This document shows positions 1 to 64,000 of a stretch of 64,000 nt of DNA, one piece after another. Both the position numbers and the translations under genes were made by a program. Numbering within the stretch: position 1 is the stretch's first letter; each line of letters starts with the position of its first letter. Origin of the DNA: Arenicellales bacterium (GTDB taxonomy: Bacteria; Pseudomonadota; Gammaproteobacteria; Arenicellales; JAJDZL01); contig OZ243980.1 of assembly GCA_965214875.1 (NCBI GenBank), forward strand, positions 1,102,190 through 1,166,189, given 5' to 3'. The notes beneath the pieces are model-generated. The model was not told where the DNA came from and searched no databases. It worked only from the letters and a program-made list of their open reading frames with translations.

Positions 1-1666
1 GGATTGCGGGCGGCATCCGCCCAGGCGGGCGCCTCCGGCAGCCGGATCGTCGCTTGGAAACGGGTTCGGAGACGCTAGGCGGCGCGCAGGCGCGCGCGGC
101 GGGCGAGCCGCTTGCGCTCCTGGTCCCGCAGCAGCCGCCCGAGCCGCTCGGGGTTCGCCGCCAGCGCCGACAGCGCCGCCGCCCGCTCGAAGCCGCGCTC
201 GCCATGGGCGCGCGCCCGCCCGAGCCCGCAATGCTCCAGATGATTGATGGCCGACTCGACCGCCGGATGCTGCCGGCGCGCCGCCTGGAACCATTCCTGG
301 CCCTCGCGCGCCGCAGCCTCGGCATTCGGCCGGCCCTTGGCCGGCAGCGCGCACTCGTCGAGCCGCGCGCCGAGCTCGGCCTGATTCGCCGGCGAGTGGA
401 AGCCGCGGTCGAAGCTGCAGGCCCGAAGGTCGGCGAACCGCTCCATCGCCCCCTCGACCAGCGCCGCCGCATGGCCGGCGTCGCCGCCCTGCCACATGAT
501 CCGGCGGTGCAGGATGAACCGGCGCTGGTCCTCGACCACGGCGACCGGCACGCCCAGCTCCTGGCGCACGCCGGCCTTGCCCTCGGCCACCCAGCGGGTG
601 TGCGGCTCGAAGATCGAGAACGCCTTCTCGCCGTGCGCGATGGTCTCGCCCCCGAGCAGCCGGCGCCTAGCCTGCTCGAGCTGGCGGCGCGCATGGCCAA
701 GATAGCCCTCGAGCTCGCATGCCAGCGCGTGCTCGCAGGCCGTCAGCGGCAGCTCGGCGGCCTGCGCCAGCGTCGCCTCGGCGCGCCCGGCCAGGCGGGC
801 GCTCAGCGACAAATGCCGCTCGACCCGCCCAGGATGCTTGCGGCTGCGCCTCGACACGCGCACCCGGTCGAACCGCTTCTTGACCTGCCGCGATAGATGC
901 TCATGCTGTCGCCAGCCGCCGAGCCCGGCGCTGTCCGCCAGCCTGGCCGCGGTGCGCACCGCGCAGCGCAGCGCGTCCCGCAGCAGGTCCGCATCGGTCG
1001 GATAGTGCGCGTCGGTCTCCACGCAGAACGAACCGGCCCGCCCGCGCAACGGCTCGCCAGGCTTTTTTCCGGCCGCCTCGCGGCCCGACCCGGCCACCAG
1101 CCGCCCGATCCCGGACAGCAGCTTCGGACCCGAAAGCGAGACGTTGTCGACCGCCGCCTGCTGCTCGCAGGCCTGCCCGAGCGCCGGCGAATGCCCCGGC
1201 ATCCGGCGCACCAGCCCGTCATGATTGGCCATGTGCGCCAGCCGGTCGAAGTCGCAGCCGAGCCCCTGCTCGGGCACGCCAGCGCCAGAATGCGCCAAAG
1301 GTCCATGCCCGGCCGGCGTCCTTGCGCGCCGCCGGCGCGACCTCGGCCTCGAGCAGCTCGAACACCCGCCGGCGCAAGGCCTTGCTTGCGCAAAGATGCC
1401 GCAGGCCGAGCAGGATGGCCGGGATGTCGTCGCGCGACTTGGCGCCGGTGTGGATGTTCTCGATCGGCACGGCGCCGATCTCGAGCTGGGCGGAGTGGGC
1501 CAAGCGCATCGCTTTTTCCTCGAAGATTGCGGCGAAACGGGGCGTTTCGCCCCATTTCGGCGGGAAATCCGCGCTTCCGCCGAATTCTTCGCCGCCGCCG
1601 CTCGCCGCTAAGCAATTGTTTTCAATCAGCAACGATATCACATTTTGGTTTTCTGGCAAGCACTAG
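1..1666 (-). mobile_element. Decayed ISNCY/IS5-like insertion sequence; far end probably outside the window
   Basis: Very GC-rich block containing a split DDE transposase. A terminal-repeat-like end reads ctagtgcttgccagaaaacc on the minus strand from 1666. Confidence 0.75.
75..1509 (-). pseudogene. ISNCY-family transposase, frameshifted
   Basis: Pieces lie in different frames: MRLAHSAQLEIG..KSRDDIPAILLGL, GRRPGMDLWRIL, then ETDAHYPTD, EKAFSIFEPHTRW, SFDRGFHSP, RRQHPAVESAINHLEHCGL. Confidence 0.8.
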
Positions 1667-1690
1667 CTAGTGTCTGCCAGAAAACAAAAA
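1643..1690. repeat. Abutting inverted repeat (two IS-end-like arms) centred on CTAG|CTAG
   Basis: ttttggttttctggcaagcactag is followed directly by ctagtgtctgccagaaaacaaaaa, a near-perfect reverse complement. Confidence 0.8.
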
Positions 1691-2125
1691 CTATTTTATT
1701 ATTCAATGCCGTTGCGGTCCCAGCGTTGTTGCCAGCTTGCGCTGATATTGTTCGCGAATCGAAAGGATGCTCTTGATAGATATCGCAGACAACGCGGAGC
1801 AAGGCATCGGCGCTTCTCGTCGACAGCACGCCAGGTTGCATGAAAGGCGGCGAAGGGGGCATTCGGGCGGATTAGGCGAGCTGTTCAAGGGCAGGTCGGA
1901 AAATGCCGCTGCTTCCACTGCTTGGCACGATGTCCGTGCATGCCTGAAAGCCTGGCGAAGCCTGAGCGATTGGATTCGTTCGGTTGAGTGTCGGACTGCG
2001 GTTCCAACGTGGCAATTTCCAATCTGCAAGCCGGCCCGATCGTGTAGAATAAGTGTTGCGAAAGTGCGCGGATTGCGGTAATCCGTGTGCGGAAGAGAAT
2101 GCAGAAAACAAAGGAGACGTTTCTA

Positions 2126-2737
2126 ATGGCATCGAGTCTGGCGGCGCATGCCTACGACACGCTTTCGATTGCGAGGAGCCTTGAGCGGGACTACGCGTTC
2201 GGCGAGAAGCAGGCCGAGGGGATAGCGCGGACCATCCACGAGCATCTGGTCGCCAATGTCGCGACCAAGGATGATCTTGAGAATCTTCGCGTCGAGCTGA
2301 TCGGCAGGATTGTCGAGCTGGACGGCAAGATAGACGAGGTTCGCGTCGAGCTGATCGGCAGGATTGTCGAGCTGGACGGCAAGATAGACGAGGTTCGCGT
2401 CGAGCTGATCGGCAGGATTGACAATCTAGACGGCAAGATAGACGAGGTTCGTGTCGAGCTGATCGGCAGGATTGTCGAGCTGGACGGCAAGATAGATGAG
2501 GTTCGCGTCGAGCTGATCGGCAGGATTGTCGAGCTGGACGGCAAGATAGGCGCGGTTCGCAGCGAGTTGGATGGCAGGCTTGTCCAAGTTCACCGCGAGA
2601 TTGTTGCGTTAAATGGCAGGGTGGATCGTCTAGAAGACAGAATTGACAATCTCGGTAAAGCTTTGACTTTTCGAATGGGTGCGATGATCGCAACGGGGAT
2701 AGGTTTGCTGGCGGCATTGCAAGCTGTCATCGGGTGA
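2126..2737 (+). CDS. CCDC90/DUF1640-like coiled-coil protein with C-terminal membrane anchor
   Basis: RBS aaggag at 2111 and ATG at 2126. N-terminal YDTL..ARSL...FGEKQAEGI...VATKDDL motif, heptad-like repeats, hydrophobic C-terminus. Confidence 0.8.
   Translation: MASSLAAHAYDTLSIARSLERDYAFGEKQAEGIARTIHEHLVANVATKDDLENLRVELIGRIVELDGKIDEVRVELIGRIVELDGKIDEVRVELIGRIDNLDGKIDEVRVELIGRIVELDGKIDEVRVELIGRIVELDGKIGAVRSELDGRLVQVHREIVALNGRVDRLEDRIDNLGKALTFRMGAMIATGIGLLAALQAVIG
2288..2557 (+). repeat. Five tandem 54-bp in-frame repeats (RVELIGRIVELDGKIDEV)
   Basis: Unit cgcgtcgagctgatcggcaggattgtcgagctggacggcaagatagacgaggtt starts at 2288, 2342, 2396, 2450 and 2504 with few variants. Confidence 0.95.
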
Positions 2738-3161
2738 ATCCGGTATCGTTCAGCTGGACATGCTTATGCATCAAACTTTGCAGTGCTGCCGCTAAGTTGC
2801 CGTCTCATTGAAGTTTGACGTAAGGGGCGTTTCGTGTGCAAAGCGGGTGCTGTAGCAGTGTTGTCACGAAACCATTCCCCTCTTCCCATTAATGCGGGAC
2901 CAACGAAGGTGGCCTTGTCATCCGAGTAGGCGATGGAGACAAGCCGATACCGCATATCCGCCTTCTTGGCATCATCTTTCTGAGTCTTGCCAATCTTTGT
3001 GTATTTGGCGCAGTTGTGCCAATTGGAAGTTCGGCTCAACTTTCGGGGTGATGCAATCCGTCTGTCGAATCGCCGAAGTTCAATCAAGCATCCGAACTTT
3101 TCTTTACCGATGCTAAGGCTGTCTCGATTGAATTTCGGCGCAGCGCAGTAGATTTGCACCC

Positions 3162-4376
3162 ATGCATGAGCATTACGAAATTATCAAACATGTCGACCGT
3201 CTTATCAGCGATACTGGAGAATACTCGCCTTTGCGTTTGCTGGTCACCTCTGGATGGGTTGTCTTGGAAGGATGGCAACTTTGGAATGCCGGCGATATCG
3301 AAACTCTCGATTCATACTTCACGCTCGATGCCTCAACATTGTGCCAACATCTTGATTTTGCTCAGAAACACGTAAACCAATTGAATTTTTTTGCTATCAA
3401 TCAGGATCGCGGCAGCCAAGATCAAAATTCTGCAGCCGATAAACCCGCTTCCTGCAACCGTGCCATAAACGAGCTGTTGCTTTCGCGTTTTCAACGCGAG
3501 AAAAATGCAAGACAACTTGATCTTTTCATCGACAACAGCGTTCAGCGTTCCTTGCATTGGAAGTTGGTCGAATGCCTGATTGAAGGCGAAGCCGATTCAG
3601 CGCGGGCCGTACTAGCCAAGCTCGCCGAGGTGGATATGAAATTCTCGCATCGCCATGAAGCGGAGAGTTTGATTTTGGCGGTGGAAGCGTCGCCGCCGCA
3701 AGGTAAAGACCACGCCTTAGAAAATCTACGGCAAATGGAGCGGCAATGGGAGCCGAGCGCAAAAGTTTTAATGACCTTGCAGACTGACCGGCTCGACCGG
3801 TTTATTCGGCCATTGTGGCGCGAAATCGCGACAGCTCTCGAAAATGAACCGTTCGACCCCTCTGATCCGAGTAGCCATGCGTCAAGAGCCTATTTTGAAT
3901 GCCGTGAATGGGAAAAAGTAGAATCATCAGTACTATCCGTGCCGGATTATCGAAAACATTGGGACCTTCTGACACGAATGGGCACTGCGAAGTGGATGCT
4001 TGGCAAGCACATCGATGCGCGCAAGTCATGGACTGAAATCTGCTTTTGTGCCCCGGAACACTTCCCCAAAGTGGTTGGTTCACCCGATTTTCTGGATAAG
4101 GCATTGCAAAGCGTGTGGTTCAATACCCAACTGGCCGACGTGGAAAATGTAATCACCCCGCAATGGTTTCCCGCATGTCTGCTCATTGCAAATCCGTCAA
4201 TGTCGACAGTTTTTGAGCGACGTGACGATTGCGACGACCCATCTCGAGCATTCAACATGATCAAGGATCTGTTGCATCTCCCAAAAGGATCCGATCAGTC
4301 GATCGGACTTCGCAGGCGGGTTCAAGCGATGCACGAAGGCTTGCTCCAATACTACATGCAAAAGCAGTCAACCTGA
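3162..4376 (+). CDS. Hypothetical protein (largely helical, possibly TPR-like)
   Basis: 404-aa ORF with protein-like composition; no motif recognised. Confidence 0.7.
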   Translation: MHEHYEIIKHVDRLISDTGEYSPLRLLVTSGWVVLEGWQLWNAGDIETLDSYFTLDASTLCQHLDFAQKHVNQLNFFAINQDRGSQDQNSAADKPASCNRAINELLLSRFQREKNARQLDLFIDNSVQRSLHWKLVECLIEGEADSARAVLAKLAEVDMKFSHRHEAESLILAVEASPPQGKDHALENLRQMERQWEPSAKVLMTLQTDRLDRFIRPLWREIATALENEPFDPSDPSSHASRAYFECREWEKVESSVLSVPDYRKHWDLLTRMGTAKWMLGKHIDARKSWTEICFCAPEHFPKVVGSPDFLDKALQSVWFNTQLADVENVITPQWFPACLLIANPSMSTVFERRDDCDDPSRAFNMIKDLLHLPKGSDQSIGLRRRVQAMHEGLLQYYMQKQST

Positions 4377-4539
4377 CAGCGTTGACAGATATGAGAGTGT
4401 CGCCTGTTCTCGATAATGAGCGCACCGTTTGGTGCAAGTCTGCCAATCCTGCCAGTCGGGCAATACACGTATAATTTTTCCCACATACGCCGCCGCATGA
4501 GCTGTAATTCCGACTTTCGCATGTCTGCCGCATATCGCC

Positions 4540-7500
4540 ATGGAACGAAAAAGCCTGCTTGAAATCTTCGCGACGCATCCTGTCGCAATGAACGTGTTGA
4601 TGTTGGTCGTTCTCGCCTTGGGAATCGGTGCCTTTCAGCGCATCAACTTCCAGTTCTTCCCATCCTTCACTGTGCCGGCAATCTCGGTAGACACGACATG
4701 GCAAAGCGCATCCGCTGAAGACGTCGAGCGGTCGATAACAAATCGATTGGAGCTCGATTTGAAAAACATGGACAATCTCAAGCAGATTACATCCACATCC
4801 AGAAGCGCACGGTCGCGAATCGTTCTCGAGTTCGAAGATGGTGCGAATATCAGTGACGCGCTTGATGATGCGAAGCAAATTGTGACGCTTGCCGCCAGCT
4901 CGCTGCCGGAAGAGGCGGAATTGCCCGAAGTGGTTCTGATTGAGCAATACGAAGTCGTAGCCAAAGTGATCGTTACCGCTTCGCATCCCGATCAGTTGCG
5001 GGGTTTGGTGAACGACTACCGCGACGAGCTGCTGGCGGCTGGAATTGGAAAAGTGGATATTTCCGGTCTGCCCGAAGAGGAGATATCCATACAGATTCCA
5101 AGCGAGCGACTGCGTGAAATTCAAATGAATCTAAATCAGGTAGGGCAGCGCATTCGAGCTTCATCTATCGATGCCCCGGTGGGCCTGCTGGGCCGCAACG
5201 ATGCCGCGCGTCAGCTGCGATTCATCGAGCAGCGGCGTAGTGAACGTGAATTTGAGAATATTACTGTTTTAGCCGATGATGATGGCAGTCTGGTAAAGCT
5301 TGGCGATATTGCTGAGATCCAGCGACGTGCCAAGTCCGATCAGGTGACCGTGGCGTTTCAAGGCAAGCCGGCAGCCATACTGACGCTGAAACGATTGCAA
5401 TCAGCCAACACGCTTGAAAACGCGGACATTCTATATGCCTGGTTCGACAGCAAAAAGCCGACGCTGCCTCCTAGCGTCGATATCTTCATTCACGACGACC
5501 GATCGGTTTCGCTTAGGGGGCGTCTTTCGGTGCTTGTGAAAAACGGGCTTGTAGGCTTGCTGCTTGTACTCACAGTCTTGTTCGTCTTTCTCAATTTCCG
5601 TTTGGCATTCTGGGTCGCAGCAGGAATTCCAGTGTCTATTTTTGGCGCATTAGGCTTGCTCTATATGGTTGGCGGTTCATTGAACATGGTTACCATGTTC
5701 GCCTTGATCATGACTCTCGGCATCATTGTCGATGATGCGATTGTGGTGGGTGAAGACGCCTTGCACCGGTTCAATCATGGCGACTTGGCCGCGCAAGCCG
5801 TGCAGCGCGCGGCGCGAATGATGTTTCTGCCGATTCTCGCCGCATCGGCAACAACGATTTTCGCATTCTTGCCGGTTACCATTGTTCCAGGGCCAATTGG
5901 ACAAATAATGGCCTCTTTGGGCATCGTAGTGGTCTGCGTTGTCGCGATTTCACTGGTTGAAGCGTTTCTGATTCTCCCCGGTCACCTGAATCATTCGTTC
6001 AAGAAGCTGCGCGGCAAGGCTCCATCCAGATTCTCTCAAGCGGTGGACCGGAGCTTCTCGCGGTTTCGAGATGGGCCGTTCCGAAGTCTGGTCAGCCTTT
6101 GCATCCACAGGCCGGTGCTGGCGATTTCGGTTTGCTTGGCAATCGTGATCCTCACCGTGGGATTGGTCGCTTCCGGGCGGCTGGGATATACGTTTTTCCC
6201 AACGCCCGAACTTGATAGGATTTTTGCCAATGCGAGCTTTGTTGCAGGTACGCCAAGCGACAAGATTGACGACTATCTGGCGCAGGTTGAAAAAGCGCTG
6301 CTTGAAACGGAATCGGAATTGGGTGACGGACTCATTTCCTCGCACTACGTTCAGCACGGCGTAGTCGTTCAGGTGGATGATACCGATGCGCTTGGCAGTC
6401 AGCACGGCTCAGTCGTAGTCGAGCTGGTTCCTTCTGACTCCAGAGACGTTCGCACGGCGCAGTTCATGCGCACCTGGGAGCAAAAACTTGAGGATGCGCC
6501 GGGCTTGGAGAATCTGATCTTGTTCTTGCCAAGTGCTGGGCCAGCTGGGGCCGATATTGAAATCAACCTGATTGGTGACGACCGGCATCGCGTCAAGCGA
6601 GCCGCAGAAGAATTGACACAATACCTGAAAACGCTAGCTGGAGTCTATGGCGTAAAGGATGATACCAGCTACGGCTATCAGCAGCGCGTGATGACGCTGA
6701 CACCTAGAGGCGAATCGCTAGGATTGAACACTAAGGAAATTTCCCGCCAGCTTAGTCCGGCAATCGAGGGGCAAACGCTTCAATCCTTTACTTCTAGGTC
6801 TGAGGAGATCGACGTTGTGCCTAAATTGCCGGACTCAGAGACCAATTTTCTTGGCAATATGGAGAATATCTGGATTCAGCTTCCCTCCGGTCAGTCGATA
6901 CCGTTGCTGGATGTGGTCAGATTCGATCAACAGCGCGGGTTCGATGTGCTTTTGCGCAAGGACGGCCGGTTTACGATCGCCGTTACAGGCGATGTAGATC
7001 CAACAAGAAATAATGTGCGCGAGGTACTATCCGAACTGGAGAGCAACATTGTGCCGAATCTTGTGAAGAAGCATGGTGTTGACTGGACCTACGGCAGATC
7101 AACAAGAGATCAGACCGCAGTCGAAGAATCGATGAAGTTTGGCGGGGCAATCGCGCTGCTATTGATCTACCTGACGCTAACCTGGGCATTTGGATCCTAT
7201 GTCTGGCCAATTTTCGTCATGGCGGCGATACCGTTTGGAATTGTCGGTGCGATGTGGGGACACTATGCGCTTGGGTTTCAGCTCTCAATTGTTTCCATAT
7301 TCGGAATCATTGGACTGTCAGGGATTGTAGTGAATAATTCTATCGTGCTGGTCATTCGATACAAGCAGAACATGGAGCAGGCGATGATGGATTCCAAGTC
7401 GGCAATGATTGAGGCTTCGTGCCGACGGTTCAGACCGGTTTTGCTGGCCTCGATCACAACGATTGCCGGGCTTTTGCCCCTCTTGTTTGAAGATTCGACT

Positions 7501-7689
7501 CAGGCGGAATTTCTGAAACCGATGGTGGCTGCGATTTCGTTCGGGCTTGGATTTTCAACGGTTCTCGTGCTGTTCTTTGTTCCTGCACTTTTGTCATCCT
7601 TTGAAACGCTAAGGATGCGCATGAAACGCAAAATCCCATCAACTGATCAGTACTCTGGTCCTGATGATGCTCTGCCCTCTGCGCAGTAG
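4540..7689 (+). CDS. RND efflux transporter permease (AcrB/AcrD/AcrF family)
   Basis: 1049 aa. Motifs GIIVDDAIVVGE, GIVVNNSIVLV and RRFRPVLLASITT; two periplasmic loops with transmembrane bundles. Confidence 0.95.
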   Translation: MERKSLLEIFATHPVAMNVLMLVVLALGIGAFQRINFQFFPSFTVPAISVDTTWQSASAEDVERSITNRLELDLKNMDNLKQITSTSRSARSRIVLEFEDGANISDALDDAKQIVTLAASSLPEEAELPEVVLIEQYEVVAKVIVTASHPDQLRGLVNDYRDELLAAGIGKVDISGLPEEEISIQIPSERLREIQMNLNQVGQRIRASSIDAPVGLLGRNDAARQLRFIEQRRSEREFENITVLADDDGSLVKLGDIAEIQRRAKSDQVTVAFQGKPAAILTLKRLQSANTLENADILYAWFDSKKPTLPPSVDIFIHDDRSVSLRGRLSVLVKNGLVGLLLVLTVLFVFLNFRLAFWVAAGIPVSIFGALGLLYMVGGSLNMVTMFALIMTLGIIVDDAIVVGEDALHRFNHGDLAAQAVQRAARMMFLPILAASATTIFAFLPVTIVPGPIGQIMASLGIVVVCVVAISLVEAFLILPGHLNHSFKKLRGKAPSRFSQAVDRSFSRFRDGPFRSLVSLCIHRPVLAISVCLAIVILTVGLVASGRLGYTFFPTPELDRIFANASFVAGTPSDKIDDYLAQVEKALLETESELGDGLISSHYVQHGVVVQVDDTDALGSQHGSVVVELVPSDSRDVRTAQFMRTWEQKLEDAPGLENLILFLPSAGPAGADIEINLIGDDRHRVKRAAEELTQYLKTLAGVYGVKDDTSYGYQQRVMTLTPRGESLGLNTKEISRQLSPAIEGQTLQSFTSRSEEIDVVPKLPDSETNFLGNMENIWIQLPSGQSIPLLDVVRFDQQRGFDVLLRKDGRFTIAVTGDVDPTRNNVREVLSELESNIVPNLVKKHGVDWTYGRSTRDQTAVEESMKFGGAIALLLIYLTLTWAFGSYVWPIFVMAAIPFGIVGAMWGHYALGFQLSIVSIFGIIGLSGIVVNNSIVLVIRYKQNMEQAMMDSKSAMIEASCRRFRPVLLASITTIAGLLPLLFEDSTQAEFLKPMVAAISFGLGFSTVLVLFFVPALLSSFETLRMRMKRKIPSTDQYSGPDDALPSAQ

Positions 7690-8184
7690 TGCGTCTCGCA
7701 AAACGGCTTCGACAAGCAAATACGTTTCCGACGCAATCTGTAGCGACATCTCAGCTTTGGCATAAGCCGATGGCCATTCAGTCAATCGGAAACTCAAGCC
7801 ACAGAGCTTTTCGGCATGATCTATAAAGCCTGCTTTTTGCTTGATGAGCGGATGCGCAGATCGCTTGCGACATTGATTTTCTTCCGGTTCAGCTACGGAT
7901 TATCCCGGCACGATGCGCTTTGATGACTAGCTTGGCGCTGTCGAAGTTTCAAAACACTCCGCGTATTTCGGAAAAATGGTGTAATGCCATGCAAATTGCC
8001 GACCAGGCTGAATTGCGTCGCTCGCTTTAGCGCGAAGCAAGCCGATTACTAGGTGGACGATTGATCGCAAATGCTATTTTGCCCGCGTTGTTCCGAAAGC
8101 GAAACAGGCGGCTGCATCAGACCGCTTCATTCGCATCGCGCGGCGTACAGTTGCAGAATCCGAAAACGAAGCAATTTTGTCGAT

Positions 8185-9842
8185 CCCAAAATCCGCGTTA
8201 GAGATTTTTTTGGGGCGGATTTTGCCGAAATCCGGGGCGCGGAGAGATTTTGGCGCTCGCCGCGGCGATGCCCGGGCGGGCTTGCGGGCGGGACGCGGCC
8301 GGAACGCGGCCGGAAAAGGGCGGAGGAGCGGAACCGGGGCGAAAGATCAATGACAGTCCGCAACGCGCCGGGACGCAGCCGATTTTTTTGTCGTGCGCGC
8401 GATGCTTTTTTTTTTGCGTTTCCGGCGGCTGCGGCGCCAGGGCCATCGCCCGGATCATGCCGATGGCGTCGCACAGCTTCAAGGCCCGGCCCCTGGCATG
8501 GCGCACGATCTTGCCCGCCCCGCAGCAGAGCCGGCGGCGAAAGGTCTCGATGCGCATCGACTCGCAGCTCGCATCCAGCACCTGGCGCATCAGCGCGAAC
8601 AGGTTGAACGCGAGCATGCGCAGCGCGGAATGCAGCGCGTTGGCAGCGAAGTCGCTGCACGGGGGATGCGCCGCGCCGAAGCCGCTGCGAAGCTCGCGGA
8701 TGCGGTTCTCCGAGTCTTCCCCTCTGCGGCTGCATCAGCGGACCGCCCGCGAGTCGCTCCGCCGGCAGAAGCTGGTCGCCAGCGCCCGGCATATGCAGCC
8801 GCCCTGCGACAGGGTGTCGCCGGCCTGCGGGCAGCCGGGCTCGAGCTCCTGCCGGCCGGACTTTCGCCTCCGCCGCACGACCGCCGCGGACGACGCTTCG
8901 GGCGTGCCGTTCATCGAGTGCAGGAACCGCGCCGTCTGCTGCGCCAGGCTCGCCGCCCCGTCGCGCTCGATGAAGGGCTGCTGCCGCGACTCGTCCAGCG
9001 CCCCGGTCTGCCCGGCCACGCTCGCGTCGAACCTGGCGCGGATCGCGTAGCCGATTCCCCGGCTCGTGAAGTGGTTGATGATCCTCGCCTGATACCCCGC
9101 CGCGTCGATGCGGGCGCGACGCGCCTCGGCGCCTTTGGGCAGCGCCCGCTCGCACTGGCGGACGAACTCGCAGTTGCGCGCGTTCGGCGAGACCGGGCCG
9201 CCCCTGAACTCCGCACCCGCCGCCATGCCGGTCTCGGCGATGTGGCCGACGATCGGCATGCAGCCCCGCTCCTTCTTGCATGCGGACTCCGCCGAAGACT
9301 TCTCGCAGCGCCGCGGTCGCGTCGATGTCCAGGGCCGCCCTTTTGCGATGGTGCAGCGCGACCGCCAGCAGCCGGCGGTCCGCCAGCTGCAGGGCATGCA
9401 GCGTGCGGCGCTGCGCTCCGCAGCGCCGCAGCCACCGGCCCAAGGCATCGTCGCCCGGCAGCCGGCGGATGCCGAGCAGCTCCAGCAGCGGCCGCTCCTC
9501 GCGCAGCTGCGCCACCGCGCCCGGATGCCGCGAGCCCTCGTGCATCATCAGCATGAACGTCGTCAAATACGCCCCCGGGCGCAAGCCGCGGTTGCTGCCC
9601 GGCTCCGGCACCGGCCGCTCGAAATGGAAGTCGAGCCCCAGCTTGCGGATCAGCTCGGCCAGCGCCGCCAGGCCGCTTCGCGAAGCCGATTTGTCTTTCG
9701 TGGTCGAAATCTTGCAGGATCGGATGTCCATAAAGCCTTGCTCCGATCGGGTCCGCCCAACGGGTGAAATTTTGTGTTGTTAAAAACCCGCATTATGCAA
9801 GGCTTTATCCCCTTTTGCAGCCACCCTAACGCGATTTTAAGG
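8185..9842 (-). mobile_element. IS1380-family element with imperfect TIRs and 5-bp target duplication TCGAT
   Basis: Ends cccaaaatccgcgttag (8185) and ctaacgcgattttaagg (to 9842) are inverted repeats. tcgat lies at 8180-8184 and again at 9843-9847. Confidence 0.9.
8410..9731 (-). pseudogene. IS1380-family transposase, multiply frameshifted; 3' end approximate
   Basis: EPGSNRG, LDIDAT, MPIVGHIAETG..EFRGG, ARIDAAGYQ, ENRIRELRSGFG and LAFNLF..GKIVRHAR are spread over several frames. Confidence 0.85.
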
Positions 9843-9960
9843 TCGATCTTGGATATGAAAATGATCGCCGTATCTGGTAAAATATCCGCTGGTTCATCTC
9901 TTCTTACCTTCGTGTCTTTTTGAAGGCGCCTCTTGACTATCTTCCATCTCCGATTTCTTA

Positions 9961-12570
9961 ATGGATATCTCTGAATTTGCAAAAGAAACAGTTCTTGCCG
10001 ACCTGGAAAAGGAGATGCGCGCCTCGTACCTCGACTACGCGATGAGCGTGATCGTTGGACGTGCGCTGCCGGATGTTCGAGACGGGTTGAAGCCGGTGCA
10101 TCGGCGGATTCTGTATGCGATGTCCGAGATGGGCAACGACTGGAACAAGCCTTATAAGAAATCGGCGCGCATTGTCGGTGATGTGATCGGTAAGTATCAC
10201 CCGCATGGAGACTCGGCGATCTACGATGCGATCGTTCGCATGGCGCAGGACTTTTCCTTGCGCTATCCGCTGATTGACGGTCAAGGCAACTTTGGGTCGG
10301 TAGACGGCGACTCGCCGGCCGCGATGCGGTACACGGAAATCAGGCTGTCGCGCATTGCCCATGAGCTGCTTGAGAACATCGACAACGAAACCATCGATTT
10401 CGGACCGAACTATGATGAGACGGAGCGGCAGCCTCTCGTCCTTCCCGCCCGCCTGCCCAATTTGCTGGTGAACGGGTCCGACGGCATCGCCGTCGGCATG
10501 GCGACAAAGATACCGCCGCACAATCTTTCCGAAGTCATTTCTGCGTGTCTAGCGCTGATCGACGACAGCAATCTGGGCCTTTCGGATTTGATGGAGTTCA
10601 TCGGGGGACCGGATTTTCCGACTGGAGCGATAATCAATGGACATGCGGGCATCATCGACGCATATCGCGACGGCCGCGGCTCCATTCGCATTCGAGCGAA
10701 GTCCGAAATTGTGCCCGGCGAGAAGTCGGAAGGCGACTGCATCGTCATCTCCGAACTTCCGTTTCAGGTCAACAAGGCTAGATTGATCGAGAAGATCGCT
10801 TCGCTGGTGCGGGAAAAGAAAGTCGAAGGCATCAGGAACCTTCGCGATGAATCAGACAAGTCTGGCATGAGAGTGGTGATTGCGCTTAAGTCTGATGCGG
10901 TCGCCGAAGTGGTATTGAACTATCTGTACATTCATACAAAGCTCGAAACGGCCTATGGAATCAACTTCGTTGCGCTTGCAAACAATCAGCCAAGACGGTT
11001 CTCTCTCAAAGATCTGCTTGGAGAATTTATCGAACATCGCCGCGAAGTCACCCGCAGGCGGTTGCTGTTCGAGCTTCGCAAGGCAAAGGCAAGAGCCCAT
11101 ATATTGGAAGGTCTAGCCATCGCCTTGTCCAACCTTGACGAAATCATCGCGGCCATTCGCCGTTCGGGCAATCGGCTAGAGGCGGTTGCAGCTCTTAAGG
11201 GAGCCATTTGGCCTCCGCATGATGTAAAAGGCATGCTAGGCGAAAACACGCAGCAGTACCGTCCAAGCGATATCCCTGCCGACACGCCGGGCTTTACCAT
11301 AGATGGCTACCTGCTTTCCGATGCTCAGGCGGCCGCGATCGTTGACATGCGACTTCATCGCTTGACAGGACTTGAGCGTCAGGCCACCATCGACGAGTTC
11401 AAGTCGATTCTAGAAAAGATCGAAACCAACATCAGACTGCTTAACTCGCCTCAAGAGTTCATGAATGTGATCAAGCAAGAACTTAAAGACTTGCGTGACC
11501 AGTTTGCAAAGAATGATGAGCGACGAACTCAGATAGTCGAAGAGCAGATCGGTGTCGAATACGAAGACATGATCAAGCGCGAGGATATGGTGGTGACCAT
11601 ATCTCACGAGGGTTATGCGAAGCGTCATCCTGTATCCGGCTATTCCGCGCAGATGCGCGGCGGCAAAGGCAGGATCGCCGCGACCAGCAAGGATGACGAT
11701 TTCATTAGCACCATGTTTGTAGCCAACACGCACAACACGCTGCTTTGCTTCACCAGTGCGGGGAAGGTTTTTCAGATCAAGGTGTATCAGTTGCAGCTGG
11801 CCGGACGCACGGCAAGAGGTCGGCCGCTGGTCAATCTGCTCCAGCTCGGCGAGAATGAAAAGGTTACGTCCGTTTTGCCGCTGGACGGATCTGAAGATGC
11901 CAAGTACATTGTCATGGCGACTCGAGCTGGGCGCATTAAGAAATGCGAATTGAAACGCTTTGCCAATGTGCGCTCCAATGGCTTGCGGGCCATTGAATTG
12001 CGCGACGAAGACAAGCTCGCCGGCGTGAGCATAACCGACGGAGAGGGCGATGTGATGCTGTTCAGCAATGCGGGGCGCGCCATCCGGTTTCCCGAATCAT
12101 CCGTGCGGTCCATGGGACGTACTGCACGCGGCGTCAAAGGCATGAAGCTTGAGTCGGGCCAGAAGATCATATCGATGATACTCGTCCCTAAAAACGATAA
12201 AGATTCAGTCGCATTGCTGATTAGTAGCGACGGCCTCGGCAAGCGCACCTGCATGTCGGATTTTCCGCAAAAAGGACGCGCCGGCAAAGGAGTTGTAACC
12301 TTGCCATCGAAAAAGCGGGGCAACACCGAAACCATGGGCGCTTTAATGGTGAGCGAAACCGACGAGCTGGTTTTGATTACTGACGGCGGCACGCTGATTC
12401 GCATGAAAGCGTCGAACATCTCAATAATCGGCCGCTCGGCTGCAGGTGTGCGACTGATGAGGCTGCACGAAGAAGAGGCTTTGGTCGGTGCGGCGATTGT
12501 GGTCAATGCCGAAGACGATTCGCGGCGCGATATCGAAGATCCCAATCCAGTGGATGATACTGCCGAATAG
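9961..12570 (+). CDS. gyrA: DNA gyrase subunit A
   Basis: [45 protein letters not shown], GyrA-box-like QMRGGKG. Confidence 0.99.
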
Positions 12571-12580
12571 AGAGCGGCCG

Positions 12581-13693
12581 ATGAGTGAACAAACCTCCGG
12601 CAGCTCGAAGCAAACAGAAGCTCTTGCATTGCTAAGAGACAAAATCGATCAGATCGATATCGAGTTGCAAACCTTGATCAACCGGCGGATTGAGATCGGC
12701 AAGGAAATTGCCGACATCAAGCGTCAATCGGGCGATTTGCCCAAGTTTTTGGTGCCTGAGCGCGAAGCGAAAATCTTGCGCGATGTTGCGCGAAGGAATG
12801 TTGGTGCGCCGCTTGAAACGGAGCGCATGATTCGGATTTTCGCTGAGCTGATTTCACTGACCAGGGCTGCTGAATCGGACATTGGCGTCGCATTGCTAGG
12901 ACCTGAGGGCACCTATACTCAGGAAGCGGCGATCAAGCATTTCGGCCATGCAATCGAGATTTCATACCAGTCGACCATTCTCGAAGTGTTTCGTGCGGTC
13001 GAAGCCGGCAGGGCGGCATTCGGCGTCGTTCCGGTCGAGAATTCTTCCGAAGGCATTGTGGCGAGCACGCTTGATTGCATCTCCGAGTCGTCCAGCCAGA
13101 TTTGCGGGGAAATAGACCTTAAGATCCATCACTCGCTACTAAGTTGCGGGGACGATTTGGAATCAATCGAAACAATTGTTGCTCATCCCCAGTCGATCGG
13201 GCAATGCCGGCGCTGGATTGCGAAGAACGCGCCGCATGCTGAAACCAAGACGGCGACCAGCAACGCGGAAGCTGCCCGGCGCATCATCGGCGATCCGAAA
13301 GCCGCCGCAATTGCCAGTGCCGCGGCCGCTGAAATCTACGATTTGAAGGTGTTGCGGGCCAACATTGAAGATCAGTCGGGCAACACGACGCGATTTTTGA
13401 TCATAGGCAACATCGAAACCAAGTCGACCGGCGGCGACAAGACAAGCATTCTGATATCTCGGCAAAATCGGCCAGGTTCGCTGCTTGAGTTGCTCAAGCC
13501 ATTTGCCGAGCATGGCATCAGCATGACCAAGATCGAGTCGCGTCCGAGCAGGGCTTCCCTTTGGGACTATGTGTTCTTTATCGACTTTGAAGGGCATACC
13601 GAAGATGACAATGTCGTTGCGCTGTTGCAGGAACTGAGGAGCATAGCGACCCTGTTCAAGTTGCTGGGCTCATATCCTAAGTTTTCGCACTGA
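12581..13693 (+). CDS. pheA: Chorismate mutase/prephenate dehydratase (P-protein)
   Basis: LRDKIDQID chorismate mutase domain, LGPEGTY, PVENSSEG, NTTRF, SMTKIESRP. ATG at 12581. Confidence 0.97.
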   Translation: MSEQTSGSSKQTEALALLRDKIDQIDIELQTLINRRIEIGKEIADIKRQSGDLPKFLVPEREAKILRDVARRNVGAPLETERMIRIFAELISLTRAAESDIGVALLGPEGTYTQEAAIKHFGHAIEISYQSTILEVFRAVEAGRAAFGVVPVENSSEGIVASTLDCISESSSQICGEIDLKIHHSLLSCGDDLESIETIVAHPQSIGQCRRWIAKNAPHAETKTATSNAEAARRIIGDPKAAAIASAAAAEIYDLKVLRANIEDQSGNTTRFLIIGNIETKSTGGDKTSILISRQNRPGSLLELLKPFAEHGISMTKIESRPSRASLWDYVFFIDFEGHTEDDNVVALLQELRSIATLFKLLGSYPKFSH

Positions 13694-13696
13694 TTG

Positions 13697-14806
13697 ATGT
13701 CCGCACCGTTTGATCCGTATTCGTCGGCGATTCCAGGCATCGCTGCGCTTGCTCCGTACAACCCGGGTATGCCGGTAGATGAGCTAGAGCGCAACTATGG
13801 CATTTCCGACTCGATCAAGCTGGCATCAAATGAAAACCCTTTGGGCCCGTCGCCGATGGCAGTTCAAGCCATTCGCGATCGTTCCGCCGATGTCGGATCC
13901 TATCCTGACGGAAACGGCTGGCGGCTCAAGAATGCACTCGCAACCAGGCACGGCATTTCGATGGATCAGATCACTTTGGGCAACGGCTCGAACGAAGTGC
14001 TCGAACTGATCGCCCGCACATTTGTGCGACCCGGGGACAAGGGGGTCATTTCGCAATATGCATTCATTGTCTACTACTTGGCTCTGGTATGTACGCAAGC
14101 GACCATCAAAGTAGTGGAAGCGCGCCATTATGGCCATGACATTGAAGCAATGGCTGATGAAGTCGACGAACAGACCCGGATCGTGTACATCGCTAATCCG
14201 AACAATCCGACTGGAACCTTGGCCAGCTCGAGCGAACTGCGAGCGGTTCTAGATCTCATTTCACCGAACGTGGTGGTCGTGGTTGACGAAGCCTATGCGG
14301 AGTATGTCGAGGGGCAGGACTACCCGGATTGCACGCAGTGGTTAGCGGACTATCCAAATTTGATCGTGACACGCACGTTTTCTAAAATTTACGGACTTGC
14401 TGGACTTCGGGTGGGCTATGCGGTGTCGAGTCCGCAAATTGCAGATTTGCTTAATCGGGTTCGCGCACCGTTTAACGTGAACACTCTGGCGGCAGACGCA
14501 GCGGTTGCGTCTTTGCTGGATGATGAACACGTTGTTCGCAGCAGACAGCTCAATACGACGCAGCTGGCCAGGTTGAAGCGGGAATTCTCAGAAATGGGAT
14601 ATGGGCATATTGACTCGGTTGGCAACTTCATTTCAGTCGATTTTGGGGCATCGGCAAACGAAGCTTACGAAAATCTGTTGCAGCGCGGCATTATCGTTCG
14701 CCCGCTGGCTGGCGGCTACGAGATGCCGAATCATCTGCGCGTGACCGTCGGCACAGAGTCGCAAAACGATCGGATGCTAGATGCGGTTCGCGCATTGGCG
14801 CCATAG
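13697..14806 (+). CDS. hisC: Histidinol-phosphate aminotransferase
   Basis: KLASNENPLGPSP, NPNNPTG, DEAY, RTFSKIYGLAGLRVGY. Confidence 0.97.
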   Translation: MSAPFDPYSSAIPGIAALAPYNPGMPVDELERNYGISDSIKLASNENPLGPSPMAVQAIRDRSADVGSYPDGNGWRLKNALATRHGISMDQITLGNGSNEVLELIARTFVRPGDKGVISQYAFIVYYLALVCTQATIKVVEARHYGHDIEAMADEVDEQTRIVYIANPNNPTGTLASSSELRAVLDLISPNVVVVVDEAYAEYVEGQDYPDCTQWLADYPNLIVTRTFSKIYGLAGLRVGYAVSSPQIADLLNRVRAPFNVNTLAADAAVASLLDDEHVVRSRQLNTTQLARLKREFSEMGYGHIDSVGNFISVDFGASANEAYENLLQRGIIVRPLAGGYEMPNHLRVTVGTESQNDRMLDAVRALAP

Positions 14807-14821
14807 TCTGACGATTGAACA

Positions 14822-15697
14822 GTGTTCACAGCGAGCAAGATTACCATCGTCGGAGTCGGATTGATCGGCGGCTCGCTTGCGCTGGGTTTAAGGCAGAATG
14901 CCGAGATTGGGGAGATTGTCGGCGTGAGCCGAACCGAGGCGACGCTAAAGAGCGCTTTATCGCTCAAAGTGATTGATCGGGCGGCTCGCGATGTGGCGGC
15001 TGAAGTCGCAGATTCAGATATCGTTGTCGTGGCGGTGCCGGTTCAAGCGACGGATCAAGTGTTCGCGCAAATCGCATCAGCCGATTGCTCAGGCACCATC
15101 ATCACCGATGTCGGGAGCGTGAAAGGCGGCGTTGTCGAATTGGCAAAGCGCCATTTCGGTTCGGACTATGGCAATTTTGTCGCTGCACATCCGATTGCCG
15201 GCACGGAGAATTCAGGGGTGGCCGCAGCATTTGGTGAACTGTTTGTCGATCGCTACACGATTATCGTTGCCGAACAGGCAACGGATGAACACGCTGCAGC
15301 GGTTGTTCGCGCCATGTGGGAAAGCGTGGGTTCGTCCGTCCGGCAAATGGACAGCGATGAGCACGATGCGATTCTCTCATGCGCGAGCCATCTCCCGCAT
15401 CTTCTCGCTTTCTCGCTGGTTCACTTCATCGACAGCTTGTCGATCGGCCAGAAATGTTTCGAGTATGCGGCGGGCGGATTTTACGATTTTACCCGCATCG
15501 CATCAAGCGATGCCAGCATGTGGCGCGACATCTGCGCTATGAACGCGGATAAGATAACGCAACATCTAGATGAGTACATCGACCACCTTGCCGGTCTTAG
15601 CGACTGCATTCGACATGATCGAACTGAAGAGATTCATCAAGTTTTCAGCGATGCAAAACGTTCGCGCAGCAGGTGGCTTGAGAAAAAGCGCAGTTAG
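14822..15697 (+). CDS. tyrA: Prephenate/arogenate dehydrogenase
   Basis: GVGLIGGS, TDVGSVKG, HPIAGTE, SHLPH, DFTRIA. Confidence 0.95.
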   Translation: MFTASKITIVGVGLIGGSLALGLRQNAEIGEIVGVSRTEATLKSALSLKVIDRAARDVAAEVADSDIVVVAVPVQATDQVFAQIASADCSGTIITDVGSVKGGVVELAKRHFGSDYGNFVAAHPIAGTENSGVAAAFGELFVDRYTIIVAEQATDEHAAAVVRAMWESVGSSVRQMDSDEHDAILSCASHLPHLLAFSLVHFIDSLSIGQKCFEYAAGGFYDFTRIASSDASMWRDICAMNADKITQHLDEYIDHLAGLSDCIRHDRTEEIHQVFSDAKRSRSRWLEKKRS

Positions 15698-15720
15698 CGT
15701 TTAAGCGCATCGATACGCCG

Positions 15721-17058
15721 ATGACAAGCAGCTCGAATGAATTGATAAACTTCCGCATACGTCCGGGCGGCTCTATTCAAGGCGTATTGCGGGTGCCCGG
15801 GGACAAGTCTATATCGCACCGATCGGTGCTGCTTGGTTCGCTTGCCCATGGGCGCACGCGCATCAAGGGCCTTTTGCGCGGAGACGATGTTGTTTCTACG
15901 ATGAGGGCATTTCGGACGTGCGGGATCGAAATTTGCGACGAAACCGGTATAGTCACAATAGATGGACGCGGCTTGCATGGCTTGCAGGCTCCGAAAGCAT
16001 CCATTGATTGCGGCAATTCCGGCACTGCCATGCGCCTGCTGGCCGGTGTTTTTGCCGGCCAGCTATTTGCAAGCGAACTGATTGGCGATGCATCGCTGTC
16101 GCAGCGTCCTATGCGGCGCATTGCCGAGCCTCTGGCGAGCATGGGAGCGAGGGTGCTGACATCGGATGACGGCACGCCGCCGCTGAAGATATCGCCGTCG
16201 CAGAACTTAAGTTCGATTAAATGGCGCATGAATGTTGCAAGCGCACAGGTAAAGTCGGCAATATTGCTGGCGGGACTTTACACGAACGGAACAACGGGTG
16301 TTTTTGAAACAGTAAAAACACGCGACCATACCGAGCGGATGCTTGTACAGTTCGGCGCCGCGGTCGCGCAAGACGGGGGATGGGTCCGGGTAACCGGAGG
16401 GGATGTTCTTCAGGCGACCGAAGTCGAAGTGCCGGGGGATATTTCGTCTGCCGCATTTTTTATCGTCGGAGCACTGCTTGACGCGCAATCCGATCTGATC
16501 ATCAAGTCGGTCGGCATCAATCCGACACGAACCGGATTGCTTGACGCGCTGAAGATGATGGGCGGTGCGATCGAAGTGGGTAACCAGCGAACTTTTGGCA
16601 ACGAGCAGGTCGCCGATTTGCGAGTTCTCGGAAAAGGAGTGCTTCGCGGAATCGACGTGCCGGCAAGCCTGATTCCCTGCATGATCGATGAAATTCCCAT
16701 TCTAGCCGTTGCCGCGGCTTTCGCCGATGGTGTCACCAGGCTTGCCGGCTGCGAGGAGTTGCGCGTCAAGGAAAGCGACCGCATCGCTTCAGTGGCGGCT
16801 GGGTTGCGAAGCCTTGATGTCAGTGTTGAAGAAAAGCCCGATGGATTGGTGATCGAAGGCGGCAAGGTCGGTGGCGGGGCAGTGCAAAGCTTCGGCGACC
16901 ATCGGATCGCTATGGCGTTTTCGATCGCCGGCTCTCGGGCAGCCGGCGACGTGTTGGTTCATGATTGCGCATGCGTGTCGACATCGTTTCCGGGGTTTGT
17001 CGAACTGGCCACACAAGCAGGTGTCGAGCTGGTCCAGTCCCAAGGTGATCGCGTTTGA
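15721..17058 (+). CDS. aroA: EPSP synthase
   Basis: PGDKSISHR, GNSGTAMRL, SAQVKSA, ELRVKESDRI, DHRIAM. Confidence 0.98.
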   Translation: MTSSSNELINFRIRPGGSIQGVLRVPGDKSISHRSVLLGSLAHGRTRIKGLLRGDDVVSTMRAFRTCGIEICDETGIVTIDGRGLHGLQAPKASIDCGNSGTAMRLLAGVFAGQLFASELIGDASLSQRPMRRIAEPLASMGARVLTSDDGTPPLKISPSQNLSSIKWRMNVASAQVKSAILLAGLYTNGTTGVFETVKTRDHTERMLVQFGAAVAQDGGWVRVTGGDVLQATEVEVPGDISSAAFFIVGALLDAQSDLIIKSVGINPTRTGLLDALKMMGGAIEVGNQRTFGNEQVADLRVLGKGVLRGIDVPASLIPCMIDEIPILAVAAAFADGVTRLAGCEELRVKESDRIASVAAGLRSLDVSVEEKPDGLVIEGGKVGGGAVQSFGDHRIAMAFSIAGSRAAGDVLVHDCACVSTSFPGFVELATQAGVELVQSQGDRV

Positions 17059-17732
17059 ACAAGATTGTCGCGCCAGTTGTAACGCTTGACGGGCCTGCCG
17101 GATCTGGCAAAGGCGCAGTCGGGCAGCGACTTGCGATTGCCTTAGGTTGGCATTTTCTAGATAGCGGAGCGCTCTACCGCGCGTGCGCCTATGTGGTCAA
17201 GCAAGATCAAGTCGATCCGAACGTAGCGGTCAAGCGGCTTTGCGCATCTGCCTTTGCAACAATGCCCGACTTGGACAACGGTGATTCAAGGGTTTTGCTT
17301 GATGGTGTGGACATTACATCTGAGGTGCGCACATCCGGCTATGGAGAATCGGCTTCAAAGCTTGCCGCCAAGCAAGAATTGCGGACTGGGTTGCTCGAGA
17401 TTCAGCGCAATATGCGTCGCTTGCCCGGGTTGATCGCTGATGGCCGCGATATGGGCACTATGGTGTTTCCTGATGCGGTTATGAAGGTCTATTTGTCCGC
17501 GGATTTGCAAGTCAGGGCGCAACGCAAGCACGAACAGTTGAAACAAATGGGCAACTATGTTAAATTGGAGGGTCTTTATCAAGAAATGAAAAATCGGGAT
17601 AGTCGCGACTCGACCCGTGTGCATGCGCCTTTATCGGTTCCTGCCGGCGCTTTCACGCTTGACACCACGCACATGACTTTGGAGCAAGTCGTGAGAACGA
17701 TTGCTAACAGGGTTTCGTCCGCATTAGCCTGA
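17055..17732 (+). CDS. cmk: Cytidylate kinase
   Basis: DGPAGSGKG, LDSGALYR, DGRDMGT. Confidence 0.97.
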   Translation: MNKIVAPVVTLDGPAGSGKGAVGQRLAIALGWHFLDSGALYRACAYVVKQDQVDPNVAVKRLCASAFATMPDLDNGDSRVLLDGVDITSEVRTSGYGESASKLAAKQELRTGLLEIQRNMRRLPGLIADGRDMGTMVFPDAVMKVYLSADLQVRAQRKHEQLKQMGNYVKLEGLYQEMKNRDSRDSTRVHAPLSVPAGAFTLDTTHMTLEQVVRTIANRVSSALA

Positions 17733-17808
17733 TGATTTCTAATTGCCGTGAGGTGCAAGACACATTGAACACTATAGAACCATCACACATTTCGGTAGCC
17801 AAATTGAT

Positions 17809-19497
17809 ATGACAGAGACATTTGCCGAACTATTTGAGAGTTCCGTTAAGGATGCGGAAATGCGGCCGGGGATGATAATTCTCGGAGAAGTTATTGAAAT
17901 TGGTAAGGAAACGGTCATCGTTAGTGCCGGTTTGAAATCCGAAGCCGAAATTCCTTTATGGCAATTCAAGGACATGAAAGGCGAGTTGTCCATCCAGGTA
18001 GGCGAAGAGGTCGAAGTCGAAATCGAAGCGCTTGAAGATGGTCATGGACGCACCCGCCTATCGCGCGAGAAAGCGTGCCGCGCCAGAGCGTGGGAAGAAA
18101 TCGAAGCCGCATTTGCGGAGCAGACCATTGTTGAAGGGGTCATCACCGCCAGAATCAAAGGCGGTTTCACGGTGTCGGTTAAGGGTATACGAGCTTTCTT
18201 GCCCGGATCGCTTTACGGAATTCGCGCAGTGACCGAAGCAGATGAAGAGTTCCAATTCGAAAAAGGTCCGCTTGAGTTCAAGGTGATCAAGATGGATCGG
18301 GCGCGCAACAATGTGGTTGTGTCTCGTCGTGCTGCGCTTGAAAAAGAATTGAATGAGCAGCGAGAAGCGCTGCTATCCACCCTTGAAGAGGGGCAGGTGG
18401 TAGAAGGCATGGTCAAGAACCTGACCGACTACGGCGTGTTTGTAAACCTTGGCGGCATTGACGGACTATTGCATATCACCGATCTTGCCTGGCGGCGAGT
18501 CAAGCACCCGTCCGACGTGGTTTCGGTTGGCGAGACGCTTTCGGTGAAGGTGCTGAAGTTTGAACGGGACAAGTCGAGAATTTCTCTTGGCCTCAAGCAG
18601 CTGACCGAGGACCCTTGGCTCAACGTGCAACGCCGCTATAAAGTGGGTTCGCGGGTTATAGGCGTGGTGACCAGTGCAGTGGACTACGGCATATTCGTCG
18701 AATTGGAAGAAGGGGTTCGTGGACTGGCGCACGTGTCGCAGCTAGATTGGACTTCCCGCAATGTTCACCCTCCGCAAGTCTACAACGTTGGCGATGAGGT
18801 GGAGGTGATGGTGCTTGAGGTAGACGTTGTCCGCCATCGCATTTCTCTAGGAGTCAAGCAATGCTTGCCGAATCCGTGGACCGAGTTTGCGGCAGCGCAC
18901 AAGCCCGGCGATCACATTGTCGGCGAAATCAAGTCGGTCACAGACTTCGGCATTTTCGTATCGCTGGAAAACAATATCGACGGGCTCGTTCATATCAATG
19001 ACCTTGACTGGTACAAGGACGGTGAAGAAGTCATCCAGCAGTATAGCAAGGGCGAGGAAGTCGAAGTCGTTGTGCTCGCGATCGATGCGGGAAGGGAACG
19101 AATCTCGATCGGCATCAAGCAGGTCTCAGGTGATCCCTACCTGGAGTTTGTCGGTATCCACAGCAAGGGGTCGGTGGTTGATGGCGTTGTTGCAAGCATT
19201 GACAAAAAGGGTGTTCACGTGCGGCTTGGAGATGGTGTGACGGGTATCATTCGTCCGTCCGAGTTATCCAAAGACTCTTCAGAACAATTCGCTGAAGGTT
19301 CCGAAGTAACTGCGAAGATCATGAGCATAGAGCGCAAGTCGCGAAAGATTTTCTTGTCAGTGAAAGTTCTCGAAGTCGAGCGCGAGCGGCAGGAAATTGA
19401 GGTGTATTCTAAAGAAAGCGATGTGCCGATGCGAACCTCGCTGGCAACAGAGATCGAGGAAAATCAGATCAAGGAAAAGATTCGATCTGAATCATAG
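17809..19497 (+). CDS. rpsA: 30S ribosomal protein S1
   Basis: Repeated S1 domains (GMVKNLTDYGVFV, DGLLHITD); follows cmk. Confidence 0.98.
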   Translation: MTETFAELFESSVKDAEMRPGMIILGEVIEIGKETVIVSAGLKSEAEIPLWQFKDMKGELSIQVGEEVEVEIEALEDGHGRTRLSREKACRARAWEEIEAAFAEQTIVEGVITARIKGGFTVSVKGIRAFLPGSLYGIRAVTEADEEFQFEKGPLEFKVIKMDRARNNVVVSRRAALEKELNEQREALLSTLEEGQVVEGMVKNLTDYGVFVNLGGIDGLLHITDLAWRRVKHPSDVVSVGETLSVKVLKFERDKSRISLGLKQLTEDPWLNVQRRYKVGSRVIGVVTSAVDYGIFVELEEGVRGLAHVSQLDWTSRNVHPPQVYNVGDEVEVMVLEVDVVRHRISLGVKQCLPNPWTEFAAAHKPGDHIVGEIKSVTDFGIFVSLENNIDGLVHINDLDWYKDGEEVIQQYSKGEEVEVVVLAIDAGRERISIGIKQVSGDPYLEFVGIHSKGSVVDGVVASIDKKGVHVRLGDGVTGIIRPSELSKDSSEQFAEGSEVTAKIMSIERKSRKIFLSVKVLEVERERQEIEVYSKESDVPMRTSLATEIEENQIKEKIRSES

Positions 19498-19530
19498 CAA
19501 GTTCCCACAAGCATCGTTTGGTATGTGCTT

Positions 19531-19821
19531 ATGACTAGACAAGAGCTGATCCAAAAACTGACAGAGAACGATTTGGAGCTGGAATTCGAAGATTCCACTT
19601 TGGTTGTCAGCGCCATTCTTGATACGATGGCCGATGGCTTGGCTGAAGGGAAAAGGATTGAGATTCGTGGTTTCGGAAGCATGTCGCTTCGATATCGTGC
19701 GCCTCGAATCGGTCGCAACCCGAAGACTGGCGATTCCGTTGAAGTGCCTGGAAAGTATTTTCCACACTTCAAGCCTGGACGCAGGCTGCGGGAGCGAGTT
19801 GATTCTGTATTCAGCGAGTAG
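19531..19821 (+). CDS. ihfB: Integration host factor beta
   Basis: RIEIRGFGS, GRNPKTG, PHFKPG; follows rpsA. Confidence 0.96.
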   Translation: MTRQELIQKLTENDLELEFEDSTLVVSAILDTMADGLAEGKRIEIRGFGSMSLRYRAPRIGRNPKTGDSVEVPGKYFPHFKPGRRLRERVDSVFSE

Positions 19822-19896
19822 CATTTTTTTACAATATTGCAATAGGTCGCAAGTGCCTGTCGCACTTGCCTAGGTGGTTGCCGTTTTGAACAGTGG

Positions 19897-20154
19897 TTGT
19901 TGCTAGTGAAACGGATTTCGATCATTGTCTTGCTATTGCTCGCTCTTGTTGTGGGAGTGACATTCACGCTGAAGAACGCGCACTTGGTAGCAGTCAACTA
20001 CTACTTTGGACTAGCGTGGGAAGGTCCGCTGTCATGGCTGCTTATTATCACCTTTTTGATTGGCATTTTCTGCGGCATCGTGGCAACGCTGCTGTCATCG
20101 CTAAAGCGCAAAGTTTTTACCTCGACAAAACACGTTAAGGAAGCGCGGACTTAA
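19897..20154 (+). CDS. lapA: LPS assembly protein A
   Basis: Two transmembrane segments with N..VAVNYYFG; lies between ihfB and lapB. Confidence 0.85.
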   Translation: MLLVKRISIIVLLLLALVVGVTFTLKNAHLVAVNYYFGLAWEGPLSWLLIITFLIGIFCGIVATLLSSLKRKVFTSTKHVKEART

Positions 20155-20158
20155 CGCC

Positions 20159-21358
20159 ATGGACCCGGTCTGGTTGCTGATTCTGCTGCCTGCAGCTGCC
20201 GCTTCGGGCTGGCTGGCTGCTAGAGCGGCCAGCTTTCGCAGGACTGAGCGCGACCACTTGTCTTCGGTCTATCTTCGCGGCATCAACTTTCTGATCAATG
20301 ATCAGCATGACAAGGCCATTGAAATGTTTCTCGGAATGCTGGAAGCGGATTCCGAAACCATCGAAATCCATCTTGCGCTGGGCAGCTTGTTTCGACGGCG
20401 CGGCGAAATTGCGCGTGCGACGCGAATCCACGAAAATCTGATCGTTCGAAACGATTTGACTGGTGAGCAGCGCATGCAAGCGCTGTTCGAGCTTGGGCAG
20501 GACTACTACGTCGCTGGCCTGTTTGATCGCGCGGAACGCTTTTTTGGCGATTTGAAGCGTGACTCTAAACATCGCGAGCCGGCATTGGAGTACTTGCGAT
20601 GCATCTATGAGCAGGAAAAAGAGTGGGGCAGCTGCATCGATGTAACCCGCACATTGAATCGAATTTCATCTCAAGGCTACCATTCCATTCTTTCGCAATA
20701 TCACTGCGAGCTTGCCGAAGTCGCCATTACCGAAGGACGTTACGAAGAAGCGGAGAAGTATATCGAAGATGCAATAAAGATCGATCGCAACTGCATCCGG
20801 GCAATTTTGCAGTCTGGGCGTCTGAAGGTTATTCATGGAGATCACCAAAGTGCAGTCGACACATGGCGAATGATCGAACACAAACAGCCGCAATACGTTT
20901 CTGAAATTGTAGGATTGGTGACCGCTAGCTATCGGACTTTGGGTCGGTCTGAAGAGCTCGAAGAATTCTTGCGGATGAATGCCGAGCTGATAAATGACGC
21001 TCAGCTTGCGATCGCCTATGTGGATGCTTTGGAATCGCGTCAAGGCAGAGAGCCTGCCGAACGATTTTTGACTGACTGGATCAGGCGCAATCCGTCGCTG
21101 CAGAGTCTGCATCGGCTCATTTTGCTGAAACTGAGAGGCAATGCGCACGACTCTTCCAATCAGCAGGACTTTCAGTTGCTCGAAAAGATGATTGGTCGAG
21201 CCATTGAGGCTGACATCCGCTATGAGTGTCAGCGATGCGGATTCACCGTTCGCAATTTGCACTGGCAGTGCCCTGGTTGCAGGAGCTGGAACACGATCCA
21301 ATGCATCAAGCACAGGGAACTGGCCAGCGACAGCGTGGCTCTTGAAGCGGAAATGTGA
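20159..21358 (+). CDS. lapB: LPS assembly protein B
   Basis: N-terminal TM, TPR repeats, C-terminal CxxC..WQCPGC rubredoxin motif. Confidence 0.96.
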   Translation: MDPVWLLILLPAAAASGWLAARAASFRRTERDHLSSVYLRGINFLINDQHDKAIEMFLGMLEADSETIEIHLALGSLFRRRGEIARATRIHENLIVRNDLTGEQRMQALFELGQDYYVAGLFDRAERFFGDLKRDSKHREPALEYLRCIYEQEKEWGSCIDVTRTLNRISSQGYHSILSQYHCELAEVAITEGRYEEAEKYIEDAIKIDRNCIRAILQSGRLKVIHGDHQSAVDTWRMIEHKQPQYVSEIVGLVTASYRTLGRSEELEEFLRMNAELINDAQLAIAYVDALESRQGREPAERFLTDWIRRNPSLQSLHRLILLKLRGNAHDSSNQQDFQLLEKMIGRAIEADIRYECQRCGFTVRNLHWQCPGCRSWNTIQCIKHRELASDSVALEAEM

Positions 21359-21417
21359 GCAATTCACGACTGACGCGCGCCTTTGCCGAACATCCTCCAA
21401 TTTGACCCGCGCAACAC

Positions 21418-22200
21418 ATGGCCGCGATAGCGATCATTGGCGGCAGCGGCTTGGCGCCAATAACTTCAGATGCAGTAAAGCGAGGCATCGATCGCATTGA
21501 CACGCCTTATGGCGCACCATCGGCAGGCTTTGTAATAGATTCCTGCGAGGGCAGGTGTTTTGTATTCCTTCCAAGGCATGGCGAAGGGCATTCCATTCCG
21601 CCGCATAGAATCAACTATCGTGCAAACATCTGGGGGTTAAAGGAGCAGGGCGTCTCGGGAATTATGGCTACGACCACTGTCGGAAGCCTGTTGGAAAATC
21701 TCAATCCTGGAGATTTGGTTATCCCTGATCAATTGATTGACTATACTTGGGGACGTGAGGCCACGTTTTTCGATGGTGATGACGGAGATGTCGCTCATCT
21801 GGAAATGACTTATCCTTTTGCGCCCCAGATGCGCGGCTTGCTATTGGAGGCGAGCGCCCGAAGCGGCATTGCTGTGCGCGATGGGTGCGTGTATGCAGTG
21901 ACGCAAGGGCCGCGGTTCGAAACGCCAGCAGAAATTACCCGGATTGCCAGAGACGGTGGTGAAATAGTCGGAATGACTGCCATGCCTGAGGCAAGCCTCG
22001 CTGCCGAGCTTGGGCTTTGCTATGCCTGTATTTCCTTAGTTGTTAATCCGGCTGCCGGACTTGAGGCAGCGCCAATCAGTCAGGGTCAGATCGAAAAAGC
22101 GATTGAACAGGGAGCGAGGGATCTAAAGCGACTAATCGAAGAGGCCGTTCGTTTAGCTCCCGAAAAATTTGACCACGCGCCTCGCTTGCTTCGGCCTTGA
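21418..22200 (+). CDS. S-methyl-5'-thioinosine/thioadenosine phosphorylase
   Basis: IIGGSG, TPYG, RHG..H.IPPH.INYRANI, QGPRFETPAE, VGMT..PEA. Confidence 0.93.
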   Translation: MAAIAIIGGSGLAPITSDAVKRGIDRIDTPYGAPSAGFVIDSCEGRCFVFLPRHGEGHSIPPHRINYRANIWGLKEQGVSGIMATTTVGSLLENLNPGDLVIPDQLIDYTWGREATFFDGDDGDVAHLEMTYPFAPQMRGLLLEASARSGIAVRDGCVYAVTQGPRFETPAEITRIARDGGEIVGMTAMPEASLAAELGLCYACISLVVNPAAGLEAAPISQGQIEKAIEQGARDLKRLIEEAVRLAPEKFDHAPRLLRP

Positions 22201-22218
22201 TTTTCCGCAAGCGACTGT

Positions 22219-22893
22219 TCACGGTCGCACCACGGTGAAGATGACGCCGAATTTTGGGTGATCAAGGTAGTGGGTTTCGTCTATCTGGACGCGCCGCCTT
22301 TCGAAAATTCTGTAGGACGGGCCAGTTTCAATGAGCGATACTGGTTGCGAATAGTAGGCGGTGTCGGTTACCTCGTCGGGCTGCGATTTGAGCGTTGCGT
22401 CTATTTCGAATTGCAGCAGCAGTTGGACTTCATAGAGCATCGCTGTGCCGGACAGGATCAAATCGGAGAATATCGCCGAGTTGTCGAACTCGACATCCAG
22501 ATAGATCGGCCTCGTGATTGATTTCGGATTTGGCTCCTGGACCCAGCTCAAGTGTGTCAGCAACTCCATGTCGGGGTGTTCGTCAATACGCTCAGCAATA
22601 TTATTCAGTTGCGTGGGCGGGACAGGGTGCGGATGATCAGTGTTCCGGTTTTTGTCTTGTAGTGACTCGCTCGGTTTCGGTTTGTCTTCCAATTCGGAAA
22701 AACTCGACTGCTCAACATTTATTTTTTCGAATCGCCGAGCGAACCATTCATCATCGTTAACAATATTTTCCTTGTATGAAAATACGATCACCTCGACTTG
22801 GGCAGGGGCCGCTATTGCCGGAGCTGCGTTTGAGGCGAGCATTAGGGCCGCTGTACCGAGGTATCGCGCTAAATAATTTTGCAGGTTTTTCAA
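22219..22893 (-). CDS. CsiV-family periplasmic peptidoglycan-binding protein (start uncertain)
   Basis: Signal peptide, then QVEVIVF, H.SWVQ, ERRR...ETHYLDHPKFGVI. This family is usually found near mfd. Confidence 0.8.
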   Translation of the reverse strand: MKNLQNYLARYLGTAALMLASNAAPAIAAPAQVEVIVFSYKENIVNDDEWFARRFEKINVEQSSFSELEDKPKPSESLQDKNRNTDHPHPVPPTQLNNIAERIDEHPDMELLTHLSWVQEPNPKSITRPIYLDVEFDNSAIFSDLILSGTAMLYEVQLLLQFEIDATLKSQPDEVTDTAYYSQPVSLIETGPSYRIFERRRVQIDETHYLDHPKFGVIFTVVRP

Positions 22894-23026
22894 TTCGAAA
22901 CGAAGGCGCAGAGATTTCAAGTCTAATTTGTTAATTTTAACAGGTGTAGCGCATTTGATTTTAATGGCTGGCAAATGTAGCTGTATCTGGTTAAGCGGTC
23001 AGTTTTGAAGTTTTTCGAATCATGCC

Positions 23027-23577
23027 GGGGAAAGGCGGGTGCGCGAAAAATTTTGAGGCAGCATGGCGCTTGGTAGCAATCCAGCAGCCGAAAGGCGGGA
23101 GAAGGTGCCATGCAAACCGAATGTCCGCACCGTAGATTCTGCCGTCTCGATTCGATCCGCGACGAACTTTCGCCGCAGGCCGCTGAGCGCTTCGACAAGC
23201 TCGCGCTGTTCGACCAGCTTTGACGCGAAGGCGCGACCGAGCCGACCGCCCTGAATGCGGTCGGCTGCTCCCGAGCGACGCTCTACCGCTGGAAAAGGTG
23301 CCTGCGCGCCTGCTCGTTCGCCACCGCCGCCTGCGCCTCGAAGCTCCTCGACCGCCTGCCAGCAGCGCGGCATCGCACTGTTCGTGCTGCCGCCCAAAAG
23401 CTCCGATTGCAATGGCTGTCTCGAGCGCACCACCGCCGGCCAAATTCGAGCGCTACTACAAAGCCTGCCGGCCGCATCAGGCGCTCGGACAACGTACGCC
23501 CATGCAGGCGCATAATCAGAACTTCAACCAAAGCGCACTTGCCGCCTGAAAAGTCTCACATGTATTGAACCAGTACA
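23027..23577 (+). mobile_element. IS481-family internally deleted derivative, copy 1 (left end truncated)
   Basis: SRATLYRWK, GIALFVLPPKS..CNGCLER, Y...RPHQALG..TP. Right end gtctcacatgtattgaaccagtaca. Confidence 0.8.
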
Positions 23578-23594
23578 TTGTATTGAACCAGTAC
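23561..23594 (+). repeat. Tandem duplication of the IS481 right-end tip
   Basis: tgtattgaaccagtac at 23561-23576 and 23579-23594. Confidence 0.9.
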
Positions 23595-23652
23595 CGGGAC
23601 TTGACTTATACTAGACTGAATTTGTTAACCATACGCATGGAAGAATCTAAGC

Positions 23653-24482
23653 GTGAAACGACTAATGGTAATCGCAGCCATCCTGATCGCATCGAGCGGG
23701 GGGGGGGGGCAGTAGCACTTGCGCAAGTGCCCGAAATCGGATTCAACGTGACACTGGGACTCGATGACAGTACACCGGAGAGCGGCAACTGCGTCTTAGG
23801 CAATTCCGACGGCTTCCAGATCGCCGTCGGACAAGCCAATACAGCCACACAATTTGCATCAGCCGTAAGCGCCCGGGTGATCGTCATCGTGCGGTCCGGC
23901 CCCAACCGCTTCGAGGACCGGCACGGGGGCCACTTCCTGAAAAAGGCGGATGGCAGCGGCTGGATTGCGGCGAAGAATGAAAGGATCGCAGGCAGCGGCT
24001 TGGCGAGGTGGTCGGCCGGAGGTTCGGGCAACACGCAGCCGGGGATTCCGCAGGGTCGGGCCATCTGCTGGGGCGATGACAATCTGGACACCGGCGACAC
24101 GGAAGTGATGCTGGTCATCGCCAACGGCCCCGGCTACACCGTCGACCCGGCAAGAAGCAGCCACACCTTTACCATACGGGACAATGACGACTGCGCCAAT
24201 CCGGCGGCGACGTCCGGCGGCGTGGTCTATAAGTTTAGAAACGGTAGTAGCGGAAGTACCTGCATCTGCGCCGCAGAGAGCCGGCATTCCAGCGTAAGGC
24301 GGACCCTGAAAAGAACCATCCCCACGCCTGGCGATGATGGTAGATACGGCACCGACGACGACGGGACAACCTCTGCGCCCCCGCCGAGCGCGGGGTTCCT
24401 GAGTGGCCTGGCCAAGCACTTCCACGACCCGTCCCACCTCTACTGCGAGGAATCGCCGTATAGGGGGTTGCCGGGATCCTGA
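23653..24482 (+). pseudogene. Secreted Calx-beta-like protein, out of frame at a G12 tract in the signal peptide
   Basis: GTG at 23653 gives MKRLMVIAAILIASSGGGGQ-stop. The shifted frame continues AVALAQVPEIGF..DDNLDTGDTEVMLVI..G.GYTV...HTFTIRDNDD, a Calx-beta-like pattern. Confidence 0.7.
23698..23709 (+). repeat. G12 homopolymer
   Basis: Counted directly. Confidence 0.95.
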
Positions 24483-24799
24483 TCCGCCGCTGCCAGCCGA
24501 CACAAGGCCATGACCCCTGCCGCGGCGGACAAGGCCGGCCCAGCAGGGAACCGGCTGGTCCCGTCTGGCGGCGGGGCGGCCCGCCCGAACAAATCCCCGA
24601 TCGCCGGAACCGTCATCAAAAATCCTGCTGCGCAGCGTTGTGCTGAAAATCCGGGCGGTCCATCACCGCCGGCCGGCTAAAATCTGCGTCCGGACAGAGG
24701 ATTTTGCTCTATTTTCGGATGAGTGCAATGACCCGATCAGTACAAATTCGGTTATATTGAAGCGTTGAGCAAGCTTATCTAAATCAGGAGCGCAAAACA

Positions 24800-25525
24800 A
24801 TGCCCGACTACTCGAACATGGCTGATGACCTGACAGAACTGCTCAGCCTTTCGCATCCGCCGCTCGCCATCACTTTTCGCGATAGTCATCCGGCCGGCAT
24901 CGAACGCTACCGGAGCGAGTATCCGCCCAAGACCGAAGATGGGCGCACCGGCGCTGTGTCGGCCGGATGCGTGTTCTGGGCTGAAGCTTCGGATCAAACC
25001 TTCGCAACCCTGCCCGAAGATCATGGAAACTGCAGCGTGGGCAGTCTGACGCATGGCATGATCGGCCTCGAAGAAGCCGCTGCTCGAGGAGACGTTCAGG
25101 CTTTATGCGAGGCGAAGTGGGTCAGCCCCGAGATCTTTCCCCGTATTGCGACCGTTCAATCAAAGCCGGCGGCGGTGATCTACGGGCCGCTAGCTGAAAC
25201 GCCGGTTGATCCGGACATCGTCTTTCTTCGGTTGAACGCAAAACAGGCGATGCAGCTGCATGCCGCCGTGCCGTCCTTGCAATTTGAAGGCAAGCCGCAA
25301 TGCCATATCATCGCGGTCGCGAAGGAGCGGCGCAAGCCCGCAATCAGCGTCGGCTGCATGCTAAGCCGCGTTCGAACCGGATTTGCCAGCAGCGAGATGA
25401 CTTGCGCTTTGCCTGTCGATCAGGCGCCCGGCATCATTGAAGACTTGCGCGCATCGACTCGGGCCGATCGCCTCGTCGCCGGATACGCCAGCGAAGATGC
25501 CGCGCGATTTCGCGAAACGGCCTAG
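24800..25525 (+). CDS. DUF169-family protein
   Basis: AGCVFW, HGNCSVG, YGPL..TPVDPD, GKPQC, SVGCMLSR.RTG. RBS aggag upstream. Confidence 0.8.
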   Translation: MPDYSNMADDLTELLSLSHPPLAITFRDSHPAGIERYRSEYPPKTEDGRTGAVSAGCVFWAEASDQTFATLPEDHGNCSVGSLTHGMIGLEEAAARGDVQALCEAKWVSPEIFPRIATVQSKPAAVIYGPLAETPVDPDIVFLRLNAKQAMQLHAAVPSLQFEGKPQCHIIAVAKERRKPAISVGCMLSRVRTGFASSEMTCALPVDQAPGIIEDLRASTRADRLVAGYASEDAARFRETA

Positions 25526-25622
25526 CTTCGGCAAGCCGGCGCATCGCTTCCAGCTCTGGTTTGGACCAATTGAGCCTTCTAATCCCGCTGACGCGGAATT
25601 AGAAGGTTCGTAAGCAACATGA

Positions 25623-26131
25623 TATCCGGGGTCAGATACATGCGGGGCTGCCCGCCCCTTCCTGAAGGACGCAGTCCGAAGGGAAGGGGCGGGCGCGCGA
25701 AAACATTTTCAGGCAGCATGGCGCTTGATAGCAATCCAGCAGCCGAAAAGCGGGAGAAGGTGCCATGCAAACCGAATGTCCGCACCGTAGATTCTGCCGT
25801 CTCGACGCGGTCGGCGACAAACTTTCGCCGCAGGCCGCCGAGCGCTTCGACAAGCTTGCGCTGTTCGACCGGCTTCGCAGGCGACCGCCCGGCCCGCCAG
25901 GCGCCGTTCGTGCTGCCGCCCAAAAGCTCCGATTGCAATGGCTGTGTCGAGTGCGCCGGCGAGCCGGGCGTGGGCGCGCTGAACGTCGAGCTGGCCCGGT
26001 TCGAGCGCTTCTATAACGCCTGCAGGCCGCATCAGGCGCTCGGGCAAACGGCGCCCATGCAGGCGTATAATGAAAACTTCGACCAAAGCGCGCTTGCCGC
26101 CTGACAGTCTCATATGTATTGAATCCGTACA
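25623..26131 (+). mobile_element. IS481-family internally deleted derivative, copy 2
   Basis: Homologous to copy 1. Left end tatccggggtcagatacat and right end atgtattgaatccgtaca are imperfect inverted repeats. Confidence 0.8.
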
Positions 26132-26226
26132 CTGAACGAGTTTGCAAAAAAACAAGCGAAAGTCTTGGCTGACAAGCTTCCCCTTTGGCTTGCGCTTTTT
26201 CAAGACGAATAAAGGAGCGGTAAGTT

Positions 26227-26763
26227 ATGGCGGTTCAATCAGTTTTGAAGATGGGAAACCCTCAGTTGCTAGAGGTGTCAGAGCCGATAGCACAAAGCGA
26301 GATGAAAAATCTCGACGCTTTGGTTGCGGACATGATCGATACGATGAATTCATTAGATGGGGCTGGGCTGGCTGCCCCGCAAATCGGCATCATGAAACGG
26401 GTCATCATTTTTGGCTTCGAGTTTAATACGCGATATCCTCAGGTAGAGCCAATCCCCTTCACTGTTCTGGTCAATCCCAAAATCGAGATCTTGAACGATT
26501 TGGTTGAGGAGGGCTGGGAAGGTTGTCTGAGTGTGCCAGGCATGCGCGGCTTAGTGACAAGGCATTCGCAAGTACGCTATACGGGACTTGATCAATATGG
26601 CGCAACAATTGACCGAACAGTCAGCGGTTTCCATGCGCGGGTGGTGCAACATGAATGCGACCACTTGGACGGAATCTTGTATCCGATGCGAGTCGAAGAT
26701 ATGCGAAACTTTGGCTTTGAGCAGGAATTGACACGCATCTACGATCTCCCGCCAGATGATTAG
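26227..26763 (+). CDS. def: Peptide deformylase
   Basis: GAGLAAPQIG, EGCLSVPG, QHECDHLDG. Confidence 0.97.
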   Translation: MAVQSVLKMGNPQLLEVSEPIAQSEMKNLDALVADMIDTMNSLDGAGLAAPQIGIMKRVIIFGFEFNTRYPQVEPIPFTVLVNPKIEILNDLVEEGWEGCLSVPGMRGLVTRHSQVRYTGLDQYGATIDRTVSGFHARVVQHECDHLDGILYPMRVEDMRNFGFEQELTRIYDLPPDD

Positions 26764-26776
26764 CGGCTTTGTTGCT

Positions 26777-29700
26777 CTAAAGCGTATCCGAATTCGGCGT
26801 TATTGCGTCTAGAACACGATGCACGGACGTTGCGCGTTGTTCAATCGTTTTCAAATCATGCTTTAATATGATTGATGATTCGGCTTCGTTGAGACGAATT
26901 TCGCCAGGGTAGGAATCGAGTAGCTCAACTAAGCCGGCGGCATTGATGTTGGCATTGGATTCGAATCGAATGCTTCCATTCTTCTCGCCGATAGTCAGTT
27001 TTCTGATGCCTAATCTAGCGGACCGCTGCTTGATTTTCGCGACCTCGAACAATCTTTTTGCTGTTTCGGGCGGTTTGCCGAATCGGTCTCGAAGTTCGCT
27101 TTCCAGATCTTCGATTTCGGCAATGCTGCTGGCGGCAGCCAATCGCTTGTAAATTGACAAGCGCAAATTGACATCGTAAATCCAATCTTCGGGAAATAGC
27201 GCTGAGGCATTCAAACTGACCTCGCTTGCAACAGTAGTGGAAATTGCGGTCGTTGCGGTTGCGGTTCGGCCTGACTTTTGCAAGCTCTTGACTGCTTCGT
27301 TAAGGTATTCGCTGTAAAGCGAAAATCCCACATCGTGCATCGCTCCGCTTTGCGAATCACCAAGCAGCGTGCCGGCACCCCTGATTTCAAGATCATGGGA
27401 GGCGATGACAAAGCCGATGCCAAGCTGATCAAATGATTCGATGGCTTCAAGCCGCAATCTGGAGTTGTTTTTAAGACCCGCAAAATCATTCACCAGCAAA
27501 TAGGCGTAGGCTTGGTGATGCGAGCGTCCGACCCGGCCCCGCAGCTGGTGCAGTTGCGCCAGACCGAAGCGTGCGGCATTGTTGATCAGGATCGTGTTCG
27601 CGGTGGGTATGTCGATCCCGCTTTCGATAATGGTCGAGCAGACAAGGATATCGAATTTCTGCATGTAGAAATCTCGCATGACGCTCGAAAGCTCGCGCTT
27701 GCGCATCTGTCCGTGCGCAATATCGATTCGCGCTTCCGGGACGATTCTCTCCAGTTCCTTGGCGGCAGCGCGGATTGATTTGACGTCATTGTGCAAGTAG
27801 AAAATCTGTCCTCCGCGACCAAGCTCACGCATGCATGCCTCGCGAATCAAGCCGGCCGACCACTGGCGCAGGAAAGTACGAACCGATAGGCGGCTGTCCG
27901 GTGGCGTCGCGACGATTGAAATATCGCGAATCGCGTTAAGGGCCATGCTCAAGGTGCGAGGGATGGGCGTAGCTGTCAGGGTCAGCACATCGACTCCTGT
28001 CCTCAGTTTTTTCAGATACTCTTTATGCCGAACTCCAAAGCGGTGTTCTTCGTCAATGACCACTAATCCGAGATTCTTGAACCTTATGTCTTGCTGCAGG
28101 AGGCGATGTGTACCAATGACAATATCAACCTTGCCGTTTCGCAGACCCTGTACAGCATCTGCTGCGGAGGACTTGGCACGCAGTCTAGAGAGCAGTTCGA
28201 TTGCCACTGAGCATTCGGCAAACCGTTCAGAGAAGACATCGAAATGCTGCTGAGCAAGCAAGGTTGTCGGAGTAACAACTGCGACCTGTTGCCCGCTCGA
28301 AACGCAAACAAATGCGGCGCGAATGGCGACTTCGGTCTTTCCAAACCCGACATCTCCACAAACAAGTCGATCCATCGGACGCGTGGACCGGAGGTCCGAC
28401 AGCACCGCCTTGACCGCGGCATCCTGATCAACGGTCAATTCATGCGGGAATCGTGTGTTGAACTCGGAATAGTCGCTATCAGCCACTGCGCACGGCACAC
28501 TCTCGAAACTATCGCGGAGCGATTGAGTTTCAATCAATTCTGCTGCAACATCGAATGCCTGTTCTTTAGCTTTTCTCTTTGCATTTGCCCACTTTTTCGA
28601 ACTTAGCGAATGAAGCGGGATATCCTCGGTATCGCCGGCCACATAGCGGTTGATCAAATCGAGCGAGTAGACAGGCACGTAAAGCGTATCGGTGCCAGCA
28701 TATTTGATGGCTAGAAATTCACTTGTGTGGCCATTGATTTTTAGCGACTTCAACCCCTGAAATCGACCTATGCCATAGCTGTCATGAACCACGGCATCGC
28801 CAGGCTGCAATTCTTCGAGGGAGGAAATGATGCTGTCGGGTGTCCGCGCTCTCCAGCGAGACCGGTGTTCCCTAACTTGGCTGCGTCTGCCGTGAATTTC
28901 GTTATTTGAGATCGCGGAGATTTGTTCGCTCGGCAAATTGAGTCCGCATACCATGTCGGCATTCACTGTGAAAATGCCCGAGGATTCGTCCTCGGTATAT
29001 TCTTGCCATGAGTCGACTCGCTTAAATGCTATTCGAGATCGGGACAGCTGGTTTTCGACAGCATTGAGATGGGCAAGGCTGTCAATCGCAATCAGAGTTT
29101 TGATTGCGCCGTTAGCAAGATGGCCAAGCAACGCCTGATAGGGATTCTGCGAGGCAGGTTCGATGGCTGCATCAAGTGGCGGTAGCGAATCAAAGACACA
29201 ATCGGCGTGCTGATCATTAGTGTTCAAATGGACCATCGCCCTTCCATTGATTTGCTCGCCTAATTCCTGAGCGTCGAGATACAGCAGTTCTGGGGGAAGC
29301 GGGAACCGTAAATGATTTTCGGTGGCCGCCTCATAGCGCGATTGAACCTGATTCCAGAATTCATTTGCACCATCTTCCATTCGTTCGGTTGCGAAGATGA
29401 CCGCATCTTCTGGAAGGTAGTCGAAGATGGATGACGTATTGTCGAAGAAAAGCGGCAGGTAGAATTCCGAGCCTTCCGGCTTTTGAGCCACGCCAATGTC
29501 TCGATAGACCTCGTTCTCTCGCGGATCGCCATCAATGTGTTTTCGCATTCCTTGCCGGAAACGCGCTACGCCGATTTCATCTGTTCTGACTTCACTGCCT
29601 GGAAGCATGCGCAGCGATTTTATTTTGCGAATTGAGCGTTGGGTGACGACATCAAAGTAGCGCAGCGTGTCGATAGCATCGTCAAACAGCTCGATCCTGA

Positions 29701-30250
29701 CCGGCAGATCTGACCCGACCGGAAAAACATCGACAATACCGCCTCTTACCGCAAACTCGCCTGGGCTTTCCACTTGCTGTGTCTGGTAGTAGGAAGCGTT
29801 TACGAGTCGCTGCTGAAATTGCGCGAATTTGAGCAGCTCGCCAACCTTGAGATTAAATGCAGAGCCGACAATATAGTCCTGTGGAGGGACCCGTTGCATC
29901 AGGTTGTCGACTGCAATGACGACAATTGAGCGCACAAGCGTCGGAAGTTGGTGGAGAAGCTCGATTCGCGTTGAAGCGATGTCTGCATGAGGGCTAAAGT
30001 CGTCATATGGGAGGCACTCCCAACTTGGAAATATGGTAAGCGGGAATTGTGCGGCGGAGCTGACGAAAAACCGTAGCGATTCGAGCATGGACTCGGCTTC
30101 GCGGGCATTGGCGCATACGACAAAGCATGGTTTGCCGCTTTTCGCTGCGTACGACGCGATGGCCAGTGCGCTCGCACTGCCGTAGAGGCCAGACCAGATA
30201 ATTTTGTGCTGGCTTGCGCCAATTAATGGCGGATTCAAAGCAGAGGGCAT
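26777..30250 (-). CDS. mfd: Transcription-repair coupling factor (start approximate)
   Basis: GEFAVRGGIVDVFP, CGDVGFGKTEVA, DEEH, TATPIPRT, QLRGRVGR. Confidence 0.98.
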   Translation of the reverse strand: MPSALNPPLIGASQHKIIWSGLYGSASALAIASYAAKSGKPCFVVCANAREAESMLESLRFFVSSAAQFPLTIFPSWECLPYDDFSPHADIASTRIELLHQLPTLVRSIVVIAVDNLMQRVPPQDYIVGSAFNLKVGELLKFAQFQQRLVNASYYQTQQVESPGEFAVRGGIVDVFPVGSDLPVRIELFDDAIDTLRYFDVVTQRSIRKIKSLRMLPGSEVRTDEIGVARFRQGMRKHIDGDPRENEVYRDIGVAQKPEGSEFYLPLFFDNTSSIFDYLPEDAVIFATERMEDGANEFWNQVQSRYEAATENHLRFPLPPELLYLDAQELGEQINGRAMVHLNTNDQHADCVFDSLPPLDAAIEPASQNPYQALLGHLANGAIKTLIAIDSLAHLNAVENQLSRSRIAFKRVDSWQEYTEDESSGIFTVNADMVCGLNLPSEQISAISNNEIHGRRSQVREHRSRWRARTPDSIISSLEELQPGDAVVHDSYGIGRFQGLKSLKINGHTSEFLAIKYAGTDTLYVPVYSLDLINRYVAGDTEDIPLHSLSSKKWANAKRKAKEQAFDVAAELIETQSLRDSFESVPCAVADSDYSEFNTRFPHELTVDQDAAVKAVLSDLRSTRPMDRLVCGDVGFGKTEVAIRAAFVCVSSGQQVAVVTPTTLLAQQHFDVFSERFAECSVAIELLSRLRAKSSAADAVQGLRNGKVDIVIGTHRLLQQDIRFKNLGLVVIDEEHRFGVRHKEYLKKLRTGVDVLTLTATPIPRTLSMALNAIRDISIVATPPDSRLSVRTFLRQWSAGLIREACMRELGRGGQIFYLHNDVKSIRAAAKELERIVPEARIDIAHGQMRKRELSSVMRDFYMQKFDILVCSTIIESGIDIPTANTILINNAARFGLAQLHQLRGRVGRSHHQAYAYLLVNDFAGLKNNSRLRLEAIESFDQLGIGFVIASHDLEIRGAGTLLGDSQSGAMHDVGFSLYSEYLNEAVKSLQKSGRTATATTAISTTVASEVSLNASALFPEDWIYDVNLRLSIYKRLAAASSIAEIEDLESELRDRFGKPPETAKRLFEVAKIKQRSARLGIRKLTIGEKNGSIRFESNANINAAGLVELLDSYPGEIRLNEAESSIILKHDLKTIEQRATSVHRVLDAITPNSDTL

Positions 30251-30801
30251 TTCCGAAGGTCTTGATCCATTCCTTGGCGATGAGCGGGCAAATGGTGATG
30301 CTGCAGGAATTATATTCAAGGGTCGATCGAAGAGTTGATTTGATGGTTCTGCTGATCCGAAAGGAGAATTTGTACGAAATGTGGAAGCCCTGTAAAATTC
30401 AGACTTTACAGCAAAACCGGTTTCACTTGTCGGATAAGAGTGGAAAACCCACCAAGGTTGCAGGACTCATGAAAACAGCATCATGCAAGACCGTCGGCAG
30501 TTCGCGCAATTTGACCTTGCGCGCCTGCATGATCGTGCTGACGAAGCTGATCAAGTCAATCAAGATCAGAAATCTGGCTTATAGTCTGATGCCGAAACCG
30601 GGTAGCAATCGGAAATATCGACAAAGCTAGTTTCAACACTTTCATCCTGTACTGTCTGAAAACATCTCGGTGAGCTGGCTCTGCGCCGATATCTTTTCGC
30701 ATCAAGCGCAGACTATCTGTGATTGCAGAGTGCTCGGGCATTCACTTCGCGACTCGCGCGAAGATGGATGCTCCCTGCTTGCTGGCCGGCTAACAGAATC
30801 C

Positions 30802-31689
30802 CTATTCTGATTTGGTGGATGATTCGCGTTTGACAATGACTTGTACGTCGAGCGTAGCTTTACCTCCTCCGAATATAACTCCCTTAATGGGAGGCACGTC
30901 GCTATAGTCTCGACCGGCGGCAACACGAACGTGCCGGTGGTCGGCTAGTGAGTTGTTGGTCGGGTCAATGCCTACCCAGCCGAGATCGGGCAGGAGAAAC
31001 TCGGCCCATGCGTGACTTTCACCGGATGGAGTCTGCTCGCCGGACGCGCCTTCAAGATGCAAGTAGCCCGATACGTAGCGGCTGGGGATCCCCCAGTTTC
31101 TGCCAATCGATAGTAGAACATGGCTGTAGTCCTGACACACGCCGCAACAAGAACCGAGAATCTCCTCGATTGGAGAGTCAACAGTCGTGCTGCCGGGCGC
31201 GTAGTTGAAAAGGCTGTTGATCCTGCTTGATGCTTCTAGAATTGAAGTCAGCGGATCGCTTGTTTGCACGATGTTGTTTTGGCTGCAGAACCGATCGAGC
31301 AGTTCGCAATTGTAAACATAGGCGCTGGGGGCCAGAAAGTGCCAGTTTTCAACCACAGTGGCGTGATTCGATAATTCTTCCCAGGCATCGACAGCAAGTG
31401 CGCTTGGTATCGTCGGCTGACCGACGGTCGAAACCTCGGAAGTAGAGCGTACAGTAAGTTCCCGGTGGGCTTTGAAGTTGCTGCAGACATGACCCGTATT
31501 GCCCAGAAAATTAGTAAACGCAACAATCGCTGCCGTCGGCTCAAGCTCCAATTTAAATGACAGAAGTTGCTGGTTCACATCTTCGCGAGGCTGAAGCCAC
31601 ACGCACGAAATGCATCGCTCGACCTGGCGGGTGTGACGAAATCGTGAAGTGTGCTCGATGTGATATTGATGCGGCTGTGCAGCAATCAT
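30802..31689 (-). CDS. Transglutaminase-like protein
   Basis: GVCQDYSH, RYVSGYL, SHAWAE, GWVGIDPTN, GRDYSDVPP. Confidence 0.93.
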   Translation of the reverse strand: MIAAQPHQYHIEHTSRFRHTRQVERCISCVWLQPREDVNQQLLSFKLELEPTAAIVAFTNFLGNTGHVCSNFKAHRELTVRSTSEVSTVGQPTIPSALAVDAWEELSNHATVVENWHFLAPSAYVYNCELLDRFCSQNNIVQTSDPLTSILEASSRINSLFNYAPGSTTVDSPIEEILGSCCGVCQDYSHVLLSIGRNWGIPSRYVSGYLHLEGASGEQTPSGESHAWAEFLLPDLGWVGIDPTNNSLADHRHVRVAAGRDYSDVPPIKGVIFGGGKATLDVQVIVKRESSTKSE

Positions 31690-32660
31690 GCCGGTAGAGC
31701 GCTTTCCACATCATAATCAAAGTGAGCCGCGACGATCTCGTCATGCAGCTCGCGACAGTCATGGGCAATTTCACTTAGCATTTGACACGCTTTGCTGTCC
31801 TTGGCCTTGCACTTGCTCCATTGCTGGTCCAGCTTGCTGCGCAGAAGCTGGTTGGCTTGCTTCGCGTTCTGCAAAGGCATGCCCTCCGATACGCTTTCAA
31901 GCGCTGTTTCAATCTGTAGCAATGAATAGTAGATCGAATGTGAAAGTAGTGGGTCACTTACAAGTAAATCAATAACGTTTTTTGGTTTGTAAGCTAGAGA
32001 ATGAAGCCTGTGATACGCGACGCGCGCTTCGCAAATCTCCAGCAATGAGCGCCAATAGGGCTCGTTGTTTTTGCGATTCGATGGAAATGTCATCAGGTGA
32101 ACATTCACCAAAGATGCGATCAGTTGAGATCGCTCAACGAATTTGCCCAGCTGCATAAAATGCCACCCATGATCCCGGTAGCATGCGTTATCGTTGATGC
32201 CGGAAATCGTTTGCAGCATTTCGCTGGTGCGGCGATAGAATTCGCGTGGCTGATCATTCCATATCATGCCGATGCGAAGATCGGCGATGCCAAGATACGC
32301 CCCGTTCAGGCATGACCACAAATTGCCGCCGATAACGTTGCGCACCTGTCTCGCATTTTCGCGAGCCGAACCAATGCAGCTATGGATGGAATTGGGGTTT
32401 GTCGGCTCAAATGTCCAGTCGTCAGCAAGCGTGAAAGAGTCGATCAGCATGAAATCTTCATCGTCGTTGCCGGATCCGATTTCCCCGCCGAACGGCTGCC
32501 TGCCGAGCGCCTGATATATTCTTCGCCAGTTGGCATCGATTTCCTCGATCGTGCTGTCTTCGAACGCCTCGAATTGGGAAGAGAGCAGGCGGCATAAGTA
32601 GCGCGCGCGCTCCAAATAGCGGCTCATCCAGTAGAGTCCTTGCGCGCTTCGGGACAGCAT
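31686..32660 (-). CDS. Alpha-E domain protein (DUF403)
   Basis: MLSR.A..LYWMSRYLERA, ARENARQVR, GKFVER. Confidence 0.93.
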   Translation of the reverse strand: MLSRSAQGLYWMSRYLERARYLCRLLSSQFEAFEDSTIEEIDANWRRIYQALGRQPFGGEIGSGNDDEDFMLIDSFTLADDWTFEPTNPNSIHSCIGSARENARQVRNVIGGNLWSCLNGAYLGIADLRIGMIWNDQPREFYRRTSEMLQTISGINDNACYRDHGWHFMQLGKFVERSQLIASLVNVHLMTFPSNRKNNEPYWRSLLEICEARVAYHRLHSLAYKPKNVIDLLVSDPLLSHSIYYSLLQIETALESVSEGMPLQNAKQANQLLRSKLDQQWSKCKAKDSKACQMLSEIAHDCRELHDEIVAAHFDYDVESALPA

Positions 32661-32664
32661 GGCT

Positions 32665-34140
32665 CTATTTCGGCAAGACCCAGAGATCTTTCCCGCCACC
32701 GCCTTGGCTGGAGTTTACCACTAGCGAACCCGGCTTTAAGGCGACTCGGCAGAACGCTCCAGGAACAAGCCTGGTTTCCTTTCCGTTAAGTACGAATGTG
32801 CGAAGATCCACGTGTCGGGGGGCGGCCCCGACCTCGGAGAGGCAAGGGGACCGGGAAAGATCGAGTGTCGGCTGGGCGATATAGTTGGCAGGATCTTCCC
32901 TTACTTTAGCGGCATAGTTCGATCGCTCCTGAGTAGTTGCTTGCGGTCCTACCATCATGCCGTAGCCGCCAGATCCTCCGACGACCTTAACAACCAGCTT
33001 GTCAAGATTGTCGAGCACGTATTCAAGATGATCCGGCCGGCGGCAAAGATAGGTCTGAACATTTGCCAACAAGGGCTCTTCTGATAGGTAGTAGCGAATG
33101 ATGTCGGGCATGTAGGCGTAGACGCTCTTATCGTCAGCGACACCGGTGCCAATTGCATTGGCGATCATCACATTGCCAAGCTGATAGGCATTGAATAGAC
33201 CAGGAACGCCGATCAGCGAATCGGGGCGAAACGCCAGCGGATCGATATAGTCATCGTCAATGCGCCGATAGATAACGTCGACTTGTCGCAAACCGCTGGT
33301 CGTTCGCATATAGATGCAGCCATTATGTGCGATCAAATCTTGCCCTTGCACTAGCTCGACTCCCATTTCTCTGGCGAGAAACATATGTTCGTAGAACGCT
33401 GAGTTGTAAACTCCTGGCGTAAGCAGCACAATGCAAGGGTCGGAATTGCCCGATGGCGCCAGTTCTGCAAGCGTTTGCCGAAGGATTTTGCCATAGTTTT
33501 CGATGCTCCGAACCTTGCAGCGTCGATACAGATTGCGCAGGCTGGTCTTGACAGCTTGGCGATTCGCGATCATGTAGGAGACGCCCGAAGGAACGCGAAG
33601 ATTGTCTTCCAGAACCATGAAGCCGTCGTTGGTTCGAACCATATCGGTTCCGCAAATGGAAACATAAGCTCCTTGAGATGGATTAACCTCGCTCATTTCC
33701 GGCCGATAGTGAGGGCAGTCAAGAACTAGATCGACCGGCAGCACGTTGTCGGCCAGTATTTTCTTGGCGCCGTAGACATCACCAAGAAACAGATTCACTG
33801 CGCGCAATCGCTGGCGCAGTCCGTCCTCAAGCAGTCGCCATTCTTGCGCATCGATAATGCGAGGAAGGAAATCGATTGGAATGATGCGCTCCTGACTGCC
33901 TTCCTCGCCATATACAGCGAATGTGACACCTTCATGCAGAAAAGATCGCTCGGCGCGCTCTTGCATGCCGGAAATGTCGTCTAGGGACAGGTCATTCAGT
34001 ACTTTCCAGAGTTTGACGTAGTGGTCGCGCGGCACACCTTTGGCAGCAAACATCTCGTCAAAGTACCGGTCGCTCAATTCGTATTGTGCGAACAGGCTTT
34101 GCTGGCCTGAGGTCGAAACATCTTTCAGATTGACATTCAC
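32665..34140 (-). CDS. Circularly permuted type 2 ATP-grasp protein
   Basis: VLEDNLRVPSGVSY, YRRIDDDYIDPL, GVADDK, RHVDLR, VVNSSQGGGGKDLWVL. Confidence 0.95.
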   Translation of the reverse strand: MNVNLKDVSTSGQQSLFAQYELSDRYFDEMFAAKGVPRDHYVKLWKVLNDLSLDDISGMQERAERSFLHEGVTFAVYGEEGSQERIIPIDFLPRIIDAQEWRLLEDGLRQRLRAVNLFLGDVYGAKKILADNVLPVDLVLDCPHYRPEMSEVNPSQGAYVSICGTDMVRTNDGFMVLEDNLRVPSGVSYMIANRQAVKTSLRNLYRRCKVRSIENYGKILRQTLAELAPSGNSDPCIVLLTPGVYNSAFYEHMFLAREMGVELVQGQDLIAHNGCIYMRTTSGLRQVDVIYRRIDDDYIDPLAFRPDSLIGVPGLFNAYQLGNVMIANAIGTGVADDKSVYAYMPDIIRYYLSEEPLLANVQTYLCRRPDHLEYVLDNLDKLVVKVVGGSGGYGMMVGPQATTQERSNYAAKVREDPANYIAQPTLDLSRSPCLSEVGAAPRHVDLRTFVLNGKETRLVPGAFCRVALKPGSLVVNSSQGGGGKDLWVLPK

Positions 34141-34404
34141 GAAATTAACTCCAGGTATCGCCGACTAACATGCAATCGACAGATCCCCGATTCTTGCTGG
34201 CTTCGGCTGATGCAGGTGGTCTGCGTATTCTTTTGGAAGTAGCATAACTGCAAGTTTTTTTTACGTCAATTGCAATGATGAAATCAGATGATCGCAATTG
34301 ACAGGCCAGTAAATAGATTCAGAACTTTTACAGCCTAATAATCGGCTGATTGAATTTGCGCTCGTTGTTGACCGGAGCCGCCTGAGGTTGCAGTCCTGCA
34401 TGCG

Positions 34405-35841
34405 TCAGTAGCTGACTGGCGTGTGGTTGAATCCTTGCAAATTTGCGACCGTCTCGATTCCGCCGAGTTGCGCGACCCGATCTTCCTGATCTTGCTCGCA
34501 CTTTTTTGCGATCAGTTCCGGGTCGAGAATCTGCTTCAGGAGCTTGCACATGCGGCTTTCGCGCGACGCTTGCGCTTCGTTTTTCGAGTAGTCTTGAATT
34601 TCATCAGGGTCTTCGTTCAAGTTGAACAGCTGTGATCGATTTTGCTTCGCATAGTAGACATATTTCCACTCGCGATGGCGCACCATGTAGAAGCTGACTG
34701 GCGTTCCTCCGTCGTGATATTGCGAGATGATGAACCGATCAGGGTCGGGTTGCTTCGCAACCTTCTGCAACGCTTGCCCGCGCCAGCTGCCATTGCCATA
34801 GCTGTGACTGATGGCCATAGCATGCTCTATGGTCGGCGCAATGTCGGTTAAAGTTGCCGGTGTATCGGCAACGGCATGCTTGAAACCTGGTCCTGCCGCG
34901 ATAAGTGGAATGCCGACAGCACGTTCGTACATGACCGATTTGGTCCAAAAACCCAAATGCCCGAGCATTTCACCATGGTCGGAAGTGTAGAGGATGAGGG
35001 TTTCGTTGCTGCACCCGGAATCTTCGAGAGCTTGAAGGACTTGACCGATGTTGTAGTCCAAAAAACTCACTAGCCCGTAATAGCAGCGTTGCGCCTCGAT
35101 TCGCAAGGCATCGTCGAAGTAGTCATCATAGTTCCAAAATTTTCGTATTTGCTTGATAATCGGGTGCTTTGTCGATTCGGCATCCTCAAAGCGTGTCTGC
35201 CGGGGGAAATCCTGTCCCGAATATAAATCATAGAATGAACCAGGTGCGCTCAACGGGTAGTGAGGACTGACGAAAGAGACGAAAAGAGCCCATCGATTGT
35301 TCTTGATGCGCTTTGGATATGTACGTAGCCAATCGCAGGCTGCAGCCGTGATGTGGCGGTCATATTGGGTATATTCACTTTCGCTTTTTTTAACCCCTTG
35401 CGCGAGTTCTTTCGATTCGTCGAATGGGGGCAGCGGGTTTCGAAGCAGCGCCTGCGGCCAGCCAAGTCCGCCATTAGCCGCGTGCATCGGCGCAATCTCT
35501 TCCGTAAAGCCGTTGTCGTTTTCACTTGAGCGAAAATGGAGCTTGCCGAATGAAATCACCGTATGTCCGCGGTCTCGTACGCGGTGCATCCAGCTTTCGG
35601 TCTGTCCATGGTAAGGTTGCGCAGATGACCAGCAGCGGGTTTCATGAACCTGCAAGCCGGTGGCGAGACTGGCTCGGGCGGGTACGCAAATCGGCGAAGG
35701 CGAATATGCGCGGGCGAATGTCGAACCGCGCTGTGCGAGACGGTCTATTGCCGGCGTTTGGATGCCGGAGTCCCCGTAGCATCCTGCGAATGGCCGAGCA
35801 TGCTCGTCAGAGCACAGTACAATAATGTTCGGGATGTTCAA
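34405..35841 (-). CDS. Sulfatase (choline-sulfatase-like)
   Basis: PNII...SDEH, CxPxR motif CVPARASLATG, GKLH, SDHGEMLG. Confidence 0.92.
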   Translation of the reverse strand: MNIPNIIVLCSDEHARPFAGCYGDSGIQTPAIDRLAQRGSTFARAYSPSPICVPARASLATGLQVHETRCWSSAQPYHGQTESWMHRVRDRGHTVISFGKLHFRSSENDNGFTEEIAPMHAANGGLGWPQALLRNPLPPFDESKELAQGVKKSESEYTQYDRHITAAACDWLRTYPKRIKNNRWALFVSFVSPHYPLSAPGSFYDLYSGQDFPRQTRFEDAESTKHPIIKQIRKFWNYDDYFDDALRIEAQRCYYGLVSFLDYNIGQVLQALEDSGCSNETLILYTSDHGEMLGHLGFWTKSVMYERAVGIPLIAAGPGFKHAVADTPATLTDIAPTIEHAMAISHSYGNGSWRGQALQKVAKQPDPDRFIISQYHDGGTPVSFYMVRHREWKYVYYAKQNRSQLFNLNEDPDEIQDYSKNEAQASRESRMCKLLKQILDPELIAKKCEQDQEDRVAQLGGIETVANLQGFNHTPVSY

Positions 35842-35921
35842 ATGCTTGGCGGTGATCTGGTTTGCATCTCAGCCTTGGAGAATTTTTTAACAGCAACTAT
35901 TTTATTTTGGCATCGTAGCCG

Positions 35922-36638
35922 ATGAATACTGAAATTCAAGCCTCGAAGACCCTAGGATACTGGGCATTGATACCGGCTGCCGGAATTGGCAGCCGCATGG
36001 GCATAAAGACGCCTAAGCAGTTTCTTGATCTGGGCGGCCAGATGATGATTGAGCGAGTCGTAGGCACGTTCGCTTCCCATCCCAGAATTGATGGCGTTGT
36101 TGTCGGATTGTCGCCCAACAGCGATACGGCAGAAGCGGCCAAGGCAATTGAGTCGAAAGTTTTTGGCATTTTCGAAGGTGGTGACACCAGAGCGAGCACT
36201 GTGCTGAATGGGCTGCAGCATTTGATCGAACGTGATGTCTCTCAAGCAGACTGGGTTTTAGTGCACGATTCGAATCGTCCATTCCTGCGGCACGAAGATA
36301 TCGACTTTTTGCTGGACAGTGTGGAGGATGATCAAAACGGCGCTGTCATGTGTGCGCCTGTCTACGACACCGTGAAGCAGTCGGATCGAGGGAGAATCGA
36401 AAAGACGCTGCCGCGCGGCAACATCTTTCGTGCACAGACACCGCAGATGTTCAAGGTCGGAATCCTAAAGCAAGCGTTGCGCAAGTCGGAACAGAGCGGT
36501 ATTCAAGTTTCGGATGAGTCGCAGGCGATTGAAGTGATCGGCATGTCTCCGAAGATTGTTATCGGACCGCCAAGAAATATCAAGATAACCACTGCGGACG
36601 ACTGGCTGATTGCGAAAGCCTTGCTTTCAGCCGGTTAA
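35922..36638 (+). CDS. ispD: 2-C-methyl-D-erythritol 4-phosphate cytidylyltransferase
   Basis: PAAGIGSRMG..PKQF, LVHD..RP, AQTPQ, NIKIT. Confidence 0.95.
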   Translation: MNTEIQASKTLGYWALIPAAGIGSRMGIKTPKQFLDLGGQMMIERVVGTFASHPRIDGVVVGLSPNSDTAEAAKAIESKVFGIFEGGDTRASTVLNGLQHLIERDVSQADWVLVHDSNRPFLRHEDIDFLLDSVEDDQNGAVMCAPVYDTVKQSDRGRIEKTLPRGNIFRAQTPQMFKVGILKQALRKSEQSGIQVSDESQAIEVIGMSPKIVIGPPRNIKITTADDWLIAKALLSAG

Positions 36639-36665
36639 AAGGTTCAAACAGGTTGCGGCATTAAA

Positions 36666-37145
36666 ATGTATCGGACAGGAATCGGAGTTGACGCTCACAG
36701 GCTGGTTGAAAATCGGCGACTGGTGATTGGTGGAGTAGAAATCCTCTACGAAAAGGGACTTGCGGGGCACTCGGATGCGGATGTCCTGATTCATGCCGTG
36801 ATCGATGCGCTGCTTGGCGCGGCGGGCCTTGGCGATATCGGCGGACTGTTCCCCGATACGGACAGCAGTTTCAAGGACATCGACAGCCGTGTCTTGTTGC
36901 GCAAGGTTGTGTCGCTACTTCAGGATCATGGCTGCAAAGTCGCCAATGTCGACGCTACAGTCGTCGCGCAGCAGCCGAAGATGGGGCCTCATATCCAGGC
37001 CATGAAAGAAAATATCGCTTCTGACCTAAACGTGCCCGCCAATCTGGTCAATGTCAAGGCTACGACCACTGAATATATGGGCTTTACAGGCCGTGAGGAG
37101 GGGATCGCTGCGTTCGCGGTATGCTCGATTTCAAGTACTGCCTGA
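36666..37145 (+). CDS. ispF: MECDP synthase
   Basis: G.G.DAH, HSDADV, GDIG..FPD, VKATTTE.MGFTGREEG. Confidence 0.97.
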   Translation: MYRTGIGVDAHRLVENRRLVIGGVEILYEKGLAGHSDADVLIHAVIDALLGAAGLGDIGGLFPDTDSSFKDIDSRVLLRKVVSLLQDHGCKVANVDATVVAQQPKMGPHIQAMKENIASDLNVPANLVNVKATTTEYMGFTGREEGIAAFAVCSISSTA

Positions 37146-37179
37146 ACGCACAGCAGATACGCTTGAACGGGCGATGAGT

Positions 37180-39109
<1,930 letters not shown>

Positions 39110-39708
39110 TGAATTTAGTTTCTACAAAGGGTCTGGGGGCGAGCAGATACCTTACATATGTATTTCGAAGATTTAGCCGTATGAGCCCATTCGAATCGAT
39201 TTCATAGCTGTATTTCATCCCGTTGCCATTGAAGATTTGTTTTCCAATATATGACTTTTCTGGCAGATGCTAAACATCAGTATTTGCAGCCTTAAACATG
39301 ACGTAAAAATCAACCAAGCAGTTTCGCTAAGGTTTGCCCTCTATTTTCGATGCCGGCGAAACAATGGAACACTTGTCAAGTAGATAATACAACATACTGA
39401 TTTCGCTTGATTAAATTGATCGGATTTAAGATAATACGATCAAGGTTGATCTTAAATCATTATTGCGGAAATTTACCCGAGTCGCCATTCGTGTGAATGC
39501 TGCTTTCATTCATCAAGCGGGCCTCGCCTCTGTGAATCATTCGGTAGATGTCATATTTCTTCTTTTTCGGCAGTGCGAATTCAATTTGAGCAAAATTGCT
39601 TTTCGGTTGAACTAATGGCTTGCAAGCAATCAAAACTTTAGTACGGCTAAAGCGCTCTGATAATCAGCCAAATAGCTGGAAATATTTCCAAGAGCCAGAA
39701 TTCATTCA

Positions 39709-42066
39709 ATGAAATATCCAAGCATAAGCTATTCCTTGCCGCGCGCCCGAATCGACATGGCGATGGTCATTGTTTTGGCGGCATCTTTGACAATGTTCGC
39801 GATTCTGGCTACCTACTCCGCAAGCGACCCAGGCTGGACGCATTCGGGTTCATCTCCTGAAGTGATGAATATCGGAGGCGTGGCAGGGGCCTACATAGCA
39901 GACATCGGGTATTCACTGTTTGGTTCCATGGCATTTTTCATTCCGATTTGCTTCGGTATGTTCGGTTGGAAGTATCTTTATCGCTGGAAACGCAACGACA
40001 AAGACCAGCTGCTCGCACCAATGATTTTTCTTGCTGGTTTTTTTCTGACCTTGATTGGCGGGTGCGGGTTTGAAAACATCTATGGGCTGAGATTTAGTAC
40101 CCATTTGTCCAGCCCGTCCGGTGGCGTGCTCGGCGGCGTGATCACCCAGAGCTTGTCGAATTATTTGCCGTGGCAAGTCCTAGTGTCCATGTTCTTGTCG
40201 ATGTCGATTGCCGGAACGATGCTCATTGGCTTGCCTTGGATGAGAATTTCGGAGCTCGTGGGCAAATTCCTTTTCGCGATGGGTGGAGCGATGTTTCGCA
40301 AATGGCCCGACAGACGAAAACGGATGGCCAAACCTTCCGAACTCGAGATGTCGGATGCCGGAAAAACTGCCACTTCAAAAAAATCATCGAACAATTTGCG
40401 CGACAAGTTGCCGAAGTCAAAAAAGAAGAGACGAAAGCTTAACATAGCCGAACGTAATGAGCCCGAACTCGGTTCCCTCGGTGTTGGGGTAGACGATGCG
40501 CCTTCGGGCATGAGCTCTCAAACCGCAACCCCAACTCTCAAATTTGCAGCTGAAGAAAAACCTAAAGCTGCCCCGCAGCCGAAGGCTAAGCGTTCAATTC
40601 GTGGCAAGTTGCCAGAAATTGCATTGCTTGATGCTCCAGAAGTATCACAAAATGCCTACTCTGAAGAGGATATCGAGAAGATGTCCCAGCGGGTAGAGCA
40701 AATGCTTGAGGATTTCGGGGTCGAGGTGAGAGTCGACAACGCGCGCCCTGGGCCGGTCATCACGCAACTGGAAGTCGAGCCCGCGCCCGGCATCAAGGCA
40801 AGTCAAATCGTAAACCTGTCCAGAGATCTTGCCCGGTCGCTATCGGTATCGAGTGTTCGAGTGGTCGATAACATTCCCGGCAGTTCCCATGTCGGCATTG
40901 AAGTTCCAAACCGTACCCGCGAAACGGTCCGGCTGTTTGATGGCCTGCAATCAAGACAATACAAAAGCAGTGCCTCGCCCTTGACGGTAGTCCTCGGCAA
41001 GGACATTCGCGGAGGTACCGTCGTGTCGAGCCTTGCAAAAATGCCTCATCTGCTGATTGCCGGAACAACCGGGGCGGGCAAATCGGTTTGTCTGAATGCG
41101 ATTCTATTGAGTTTCTTGTACAAGTCGACTCCTGATAGCCTCAGGCTGATCATGGTTGACCCGAAAATGCTGGAATTTTCCGTCTATGAGGGAATTCCCC
41201 ATTTGCTTACGCCGGTCATTACCGATATGGAGAAGACCGAAAACGCGCTGCGCTGGTGCATACAGGAAATGGAGTTGCGCTATGAGCTCATGTCAAAGTT
41301 TAAGGTGCGCAACCTAGACGGTTTCAATGATCTGGTGCGCGATTCCGAACCGATTCCGCATCCGTCATTTGAGGATGCGGATGAACCGGTCTACTTGACA
41401 GAGTTGCCGTTCATCGTTGTAGTCATCGACGAGTTGGCGGATCTGATCATGGTTATGGGGCGAAAGGCCGAAGATTTGATTATCCGCATTGCGCAACGTG
41501 CCCGCGCTGCCGGCATCCATCTGATCGTTGCAACACAGCGACCGTCGACAGATGTCATTAAAGGCCTGCTCAAAGCCAATATCCCCACCCGTATCGGGTT
41601 TAAGGTTGCGTCGAATGCCGATTCTCGTACCATTTTGGACCAGCCGGGTGCCGAAACTTTGCTGGGACAGGGGGATATGCTGTTTATCGCACCTGGCACT
41701 AGCGATGTTGCGCGAGTTCACGGCGCATTCGTTTCGGATGATGAGGTCAAGCGGGTTGTAGATCACTGGAAGAGCGTTGATATGCCGCAGTATGTGGAAG
41801 ATGTTGTCGTCAATAAGGCTGCGAACTCAAGCGATTCAGGATTTTCCGGCAATGACACTGGTGGCGAAGGCGACGAGTTCTACGATAAAGCTGTGGACTA
41901 TGTGATTCGGCAGCGCCGTCCGACAATTTCTTCCGTCCAGCGTCAGTTTCGCATCGGCTACAATCGTGCCGCCAGAATCATTGAGGCGATGGAGGTTGCC
42001 GGAGTGGTTACTCCTGCCGATTCGACAGGCAAGCGCGAAGTGCTGGTTCCTCCACCGCAGGATTAG
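39709..42066 (+). CDS. ftsK: DNA translocase FtsK
   Basis: N-terminal TMs, GTTGAGKS, DELAD, ATQRPS, gamma domain QRQFRIGYNRAARI. Confidence 0.98.
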   Translation: MKYPSISYSLPRARIDMAMVIVLAASLTMFAILATYSASDPGWTHSGSSPEVMNIGGVAGAYIADIGYSLFGSMAFFIPICFGMFGWKYLYRWKRNDKDQLLAPMIFLAGFFLTLIGGCGFENIYGLRFSTHLSSPSGGVLGGVITQSLSNYLPWQVLVSMFLSMSIAGTMLIGLPWMRISELVGKFLFAMGGAMFRKWPDRRKRMAKPSELEMSDAGKTATSKKSSNNLRDKLPKSKKKRRKLNIAERNEPELGSLGVGVDDAPSGMSSQTATPTLKFAAEEKPKAAPQPKAKRSIRGKLPEIALLDAPEVSQNAYSEEDIEKMSQRVEQMLEDFGVEVRVDNARPGPVITQLEVEPAPGIKASQIVNLSRDLARSLSVSSVRVVDNIPGSSHVGIEVPNRTRETVRLFDGLQSRQYKSSASPLTVVLGKDIRGGTVVSSLAKMPHLLIAGTTGAGKSVCLNAILLSFLYKSTPDSLRLIMVDPKMLEFSVYEGIPHLLTPVITDMEKTENALRWCIQEMELRYELMSKFKVRNLDGFNDLVRDSEPIPHPSFEDADEPVYLTELPFIVVVIDELADLIMVMGRKAEDLIIRIAQRARAAGIHLIVATQRPSTDVIKGLLKANIPTRIGFKVASNADSRTILDQPGAETLLGQGDMLFIAPGTSDVARVHGAFVSDDEVKRVVDHWKSVDMPQYVEDVVVNKAANSSDSGFSGNDTGGEGDEFYDKAVDYVIRQRRPTISSVQRQFRIGYNRAARIIEAMEVAGVVTPADSTGKREVLVPPPQD

Positions 42067-42068
42067 AC

Positions 42069-42719
42069 ATGGTTGCAAAATTTTCTCATCCCCTTAATGC
42101 TCTCGCAGCTGGCTTTGCTTTGCTGGGAGCGATTGAGGCATCAGTCGCGTTCGGATCTACTGCAACAGAGCGCATGGTGCGCTTTTTCAAAGAAGATACT
42201 ACAATGTTCGCAGAATTTAGCCAGGTGGTTCTTGACGAGGGGCTTCATGTGGTGGAAGAGAGTGCCGGCCTAGTGTGGATCCAGCGTCCCAATCTGTTTC
42301 GCTGGGAATATGTCAGTCCGTTCATGCAGACCATCGTAAGCGATGGCAAGACGACCTGGATCCATGATGTCGAACTTGATCAAGTTACGGTCAGCGATGC
42401 GGAAAGTTTTGTCGGTCAGACGCCTGCGGAGATTCTCTCCGGCATGGGCACCATCGAACAGAAGTACGATGTCGGCGACCTGGGCAGGCAAGGACGCTTG
42501 CTGTGGGTTTCGATTGAGCCCAAAGATAAAAGTGAATCGCAGTTTGACGAGATGCGCATGGCGTTCGGCCAGCACCATCTTGAAATCGTCGAGATGATCG
42601 ATGCGCTGGGCAATACCACCCGAATCAAGATGAACGATGTCTTGAAGAATCCGGATTTGAATGCAAAAACATTCGAGTTTGAAATCCCAGAAGGAGTCGA
42701 TGTCGTTCAAGCGCAGTAG
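42069..42719 (+). CDS. lolA: Lipoprotein chaperone LolA
   Basis: Signal peptide, RP..FRWEY, IVSDGK..W, F.FEIPEGVDV; follows ftsK. Confidence 0.93.
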   Translation: MVAKFSHPLNALAAGFALLGAIEASVAFGSTATERMVRFFKEDTTMFAEFSQVVLDEGLHVVEESAGLVWIQRPNLFRWEYVSPFMQTIVSDGKTTWIHDVELDQVTVSDAESFVGQTPAEILSGMGTIEQKYDVGDLGRQGRLLWVSIEPKDKSESQFDEMRMAFGQHHLEIVEMIDALGNTTRIKMNDVLKNPDLNAKTFEFEIPEGVDVVQAQ

Positions 42720-42786
42720 CCGCTTCGCGACATGCAGTTCATGCGGTGTCGAACACGCCCATAGTCCGAAATGACGCAAGCCCAGT

Positions 42787-44076
42787 GTGAGTGGGGACCA
42801 AAATAAATTCATCCCGCTGGCAGAGTCATTGCGCCCTGAAAGCGTGTCCGCTGTAATCGGGCAGGAAGATTTACTGGCACCTGGCAAGCCGCTAAGCGAA
42901 TCGATTGCCGCCGGCATCGCGCACTCCATGGTGCTATGGGGTCCGCCGGGTTCCGGCAAGACAACTCTTGCTAGGATCATCACGCAATCGTTTGATGCGG
43001 AGATGTTCACGCTTTCCGCTGTTGCAAGCGGCGTGAAGGACATTAGGGATGCGGTCGACAAGGCGCAGCGAGCAAGACAAGCTAACCGCAGGGCGGTTCT
43101 TTTCGTCGACGAGGTGCATCGATTCAACAAATCTCAGCAAGATGCCTTTTTGCCGTACATCGAGAGCGGTGTGCTAATATTTATCGGAGCGACCACCGAG
43201 AATCCGGCATTTGAACTTAACAGCGCGCTTTTGTCGCGCCTTAAGGTCTACGTATTGCGACAGCTTTCGCAAGAAGATCTGATTCGTGTCCTTGAACGTG
43301 CATTGGCAAGCGAAGCGGCGGCTTTGCCGAACAGTGTTAGTGTTACCGATGAGGCAAAGCGGGTATTTGCCGAATCGGCGGCCGGCGATGCCAGAAGGGC
43401 GTTGAACTACCTTGAGATTGCAGCAAGCATAGCCGGCGGCGAGATTGAGATCGATGCCAAAATGGCCGCCTCGGTTGCCGGTCTGCCGCAAGCCAGATTC
43501 GACAAGCGCGGCGATGTTTTCTACGAGCAGATATCCGCTTTGCATAAGTCGGTTCGCGGTTCCGACCCGGATGCGGCGCTTTATTGGCTATCGCGCATGC
43601 TGGAAGGCGGTTGCGACCCGATATTCATTGCTCGTCGTGTCACCCGGATCGCAAGCGAGGATATCGGCAATGCGGATCCGCGCGCTTTGGAAGTCGCATT
43701 GGCGGCCTGGGATGCCTATCGGCGTCTTGGTAGCCCGGAAGGGGAACTTGCGATTGCCCAGGCTGTCGTCTACATGGCATGTACACCGAAAAGCAATGCA
43801 GTCTACAAGGCGTTCAATTCGGCTGTTGCCGATGCCAAGACAAAAGGCGATTTGCAAGTGCCGATGAGGCTTCGAAATGCGCCGACACGTTTGCAAAAGG
43901 AGATGGGGTATGGAAAAGGATACCGTTATGCACATGACGAGCCGGACGGTTTTGCATCAGGAGAAACATATTTTCCAGACGAAATGGTGCCTGCTCGATA
44001 CTACGAGCCGGTTGACCGAGGAATCGAGAAAAGAATTGCTGAGCATATGAAAATTTTGAATAGTGGCTCAGTTTGA
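42787..44076 (+). CDS. rarA: Replication-associated recombination protein A
   Basis: PLAE.LRP, GPPGSGKT, DEVHRFNK.QQD, SALHKSVRGSDPDA. Confidence 0.97.
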   Translation: MSGDQNKFIPLAESLRPESVSAVIGQEDLLAPGKPLSESIAAGIAHSMVLWGPPGSGKTTLARIITQSFDAEMFTLSAVASGVKDIRDAVDKAQRARQANRRAVLFVDEVHRFNKSQQDAFLPYIESGVLIFIGATTENPAFELNSALLSRLKVYVLRQLSQEDLIRVLERALASEAAALPNSVSVTDEAKRVFAESAAGDARRALNYLEIAASIAGGEIEIDAKMAASVAGLPQARFDKRGDVFYEQISALHKSVRGSDPDAALYWLSRMLEGGCDPIFIARRVTRIASEDIGNADPRALEVALAAWDAYRRLGSPEGELAIAQAVVYMACTPKSNAVYKAFNSAVADAKTKGDLQVPMRLRNAPTRLQKEMGYGKGYRYAHDEPDGFASGETYFPDEMVPARYYEPVDRGIEKRIAEHMKILNSGSV

Positions 44077-44208
44077 ACATTGCAGAACCTGACTGCAGGG
44101 AAGCGACTCAGAAGCCTTTTCCTGCCGGAATTCTGGACTTCCATACGGATCTGGCAGATGCCTCCACAGGCCGGAGAAGCCATGCGGTGTCGGCCGGCCT
44201 TGGCACCG

Positions 44209-44918
44209 TCAGTTCGTCGGGCATCCCCATTCGGTTCTTGTCTCGGGGTGGAGAATGTACTTGTAGCCGTTGCCGTCGTTCCACCGCCACTGGCCCGATG
44301 GGTTTCTTGCCCCGCACAGGCAAGTCTGTCTCTGGGCCTGCGTGCCGCCGATGGCATAGCACCCGCCCGCCGTCCCGGAGTGGCCGATATCGCCGTAGTG
44401 GGCGAGAGGCCGGTTTGGATCGACCGCCGTCCGGAAGCAGAGCCTTGCAAGAGCGCTATTGTTGCTCCAACTTTCGCTACTGGTAGTTGAGTAAAGAACG
44501 ATGACATAGTGCGTATTCTGCTTCAGGCCGGTGAAGGTATGGCTACCTGCCGCCAGGGGGGCCAGATTTGTAACAGTACCGAGTCTTTGGGAAGATATTA
44601 GAGATGGTGGCACTCGGTTTTCAGCCACTGCCAGGGAAACCTGGAGAACATTCCCAAGGTTTACTGATATACCGAACAATAAAAAAATGCGCTGTTGTTG
44701 AGACCAGGAAATTCCTATGCTGTTATGGGTCGGCGCGGTCGATACAGTTAGTCTATCGGCCCTTATTTCCTGGAGGTTTGTGCAGGTCCCGGTCCCTGTT
44801 GCACCCTGAATAATGGACTGGTCCACCTGCGCTATCGCCGGCGCGGCAAGCATCGCTAGCAATAGGAAAGCGGTTAATCTAGCGAGGGGGGGGGGTATAA
44901 ATTAATATAATCTTTCAT
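44209..44918 (-). pseudogene. Secreted fibronectin type III-like protein, out of frame at a C10 tract in the leader
   Basis: ATG at 44918 gives MKDYINLYPPPSLD-stop. The shifted frame gives LARLTAFLLLAMLAAPAIA|QVD..THNSIGISWS..HTFTGLKQNTHYVIVL (FN3-like) and a Cys-rich tail. Confidence 0.7.
44886..44895 (-). repeat. C10 homopolymer (G10 on + strand)
   Basis: Counted directly. Confidence 0.95.
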
Positions 44919-44939
44919 TTTTTCTTTCCAGTGAAATGA

Positions 44940-46370
<1,431 letters not shown>

Positions 46371-46381
46371 GCAAGACAGGG

Positions 46382-47818
46382 TTATTTGCGGCGAGGTTTG
46401 CGCTTGGGCATGTAAAGGTCGGTAATCGTGCCTTCTTGCATTTCTGCAGCAAAGCCGATCGTTTCTGAAAGTGTCGGGTGCGGGTGGATGGTCAGCGCCA
46501 GATCTTGAGCGTCCGCACCCATTTCGATTGCAAGCATTGCTTCGGCAATCAATTCCCCGGCGTTGGGCCCTGTCATTCCGGCCCCGATAACCCGGTTGGT
46601 CGTGGGCTCGAATAGCAGTTTTGTTAATCCTTCGGAGCGGTTCGTGGATAGAGCTCTACCGCTTGCAGCCCAAGGAAAAGAGGATTTTTCGTATTCGACC
46701 CCTTTGCGCTTAGCTTCATTTTCAGTAAGGCCCGCCCATGCGATTTCCGGGTCTGTGTAGGCAACCGAGGGTATGATATCGGTATCGAATCCAGCCTTTA
46801 GTCCGGCCGCCACTTCAGCTGCCACCTTGCCCTGATGGACTGCCTTGTGAGCAAGCATCGGCTGTCCAACTATATCGCCAATTGCGAAGATGTTGGCGAT
46901 GTTGGTTCGCATCTGCCGGTCGACCGCGATGAAGCCGTCGTCGCTGACGCGCACTGAAGCGTTTTCTACGCCGATTTTTGCACCGTTCGGCTGGCGCCCG
47001 ACAGCGACCAAGATATTGTCGAACTGATCCGCGAACTTTTCACCGTTTTTTTCGAACTGCACCGACAGCATATCGGACTCGCAATCGACCGAGGTAACGC
47101 GTGTGCCGTGCATAATGCGTTCGTATTTACTCGAAATTCTGCTCTCAAGCGGCTTGACAAGATCGGGGTCGGCTTCAGACACCAATCGATCGAGCACTTC
47201 GACAACGGTCACCGACGTACCAAGTTCGTGATAGACGGTTGCAAGTTCCAAGCCGATTATCCCGCCGCCGACCACCAGCATCCGTTTGGGAATTCGCTTC
47301 AATTCTAGCGCACTGGTTGAATCGAGGACTCGAGGATCTTCCGGGATGAACGGGAGTTTGGCAGCTTGAGAGCCGGCTGCGATAATCGCTTGGCTGAAAT
47401 TGACACGGGTCACAGTGTCATCGTGAACAACATTAATCTGGTGCGCAGAGGTGAACTGACCGTATCCTGACACAACTTGCACACCGCGCTTATGCGCTAG
47501 TCCTGCCAGTCCGCCGGTTAGCTGGGAGATTACTTTCATCACCCACTTGCGCAACTTTTCTGTATCGATATTGGGTTTCCCAAAGTCGATTCCGCACTCT
47601 TTGATTTCATTCGCTTCGGATAAGACTTTAGCGGCGTGCAGAAATGCCTTTGACGGAATGCAGCCGACATTGAGGCAGACTCCGCCTAAAGTCGGATAGC
47701 GTTCGATAAGCACAACTTTTTTGCCAAGATCAGCGGCCCTGAAGGCGGCGGTGTAGCCGCCTGGCCCGGATCCCAAAACTGCGATATCGGCATCAATGCT
47801 GGCTGGGTCTTGCGCCAT
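46382..47818 (-). CDS. lpdA: Dihydrolipoyl dehydrogenase
   Basis: GSGPGGY, GGVCLNVGCIPSK, LAHKA, HPHPTLSE. Confidence 0.98.
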   Translation of the reverse strand: MAQDPASIDADIAVLGSGPGGYTAAFRAADLGKKVVLIERYPTLGGVCLNVGCIPSKAFLHAAKVLSEANEIKECGIDFGKPNIDTEKLRKWVMKVISQLTGGLAGLAHKRGVQVVSGYGQFTSAHQINVVHDDTVTRVNFSQAIIAAGSQAAKLPFIPEDPRVLDSTSALELKRIPKRMLVVGGGIIGLELATVYHELGTSVTVVEVLDRLVSEADPDLVKPLESRISSKYERIMHGTRVTSVDCESDMLSVQFEKNGEKFADQFDNILVAVGRQPNGAKIGVENASVRVSDDGFIAVDRQMRTNIANIFAIGDIVGQPMLAHKAVHQGKVAAEVAAGLKAGFDTDIIPSVAYTDPEIAWAGLTENEAKRKGVEYEKSSFPWAASGRALSTNRSEGLTKLLFEPTTNRVIGAGMTGPNAGELIAEAMLAIEMGADAQDLALTIHPHPTLSETIGFAAEMQEGTITDLYMPKRKPRRK

Positions 47819-47857
47819 GGAATTCAGATTGACCGGATTTGGATTCGTATGAATCCG

Positions 47858-49501
47858 CTAGAGCAGAATACGCCTTGAGTCTTCGAGCAGTTTGCAAAGG
47901 TGTGCCATAAATCGTGCGGCCTCGGCACCGTCAACAACGCGATGATCGTAAGATAGCGAAAGAGGGAGTTTGATCACGGCCCGGTATCCGGCGCTATCGG
48001 GCACGAGGACGCTTTGGTGCCGACTGATGCCTAAGATCGCAACTTCGGGTGGATTGATGATTGGTGTGAAGAACCCTCCCCCGATACCGCCCAGGCTTGA
48101 AATCGTAAAGCAACCACCTTCGAAATCCGACGGAGTGAGTTTTCCTTCGCGAGCTTTCGCGCCTGCTTCCTGCAATTGCGCTGCAAACTCGCGCACGCCC
48201 ATATTTTCCACATTCTTGATGACCGGCACAACAAGTCCGTTAGGCGTGTCGACAGCGATGCCTAGATTGAAATACTTTTTCAAGATCAAGGATTCGCCAT
48301 CTGGTGAGAGCGATGCGTTGAAGGTCGGAAACTCTCTTAGAGTGTGAATGATCGCCTTGCAGATAAACGCCAGAACAGTGATCCGAACTCCTTGGCTCTT
48401 TATTTCATGTCCAACCGACTTGCGAAAAGATTCCAATTCGGTGATATCAGCCTCGTCGTGATGGGTGACGTGAGGTATGTCTAGCCAAGACCGGTGCAAC
48501 CGGCTACCGGTAATGCGCTTGATCTTGGATATTGCGAGTTTTTCAATGTTGCCGAACTGGCTGAAGTCGACTTCTGGAATCGGCGGCGGACCAAAGGCAA
48601 CTGCGGTTGCTGGCACTTCGCTGACTTGAAGCGCTTCTTTGATGTAGTTCTTTACATCAATTTTGGTGATTCTTCCTTTCGGTCCGGTTCCGCGGATCTT
48701 TGCAAGATTGGCTCCTAGTTCTCTGGCGAAGTGACGTACGCTGGGACTCGCATGCGGCTTTGCGCTTTTTGAAATCTCCGCAGGCGGCGGTAGTGAAGGA
48801 GGCGGTGAGGGCAGTGGGCCAAAATCCTGCGACGGCTGTGCGATCTGATCTTCTTCATAGATAGTAGCCGCATCGCTTGCCGGTTCGTTTTTTGCGGATG
48901 CCGGCACCGCTTGATCGGGCTCGACTACTTGTCCGACTTCGATTCTCAGCAAAGCATCTCCTTTTGATATCTTGTCTCCGACCGAGACGATGATCTCGGC
49001 GATCTTGCCTGATGCGACCGATGGTACCTCCATAGTGGCCTTGTCGCTTTCCAGGGTCAGGATAGGATCTTCGACTGCGATGGTGTCGCCTACGTTAACA
49101 AGCAATTCGATAATCTCTACATCGGAGAAGTCGCCGATGTCCTGCAGCGTCACCATTTGCGTTCCTTGTTGAGGCGTTTCGTCGGAAGGCTTGACTTGTA
49201 CTGACGATTCTTCAGCACCCGCTTGCCCATCTGATTGTCCTCCCATGTGCGCATCGGGATGTGCCGATTCGACTCGAAGCAGGGGATCGCCTTGTGATAT
49301 TTTGTCTCCAACCGCAACCACAACTTCTGAAATCGTGCCGGCCACAAGAGATGGAACCTCCATGGTGGCCTTGTCGCTTTCGAGAGTCAGGATGGGGTCT
49401 TCGACTGCGATCGCATCACCGGGTTTAACGAGAATCTCGATAATCTCTACATCGGAGAAGTCGCCGATGTCCTGTAGTGCTACGATTTCGCCTTTGCTCA
49501 T
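47858..49501 (-). CDS. aceF: Pyruvate dehydrogenase E2 with two lipoyl domains
   Basis: Two LESDKATMEVPS motifs, HASPSVR, GTGPKGRI, SYDHRVVDGA. Confidence 0.96.
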   Translation of the reverse strand: MSKGEIVALQDIGDFSDVEIIEILVKPGDAIAVEDPILTLESDKATMEVPSLVAGTISEVVVAVGDKISQGDPLLRVESAHPDAHMGGQSDGQAGAEESSVQVKPSDETPQQGTQMVTLQDIGDFSDVEIIELLVNVGDTIAVEDPILTLESDKATMEVPSVASGKIAEIIVSVGDKISKGDALLRIEVGQVVEPDQAVPASAKNEPASDAATIYEEDQIAQPSQDFGPLPSPPPSLPPPAEISKSAKPHASPSVRHFARELGANLAKIRGTGPKGRITKIDVKNYIKEALQVSEVPATAVAFGPPPIPEVDFSQFGNIEKLAISKIKRITGSRLHRSWLDIPHVTHHDEADITELESFRKSVGHEIKSQGVRITVLAFICKAIIHTLREFPTFNASLSPDGESLILKKYFNLGIAVDTPNGLVVPVIKNVENMGVREFAAQLQEAGAKAREGKLTPSDFEGGCFTISSLGGIGGGFFTPIINPPEVAILGISRHQSVLVPDSAGYRAVIKLPLSLSYDHRVVDGAEAARFMAHLCKLLEDSRRILL

Positions 49502-50156
49502 TTTCTCTACTAATGACTCAAGGAATAACTCATCGTCAAGGGACTTGAAGCGATTATATTCATTATCGTTGATCGGTGAGTTGGTTCCGACGTATTTTCC
49601 ACGCTATTTTCGACTGCCAAATCCTCTGCGGAAGAGTGTTGAGGTGTTGTGTCGTGCTCGCCCATGATGTACATTATCGGATAATTCGGATAAAACCGAC
49701 AAGTTGTGGTGAGTGCAGTGATTTCGGGATCTGAAGCGCTGATGCCGCTCACGCAGACGCCCTCAGTGCGTCAAAAGGCGTTCCGGCAGAGGTTGAAAAA
49801 ACGGTGATGGTCCAATGGCCTCTGTTGAAGCGAACAATCCGCTATGCGCTGACCTTGTCTGCCGACATAGCTGATCAAGTCGACTGAGGCCGACAAGCGA
49901 GCCGCCCTTCTGATGCCAAGGCCTGATGGCAACCGCGGCTATCAGCAAAATTCAGCTTCTGGATGTGTTGCATCCTGTGCATGAAGGCGTGGGTACGCCT
50001 TGATCAAGTGCTTCATCCTGTGGCGCTTGTATTCAAAGACCGAACAAGATCACAGCTAATCGGCATGCATCGGTCCTTTGCAAATGCGATAATCAGTGCA
50101 CGTTGCCTGCGAAGCAGGCTGGCGACATAGCTGACCAGTTCTGGAGGAACACTAAC

Positions 50157-50618
50157 ATGCATATACTACATCCGAAACGCTGGATTCTTGCAATTGTGGT
50201 CGCGCTTGCGTCTACCAACATTGCAGTTGCCGATGAACCGCCCGTGTTTACCGCCGGCTTTGGCGGATATGCCATCAGGGGATACGATGCAGTTGCCTAT
50301 CACCTTGAGAAAATGCCGGTCAAGGGCAACAACGACTATAAAGCTGAGTGGAATGGCGCGACATGGCGTTTCGCTTCAGCAGAAAATCGCGATATGTTTG
50401 TGGAAGATCCAGAAAAGTGGGCGCCTCGCTATGGCGGCTACTGCGCTTGGGCGGTCTCAAACAACTACACCGCAAAAACCGACCCTGATGCATGGTCGAT
50501 TGTCGATGACAAGCTTTATCTGAACTACAACAAAAGCGTTCGCCAGACTTGGAGTCAAGATCCCGCGGGGAATATCGAGCGTGGCGATGCCAATTGGCCT
50601 GGCGTCTTATCGAAATAG
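50157..50618 (+). CDS. Secreted YHS-domain protein
   Basis: RBS ggagg, signal peptide, AIRGYDAVAY, WRFASAENR, PRYGGYCAW, KLYLNY. Confidence 0.9.
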   Translation: MHILHPKRWILAIVVALASTNIAVADEPPVFTAGFGGYAIRGYDAVAYHLEKMPVKGNNDYKAEWNGATWRFASAENRDMFVEDPEKWAPRYGGYCAWAVSNNYTAKTDPDAWSIVDDKLYLNYNKSVRQTWSQDPAGNIERGDANWPGVLSK

Positions 50619-50659
50619 CGGCTGAAGCGTGGATCTGGTTGTCGTCTGAGATTTGAGCC

Positions 50660-51823
50660 GTGCGCTTGGAATCGCATCGCGTTAATGAGGTCCAAGCTCC
50701 GATCATTCCGGAAGTTGCCGACTTGATCGAAGCAAACCCTGGAACGATTTCTCTTGGCCAAGGGGTGGTGTATTTTCCGCCCCCTGAGGCTGCGCTAGAC
50801 GGCGTTGCGCGGTTTGCCAGCATTGCCAACCACCACTATCAACCCGTCGAGGGCATTTCGCAACTTCGCGATGCGATCAGCGCAAAGATCGAGTCGGAAA
50901 ACCAAATCGATCCGTCTGAGTATGCGATCATTGTGACCGCAGGGAGCAACATGGGCTTTCTCAATGCCGTGCTTGCAATCTGCGACCCGGGCGATGAGGT
51001 GATCATTTTGCATCCATGGTATTTCAACCACGAGATGGCGATACGGATCGCCAATTGCGTACCGGTTTCGGTGGCTGTCGACAGCGAGCACCAGCCCATT
51101 GTCGGAGCGATCAAACGAGCCATCACGTCTCGAACGCGAGCGGTGGTGACTATTTCGCCCAACAATCCGACTGGCGCGGTATACGATTTTGAGAAGATTC
51201 GCACGATCAATCAATTGTGCGAAGAGCGAGATCTCTACCACATCAGCGACGAAGCCTATGAATACTTCGTCTACGACAACGTTGAGCATTACTCGCCTGC
51301 ATCGGCGGCATCAGCAAGTTTGCATACGATTTCGCTTTTTTCGATGAGTAAGAGTTTTGGATTTGCGAGCTGGCGCATCGGCTATATGCTTGTACCCAAG
51401 CACCTGTTTCTAGCGGTGCGAAAGATTCAGGACACCAACCTGATTTGCGCACCTGTCGTCAGCCAATACGCTGCGGTGGAGTGCTTGAAGGGCGGCTTTT
51501 CTTATTGCCGCGACAAAATACTTCACATCGGGCTAGCTCGCGACCATCTAGCAAAAGCGCTGAATGAACTCGAAGGAGTGAACTTCAGCAGCCTTGACGG
51601 CGCATTCTACGCCTTGATTGAACTTCCTGATACGCGAATGACGGATATGGACATCGTCAAAGTGCTCATTGAACGGTTTGGTGTCGCAGTGATACCGGGC
51701 CAAGCATTTGGAATCGAGGATCGGTGTTGCCTACGCGCATCCTACGGTGCGCTTGCGCAGGACATCTGCATGCAAGGGATCGATCGCCTTACAGATGGAC
51801 TGCGCTTGATCATTTCGTCATAG
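50660..51823 (+). CDS. PLP-dependent aminotransferase class I/II
   Basis: SLGQG, PNNPTG, SDEAYE, SMSKSFGFASWRIGY. Confidence 0.93.
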   Translation: MRLESHRVNEVQAPIIPEVADLIEANPGTISLGQGVVYFPPPEAALDGVARFASIANHHYQPVEGISQLRDAISAKIESENQIDPSEYAIIVTAGSNMGFLNAVLAICDPGDEVIILHPWYFNHEMAIRIANCVPVSVAVDSEHQPIVGAIKRAITSRTRAVVTISPNNPTGAVYDFEKIRTINQLCEERDLYHISDEAYEYFVYDNVEHYSPASAASASLHTISLFSMSKSFGFASWRIGYMLVPKHLFLAVRKIQDTNLICAPVVSQYAAVECLKGGFSYCRDKILHIGLARDHLAKALNELEGVNFSSLDGAFYALIELPDTRMTDMDIVKVLIERFGVAVIPGQAFGIEDRCCLRASYGALAQDICMQGIDRLTDGLRLIISS

Positions 51824-51829
51824 GATTCC

Positions 51830-52735
51830 ATGATGGATGGATTTGTCTTTCGACGCGATTTGCTTTCTGCAAGCGAGCTGCGGGCGTTTTGCATTAAGAG
51901 CGATTTGGCGGGTTTGAAGCAGCTAGGCATTCATTTGCTGCTGATTGCCGCAACCGGCACCTTGGTTTCGATCTCGCTCAATTCGTGGTGGAAATGGCCT
52001 GCCTACATCATACATGGCATTGCTCTGGGGTTCATTTTTGCACCGCTTCACGAGTGCATTCACAACACAGCATTTCGCAGTCGCAGAATGAATACGATCA
52101 TTGCCGCTGTTGCTGGGCTGATTCTGCTATTGCCGGCGAAGTATTTCAGGCTGTTTCATTTTGCGCACCACAAGCATACCAACGACGAACAAAACGATCC
52201 AGAGCTTGCCATTGCAAAGCCATCGACGATCTATCAGTACTGCTTGGTCATGACCGGCATCCCTTCCTACTGGATTCCGCAGTTAAAGATGCTTGCGGCG
52301 CATGCTGCTGGTCGAGTCGCAGCGCCGTTCATTCCGTCATCGGACCGCAAGAGCATCATTGCTGAGGCGAGGTGGCATGTCGGGTTGTATTTGGCGGCTT
52401 TTGGATTTTCTTATGTTTTGGGATCAGCATTCCTGCTTCACTATTGGGTTGTGCCGCTACTGTTCGGGATGGTTTTGCTTCGGGGCTTTTTGCTAGCCGA
52501 ACATGCCGGTTGCGAGCTAAGCGGCAACATGCTAAGCAATACGCGAACCACGGTTTCGAATTCGCTTTTTCGCTTTCTCAGCTGGAATATGCTCTACCAC
52601 TGCGAGCATCATGCGTTTCCGTCAGTTCCTTTCCACCAGCTCCCGGCGTTGCATGTGCAAATGAAAAAGCATGTCGCGCATGTCGAAACCGGTTACATCG
52701 TATTCCACCGATCTTTTGTTCGTTCGCTGAATTGA
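51830..52735 (+). CDS. Fatty acid desaturase-family protein
   Basis: His boxes HECIH, HFAHH and HCEHH; transmembrane segments. Confidence 0.9.
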   Translation: MMDGFVFRRDLLSASELRAFCIKSDLAGLKQLGIHLLLIAATGTLVSISLNSWWKWPAYIIHGIALGFIFAPLHECIHNTAFRSRRMNTIIAAVAGLILLLPAKYFRLFHFAHHKHTNDEQNDPELAIAKPSTIYQYCLVMTGIPSYWIPQLKMLAAHAAGRVAAPFIPSSDRKSIIAEARWHVGLYLAAFGFSYVLGSAFLLHYWVVPLLFGMVLLRGFLLAEHAGCELSGNMLSNTRTTVSNSLFRFLSWNMLYHCEHHAFPSVPFHQLPALHVQMKKHVAHVETGYIVFHRSFVRSLN

Positions 52736-53182
52736 GGTGGGGGGGGGTACTGCAACGCGAAAAGTTTTTCGTGAGTGTTCTGCTTGCGCGAATTCCACAT
52801 AATTCGCTCGCCAGTCTTCGGCGACCAGCTTGCACGCCATCCTCGGCGCGAAAGAGGTCAGCCTTGGCACCGGCAGGATCAGGAATGCCGGTTGTAGATC
52901 ACCAGCTCGATATTCGCGACGCTTGTCTCGAGCGACTAGCCGATCAGCTGGTCTCGCGGTCCCAGCTGACAGACTCCCGCGCCAAAGCCGGTCCTGCCTA
53001 GAACGCCGGGCAACTCCGAGACGATCTAGTACTGGAGCGGCCTGCCCGCCGATGCGCATCGGGCATCTGGGCCTGAGCTGACGGCAATTCGATGCCGAGG
53101 CGCGTGGCAAGTCTGGCCAGCACCGGACTGGCTATCACCAGATCAAGTGGCCAGCAAGCCGTTGCGCCGACAGCGTAAATGT

Positions 53183-53859
53183 TGGCAGGGTTCAGATACA
53201 TGCGGGACCGCCCGCCCCTTCCCAAAGGACGCAGTCCGAAGGGAAGGGGCGCGCGAAAATTTTTGAGGTGGCACAGTGCTTGAAAACAATCCAGCAGCCG
53301 AAAGGCGGGGAAAGCACCATGCAAATCAAATGTGCGCACCGCAAATTTTATCATCTCGATCCGACTCGCGACGAACTTTCGCTGCAGGCCGTCGAGTGCT
53401 TCGACAAGCTCGCGCTGTTCGACCAGCTTCGCTGCGAGGGCGCCTCGCAAGCTACCGCTCTCAAGGCGGCCGGCTACTCCCGAGTCACGCCCTGCCGCCG
53501 GAAGCGGGCCTGCGGGCGAAAGCCCGGCCAGATGGTGCAGATCGACCACGCGGGCATCGCCATCGATGGTTGGCTTCGCGATCAAGGAATTCAAAGCTGT
53601 TTTCCCGGTCTCGAAACTGTGCTGCATGCGTGCCTGATCGTGCGCCAACGCCGCCGGCCACTGCAGGTTCCGCAGTCCTGCGCCGGTGAGCTGAGCGCGG
53701 GCGCCCTCAACGTCGAGCTGGCCCGGTTCGATTGCCTCTGCAATGCCTGCCGGCCGCATCAGGCGCTCGGACAAACGGCACCCATGCAGACGCATAATCG
53801 GAACTTCGAACAAAGCGCGCTGGCCGCCTGAAAAGTCTCATATGTATTGAACCGGTGCA
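53183..53859 (+). mobile_element. IS481-family internally deleted derivative, copy 3
   Basis: Homologous to copies 1 and 2 and retains PGQMVQIDH. Ends ggttcagatacat and atgtattgaaccggtgca. Confidence 0.8.
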
Positions 53860-53937
53860 TTTTCTTGACAATGAAGGCTTTTCTTGCTGTTATGCAGCCA
53901 TTCATAGTAATCAAACAGTTCACAGGAGCTTGCCGAC

Positions 53938-54501
53938 ATGAAAAGTCTCAATCGTCCAAACCTGAAAACCCGTCGCCGCGCAATCGCTGGAGGCACCGTT
54001 CGCACCGCACTTGCCGGTCTGTGCGCCAGTGTTGCGCTCGCTGGTTCCGCCCTGCATGCCACCTCCGCCGAGGCGCAAAGCTTCAGTGCGCCCGGTATCA
54101 CGGTAACCGAGGGGCAGAGGGCGACCGTCAAGGCCCACGGTCCGAAACCGCCTTACCGCACTGGCGAGTTCTACTACTTGTACCGGACAGTGGACGGCAC
54201 CGCCAAAAGCACGGGGGATTGCCCCAACTTCCAAAAAAAGCGCGGTGCACTGAGAGTGGACTCCGCAACGCTCAAGACGGATATCAATGTGCTCCACGAT
54301 TGCGAGCGCAAGCCGGACATGCGGTTTACGGTCAAGTTCACGAAAGTGCGCAATGAACTGGTTGAAAATGCCCCGTTGCGGGTTGGAAACCCTGTCCCTG
54401 ACTGGTATCGTGCCTGGCCCAACACGTTCGAGGTGACTGTCAAGCTCCTGGAATCGAACAGGTCGCCCCACGGCCCGGCCAAAGCCCGAATCGGCAATTA
54501 G
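53938..54501 (+). CDS. Secreted single Calx-beta-like domain protein
   Basis: RBS aggag, Arg-rich signal peptide ending AEA|Q, then VTEG..A, YRTVDGTA...D, INVLHD..R.PD..FTV. Confidence 0.75.
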   Translation: MKSLNRPNLKTRRRAIAGGTVRTALAGLCASVALAGSALHATSAEAQSFSAPGITVTEGQRATVKAHGPKPPYRTGEFYYLYRTVDGTAKSTGDCPNFQKKRGALRVDSATLKTDINVLHDCERKPDMRFTVKFTKVRNELVENAPLRVGNPVPDWYRAWPNTFEVTVKLLESNRSPHGPAKARIGN

Positions 54502-54580
54502 CCCCTGAAACTGTCCGCGAGTCCCCGGAAATCATCGGACTTGCGGCATGGTTATTGCTGGAAAGCGCCGGCACACGCCG
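54487..54580 (+). repeat. Imperfect direct repeat, second copy at about 55414-55510
   Basis: aatcggcaattagccYctgaaactRtccgcga...gcatgRttattgctggaRagcg occurs in both places. Confidence 0.8.
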
Positions 54581-54629
54581 GCGCTTTCCGCGTACAGGCA
54601 CGGCCGGTTTTCCAACTATCCACCGAGCA

Positions 54630-55240
54630 CTCTTATTCTGGCATTTCGGGTAGCGGCTCAGGGAGCGGCACCTGCGCAAGCCTCAATCAGATGATAGCCG
54701 GGACGATAACGGTGTCTATCGTGCCTTCGGAAAACTCCATCGGAATTTCCCGGCCCAGCATTCCACTGGCAAACATAACCGCCGCGATAGGAAGCTTAGG
54801 GAGTTCGGATCCGGTTCGAGTGGCAGTGTTCGAGAACCGACCGTCATCGCCCTTGATATCTTCCTGGAGCTTCGGAGCCGTCACTTCGACATCCCCCTTG
54901 GCGGCGGGTAGCTAGATGTTCACCGGCCTAAAGCAGAACACGCCCTATGCCGCCGTTCTGTACACGACGCGGGCTTTCGAAAGCTGGCGCCGGAACACCG
55001 CCATCTCGAAGCTCTGCTTCTGCACGGCGGCCGACCTGGACCGACCCCTCGCCCGCTACGATAATATTGGTCACCCGGGCGAGCAGCTTCGCCTTCGGCG
55101 GTGCGCGCAATCAAGTCCATGCGTGCCTGTGCAGGGCCAGAACGCGTCGGGAACGTGGGTGCGCACGGACAGCGAGGACGGCTTCGAATAACATTATGGA
55201 TGCCGCTTGGAAGACCAGCGTGGGCTGAACGACGAATTGA
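54630..55240 (+). pseudogene. Decayed paralog of the FN3-like gene at 44209-44918
   Basis: GSGTCASL, NSIGIS, ENR...LISS, PLAAGS*MFTGLKQNT.Y, LCF.TA.D..RPLA.Y..IGH.G, CLC, ends TTN*. It has stops and frameshifts and no leader. Confidence 0.8.
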
Positions 55241-55544
55241 CCGGGCCGGCAGATGGCGGACGCGATAGACTGCCGACAATTTCGTTGACCCCGGAACTGA
55301 GAGCCGCGTGTGCGGTCTTCACGGTCGCAGTGCCATGACTTGATGACCTCGCGCCGCGGTTCGTGACAAACAACGTGGGCGGCTACGGTCGCCCTCGTGT
55401 CTTTTATAGAACCCAAATCGGCAATTAGCCTCTGAAACTATCCGCGAAGCTGTGGAAATCGCCAGATTAGTAGCATGATTATTGCTGGAGAGCGTCGGTA
55501 TGTCCGCCGGTCCATGTGCAACTGTCAGCTGCCCTCTCGCTGGC

Positions 55545-55710
55545 TCTTGAAACGCTATGAACCGCACGGAATTTCTTTCTGGGATGCCATGCTCTGGGCA
55601 ACGGCGCAGCCAGGCTGCACGGTGAGGACATGCAGGATGGCCGCTGGCTTGGAAGCACTGAAATCATCAATCCGTTTGAGCAAGAAAATGATGCCAATCT
55701 AGCAATCTGA
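55545..55710 (+). pseudogene. Orphan 3' fragment of a PIN-domain (VapC) toxin
   Basis: SFWDAMLWA..EDMQDGRWLGSTEIINPFEQEN, highly similar to about 59690-59935. Confidence 0.8.
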
Positions 55711-55942
55711 CTTAAACAGTGCAGTTAGATATAAGTATTCAGCAGGCTATTTTTCGTGCAACTCGATAGATTGGGAACGTGTTACTTGACCGCCGTAACT
55801 CTTTTTGAAGTAAAAGCTAAAACGTTGGTTTTGCAAAATTAATAGAAAAGAGTTGAATCGCTGCAAAGATTTTTCTTTGAGTTTTTGCAGTCCAATAGAT
55901 TTATGTGCATGAGCCAGATACCATTCACTCGAATCGAAACGA

Positions 55943-57235
55943 CTACGGTAATGACAATGACCGCAAGTAGTCGCCAAATGATGGAATTGGAATCTTGTAC
56001 CGTTCCTGTATGCCAGCGGCGGGTGCCAATACTCCTACGTATAGTGCGTCAGTTATGAATTCATCGACGGTTTGACCCTTTTCCTTTCGCGCTGATGTTG
56101 TTAGCGAAGCGATTTCATCGTGCGACAAAGTGTCGCAAAAAGAGCCTTCTTCCCGCCTTGCCGCCAATGCCAGCTTCTTATACAGACTTGCACGATACGA
56201 ACCTGCCTCGATTCTAGCATCATAGTATGCGTTTTTACGCTCAATGCCTTTTTCAACGGCTTCGGCCAGCAAAGCTTGCTCAAGCTTGCCGCCATTGGCA
56301 CGAATGATGCGCCCGGCCGCCACGCCAATCCGGTTGATGTGCTGCGGCCAGCCATGGGACAATTCCGCTAATGCATTGACCCATATATCTGTTTCGCCTT
56401 CCGTTCCGCTGTAGTACGAATTTAGCATTCGCTTTAAGGCGCATTTCGAATCCTCGCCTGACAGCGGCTCAAGATTGGCGACTCGTTCGTCAGCAAGTCT
56501 CGACAACCCGCATTGTGCCAGTACGGTCTTGGTATTGCTCAGACCGAAAAAAGTGGTAACCAAAGAAATTCCCTGAGAATCTCGGTGTAAACAATCAAGA
56601 ACCTGTTTCGTCGTTGGCTGTACCGGTGTGTTTTGAGCTTCATCGATAAAGACGACAAAGAGAATGTTTTTAAGCAATGGAGCGGCATGCCCGAAAAGTT
56701 CTGCCGAAATCTGAAAATCCGAATGTTTGTCGATATCCGACTTGCCACCGACCGAAATCCCCGCTACCGTGAATCCGCGGCGGGACAATTCTTCAATTAT
56801 CTTTTTGCCAAGACCGAGCAAATGCCTCACCTTTTGCGTCTTCGCGCCAGACTCGATATTGGATAATCGCTGAATCTCCGTATCAGTCGCCCTTATAAGA
56901 GAAGACATGACATAGGCTGGCGAACACAAACCTCCTGGTGCGAGCGATACGGCAACCCAAGGTTCTCGAGCGGTCGAATGCTGCCTTACCGCCTCCATGC
57001 ATTCTTGCATCAGCGCCGTCTTGCCGGCACCGGGCGCACCCTGAAAGATTATTGATCCACCGCCAACATTGCCTCTCTGAAGGCTGTTGGCTACTCGGCG
57101 AAAAACTTCAAACTCGGTATCGCGTCCGCAAAAAAATGGCTCCCTGCCGACTTCGGCACGGTCGGTCCGATCAAGCCAATCATTTTCGTCGAGCGGCTGG
57201 GCCGGCAGCGGTTTCGCAAAACTCGATTGATTCAT
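55943..57235 (-). CDS. P-loop AAA-type ATPase (AAA_16-like)
   Basis: FCGRD.E, Walker A GAPGAGKT, Walker B VVFIDEAQ, S.GWPQHI. Confidence 0.88.
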   Translation of the reverse strand: MNQSSFAKPLPAQPLDENDWLDRTDRAEVGREPFFCGRDTEFEVFRRVANSLQRGNVGGGSIIFQGAPGAGKTALMQECMEAVRQHSTAREPWVAVSLAPGGLCSPAYVMSSLIRATDTEIQRLSNIESGAKTQKVRHLLGLGKKIIEELSRRGFTVAGISVGGKSDIDKHSDFQISAELFGHAAPLLKNILFVVFIDEAQNTPVQPTTKQVLDCLHRDSQGISLVTTFFGLSNTKTVLAQCGLSRLADERVANLEPLSGEDSKCALKRMLNSYYSGTEGETDIWVNALAELSHGWPQHINRIGVAAGRIIRANGGKLEQALLAEAVEKGIERKNAYYDARIEAGSYRASLYKKLALAARREEGSFCDTLSHDEIASLTTSARKEKGQTVDEFITDALYVGVLAPAAGIQERYKIPIPSFGDYLRSLSLP

Positions 57236-57442
57236 ATACTTTGATAATAATTATTGTTGAGTAACTGTTATCGACTTTGCCATTAACCGCCTAATGGAAA
57301 AGAGTGATGAGGAAAAACGCTCAAATTGCTTTCAGTCCAATCAAAAACGCAACCCGTCCCGTTAACTTCCTTTCCTCCTCTAGTAACGTCCGCTAACATT
57401 GCTACTACCCATGCATCCGTTGGATCATCCCGCATGACACGC

Positions 57443-57680
57443 CTAATCAGGTAGCGGCAATGACCGCAAGTAGTTGCCGAATGACGGAATTGGAATCTTG
57501 TACCGTTCGCATGCCAACGAAGGTGCCAATACCCCTGCGTGCGGCGTGTCAGTTATGAATTCATCGACGGTTTGACCTTTTTCGTCTCGTGCCGATGTTG
57601 TCAGCGAAGCGATTTCATCGCGCGACAAAGCATCGCAAAAAAGCATTCTTGCCGCCACTGCAAGTTTTTGTATAAGCTTG
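57443..57680 (-). pseudogene. Orphan duplicate of the ATPase C-terminus
   Basis: FCDALSRDEIASLTTSAR.EKGQTVDEFITD...ERYKIPIPSFG.YLRSL matches about 55943-56180. Confidence 0.85.
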
Positions 57681-57758
57681 TGTAAGAGGTGATTACGAAG
57701 TTTATCAATAGGTGGAATAGCGAATTTTGGGAATTACATGCAATAGTGACGAAAGTAG

Positions 57759-57962
57759 TCAGGTATCTTTACCTTTGATTCCGTCTCTTATTCCGTACAA
57801 GATTCTGCTGGCTAATTCTGCAATACTTTCCATGCCATATCTTTTTGCAAGAGGGATTAACACAAGCAACTGCAGTATTAGGGTTGCAACAGGAACCGCC
57901 CAATTATCAGTTGGGTACCAAAACAACAAATTTAAAAGAACTATCACGCATACTATTGCCAA
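57759..57962 (-). CDS. Small membrane protein, possible cognate toxin (start uncertain)
   Basis: Two hydrophobic segments; directly downstream of the Panacea gene in AT-rich DNA. Confidence 0.45.
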   Translation of the reverse strand: MAIVCVIVLLNLLFWYPTDNWAVPVATLILQLLVLIPLAKRYGMESIAELASRILYGIRDGIKGKDT

Positions 57963-57997
57963 AAACCTTTCTTCTTTTCGAGAATCTTCTAATTCAG

Positions 57998-58463
57998 TTA
58001 TTCGCTTTTGTCTTTGCTTTTTGCTTTTTTGACTCTGCGCTCGTATTCGTCCAATATATCTTCGTTCGGTATTCTGATCCCTCTCACGCCAGGAATGTAG
58101 TTATTGCTCCATGCGCCATCTTTCCAATGAGTTATTGCAACTAATTTTGATCCTGAAAATCGAGATAAAAAAATCATATGAATAGTTTAGATATTCCTTT
58201 ATTTCATCATCAACATCGTTTGATGCATGAAAAATATTTCTAACAGGCCTGGATCCATATATTTTTGCTTCTCGATAAAGGTCGGGATGAACTGGACCTA
58301 AATCCCATGCCTCAAAATACCCATTCAGCAAAAGATTTCCATCACGGGTTCCCATGAAAAACATGTGGGCAATGTAAAGCATTTTTTGCATTTCCAGATT
58401 AGATAATGTCCAATTTGAACATTTCCCCAATTCCTTGGCGGCAGATAACACATTCACGCTCAT
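57998..58463 (-). pseudogene. Panacea (DUF4065/GepA/SocA-like) antitoxin with +1 frameshift in a T7 run
   Basis: LSNLEMQKMLY, FEAWDLGPV. After the run at 58167-58173 the alternate frame gives LSRFSGSKLVAITHWKDGAW..IPNEDILDEY to TAA at 57998. Confidence 0.8.
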
Positions 58464-58608
58464 TGCTAAATAAATATGGAATGTTTGTTGAAAATTTTGC
58501 CATCATCTGCCATCATCAAGTAATAATGGCATCATCGGTTTAGTATACAAGAGGCAGTGACACAATGGCAAATTCAGCACCCGGCAAGCCAAGGTAACGC
58601 AAAATGAG

Positions 58609-58692
58609 TATCTCGGACGCTATGTCGGCGAGTTTGCGGGCCGACACAATATCCGCGCACTCGACACTATCGATCAGACGGCATCGATAGCC
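58609..58692 (+). mobile_element. IS1595-family transposase C-terminal scrap
   Basis: Translates YLGRYVGEFAGRHNIRALDTIDQT. Confidence 0.65.
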
Positions 58693-58693
58693 T

Positions 58694-59040
58694 CCGGGCA
58701 CCAGCATCTCCGGCGGCAAGCGGCTCGACCGCGCCAAAGGGCGCGGCGGCGCCCAGATCGCCGGCCAGTCGCTGCGGGCGGGCGCGATGTGCCTGCGGCG
58801 CGACCAAAGCCCGCTCGGCGACCGGCATCGCGGCTGCTGCGCGATAGCCGACCCGCCGCACGCCAGCTCGCGCGCATCGTCTACGCGATGGCGGTGCCAG
58901 GCAAGCCAGGCAGTGAAGAGCCGGCGCGGCAGGCCGAGCTCCAGCAGCGGCAGTTCAAGGTCCGCCAGGTCAAGCGGCCGAGGCTCGAAGCGCTGGACAA
59001 GGATGGCGACATTATCCGATTGGAACGGACGCTTGCGTGA
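58694..59040 (+). mobile_element. IS110-family transposase C-terminal scrap
   Basis: PGTSISGGKRL, MCLRRDQSPLGDRHR, ARQLARIVYAM; GC-rich. Confidence 0.65.
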
Positions 59041-59161
59041 ACCTGAAGGCCATGCCGGAGAGTTTTAGTTTCTGCAAAGCTTGAGCGGCAGAAAAAACTT
59101 GTCTTACGTTTTCTCATTTGCATCGCTATAAAATAGTATATACCGCATATTTTTCCGGAGC

Positions 59162-59413
59162 ATGATTATGAAAACAGTTTCATTAACTTTTGCAAACCAG
59201 AATTTCTCGAAAGTGGTTGGCGAAGTAGAGCATGGCGAGGCCTTCATAATCACAAGGCGCGACAGGCCCATTGCAACCTTAACTCCTCAAATTATTGACA
59301 AGACTAAGAATGCTCAGTGGCAAAAATCTCGCTCACGCTTGTCGGAGATTATGAAAGAGGGGGCATCCATGGGCGGGTTGAAGGTCAATCGTGAGGAACT
59401 TTATGACCGCTAG
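59162..59413 (+). CDS. Phd/YefM-family antitoxin
   Basis: MKTVS...ANQNFSKVV.EVEHGE...ITRR.RPIA.L, ends REELYDR and overlaps the toxin start. Confidence 0.88.
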   Translation: MIMKTVSLTFANQNFSKVVGEVEHGEAFIITRRDRPIATLTPQIIDKTKNAQWQKSRSRLSEIMKEGASMGGLKVNREELYDR

Positions 59414-59866
59414 ACATCGATTTTCAATTGATACGAATAACCTTGTTTACGCGGTCGACCTTGACGCAGGCATCCGTCACGAAATATCCAAATTCATTAT
59501 CAATAGAGACGTGCTATGTGATTGCGTACTGCCTGTACAAGTACTGGCAGAGTTTTTTTCTATGCCACTATGCGCAAGCAAATCCTGCCCGTTGATCATG
59601 CAAAAGATTTCTTAGAGAAATGCATGGATCTTTTCACGTTGACTGAGGCGAATCCTGAAGCATTGATTGACGCGACCCGCTTCGTTGAAGCGCACATAAT
59701 TTCTTTCTGGGATGCCATGCTCTGGGCGATGTCGCAGCAATCAGGCTGCACAGTAATGCTTAGTGATGCTATGTAGGATGGCTGCTGGCTTGGAAGCACT
59801 GAAATCATCAACCCGTTTGAGCAAGAAAATGAGGCAAGGATTGATCTCCTGCTCCAACCCGAGTGA
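59403..59866 (+). pseudogene. PIN-domain (VapC) toxin, frameshift plus nonsense codon
   Basis: IDTNNLVYA, QVLAEFF, frameshift at T7 (59553-59559), SFWDAMLWA, TAG at 59774, then DG...EIINPF. Confidence 0.85.
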
Positions 59867-60203
59867 TATCGGCATGAAGCATTCACGCTGAACAGACGGC
59901 GTTTTTTCAAAATGGCGCCAATCTAGCAATCTGCTAAAGCAACCAAATGATCAAGGATTCGAAATCACGCAAGCTTATCGAAAACAAGATGTTCAACTAT
60001 GTCTGCGCAGTTCATGCAAACACTTAAATTGATGGACTTTTTGCCGGTATCTGGCTCTTGTTCTTTTCTTTACAGCGTGGTAGCCGAAGGCGGACTATGA
60101 CCACTCATAGCCTCGAGTAGAAGCGGTTTCGGACACGACCACTTTGCAGCGAACTAACATATCGCGCATCCCGGTGTTTGCCTGCTTGGGCATTCGCTAC
60201 CTT

Positions 60204-61589
60204 TCACCAGTCTCGAACAGCTGAATTGCCGAGCGCAGACTCGCGACCAAGCCGAATGTCATGCATCATGCCGGCATCGCGCGGTTCAGGCTGCTTATGA
60301 ATTTTTCCATCCTTCATAATCATCACCAGCCGTTTTTTGTCCTGAAGCACCCGAACATCTGCAACCGGATCGCCATCGACCAGCAATAGATCAGCTAGAT
60401 ATCCCTCCTTGATCATGCCAAGCTCATGGCCCATTCCCATAATTTCTCCTCCATAGCGCGTAGCAGCCTGAATCGCCTCCATCGGCGACATGCCGATCAT
60501 ATCGACGAAATACTCGATATCCTTTGCATTGGTGCCATGAGGAGTCCACGCAAATCCGTAGTCCCCGCCGATCAGAACACGGATGCCTCGGCGGTGCATT
60601 TTTTGCATGCTTTCAAGCGCCGCCTCCAATTCCCGTTCATAAGCTTCGGTGATCGGCGTGCCCGGCTGGATTCCGTATTCAGCCGCGTTGCGCGCGGTAT
60701 TGATCAGCCAGGCTAGTCCAGGAGCAACAAAGTGCTTGTCCTTATTGGCTTCGAGCATGTCCAAAGCCTCTTCATCAGTGAACGACGCGTGGTAGACAAA
60801 GTCGATACCATGCTCGACGCATTTTTTGATTGACTCCTTGGAGCGGGCGTGCGCTGCCATCTTCTTTCCGCGCCGCTTCGCTTCGCTGGCCGCCATCGCA
60901 ATCTCCTCGTCGGAGAACTGATTGTGCTGAGCTGGCATCCCCGTGATCTCTTCGCCCGAAAGGTTGATCTTGATGGTATCAACATCCCATTTGATCAACT
61001 CGCGCACCGTGCGACGGACCTCTTCGGGCCCGGAAACAACAATTCCAAGATTAAGTCCTTCGTGCGGTATGTGCGGCAGGCTCGCATCGCCAAGACCTCC
61101 GACCGAAGTGATTTCTGGCCCGGCTGCCGTATACCGAGGTCCCGGAAACTTTCCCTCGTTGATCGCGTTTCGAATCACTACATCCAAGCGCGGCTTGGCC
61201 GCAGCAGCGCCGCACCCGGCTGTAAAACCGGCGTCAATCAGAACTTTCGCCATCTCAATGCAGTTGATGACGTGCTCTTCAACCGGCATCATCTGAATCG
61301 GTTCGATGCCCGGAGCGTTGTTCCACGAAAGATGAAGATGTCCATCAATCAATCCGGGCATCAGCGTCATGCCGCGCCCATCAATCCGCACGCTGCCATT
61401 GCCGCCCCACGAATAGCCATTCGAATCCGATCGCGATACTGACTTGATGCGATTGCCCGAAACCATGACTTCGCCGCTATACGGTACATTCCCGCTGGCA
61501 TCCAGAATCTTGACGTTGGTGAACAAGATGTCTTGGTTGTTGCGGGCGGCCCCATTGCTGCCGTTCCAGCTGTAGTTATTCTCTGCCAT
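60204..61589 (-). CDS. Metal-dependent amidohydrolase (Xaa-Pro dipeptidase-like)
   Basis: LMPGLIDGHLH, AAHA, YHASF, GGDYG, G.I.EGYLADLLLVDGDP. Confidence 0.92.
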   Translation of the reverse strand: MAENNYSWNGSNGAARNNQDILFTNVKILDASGNVPYSGEVMVSGNRIKSVSRSDSNGYSWGGNGSVRIDGRGMTLMPGLIDGHLHLSWNNAPGIEPIQMMPVEEHVINCIEMAKVLIDAGFTAGCGAAAAKPRLDVVIRNAINEGKFPGPRYTAAGPEITSVGGLGDASLPHIPHEGLNLGIVVSGPEEVRRTVRELIKWDVDTIKINLSGEEITGMPAQHNQFSDEEIAMAASEAKRRGKKMAAHARSKESIKKCVEHGIDFVYHASFTDEEALDMLEANKDKHFVAPGLAWLINTARNAAEYGIQPGTPITEAYERELEAALESMQKMHRRGIRVLIGGDYGFAWTPHGTNAKDIEYFVDMIGMSPMEAIQAATRYGGEIMGMGHELGMIKEGYLADLLLVDGDPVADVRVLQDKKRLVMIMKDGKIHKQPEPRDAGMMHDIRLGRESALGNSAVRDW

Positions 61590-61617
61590 CACAAATACTC
61601 CCAATAATTATCTTGAT

Positions 61618-62406
61618 CTATCCCGCCACTTGTTCTAGATGATTGCGCAAAAGTCCGGTTGAACGTCTTGCATCTTCAACCATTATCCAATGTCCTGCGC
61701 CCGCGACTACTTCAAGTTGCGCATGCCGAATGTTCGCCTTTAGCTGTTGCGCCATGGCAACTGGCGCCACACTGTCATGCCCGCCGGCGATCAGCATGGT
61801 TGGACATTGGATCAGCCCATGGTCTGCCGCAGCCGCTTCGCTCAGTGCCTCGCAATGCGCTGCATACCCTATCGGGTCCTGTCGCATCAGGCTCTCGCGA
61901 ACAAACGCCTGAGCTGAAGGGTTGTTGCGATGCGTCTCATCGGCAATGCTCGCTGTCGCAACTGCCTCAGCTATTCCGGCCATGCCGGAAGCGCGGGCGT
62001 CTATTGCTCGCTCCTTTAGCCGAAGGCGCGCCTCAGGTGGCGGCTCTAACATGGCACCGAACAAGGTTAAGCTCGCCACCATTTCAGGAGATTGTGCAGC
62101 CATATGCTGACAAACCAGCGTCCCCAGCGAATGGCCGACAAGGTGTGCCTTTTGAATGCCTGCCACCGCAAATACTTCCCTCACCGCAGAGACCAAACCG
62201 GAGATGCCTTTAAGGCTTGCACGATAGCGTGAACGGCCTGCGCCAGGCAAATCGGGGCGGAGCACCCGGTACTCGCCAAGATTTTGCATCAGTGTTTGAA
62301 AGCTGTTTGAAGACCCGCCAAGTCCATGTACCATTACAATTGCGGGACCGTCGCCCTGGTCTTCGATCGCCATGCTGCCAAAGTTGAGGCTTGTCATGCG
62401 CACCAC
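61618..62406 (-). CDS. Alpha/beta hydrolase
   Basis: VHGLGG, DLPGAGRS, GHSLG nucleophile elbow, GHW. Confidence 0.92.
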   Translation of the reverse strand: MVRMTSLNFGSMAIEDQGDGPAIVMVHGLGGSSNSFQTLMQNLGEYRVLRPDLPGAGRSRYRASLKGISGLVSAVREVFAVAGIQKAHLVGHSLGTLVCQHMAAQSPEMVASLTLFGAMLEPPPEARLRLKERAIDARASGMAGIAEAVATASIADETHRNNPSAQAFVRESLMRQDPIGYAAHCEALSEAAAADHGLIQCPTMLIAGGHDSVAPVAMAQQLKANIRHAQLEVVAGAGHWIMVEDARRSTGLLRNHLEQVAG

Positions 62407-62412
62407 CTCGAA

Positions 62413-63882
62413 TCAGTGTTCTGGGATCAGCACGATTGCACCGGATGTCTCGCGCTGCTGCAAGGCGCGGTGCGCCTCTGCTACTTGCCTGAGCCCATAC
62501 TTGTGCTTGACCTGAATCTTCAGTATCTTTTGCTCGATAGCTGAAAATAGACGCTTTGTGATCGACTCCAGACTTTTCCGCGAGCCTGCGTAGTGGAGGT
62601 AGTTTGGCCGCGAGACTTTCGCTGAGCACGACGCGAGCGAACCGATGTCCCGGTTGCCGATGTCGCCTGATGCCTGGCCGTAGCTGACAAGGTGCCCGCA
62701 AACGGCAAGGCTGGCAATCGATTGCGCAAAGCTGTTCCGCCCGACTGCATCATAGATCACGTCAGCGCCGTGCCCATCGGTCAGTTCACGAACCTGATCT
62801 GACAAGCTCATCTCGCCAGGCGTAATGACATGATGAGCACCCGCCGCAATTGCTGCTTCAATCTTGGCCGGGCTTGTCGTAGCTCCGATCACAGTTGCGC
62901 CGAGATGGCGAGCCCACTGACAAAGAAGATGGCCGACACCGCCGGCCGGGGCATGCACCAGAACTATCTGCCCTTCTGACAGCGGATGAACCCGATGCAG
63001 CAAGAACTCGGCAGTGATTCCTTTTAGCAGACTGCCAGCCGCAAGCTTGTAGTCGATCGAATCCGGCAAAGCCACCACAAGATCAGCATCCATAGTGCGC
63101 ACCGATGCATAGGCTCCAAGCGGCGGACAGGCATAGGCGACACGCTGTCCCTTTTGCAAGTGCGCAACGTCCGCTCCAACATCGACCACCTCGCCGGCCG
63201 CCTCCATCCCCAGTATTGCTGGCGGACTGGCCAAGCCAAAGTAGCCGGTGCGGCAATACACATCGATGTAGTTCACCCCGATCGCATGCTGGCGAATTCT
63301 GACCTGGTTCGGTTGTGGCAAGCTTGCGGCGGCAGTTCGACTTTGAAACACCTCCGGTCCTCCATATCTGCTTATTGCCATGGCATGCCCGCTGAGCGCA
63401 GTTTCATCTGCAACTTCAGCAATTGCTGGCCGCTCTAATCGCTTTCGCTCACCTACCACCGCCCGCACCGCTTCGAAGCCAGCTTCATAGACTTGCTCTG
63501 CGACCACAGCGGCTAGCTCCTGCTCTTGACCCTTCGGGGTATCGAAACGGGATTGCCATGACCAGAATGTTTGATTGCCGTTCGTAACTGTGAAAAGCGA
63601 GACCTCAGCAACATAATTGCGCAAAGGGATCTCGCTTTCAACAATCGCGTAGCGAAAGCTGTGATCCTTGTCGGACAATGTCAACAATTGCTCGCGCAGT
63701 CGCTGACCGCCTGTAAGCTTGAAATTGCGGATTGCGCCGATCTCGTCTGAGCTCCGCGCATTTTCGATATAGCTGCTTGCTACCGCCGGATGCCAGCGGT
63801 AATGGTCATTGAAATCCCGCACCACCGCCCACACCGCTGAAACCGGTGCGTCAATGACCGTGCTGCGAACCACTCGGACCAT
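62413..63882 (-). CDS. SRPBCC (polyketide cyclase-like) domain fused to a quinone oxidoreductase (MDR family)
   Basis: N-terminal IDAP...VW..VRDFN...WHP..REQLL.LSD; C-terminal GVNYID, GMEAAG, AGGVG, YGQASG. Confidence 0.9.
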   Translation of the reverse strand: MVRVVRSTVIDAPVSAVWAVVRDFNDHYRWHPAVASSYIENARSSDEIGAIRNFKLTGGQRLREQLLTLSDKDHSFRYAIVESEIPLRNYVAEVSLFTVTNGNQTFWSWQSRFDTPKGQEQELAAVVAEQVYEAGFEAVRAVVGERKRLERPAIAEVADETALSGHAMAISRYGGPEVFQSRTAAASLPQPNQVRIRQHAIGVNYIDVYCRTGYFGLASPPAILGMEAAGEVVDVGADVAHLQKGQRVAYACPPLGAYASVRTMDADLVVALPDSIDYKLAAGSLLKGITAEFLLHRVHPLSEGQIVLVHAPAGGVGHLLCQWARHLGATVIGATTSPAKIEAAIAAGAHHVITPGEMSLSDQVRELTDGHGADVIYDAVGRNSFAQSIASLAVCGHLVSYGQASGDIGNRDIGSLASCSAKVSRPNYLHYAGSRKSLESITKRLFSAIEQKILKIQVKHKYGLRQVAEAHRALQQRETSGAIVLIPEH

Positions 63883-63883
63883 G

Positions 63884-64000
63884 TCAGGTTCTCAATTGTT
63901 GCTCCAACGCGTCAAAGCCTGCCTGAAACACTCCTCGCCCGATCTGCTCGGTCAGTGCGGCCTCCTTGCCAGCTTCGCACTCGAATTCGGCCGACCACTC
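63884..64000 (-). CDS. SRPBCC-family protein, C-terminal part (runs off the window)
   Basis: EWSAEFEC...GVFQAGFDAL, similar to the end of the SRPBCC domain in the next gene. Confidence 0.7.
   Translation of the reverse strand, partial: EWSAEFECEAGKEAALTEQIGRGVFQAGFDALEQQLRT

Follow-up and report, generated by a model that had tools for sequence, protein, structure and literature searches.

The window analyzed here, a 64,000-nucleotide stretch of an Arenicellales bacterium genome (G000), contains insertion sequences (ISs) whose GC content is far above that of the surrounding DNA, and it raises the question of how they came to differ so much from the composition of their host. A first-pass annotation, made from the letters of the window, had proposed a process that inactivates mobile or multicopy DNA by changing A:T to G:C, and offered adenine-deamination-like editing, a reverse form of RIP, and GC-biased conversion among copies as possible mechanisms. 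The comparisons described below point to the last of these, and GC-biased gene conversion (gBGC) among the repeats of one genome is probably the correct reading.

GC-rich repeats in the window

The repeats of the window, together with a single-copy control region, are as follows.

1–1675, minus strand: ISNCY-family copy of an element of about 1.65 kb, extending past the left end of the window; repeat span with a match to NF033593, GC 0.722
8163–9846, minus strand: degenerate IS1380-family copy; repeat span with a match to NF033539, GC 0.684
23027–23594, no strand assigned: short high-copy repeat, GC 0.614, with 363 BLAST matches in the genome
25611–26158, no strand assigned: short high-copy repeat, GC 0.617, with a faint IS481 C-terminal match and 252 matches in the genome
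38685–40932, no strand assigned: single-copy control region from trxB to the FtsK ATPase domain, including an AT-rich spacer; no GC drift at 39001–40000
53162–53887, no strand assigned: short high-copy repeat, GC 0.605, with 309 matches in the genome
58701–59082, no strand assigned: GC-rich repeat fragment, GC 0.691, with 6 other matches in the genome

The initial description of the two larger elements as GC-rich and poor in stop codons is borne out. The ISNCY copy is 72% GC and the IS1380 copy 68%, against 52% in the host, and stop codons in all six frames number 23 in the former (53.5 ± 6.5 expected from mononucleotide shuffles) and 19 in the latter (51.7 ± 6.7 expected). GC lies between 0.715 and 0.79 across positions 1–1400 and between 0.67 and 0.755 across 8201–9600, and the borders of both islands are abrupt, with values of 0.45 at 1601–1800 and 0.425 at 9801–10000. 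Single-copy DNA inside the window has a GC content of 0.524, and the spacer between trxB (37761–38684) and the ftsK domain (40933–41547) is free of GC drift, as had also been noted, with a value of 0.43 in the kilobase 39001–40000. The IS481 scrap at 25619–26104 is matched with an E value of only 7.5e-4.

Neither of the larger elements appears to be functional. The ISNCY transposase gene is frameshifted, since tblastn places its pieces in three frames: the main piece covers about 111–1280, and the N-terminal part is divided between two further frames at about 1262–1515. The frame at 75–1298 (minus strand) matches NF033593 with an E value of 8e-90 and 301.6 bits, below the cut-off of 325, and with such clear homology and a broken frame this copy reads as a remnant of the family and not as a working member; nine full-length copies with 94–100% identity are present in the genome. 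In the IS1380 copy, the N-terminal 140 aa of the frame at 8127–9731 (minus strand) match NF033539, and the remainder of the match, at 8468–9301 (G000:1110657–1111490), contains one TGA and scores 143.5 bits against a cut-off of 180. Both this in-frame TGA and a frameshift near model position 146 are common to about 25 other copies, and two other copies have open frames scoring 279 and 273 bits. The window copy thus falls below the family cut-off and lacks an intact frame.

The specific lesions that had been listed for the two elements are present in the window. ETDAH, LLRDA and GLGR are all found in the ISNCY copy, and GCMP, ACKK, CICRA and RRRLC are all found in the IS1380 copy, which shows Y>C changes when set beside the open-frame copies of G000; an open-frame copy still reads GYMP, YIYRA and RRRLY at these sites, but it already has ACKK.

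Direction of change

Changes in the ISNCY lineage of G000 were polarized using nucleotides that are identical in five intact ISNCY genes (485–498 aa) from related genomes. Measured against these relatives, most changes are transitions towards G or C, 28 A>G and 33 T>C, as opposed to 2 G>A and 3 C>T, and the transversions are A>C 11, T>G 8, C>A 4 and G>T 5. Changes from A or T to G or C (W>S) therefore number 80 against 14 in the opposite direction (S>W), compared with 162 and 175 in five control lineages pooled (Fisher p 3e-11). Transversions considered separately show 19 W>S and 9 S>W changes, against 59 and 72 in the controls (p 0.037); the bias is about 12-fold for transitions and about 2.6-fold for transversions. 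All three codon positions are affected, with GC1, GC2 and GC3 of 0.74, 0.61 and 0.86 in the window copy versus about 0.64, 0.38 and 0.65 in intact relatives.

The frequencies of derived alleles among copies are skewed in the same direction. In ISNCY, polarized with an in-genome outgroup, 15 of 17 W>S alleles but only 10 of 22 S>W alleles reach a frequency of at least 0.5 (p 0.008). In IS1380, where polarity rests on one 81%-identical in-genome outgroup covering about 72% of the columns (1185 of about 1650) together with residues conserved in distant relatives, the corresponding counts for transitions are 19 of 63 and 0 of 40 (p 4e-5). GC also increases from the open-frame to the degenerate IS1380 copies within G000.

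Copy number and conversion among copies

The GC-rich islands of this genome are mostly repeats. Islands above 65% GC number 226, and 91% of the bases in windows above 65% GC are repeated DNA; only 0.8% of unique DNA lies inside such windows. GC content climbs with the number of additional copies, from 0.522 in unique DNA to 0.536 (one extra copy), 0.582 (2–4), 0.623 (5–9), 0.649 (10–19) and 0.685 (20–49). Diverged copies, which probably no longer take part in conversion, in most cases have a lower GC content than the corresponding stretch of the main family (e.g. 0.63 versus 0.695, and 0.633 versus 0.679).

Conversion among the copies is pervasive. The pattern is known at the level of a metagenome-type assembly, in which four-gamete failures amount to 0.60–0.68 at distances above 100 bp and 0–0.35 at 25 bp or less, in both families and also for pairs of transversions. 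As sites lie further apart, r2 among copies drops from 0.33 to 0.10 (p 0.005 by permutation), and linkage between sites decays within about 25–50 bp.

Very few of the variants in recently diverged copies are new. Among singletons in young clusters of three families, 111 of 119 correspond to an allele that other members of the family carry as well. W>S transitions are shared with other copies in all 60 cases and private in none, and transversions that leave GC unchanged (S<>S or W<>W) are shared in 21 of 21, where 10–36% would be shared by chance. There are just eight private alleles, six of them S>W and two W>S, both of the latter being transversions. Common ancestry could account for the sharing of singleton alleles as well as conversion does, in which case polarity assigned from the majority allele would be wrong.

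A duplicated gene that is not mobile

The GC rise is not restricted to mobile DNA. G000 has two copies of the EF-Tu gene, tuf, that are at least 99% identical, lie about 16.5 kb apart and flank the rpoBC cluster. Their GC3 is 0.87, against 0.53–0.69 for fusA, rpoB, rpoC and the rps and rpl neighbors, and their four-fold sites are 0.00 A, 0.02 T, 0.34 C and 0.64 G. Across the bacterial family, the GC3 of tuf differs from that of neighboring frames by +0.074 to +0.305 in 13 two-copy genomes and by −0.029 to +0.084 in 10 one-copy genomes, a contrast that rests on few independent events since the six one-copy genomes of one genus (g3) included in an EF-Tu tree form one clade. With this restriction, the tuf excess appears to be confined to two-copy genomes.

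Enterobacterial tufA and tufB undergo concerted evolution through gene conversion, and the two near-identical copies in G000 are similar in this respect. We know of no report linking an extreme GC3 rise to tuf duplication, and a literature search combining tuf, GC3 and biased gene conversion gave no such report among the matches listed. On their own, the tuf data cannot tell gBGC apart from a mutator directed at duplicates in general.

These observations change the first-pass picture in two ways. First, of the "mobile or multicopy" target proposed, the multicopy part holds and the mobile part does not, since the duplicated tuf genes are affected too. Second, the process does not inactivate genes as such: stop codons are removed and not created, the essential tuf genes are equally affected yet intact, and copies of IS4, IS481 and IS1380 keep a strong codon periodicity with GC3 of 0.87–0.91.

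Repair genes and the orphan Vsr

The first-pass annotation had suggested looking for loss of mutS or mutL, and named a plain mismatch-repair-deficient mutator as a competing explanation. Both genes are intact, MutS scoring 1046 bits in an open frame of 862 aa and MutL 552 bits in one frame of 608 aa, and unique DNA is at 52.2% GC; a mutator of this type is therefore excluded. EndoV is also present and intact, ruling out a loss of deoxyinosine repair.

A candidate agent is encoded 7 kb upstream of the window, at G000:1094838–1095047, where there is a Vsr gene (PF03852, E 3e-30). It is an orphan with no neighboring methylase gene, and nine C5-methylase genes are located elsewhere in G000. Of 24 other genomes in the bacterial family, 21 have a Vsr match, as do 2 of 16 genomes from other families of the order. 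In E. coli, Vsr acts on T:G mismatches whatever their origin and restores C:G by very short patch repair; it causes marker effects in phage lambda crosses and shapes the frequencies of CTWGG and CCWGG. Repair of this kind would give transition-biased, strand-symmetric conversion in short tracts, as seen in G000. However, E. coli Vsr is bound to one methylase motif, and the G000 gene has neither an adjoining methylase nor a sharp motif to go with it. Two genomes without a Vsr match differ in this respect: G016 has the lowest tuf excess of all two-copy genomes (+0.074), and G002 has an excess of +0.239. The latter value, together with the absence of a sharp motif at T>C sites, makes the link to Vsr weak, and we regard this T:G endonuclease as a candidate only, which may be the main agent but somewhat doubtfully so.

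Probable GC-biased conversion and the alternatives

Several features expected of gBGC are found in these repeats: a net W>S excess, conversion among copies that leaves them mosaic and with no private W>S transitions, a higher derived frequency of W>S alleles, and scaling with the opportunity for conversion as reflected in copy number. Of the three mechanisms offered initially, this is the one with which the data agree. We propose that IS copies, or the copies of any duplicated gene, would repeatedly pair as heteroduplex DNA, and that mismatches would be mended in short patches more often to G:C than to A:T. W>S variants would then spread within a repeat family and S>W variants would be erased, and the whole family would gain GC, more so with more partners. 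Where the protein is under selection, as in tuf and active copies of IS4, IS481 and IS1380, silent sites alone would rise, taking GC3 to 0.87–0.97. Where selection has lapsed, as in the ISNCY and IS1380 copies of the window, the change would extend to conserved codons (Y>C, V>A, W>R, D>G and K>E), and stop codons and TpA would disappear from all six frames. We infer that the bias originates in mismatch repair of heteroduplex DNA. The gap between transitions and transversions is not predicted by simple gBGC, and a transition-specific step is therefore needed, either T:G repair or mutational input.

Under repeat-directed mutagenesis, the idea placed foremost in the first-pass annotation, an enzyme (for instance a DNA adenine deaminase) would sense duplicates and change A:T to G:C, with unbiased conversion shuffling the products. 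Several observations are of the type that it predicts. Transitions dominate and are strand-symmetric, with A>G and T>C together forming most of the 80 W>S changes in ISNCY; tuf duplicates are affected, just as RIP affects any duplicate; and there is a mild context effect, with G at position −1 at 0.38 against a background of 0.21 but no sharp motif around T>C sites, and with TA reduced to 0.13–0.23 of expectation and AC/GT to 0.55. Singletons polarized by the majority allele are W>S-rich in IS481 (21 versus 9) and in the open-frame clade of IS1380 (44 versus 13), as a mutational bias would lead one to expect, although the families disagree with each other. Nonetheless, it seems rather improbable that the repeats are mutated in this way. 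First, all 60 W>S transitions of the young copies are shared with other copies, and the few alleles that are private are mostly S>W. Second, the ratio of transitions to transversions among 18 IS1380 copies is only 1.9, where editing would leave differences almost entirely of one transition type, and W>S transversions are in excess as well. Third, 64% G at tuf four-fold sites is beyond what transitions alone could produce from the even composition of one-copy relatives. Finally, EndoV is present, and a search for deaminases in G000, restricted to the PF00383 family, gave two matches in open frames of 242 and 406 aa, which from their size we take to be housekeeping enzymes (TadA or dCMP deaminase, and RibD), with no extra deaminase found in this family. 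Neither editing by adenine deamination nor a reverse RIP is supported by these data. Fungal RIP itself changes C to T, lowers GC, creates stop codons and leaves private mutations in each copy. The G000 repeats resemble its products in that duplicated DNA is targeted, mobile or not, and in that transitions on both strands shift the composition; unlike them, GC goes up, stop codons vanish and W>S alleles are common to the copies.

Selection for GC in repeats, for instance through reduced transposition or expression or through escape from a silencer or nuclease directed against AT-rich sequence, with unbiased conversion spreading the variants, predicts a frequency skew and a dose response no different from those under gBGC, and the loss of TpA and stop codons could be read as selected. 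We think it quite improbable, as no common benefit is apparent across silent sites of tuf, dead IS copies and short MITE-like repeats, and as conserved transposase residues are destroyed in copies that are already frameshifted. A foreign origin, with IS families arriving from or remaining in very GC-rich donors and retaining their composition, is highly improbable: the same ISNCY family does occur in MAGs of other orders, indicating movement between hosts, and ISs are GC-richer than their flanks in most hosts examined (e.g. 0.517 versus 0.405, and 0.699 versus 0.61), but the nearest intact relatives, at 0.55–0.58 GC, belong to the same bacterial family, the closest outside protein (P0004, 84% identity) represents an intermediate stage rather than a GC-rich source, a GC2 of 0.61 with frameshifts is unlike a working gene from a GC-rich host, and import explains neither tuf nor the GC gain between open-frame and degenerate IS1380 copies.

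Relationship to known biased conversion and implications

Biased conversion between repeats, the reading that we prefer, has precedents in eukaryotes, where histone genes, rDNA and duplicated genes of yeast and Arabidopsis turn GC-rich by ectopic conversion, mainly at silent sites. The G000 repeats would likewise have become GC-rich through concerted ectopic conversion; however, the eukaryotic process is mostly meiotic, whereas G000 is a bacterium, and the coding capacity of its ISs is eroded.

In bacteria, Lassalle et al. (2015; PMC4450053) describe W>S alleles as favored where recombination takes place, against an AT-biased mutation input, and propose a by-product of GC-biased repair as the cause. 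The same favoring of W>S under recombination is seen in the G000 repeats. The process described there differs in that recombination is between genomes at one locus and the shifts in GC3 are modest, whereas in G000 conversion is ectopic, between repeats of one genome, and the shift amounts to 15–25 GC points; the terms ectopic, paralog, insertion sequence, duplicat and multicopy are all absent from the main text of that paper.

The role of biased gene conversion in bacterial base composition, and the enzyme responsible, are still argued from weak genome-wide correlations. Here there is a large internal contrast: repeated DNA exceeds unique DNA by 15–25 GC points, and the silent sites of tuf, an essential gene, reach 98% G or C in the duplicated state only. 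About twenty related closed genomes, moreover, vary in the number of tuf copies, in IS load and in Vsr content. In combination, these features bring a direct test of the question within reach. There is also a warning in these data, in that GC-rich islands with frames open on all six strands should not be taken as evidence for foreign origin or for genes.

On this reading, conversion bias can erode transposase genes, and so provides a route of IS decay opposite to the usual drift towards AT. A broader proposal, which we consider unlikely as a whole, is that in this family of the Arenicellales G:C-biased repair of ectopic heteroduplexes would act as a one-way ratchet on numerous ISs, a RIP-like brake without a dedicated sensor, with the orphan Vsr, which would serve the nine cytosine methylases, as its enzyme. 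If such a ratchet exists, conserved codons containing A or T would be overwritten in any IS family once it becomes numerous.

GC-rich, stop-poor insertion sequence remnants

The Arenicellales genome under study (designated G000) is a single contig of 3,785,581 bases with 53.5% GC, and two blocks of the window are repeated within it. Block 1 (window 1-1675), an ISNCY-family copy, is present in nine full-length copies at 94-100% identity, and block 2 (8163-9846), an IS1380-family copy, in 18 copies 1,500 bp or longer with 89.5-100% identity, plus many partial copies. The ISNCY transposase is broken across three frames; the N-terminal 140 aa of the IS1380 transposase lie within a single frame.

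Window 1-1400: high-GC stretch of block 1, GC 0.715-0.79, falling to 0.45 at 1601-1800
Window 75-1298, minus strand: ISNCY-family frame (NF033593, E 8e-90, 301.6 bits, slightly below the cut-off of 325)
Window 8201-9600: high-GC stretch of block 2, GC 0.67-0.755, falling to 0.425 at 9801-10000
Window 8468-9301: remainder of the block 2 IS1380 transposase, with an in-frame TGA (143.5 bits against a cut-off of 180)

The first-pass annotation had described these remnants as GC-rich and poor in stop codons, with peptide lesions at conserved sites. The GC edges are indeed sharp, six-frame stop codons number under half of those expected from base composition (23 versus 53.5 for ISNCY and 19 versus 51.7 for IS1380), and all of the lesions quoted for the two elements are found in the window copies; because these checks agree, the observation holds. 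The TpA dinucleotide is also depleted, with observed/expected ratios of 0.23 (ISNCY) and 0.13 (IS1380) relative to about 0.5 in host genes.

Several other elements lie in the window. Short elements of about 280-700 bp at 23027-23594, 25611-26158 and 53162-53887 each have 250-360 BLAST matches genome-wide, with GC of 0.60-0.68, and could have arisen as MITE-like derivatives of some IS481-type element; of ten frames examined in the scraps (23-26 kb and 53-55 kb), none matched a family except for a faint IS481 hit. The segment at 55947-57656 has about ten related loci elsewhere and a 211 bp repeat, 85% identical, at both ends; it was considered as a young insertion sequence and rejected, as it belongs to a paralogue family 65-74% identical with host-like GC. 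At 1897-2584 there is a coiled-coil-like open frame (frame 2087-2737, plus strand) in which direct repeats recur at an offset of about 108 bp; it has weak Pfam matches to coiled-coil families, and three partial relatives lie at other sites in the genome.

GC content and copy number

There are 226 islands with more than 65% GC in the genome, totaling 290,800 bases. Repeated DNA makes up 91% of the bases in windows above this threshold, and such windows take in only 0.8% of unique DNA. GC content climbs with copy number, from 0.522 in unique DNA through 0.536, 0.582, 0.623 and 0.649 to 0.685 at 20-49 copies; repeats with at least 50 copies, mostly short elements, are at 0.635, and low-copy repeats that are not IS-like and are at least 99% identical have host-like GC. 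(Single-linkage clustering of the repeats merged 314 segments into one family and was set aside.)

Two IS4-type families reach GC of 0.73-0.75 and one IS481 family 0.66, and in all of them the three-base periodicity is still very strong, with GC3 of 0.87-0.91 and GC2 of 0.48-0.59. The open-frame IS1380 copy is likewise periodic (GC1/2/3 of 0.65/0.50/0.91), and the pressure thus acts also on elements still seemingly under functional selection. Among the IS1380 copies, the HMM score drops from 192 to 107 bits as GC climbs from 0.68 to 0.72.

In a related genome, G015, IS1380 is present in at least 45 copies, all with the same HMM score and an open frame of 501 aa, at GC of 0.58 versus 0.47 in their flanks. 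This suggests a very recent burst, and these copies would be of use as a young reference for the proposed GC ratchet.

Direction of change in the ISNCY lineage

Multicopy ISNCY genes with intact frames of 485-498 aa are present in genomes of the same bacterial family, with 52-59% protein identity to the window copy. These relatives have GC of 0.55-0.58 (GC1/2/3 of about 0.64/0.38/0.65), and the window copy is at 0.74 (0.74/0.61/0.86). When only nucleotides identical in five intact relative genes are counted, the transitions in the G000 lineage are 28 A>G, 33 T>C, two G>A and three C>T, and the transversions 11 A>C, eight T>G, four C>A, five G>T, 24 C<>G and six A<>T. There are therefore 80 changes from A or T to G or C (W>S) and 14 in reverse (S>W), a great excess (p 3e-11) over five control lineages counted in the same way, whose W>S:S>W ratios are 44:42, 29:26, 43:52, 35:37 and 11:18. 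The earlier proposal that the lesions are mostly A>G or T>C is thus upheld for ISNCY with real relatives. Numerous changes alter the second codon position of a conserved residue and so destroy the protein.

P0004, a database protein from another assembly, is 84% identical to the window ISNCY copy and shares the peculiarities of the G000 lineage. The differences between the two (P0004/window: VNLLWDAM/ADLLRDAL, EKIP/ETIA, KGKAG/EGKAG, DIDHA/DAGHA, VLAANLKRLG/ALAANPERLG) point to P0004 as an intermediate state of the decay.

The ISNCY family is also present in many copies in metagenome-assembled genomes labeled Arenicellales, Paracoccaceae, Candidatus Rariloculaceae and Vicinamibacterales, including at least 18 in one Paracoccaceae genome, and is thus mobile across orders and phyla. 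Its GC lies 8-15 points above that of the flanks in most of the hosts.

Conversion among copies

Conversion was examined in the 18 full-length IS1380 copies and the nine ISNCY copies, using the contig sequences of a metagenome-type assembly. First, among informative site pairs the four-gamete test fails for 0.60-0.68 of those over 100 bp apart and for 0-0.35 of those within 25 bp. Second, transversion-site pairs behave in the same way, so recurrent transitions cannot account for the failures. Third, linkage decays with distance: r2 is 0.33 for sites within 25 bp and about 0.10 once they are over 50 bp apart (permutation p 0.005). The repeat copies are fine-grained mosaics of one another. The transition/transversion ratio among copies is only 1.9.

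Substitutions among copies were counted as site patterns against outgroup copies rather than reconstructed ancestors. IS1380 proteins of other genomes are too distant to serve as nucleotide outgroups (the five that align with the G000 copy, from loci L015, L016 and L018-L020, are 37-45% identical to it and the rest 18-21%), and polarity for IS1380 was taken from the open-frame clade and an in-genome outgroup with 81% identity. Per W site there are 0.16-0.17 W>S transitions, compared with 0.04-0.05 S>W transitions per S site, and 19 of 63 W>S transitions versus none of 40 S>W are at a frequency of 0.5 or above (p 4e-5). For ISNCY, with two older in-genome copies as outgroup, the corresponding counts are 15 of 17 and 10 of 22 (p 0.008).

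Singletons polarized by majority give conflicting spectra: they are S>W-rich in ISNCY (17 versus 3 and 13 versus 1 in two counts) and W>S-rich in IS481 (21 versus 9) and the IS1380 open-frame clade (44 versus 13), the latter being at face value the prediction of mutational bias. However, the variant allele is already present elsewhere in the repeat family for 111 of the 119 singletons, including all 60 W>S transitions and all 21 transversions that leave composition unchanged, against a chance expectation of 10-36%. Because singletons are mostly shared alleles and the families conflict, these spectra were not used as mutation spectra. The eight remaining alleles, private to one copy, are unambiguous new mutations; six are S>W and two W>S, both of the latter transversions. 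The W>S transitions of young copies have been copied from or inherited with other copies, none having arisen privately, which argues against hypermutation of individual copies. Allele sharing alone fits either conversion or shared descent, and under descent the majority polarity may be reversed.

A non-mobile duplicate, tuf

One GC-rich repeat proved to be the gene for EF-Tu, tuf, whose gene conversion is known in enterobacteria. Its two copies share at least 99% identity and are separated by about 16.5 kb.

G000:C1:2322405-2323589: tuf, first copy
G000:C1:2338988-2340172: tuf, second copy (also in extracted locus L048)

The tuf genes have GC of 0.663 and GC3 of 0.87, and fusA, rpoB, rpoC and ribosomal-protein genes between or beside them have GC3 of 0.53-0.69. 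At their four-fold sites, G (0.64) and C (0.34) together make up 98%, with T at 0.02 and A at 0.00. We calculated the excess of tuf GC3 over neighboring frames in 23 genomes of the same family. It is +0.074 to +0.305 in the 13 with two copies (at least +0.097 in 12) and -0.029 to +0.084 in the ten with one, a status that in multi-contig assemblies could reflect a collapsed repeat. Among the relatives, an excess goes only with a duplicated tuf. In the EF-Tu tree, six genomes of genus g3 with one copy group as one clade, so there are few independent copy-number events. In four genomes of the order that lie outside the family and have two copies, the excess ranges from -0.07 to +0.10. Polarizing tuf four-fold sites against one-copy relatives left four usable sites at 38-48% identity, third positions being saturated. 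The target suggested earlier, mobile or multicopy DNA, is therefore retained as multicopy and not as specifically mobile, since the tuf duplicates are equally affected.

Repair and editing enzymes

MutS and MutL, whose loss the first-pass annotation had proposed looking for, are intact, and a mismatch-repair mutator is rejected; so is loss of deoxyinosine repair, as endonuclease V is present. A deaminase search limited to PF00383 gave only two matches, in open frames of 242 and 406 aa, which from their size we take to be housekeeping genes. A gene for a Vsr endonuclease lies 7.1 kb to the left of the window.

G000:C1:1094838-1095047: Vsr T:G mismatch endonuclease, within 1094826-1095248 (4826-5248 of extracted locus L069)

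This Vsr is an orphan, as a scan of flanking frames showed no methylase; nine C5-cytosine methylase genes lie elsewhere in the genome. Of 24 other genomes in the family, 21 have a Vsr match, compared with two of 16 genomes outside the family but within the order. Enterobacteria are known to show Vsr marker effects, and repair of this type would yield the transition preference, strand symmetry and very short patches that are seen. At T>C sites the preceding base is somewhat more often G than in the background (0.38 versus 0.21), and no motif is seen. The two genomes with two tuf copies and no Vsr match have the lowest tuf excess in one case (+0.074) and a high one in the other (+0.239). Vsr is a candidate, and no more, for the agent of the GC rise.

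Probable GC-biased gene conversion among repeats

GC-biased gene conversion among the repeats of one genome is the best-supported cause, and probably the correct one. It was among three mechanisms offered from the sequence alone; the picture preferred there, in which mobile DNA is targeted and inactivated by editing or a reverse RIP, does not fit the sharing of alleles, the modest transition/transversion ratio, the loss of stop codons, and the finding that tuf is intact yet equally hit. Mutagenesis of duplicated DNA in general, with unbiased conversion afterwards, is unlikely; it would affect tuf as biased conversion does, and the private alleles include no W>S transition. Selection favoring GC in repeats seems a little less likely again. 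Import from GC-rich donors is very improbable and was rejected from the intermediate P0004.

Concertedly evolving gene families are GC-enriched in eukaryotes. GC-biased gene conversion in bacteria has been proposed from correlations between recombination and GC3 (PMC4450053), in a paper that never uses ectopic, paralog, insertion sequence, duplicat or multicopy in its main text. No report tying the bacterial process to insertion sequences or multicopy genes was found in the full-text literature searched, which includes few subscription journals and does not prove absence. The process is familiar, and what is unusual is that it is ectopic, of extreme strength, and in a bacterium. Erosion of the transposase genes would be a by-product of this ectopic GC-biased conversion.
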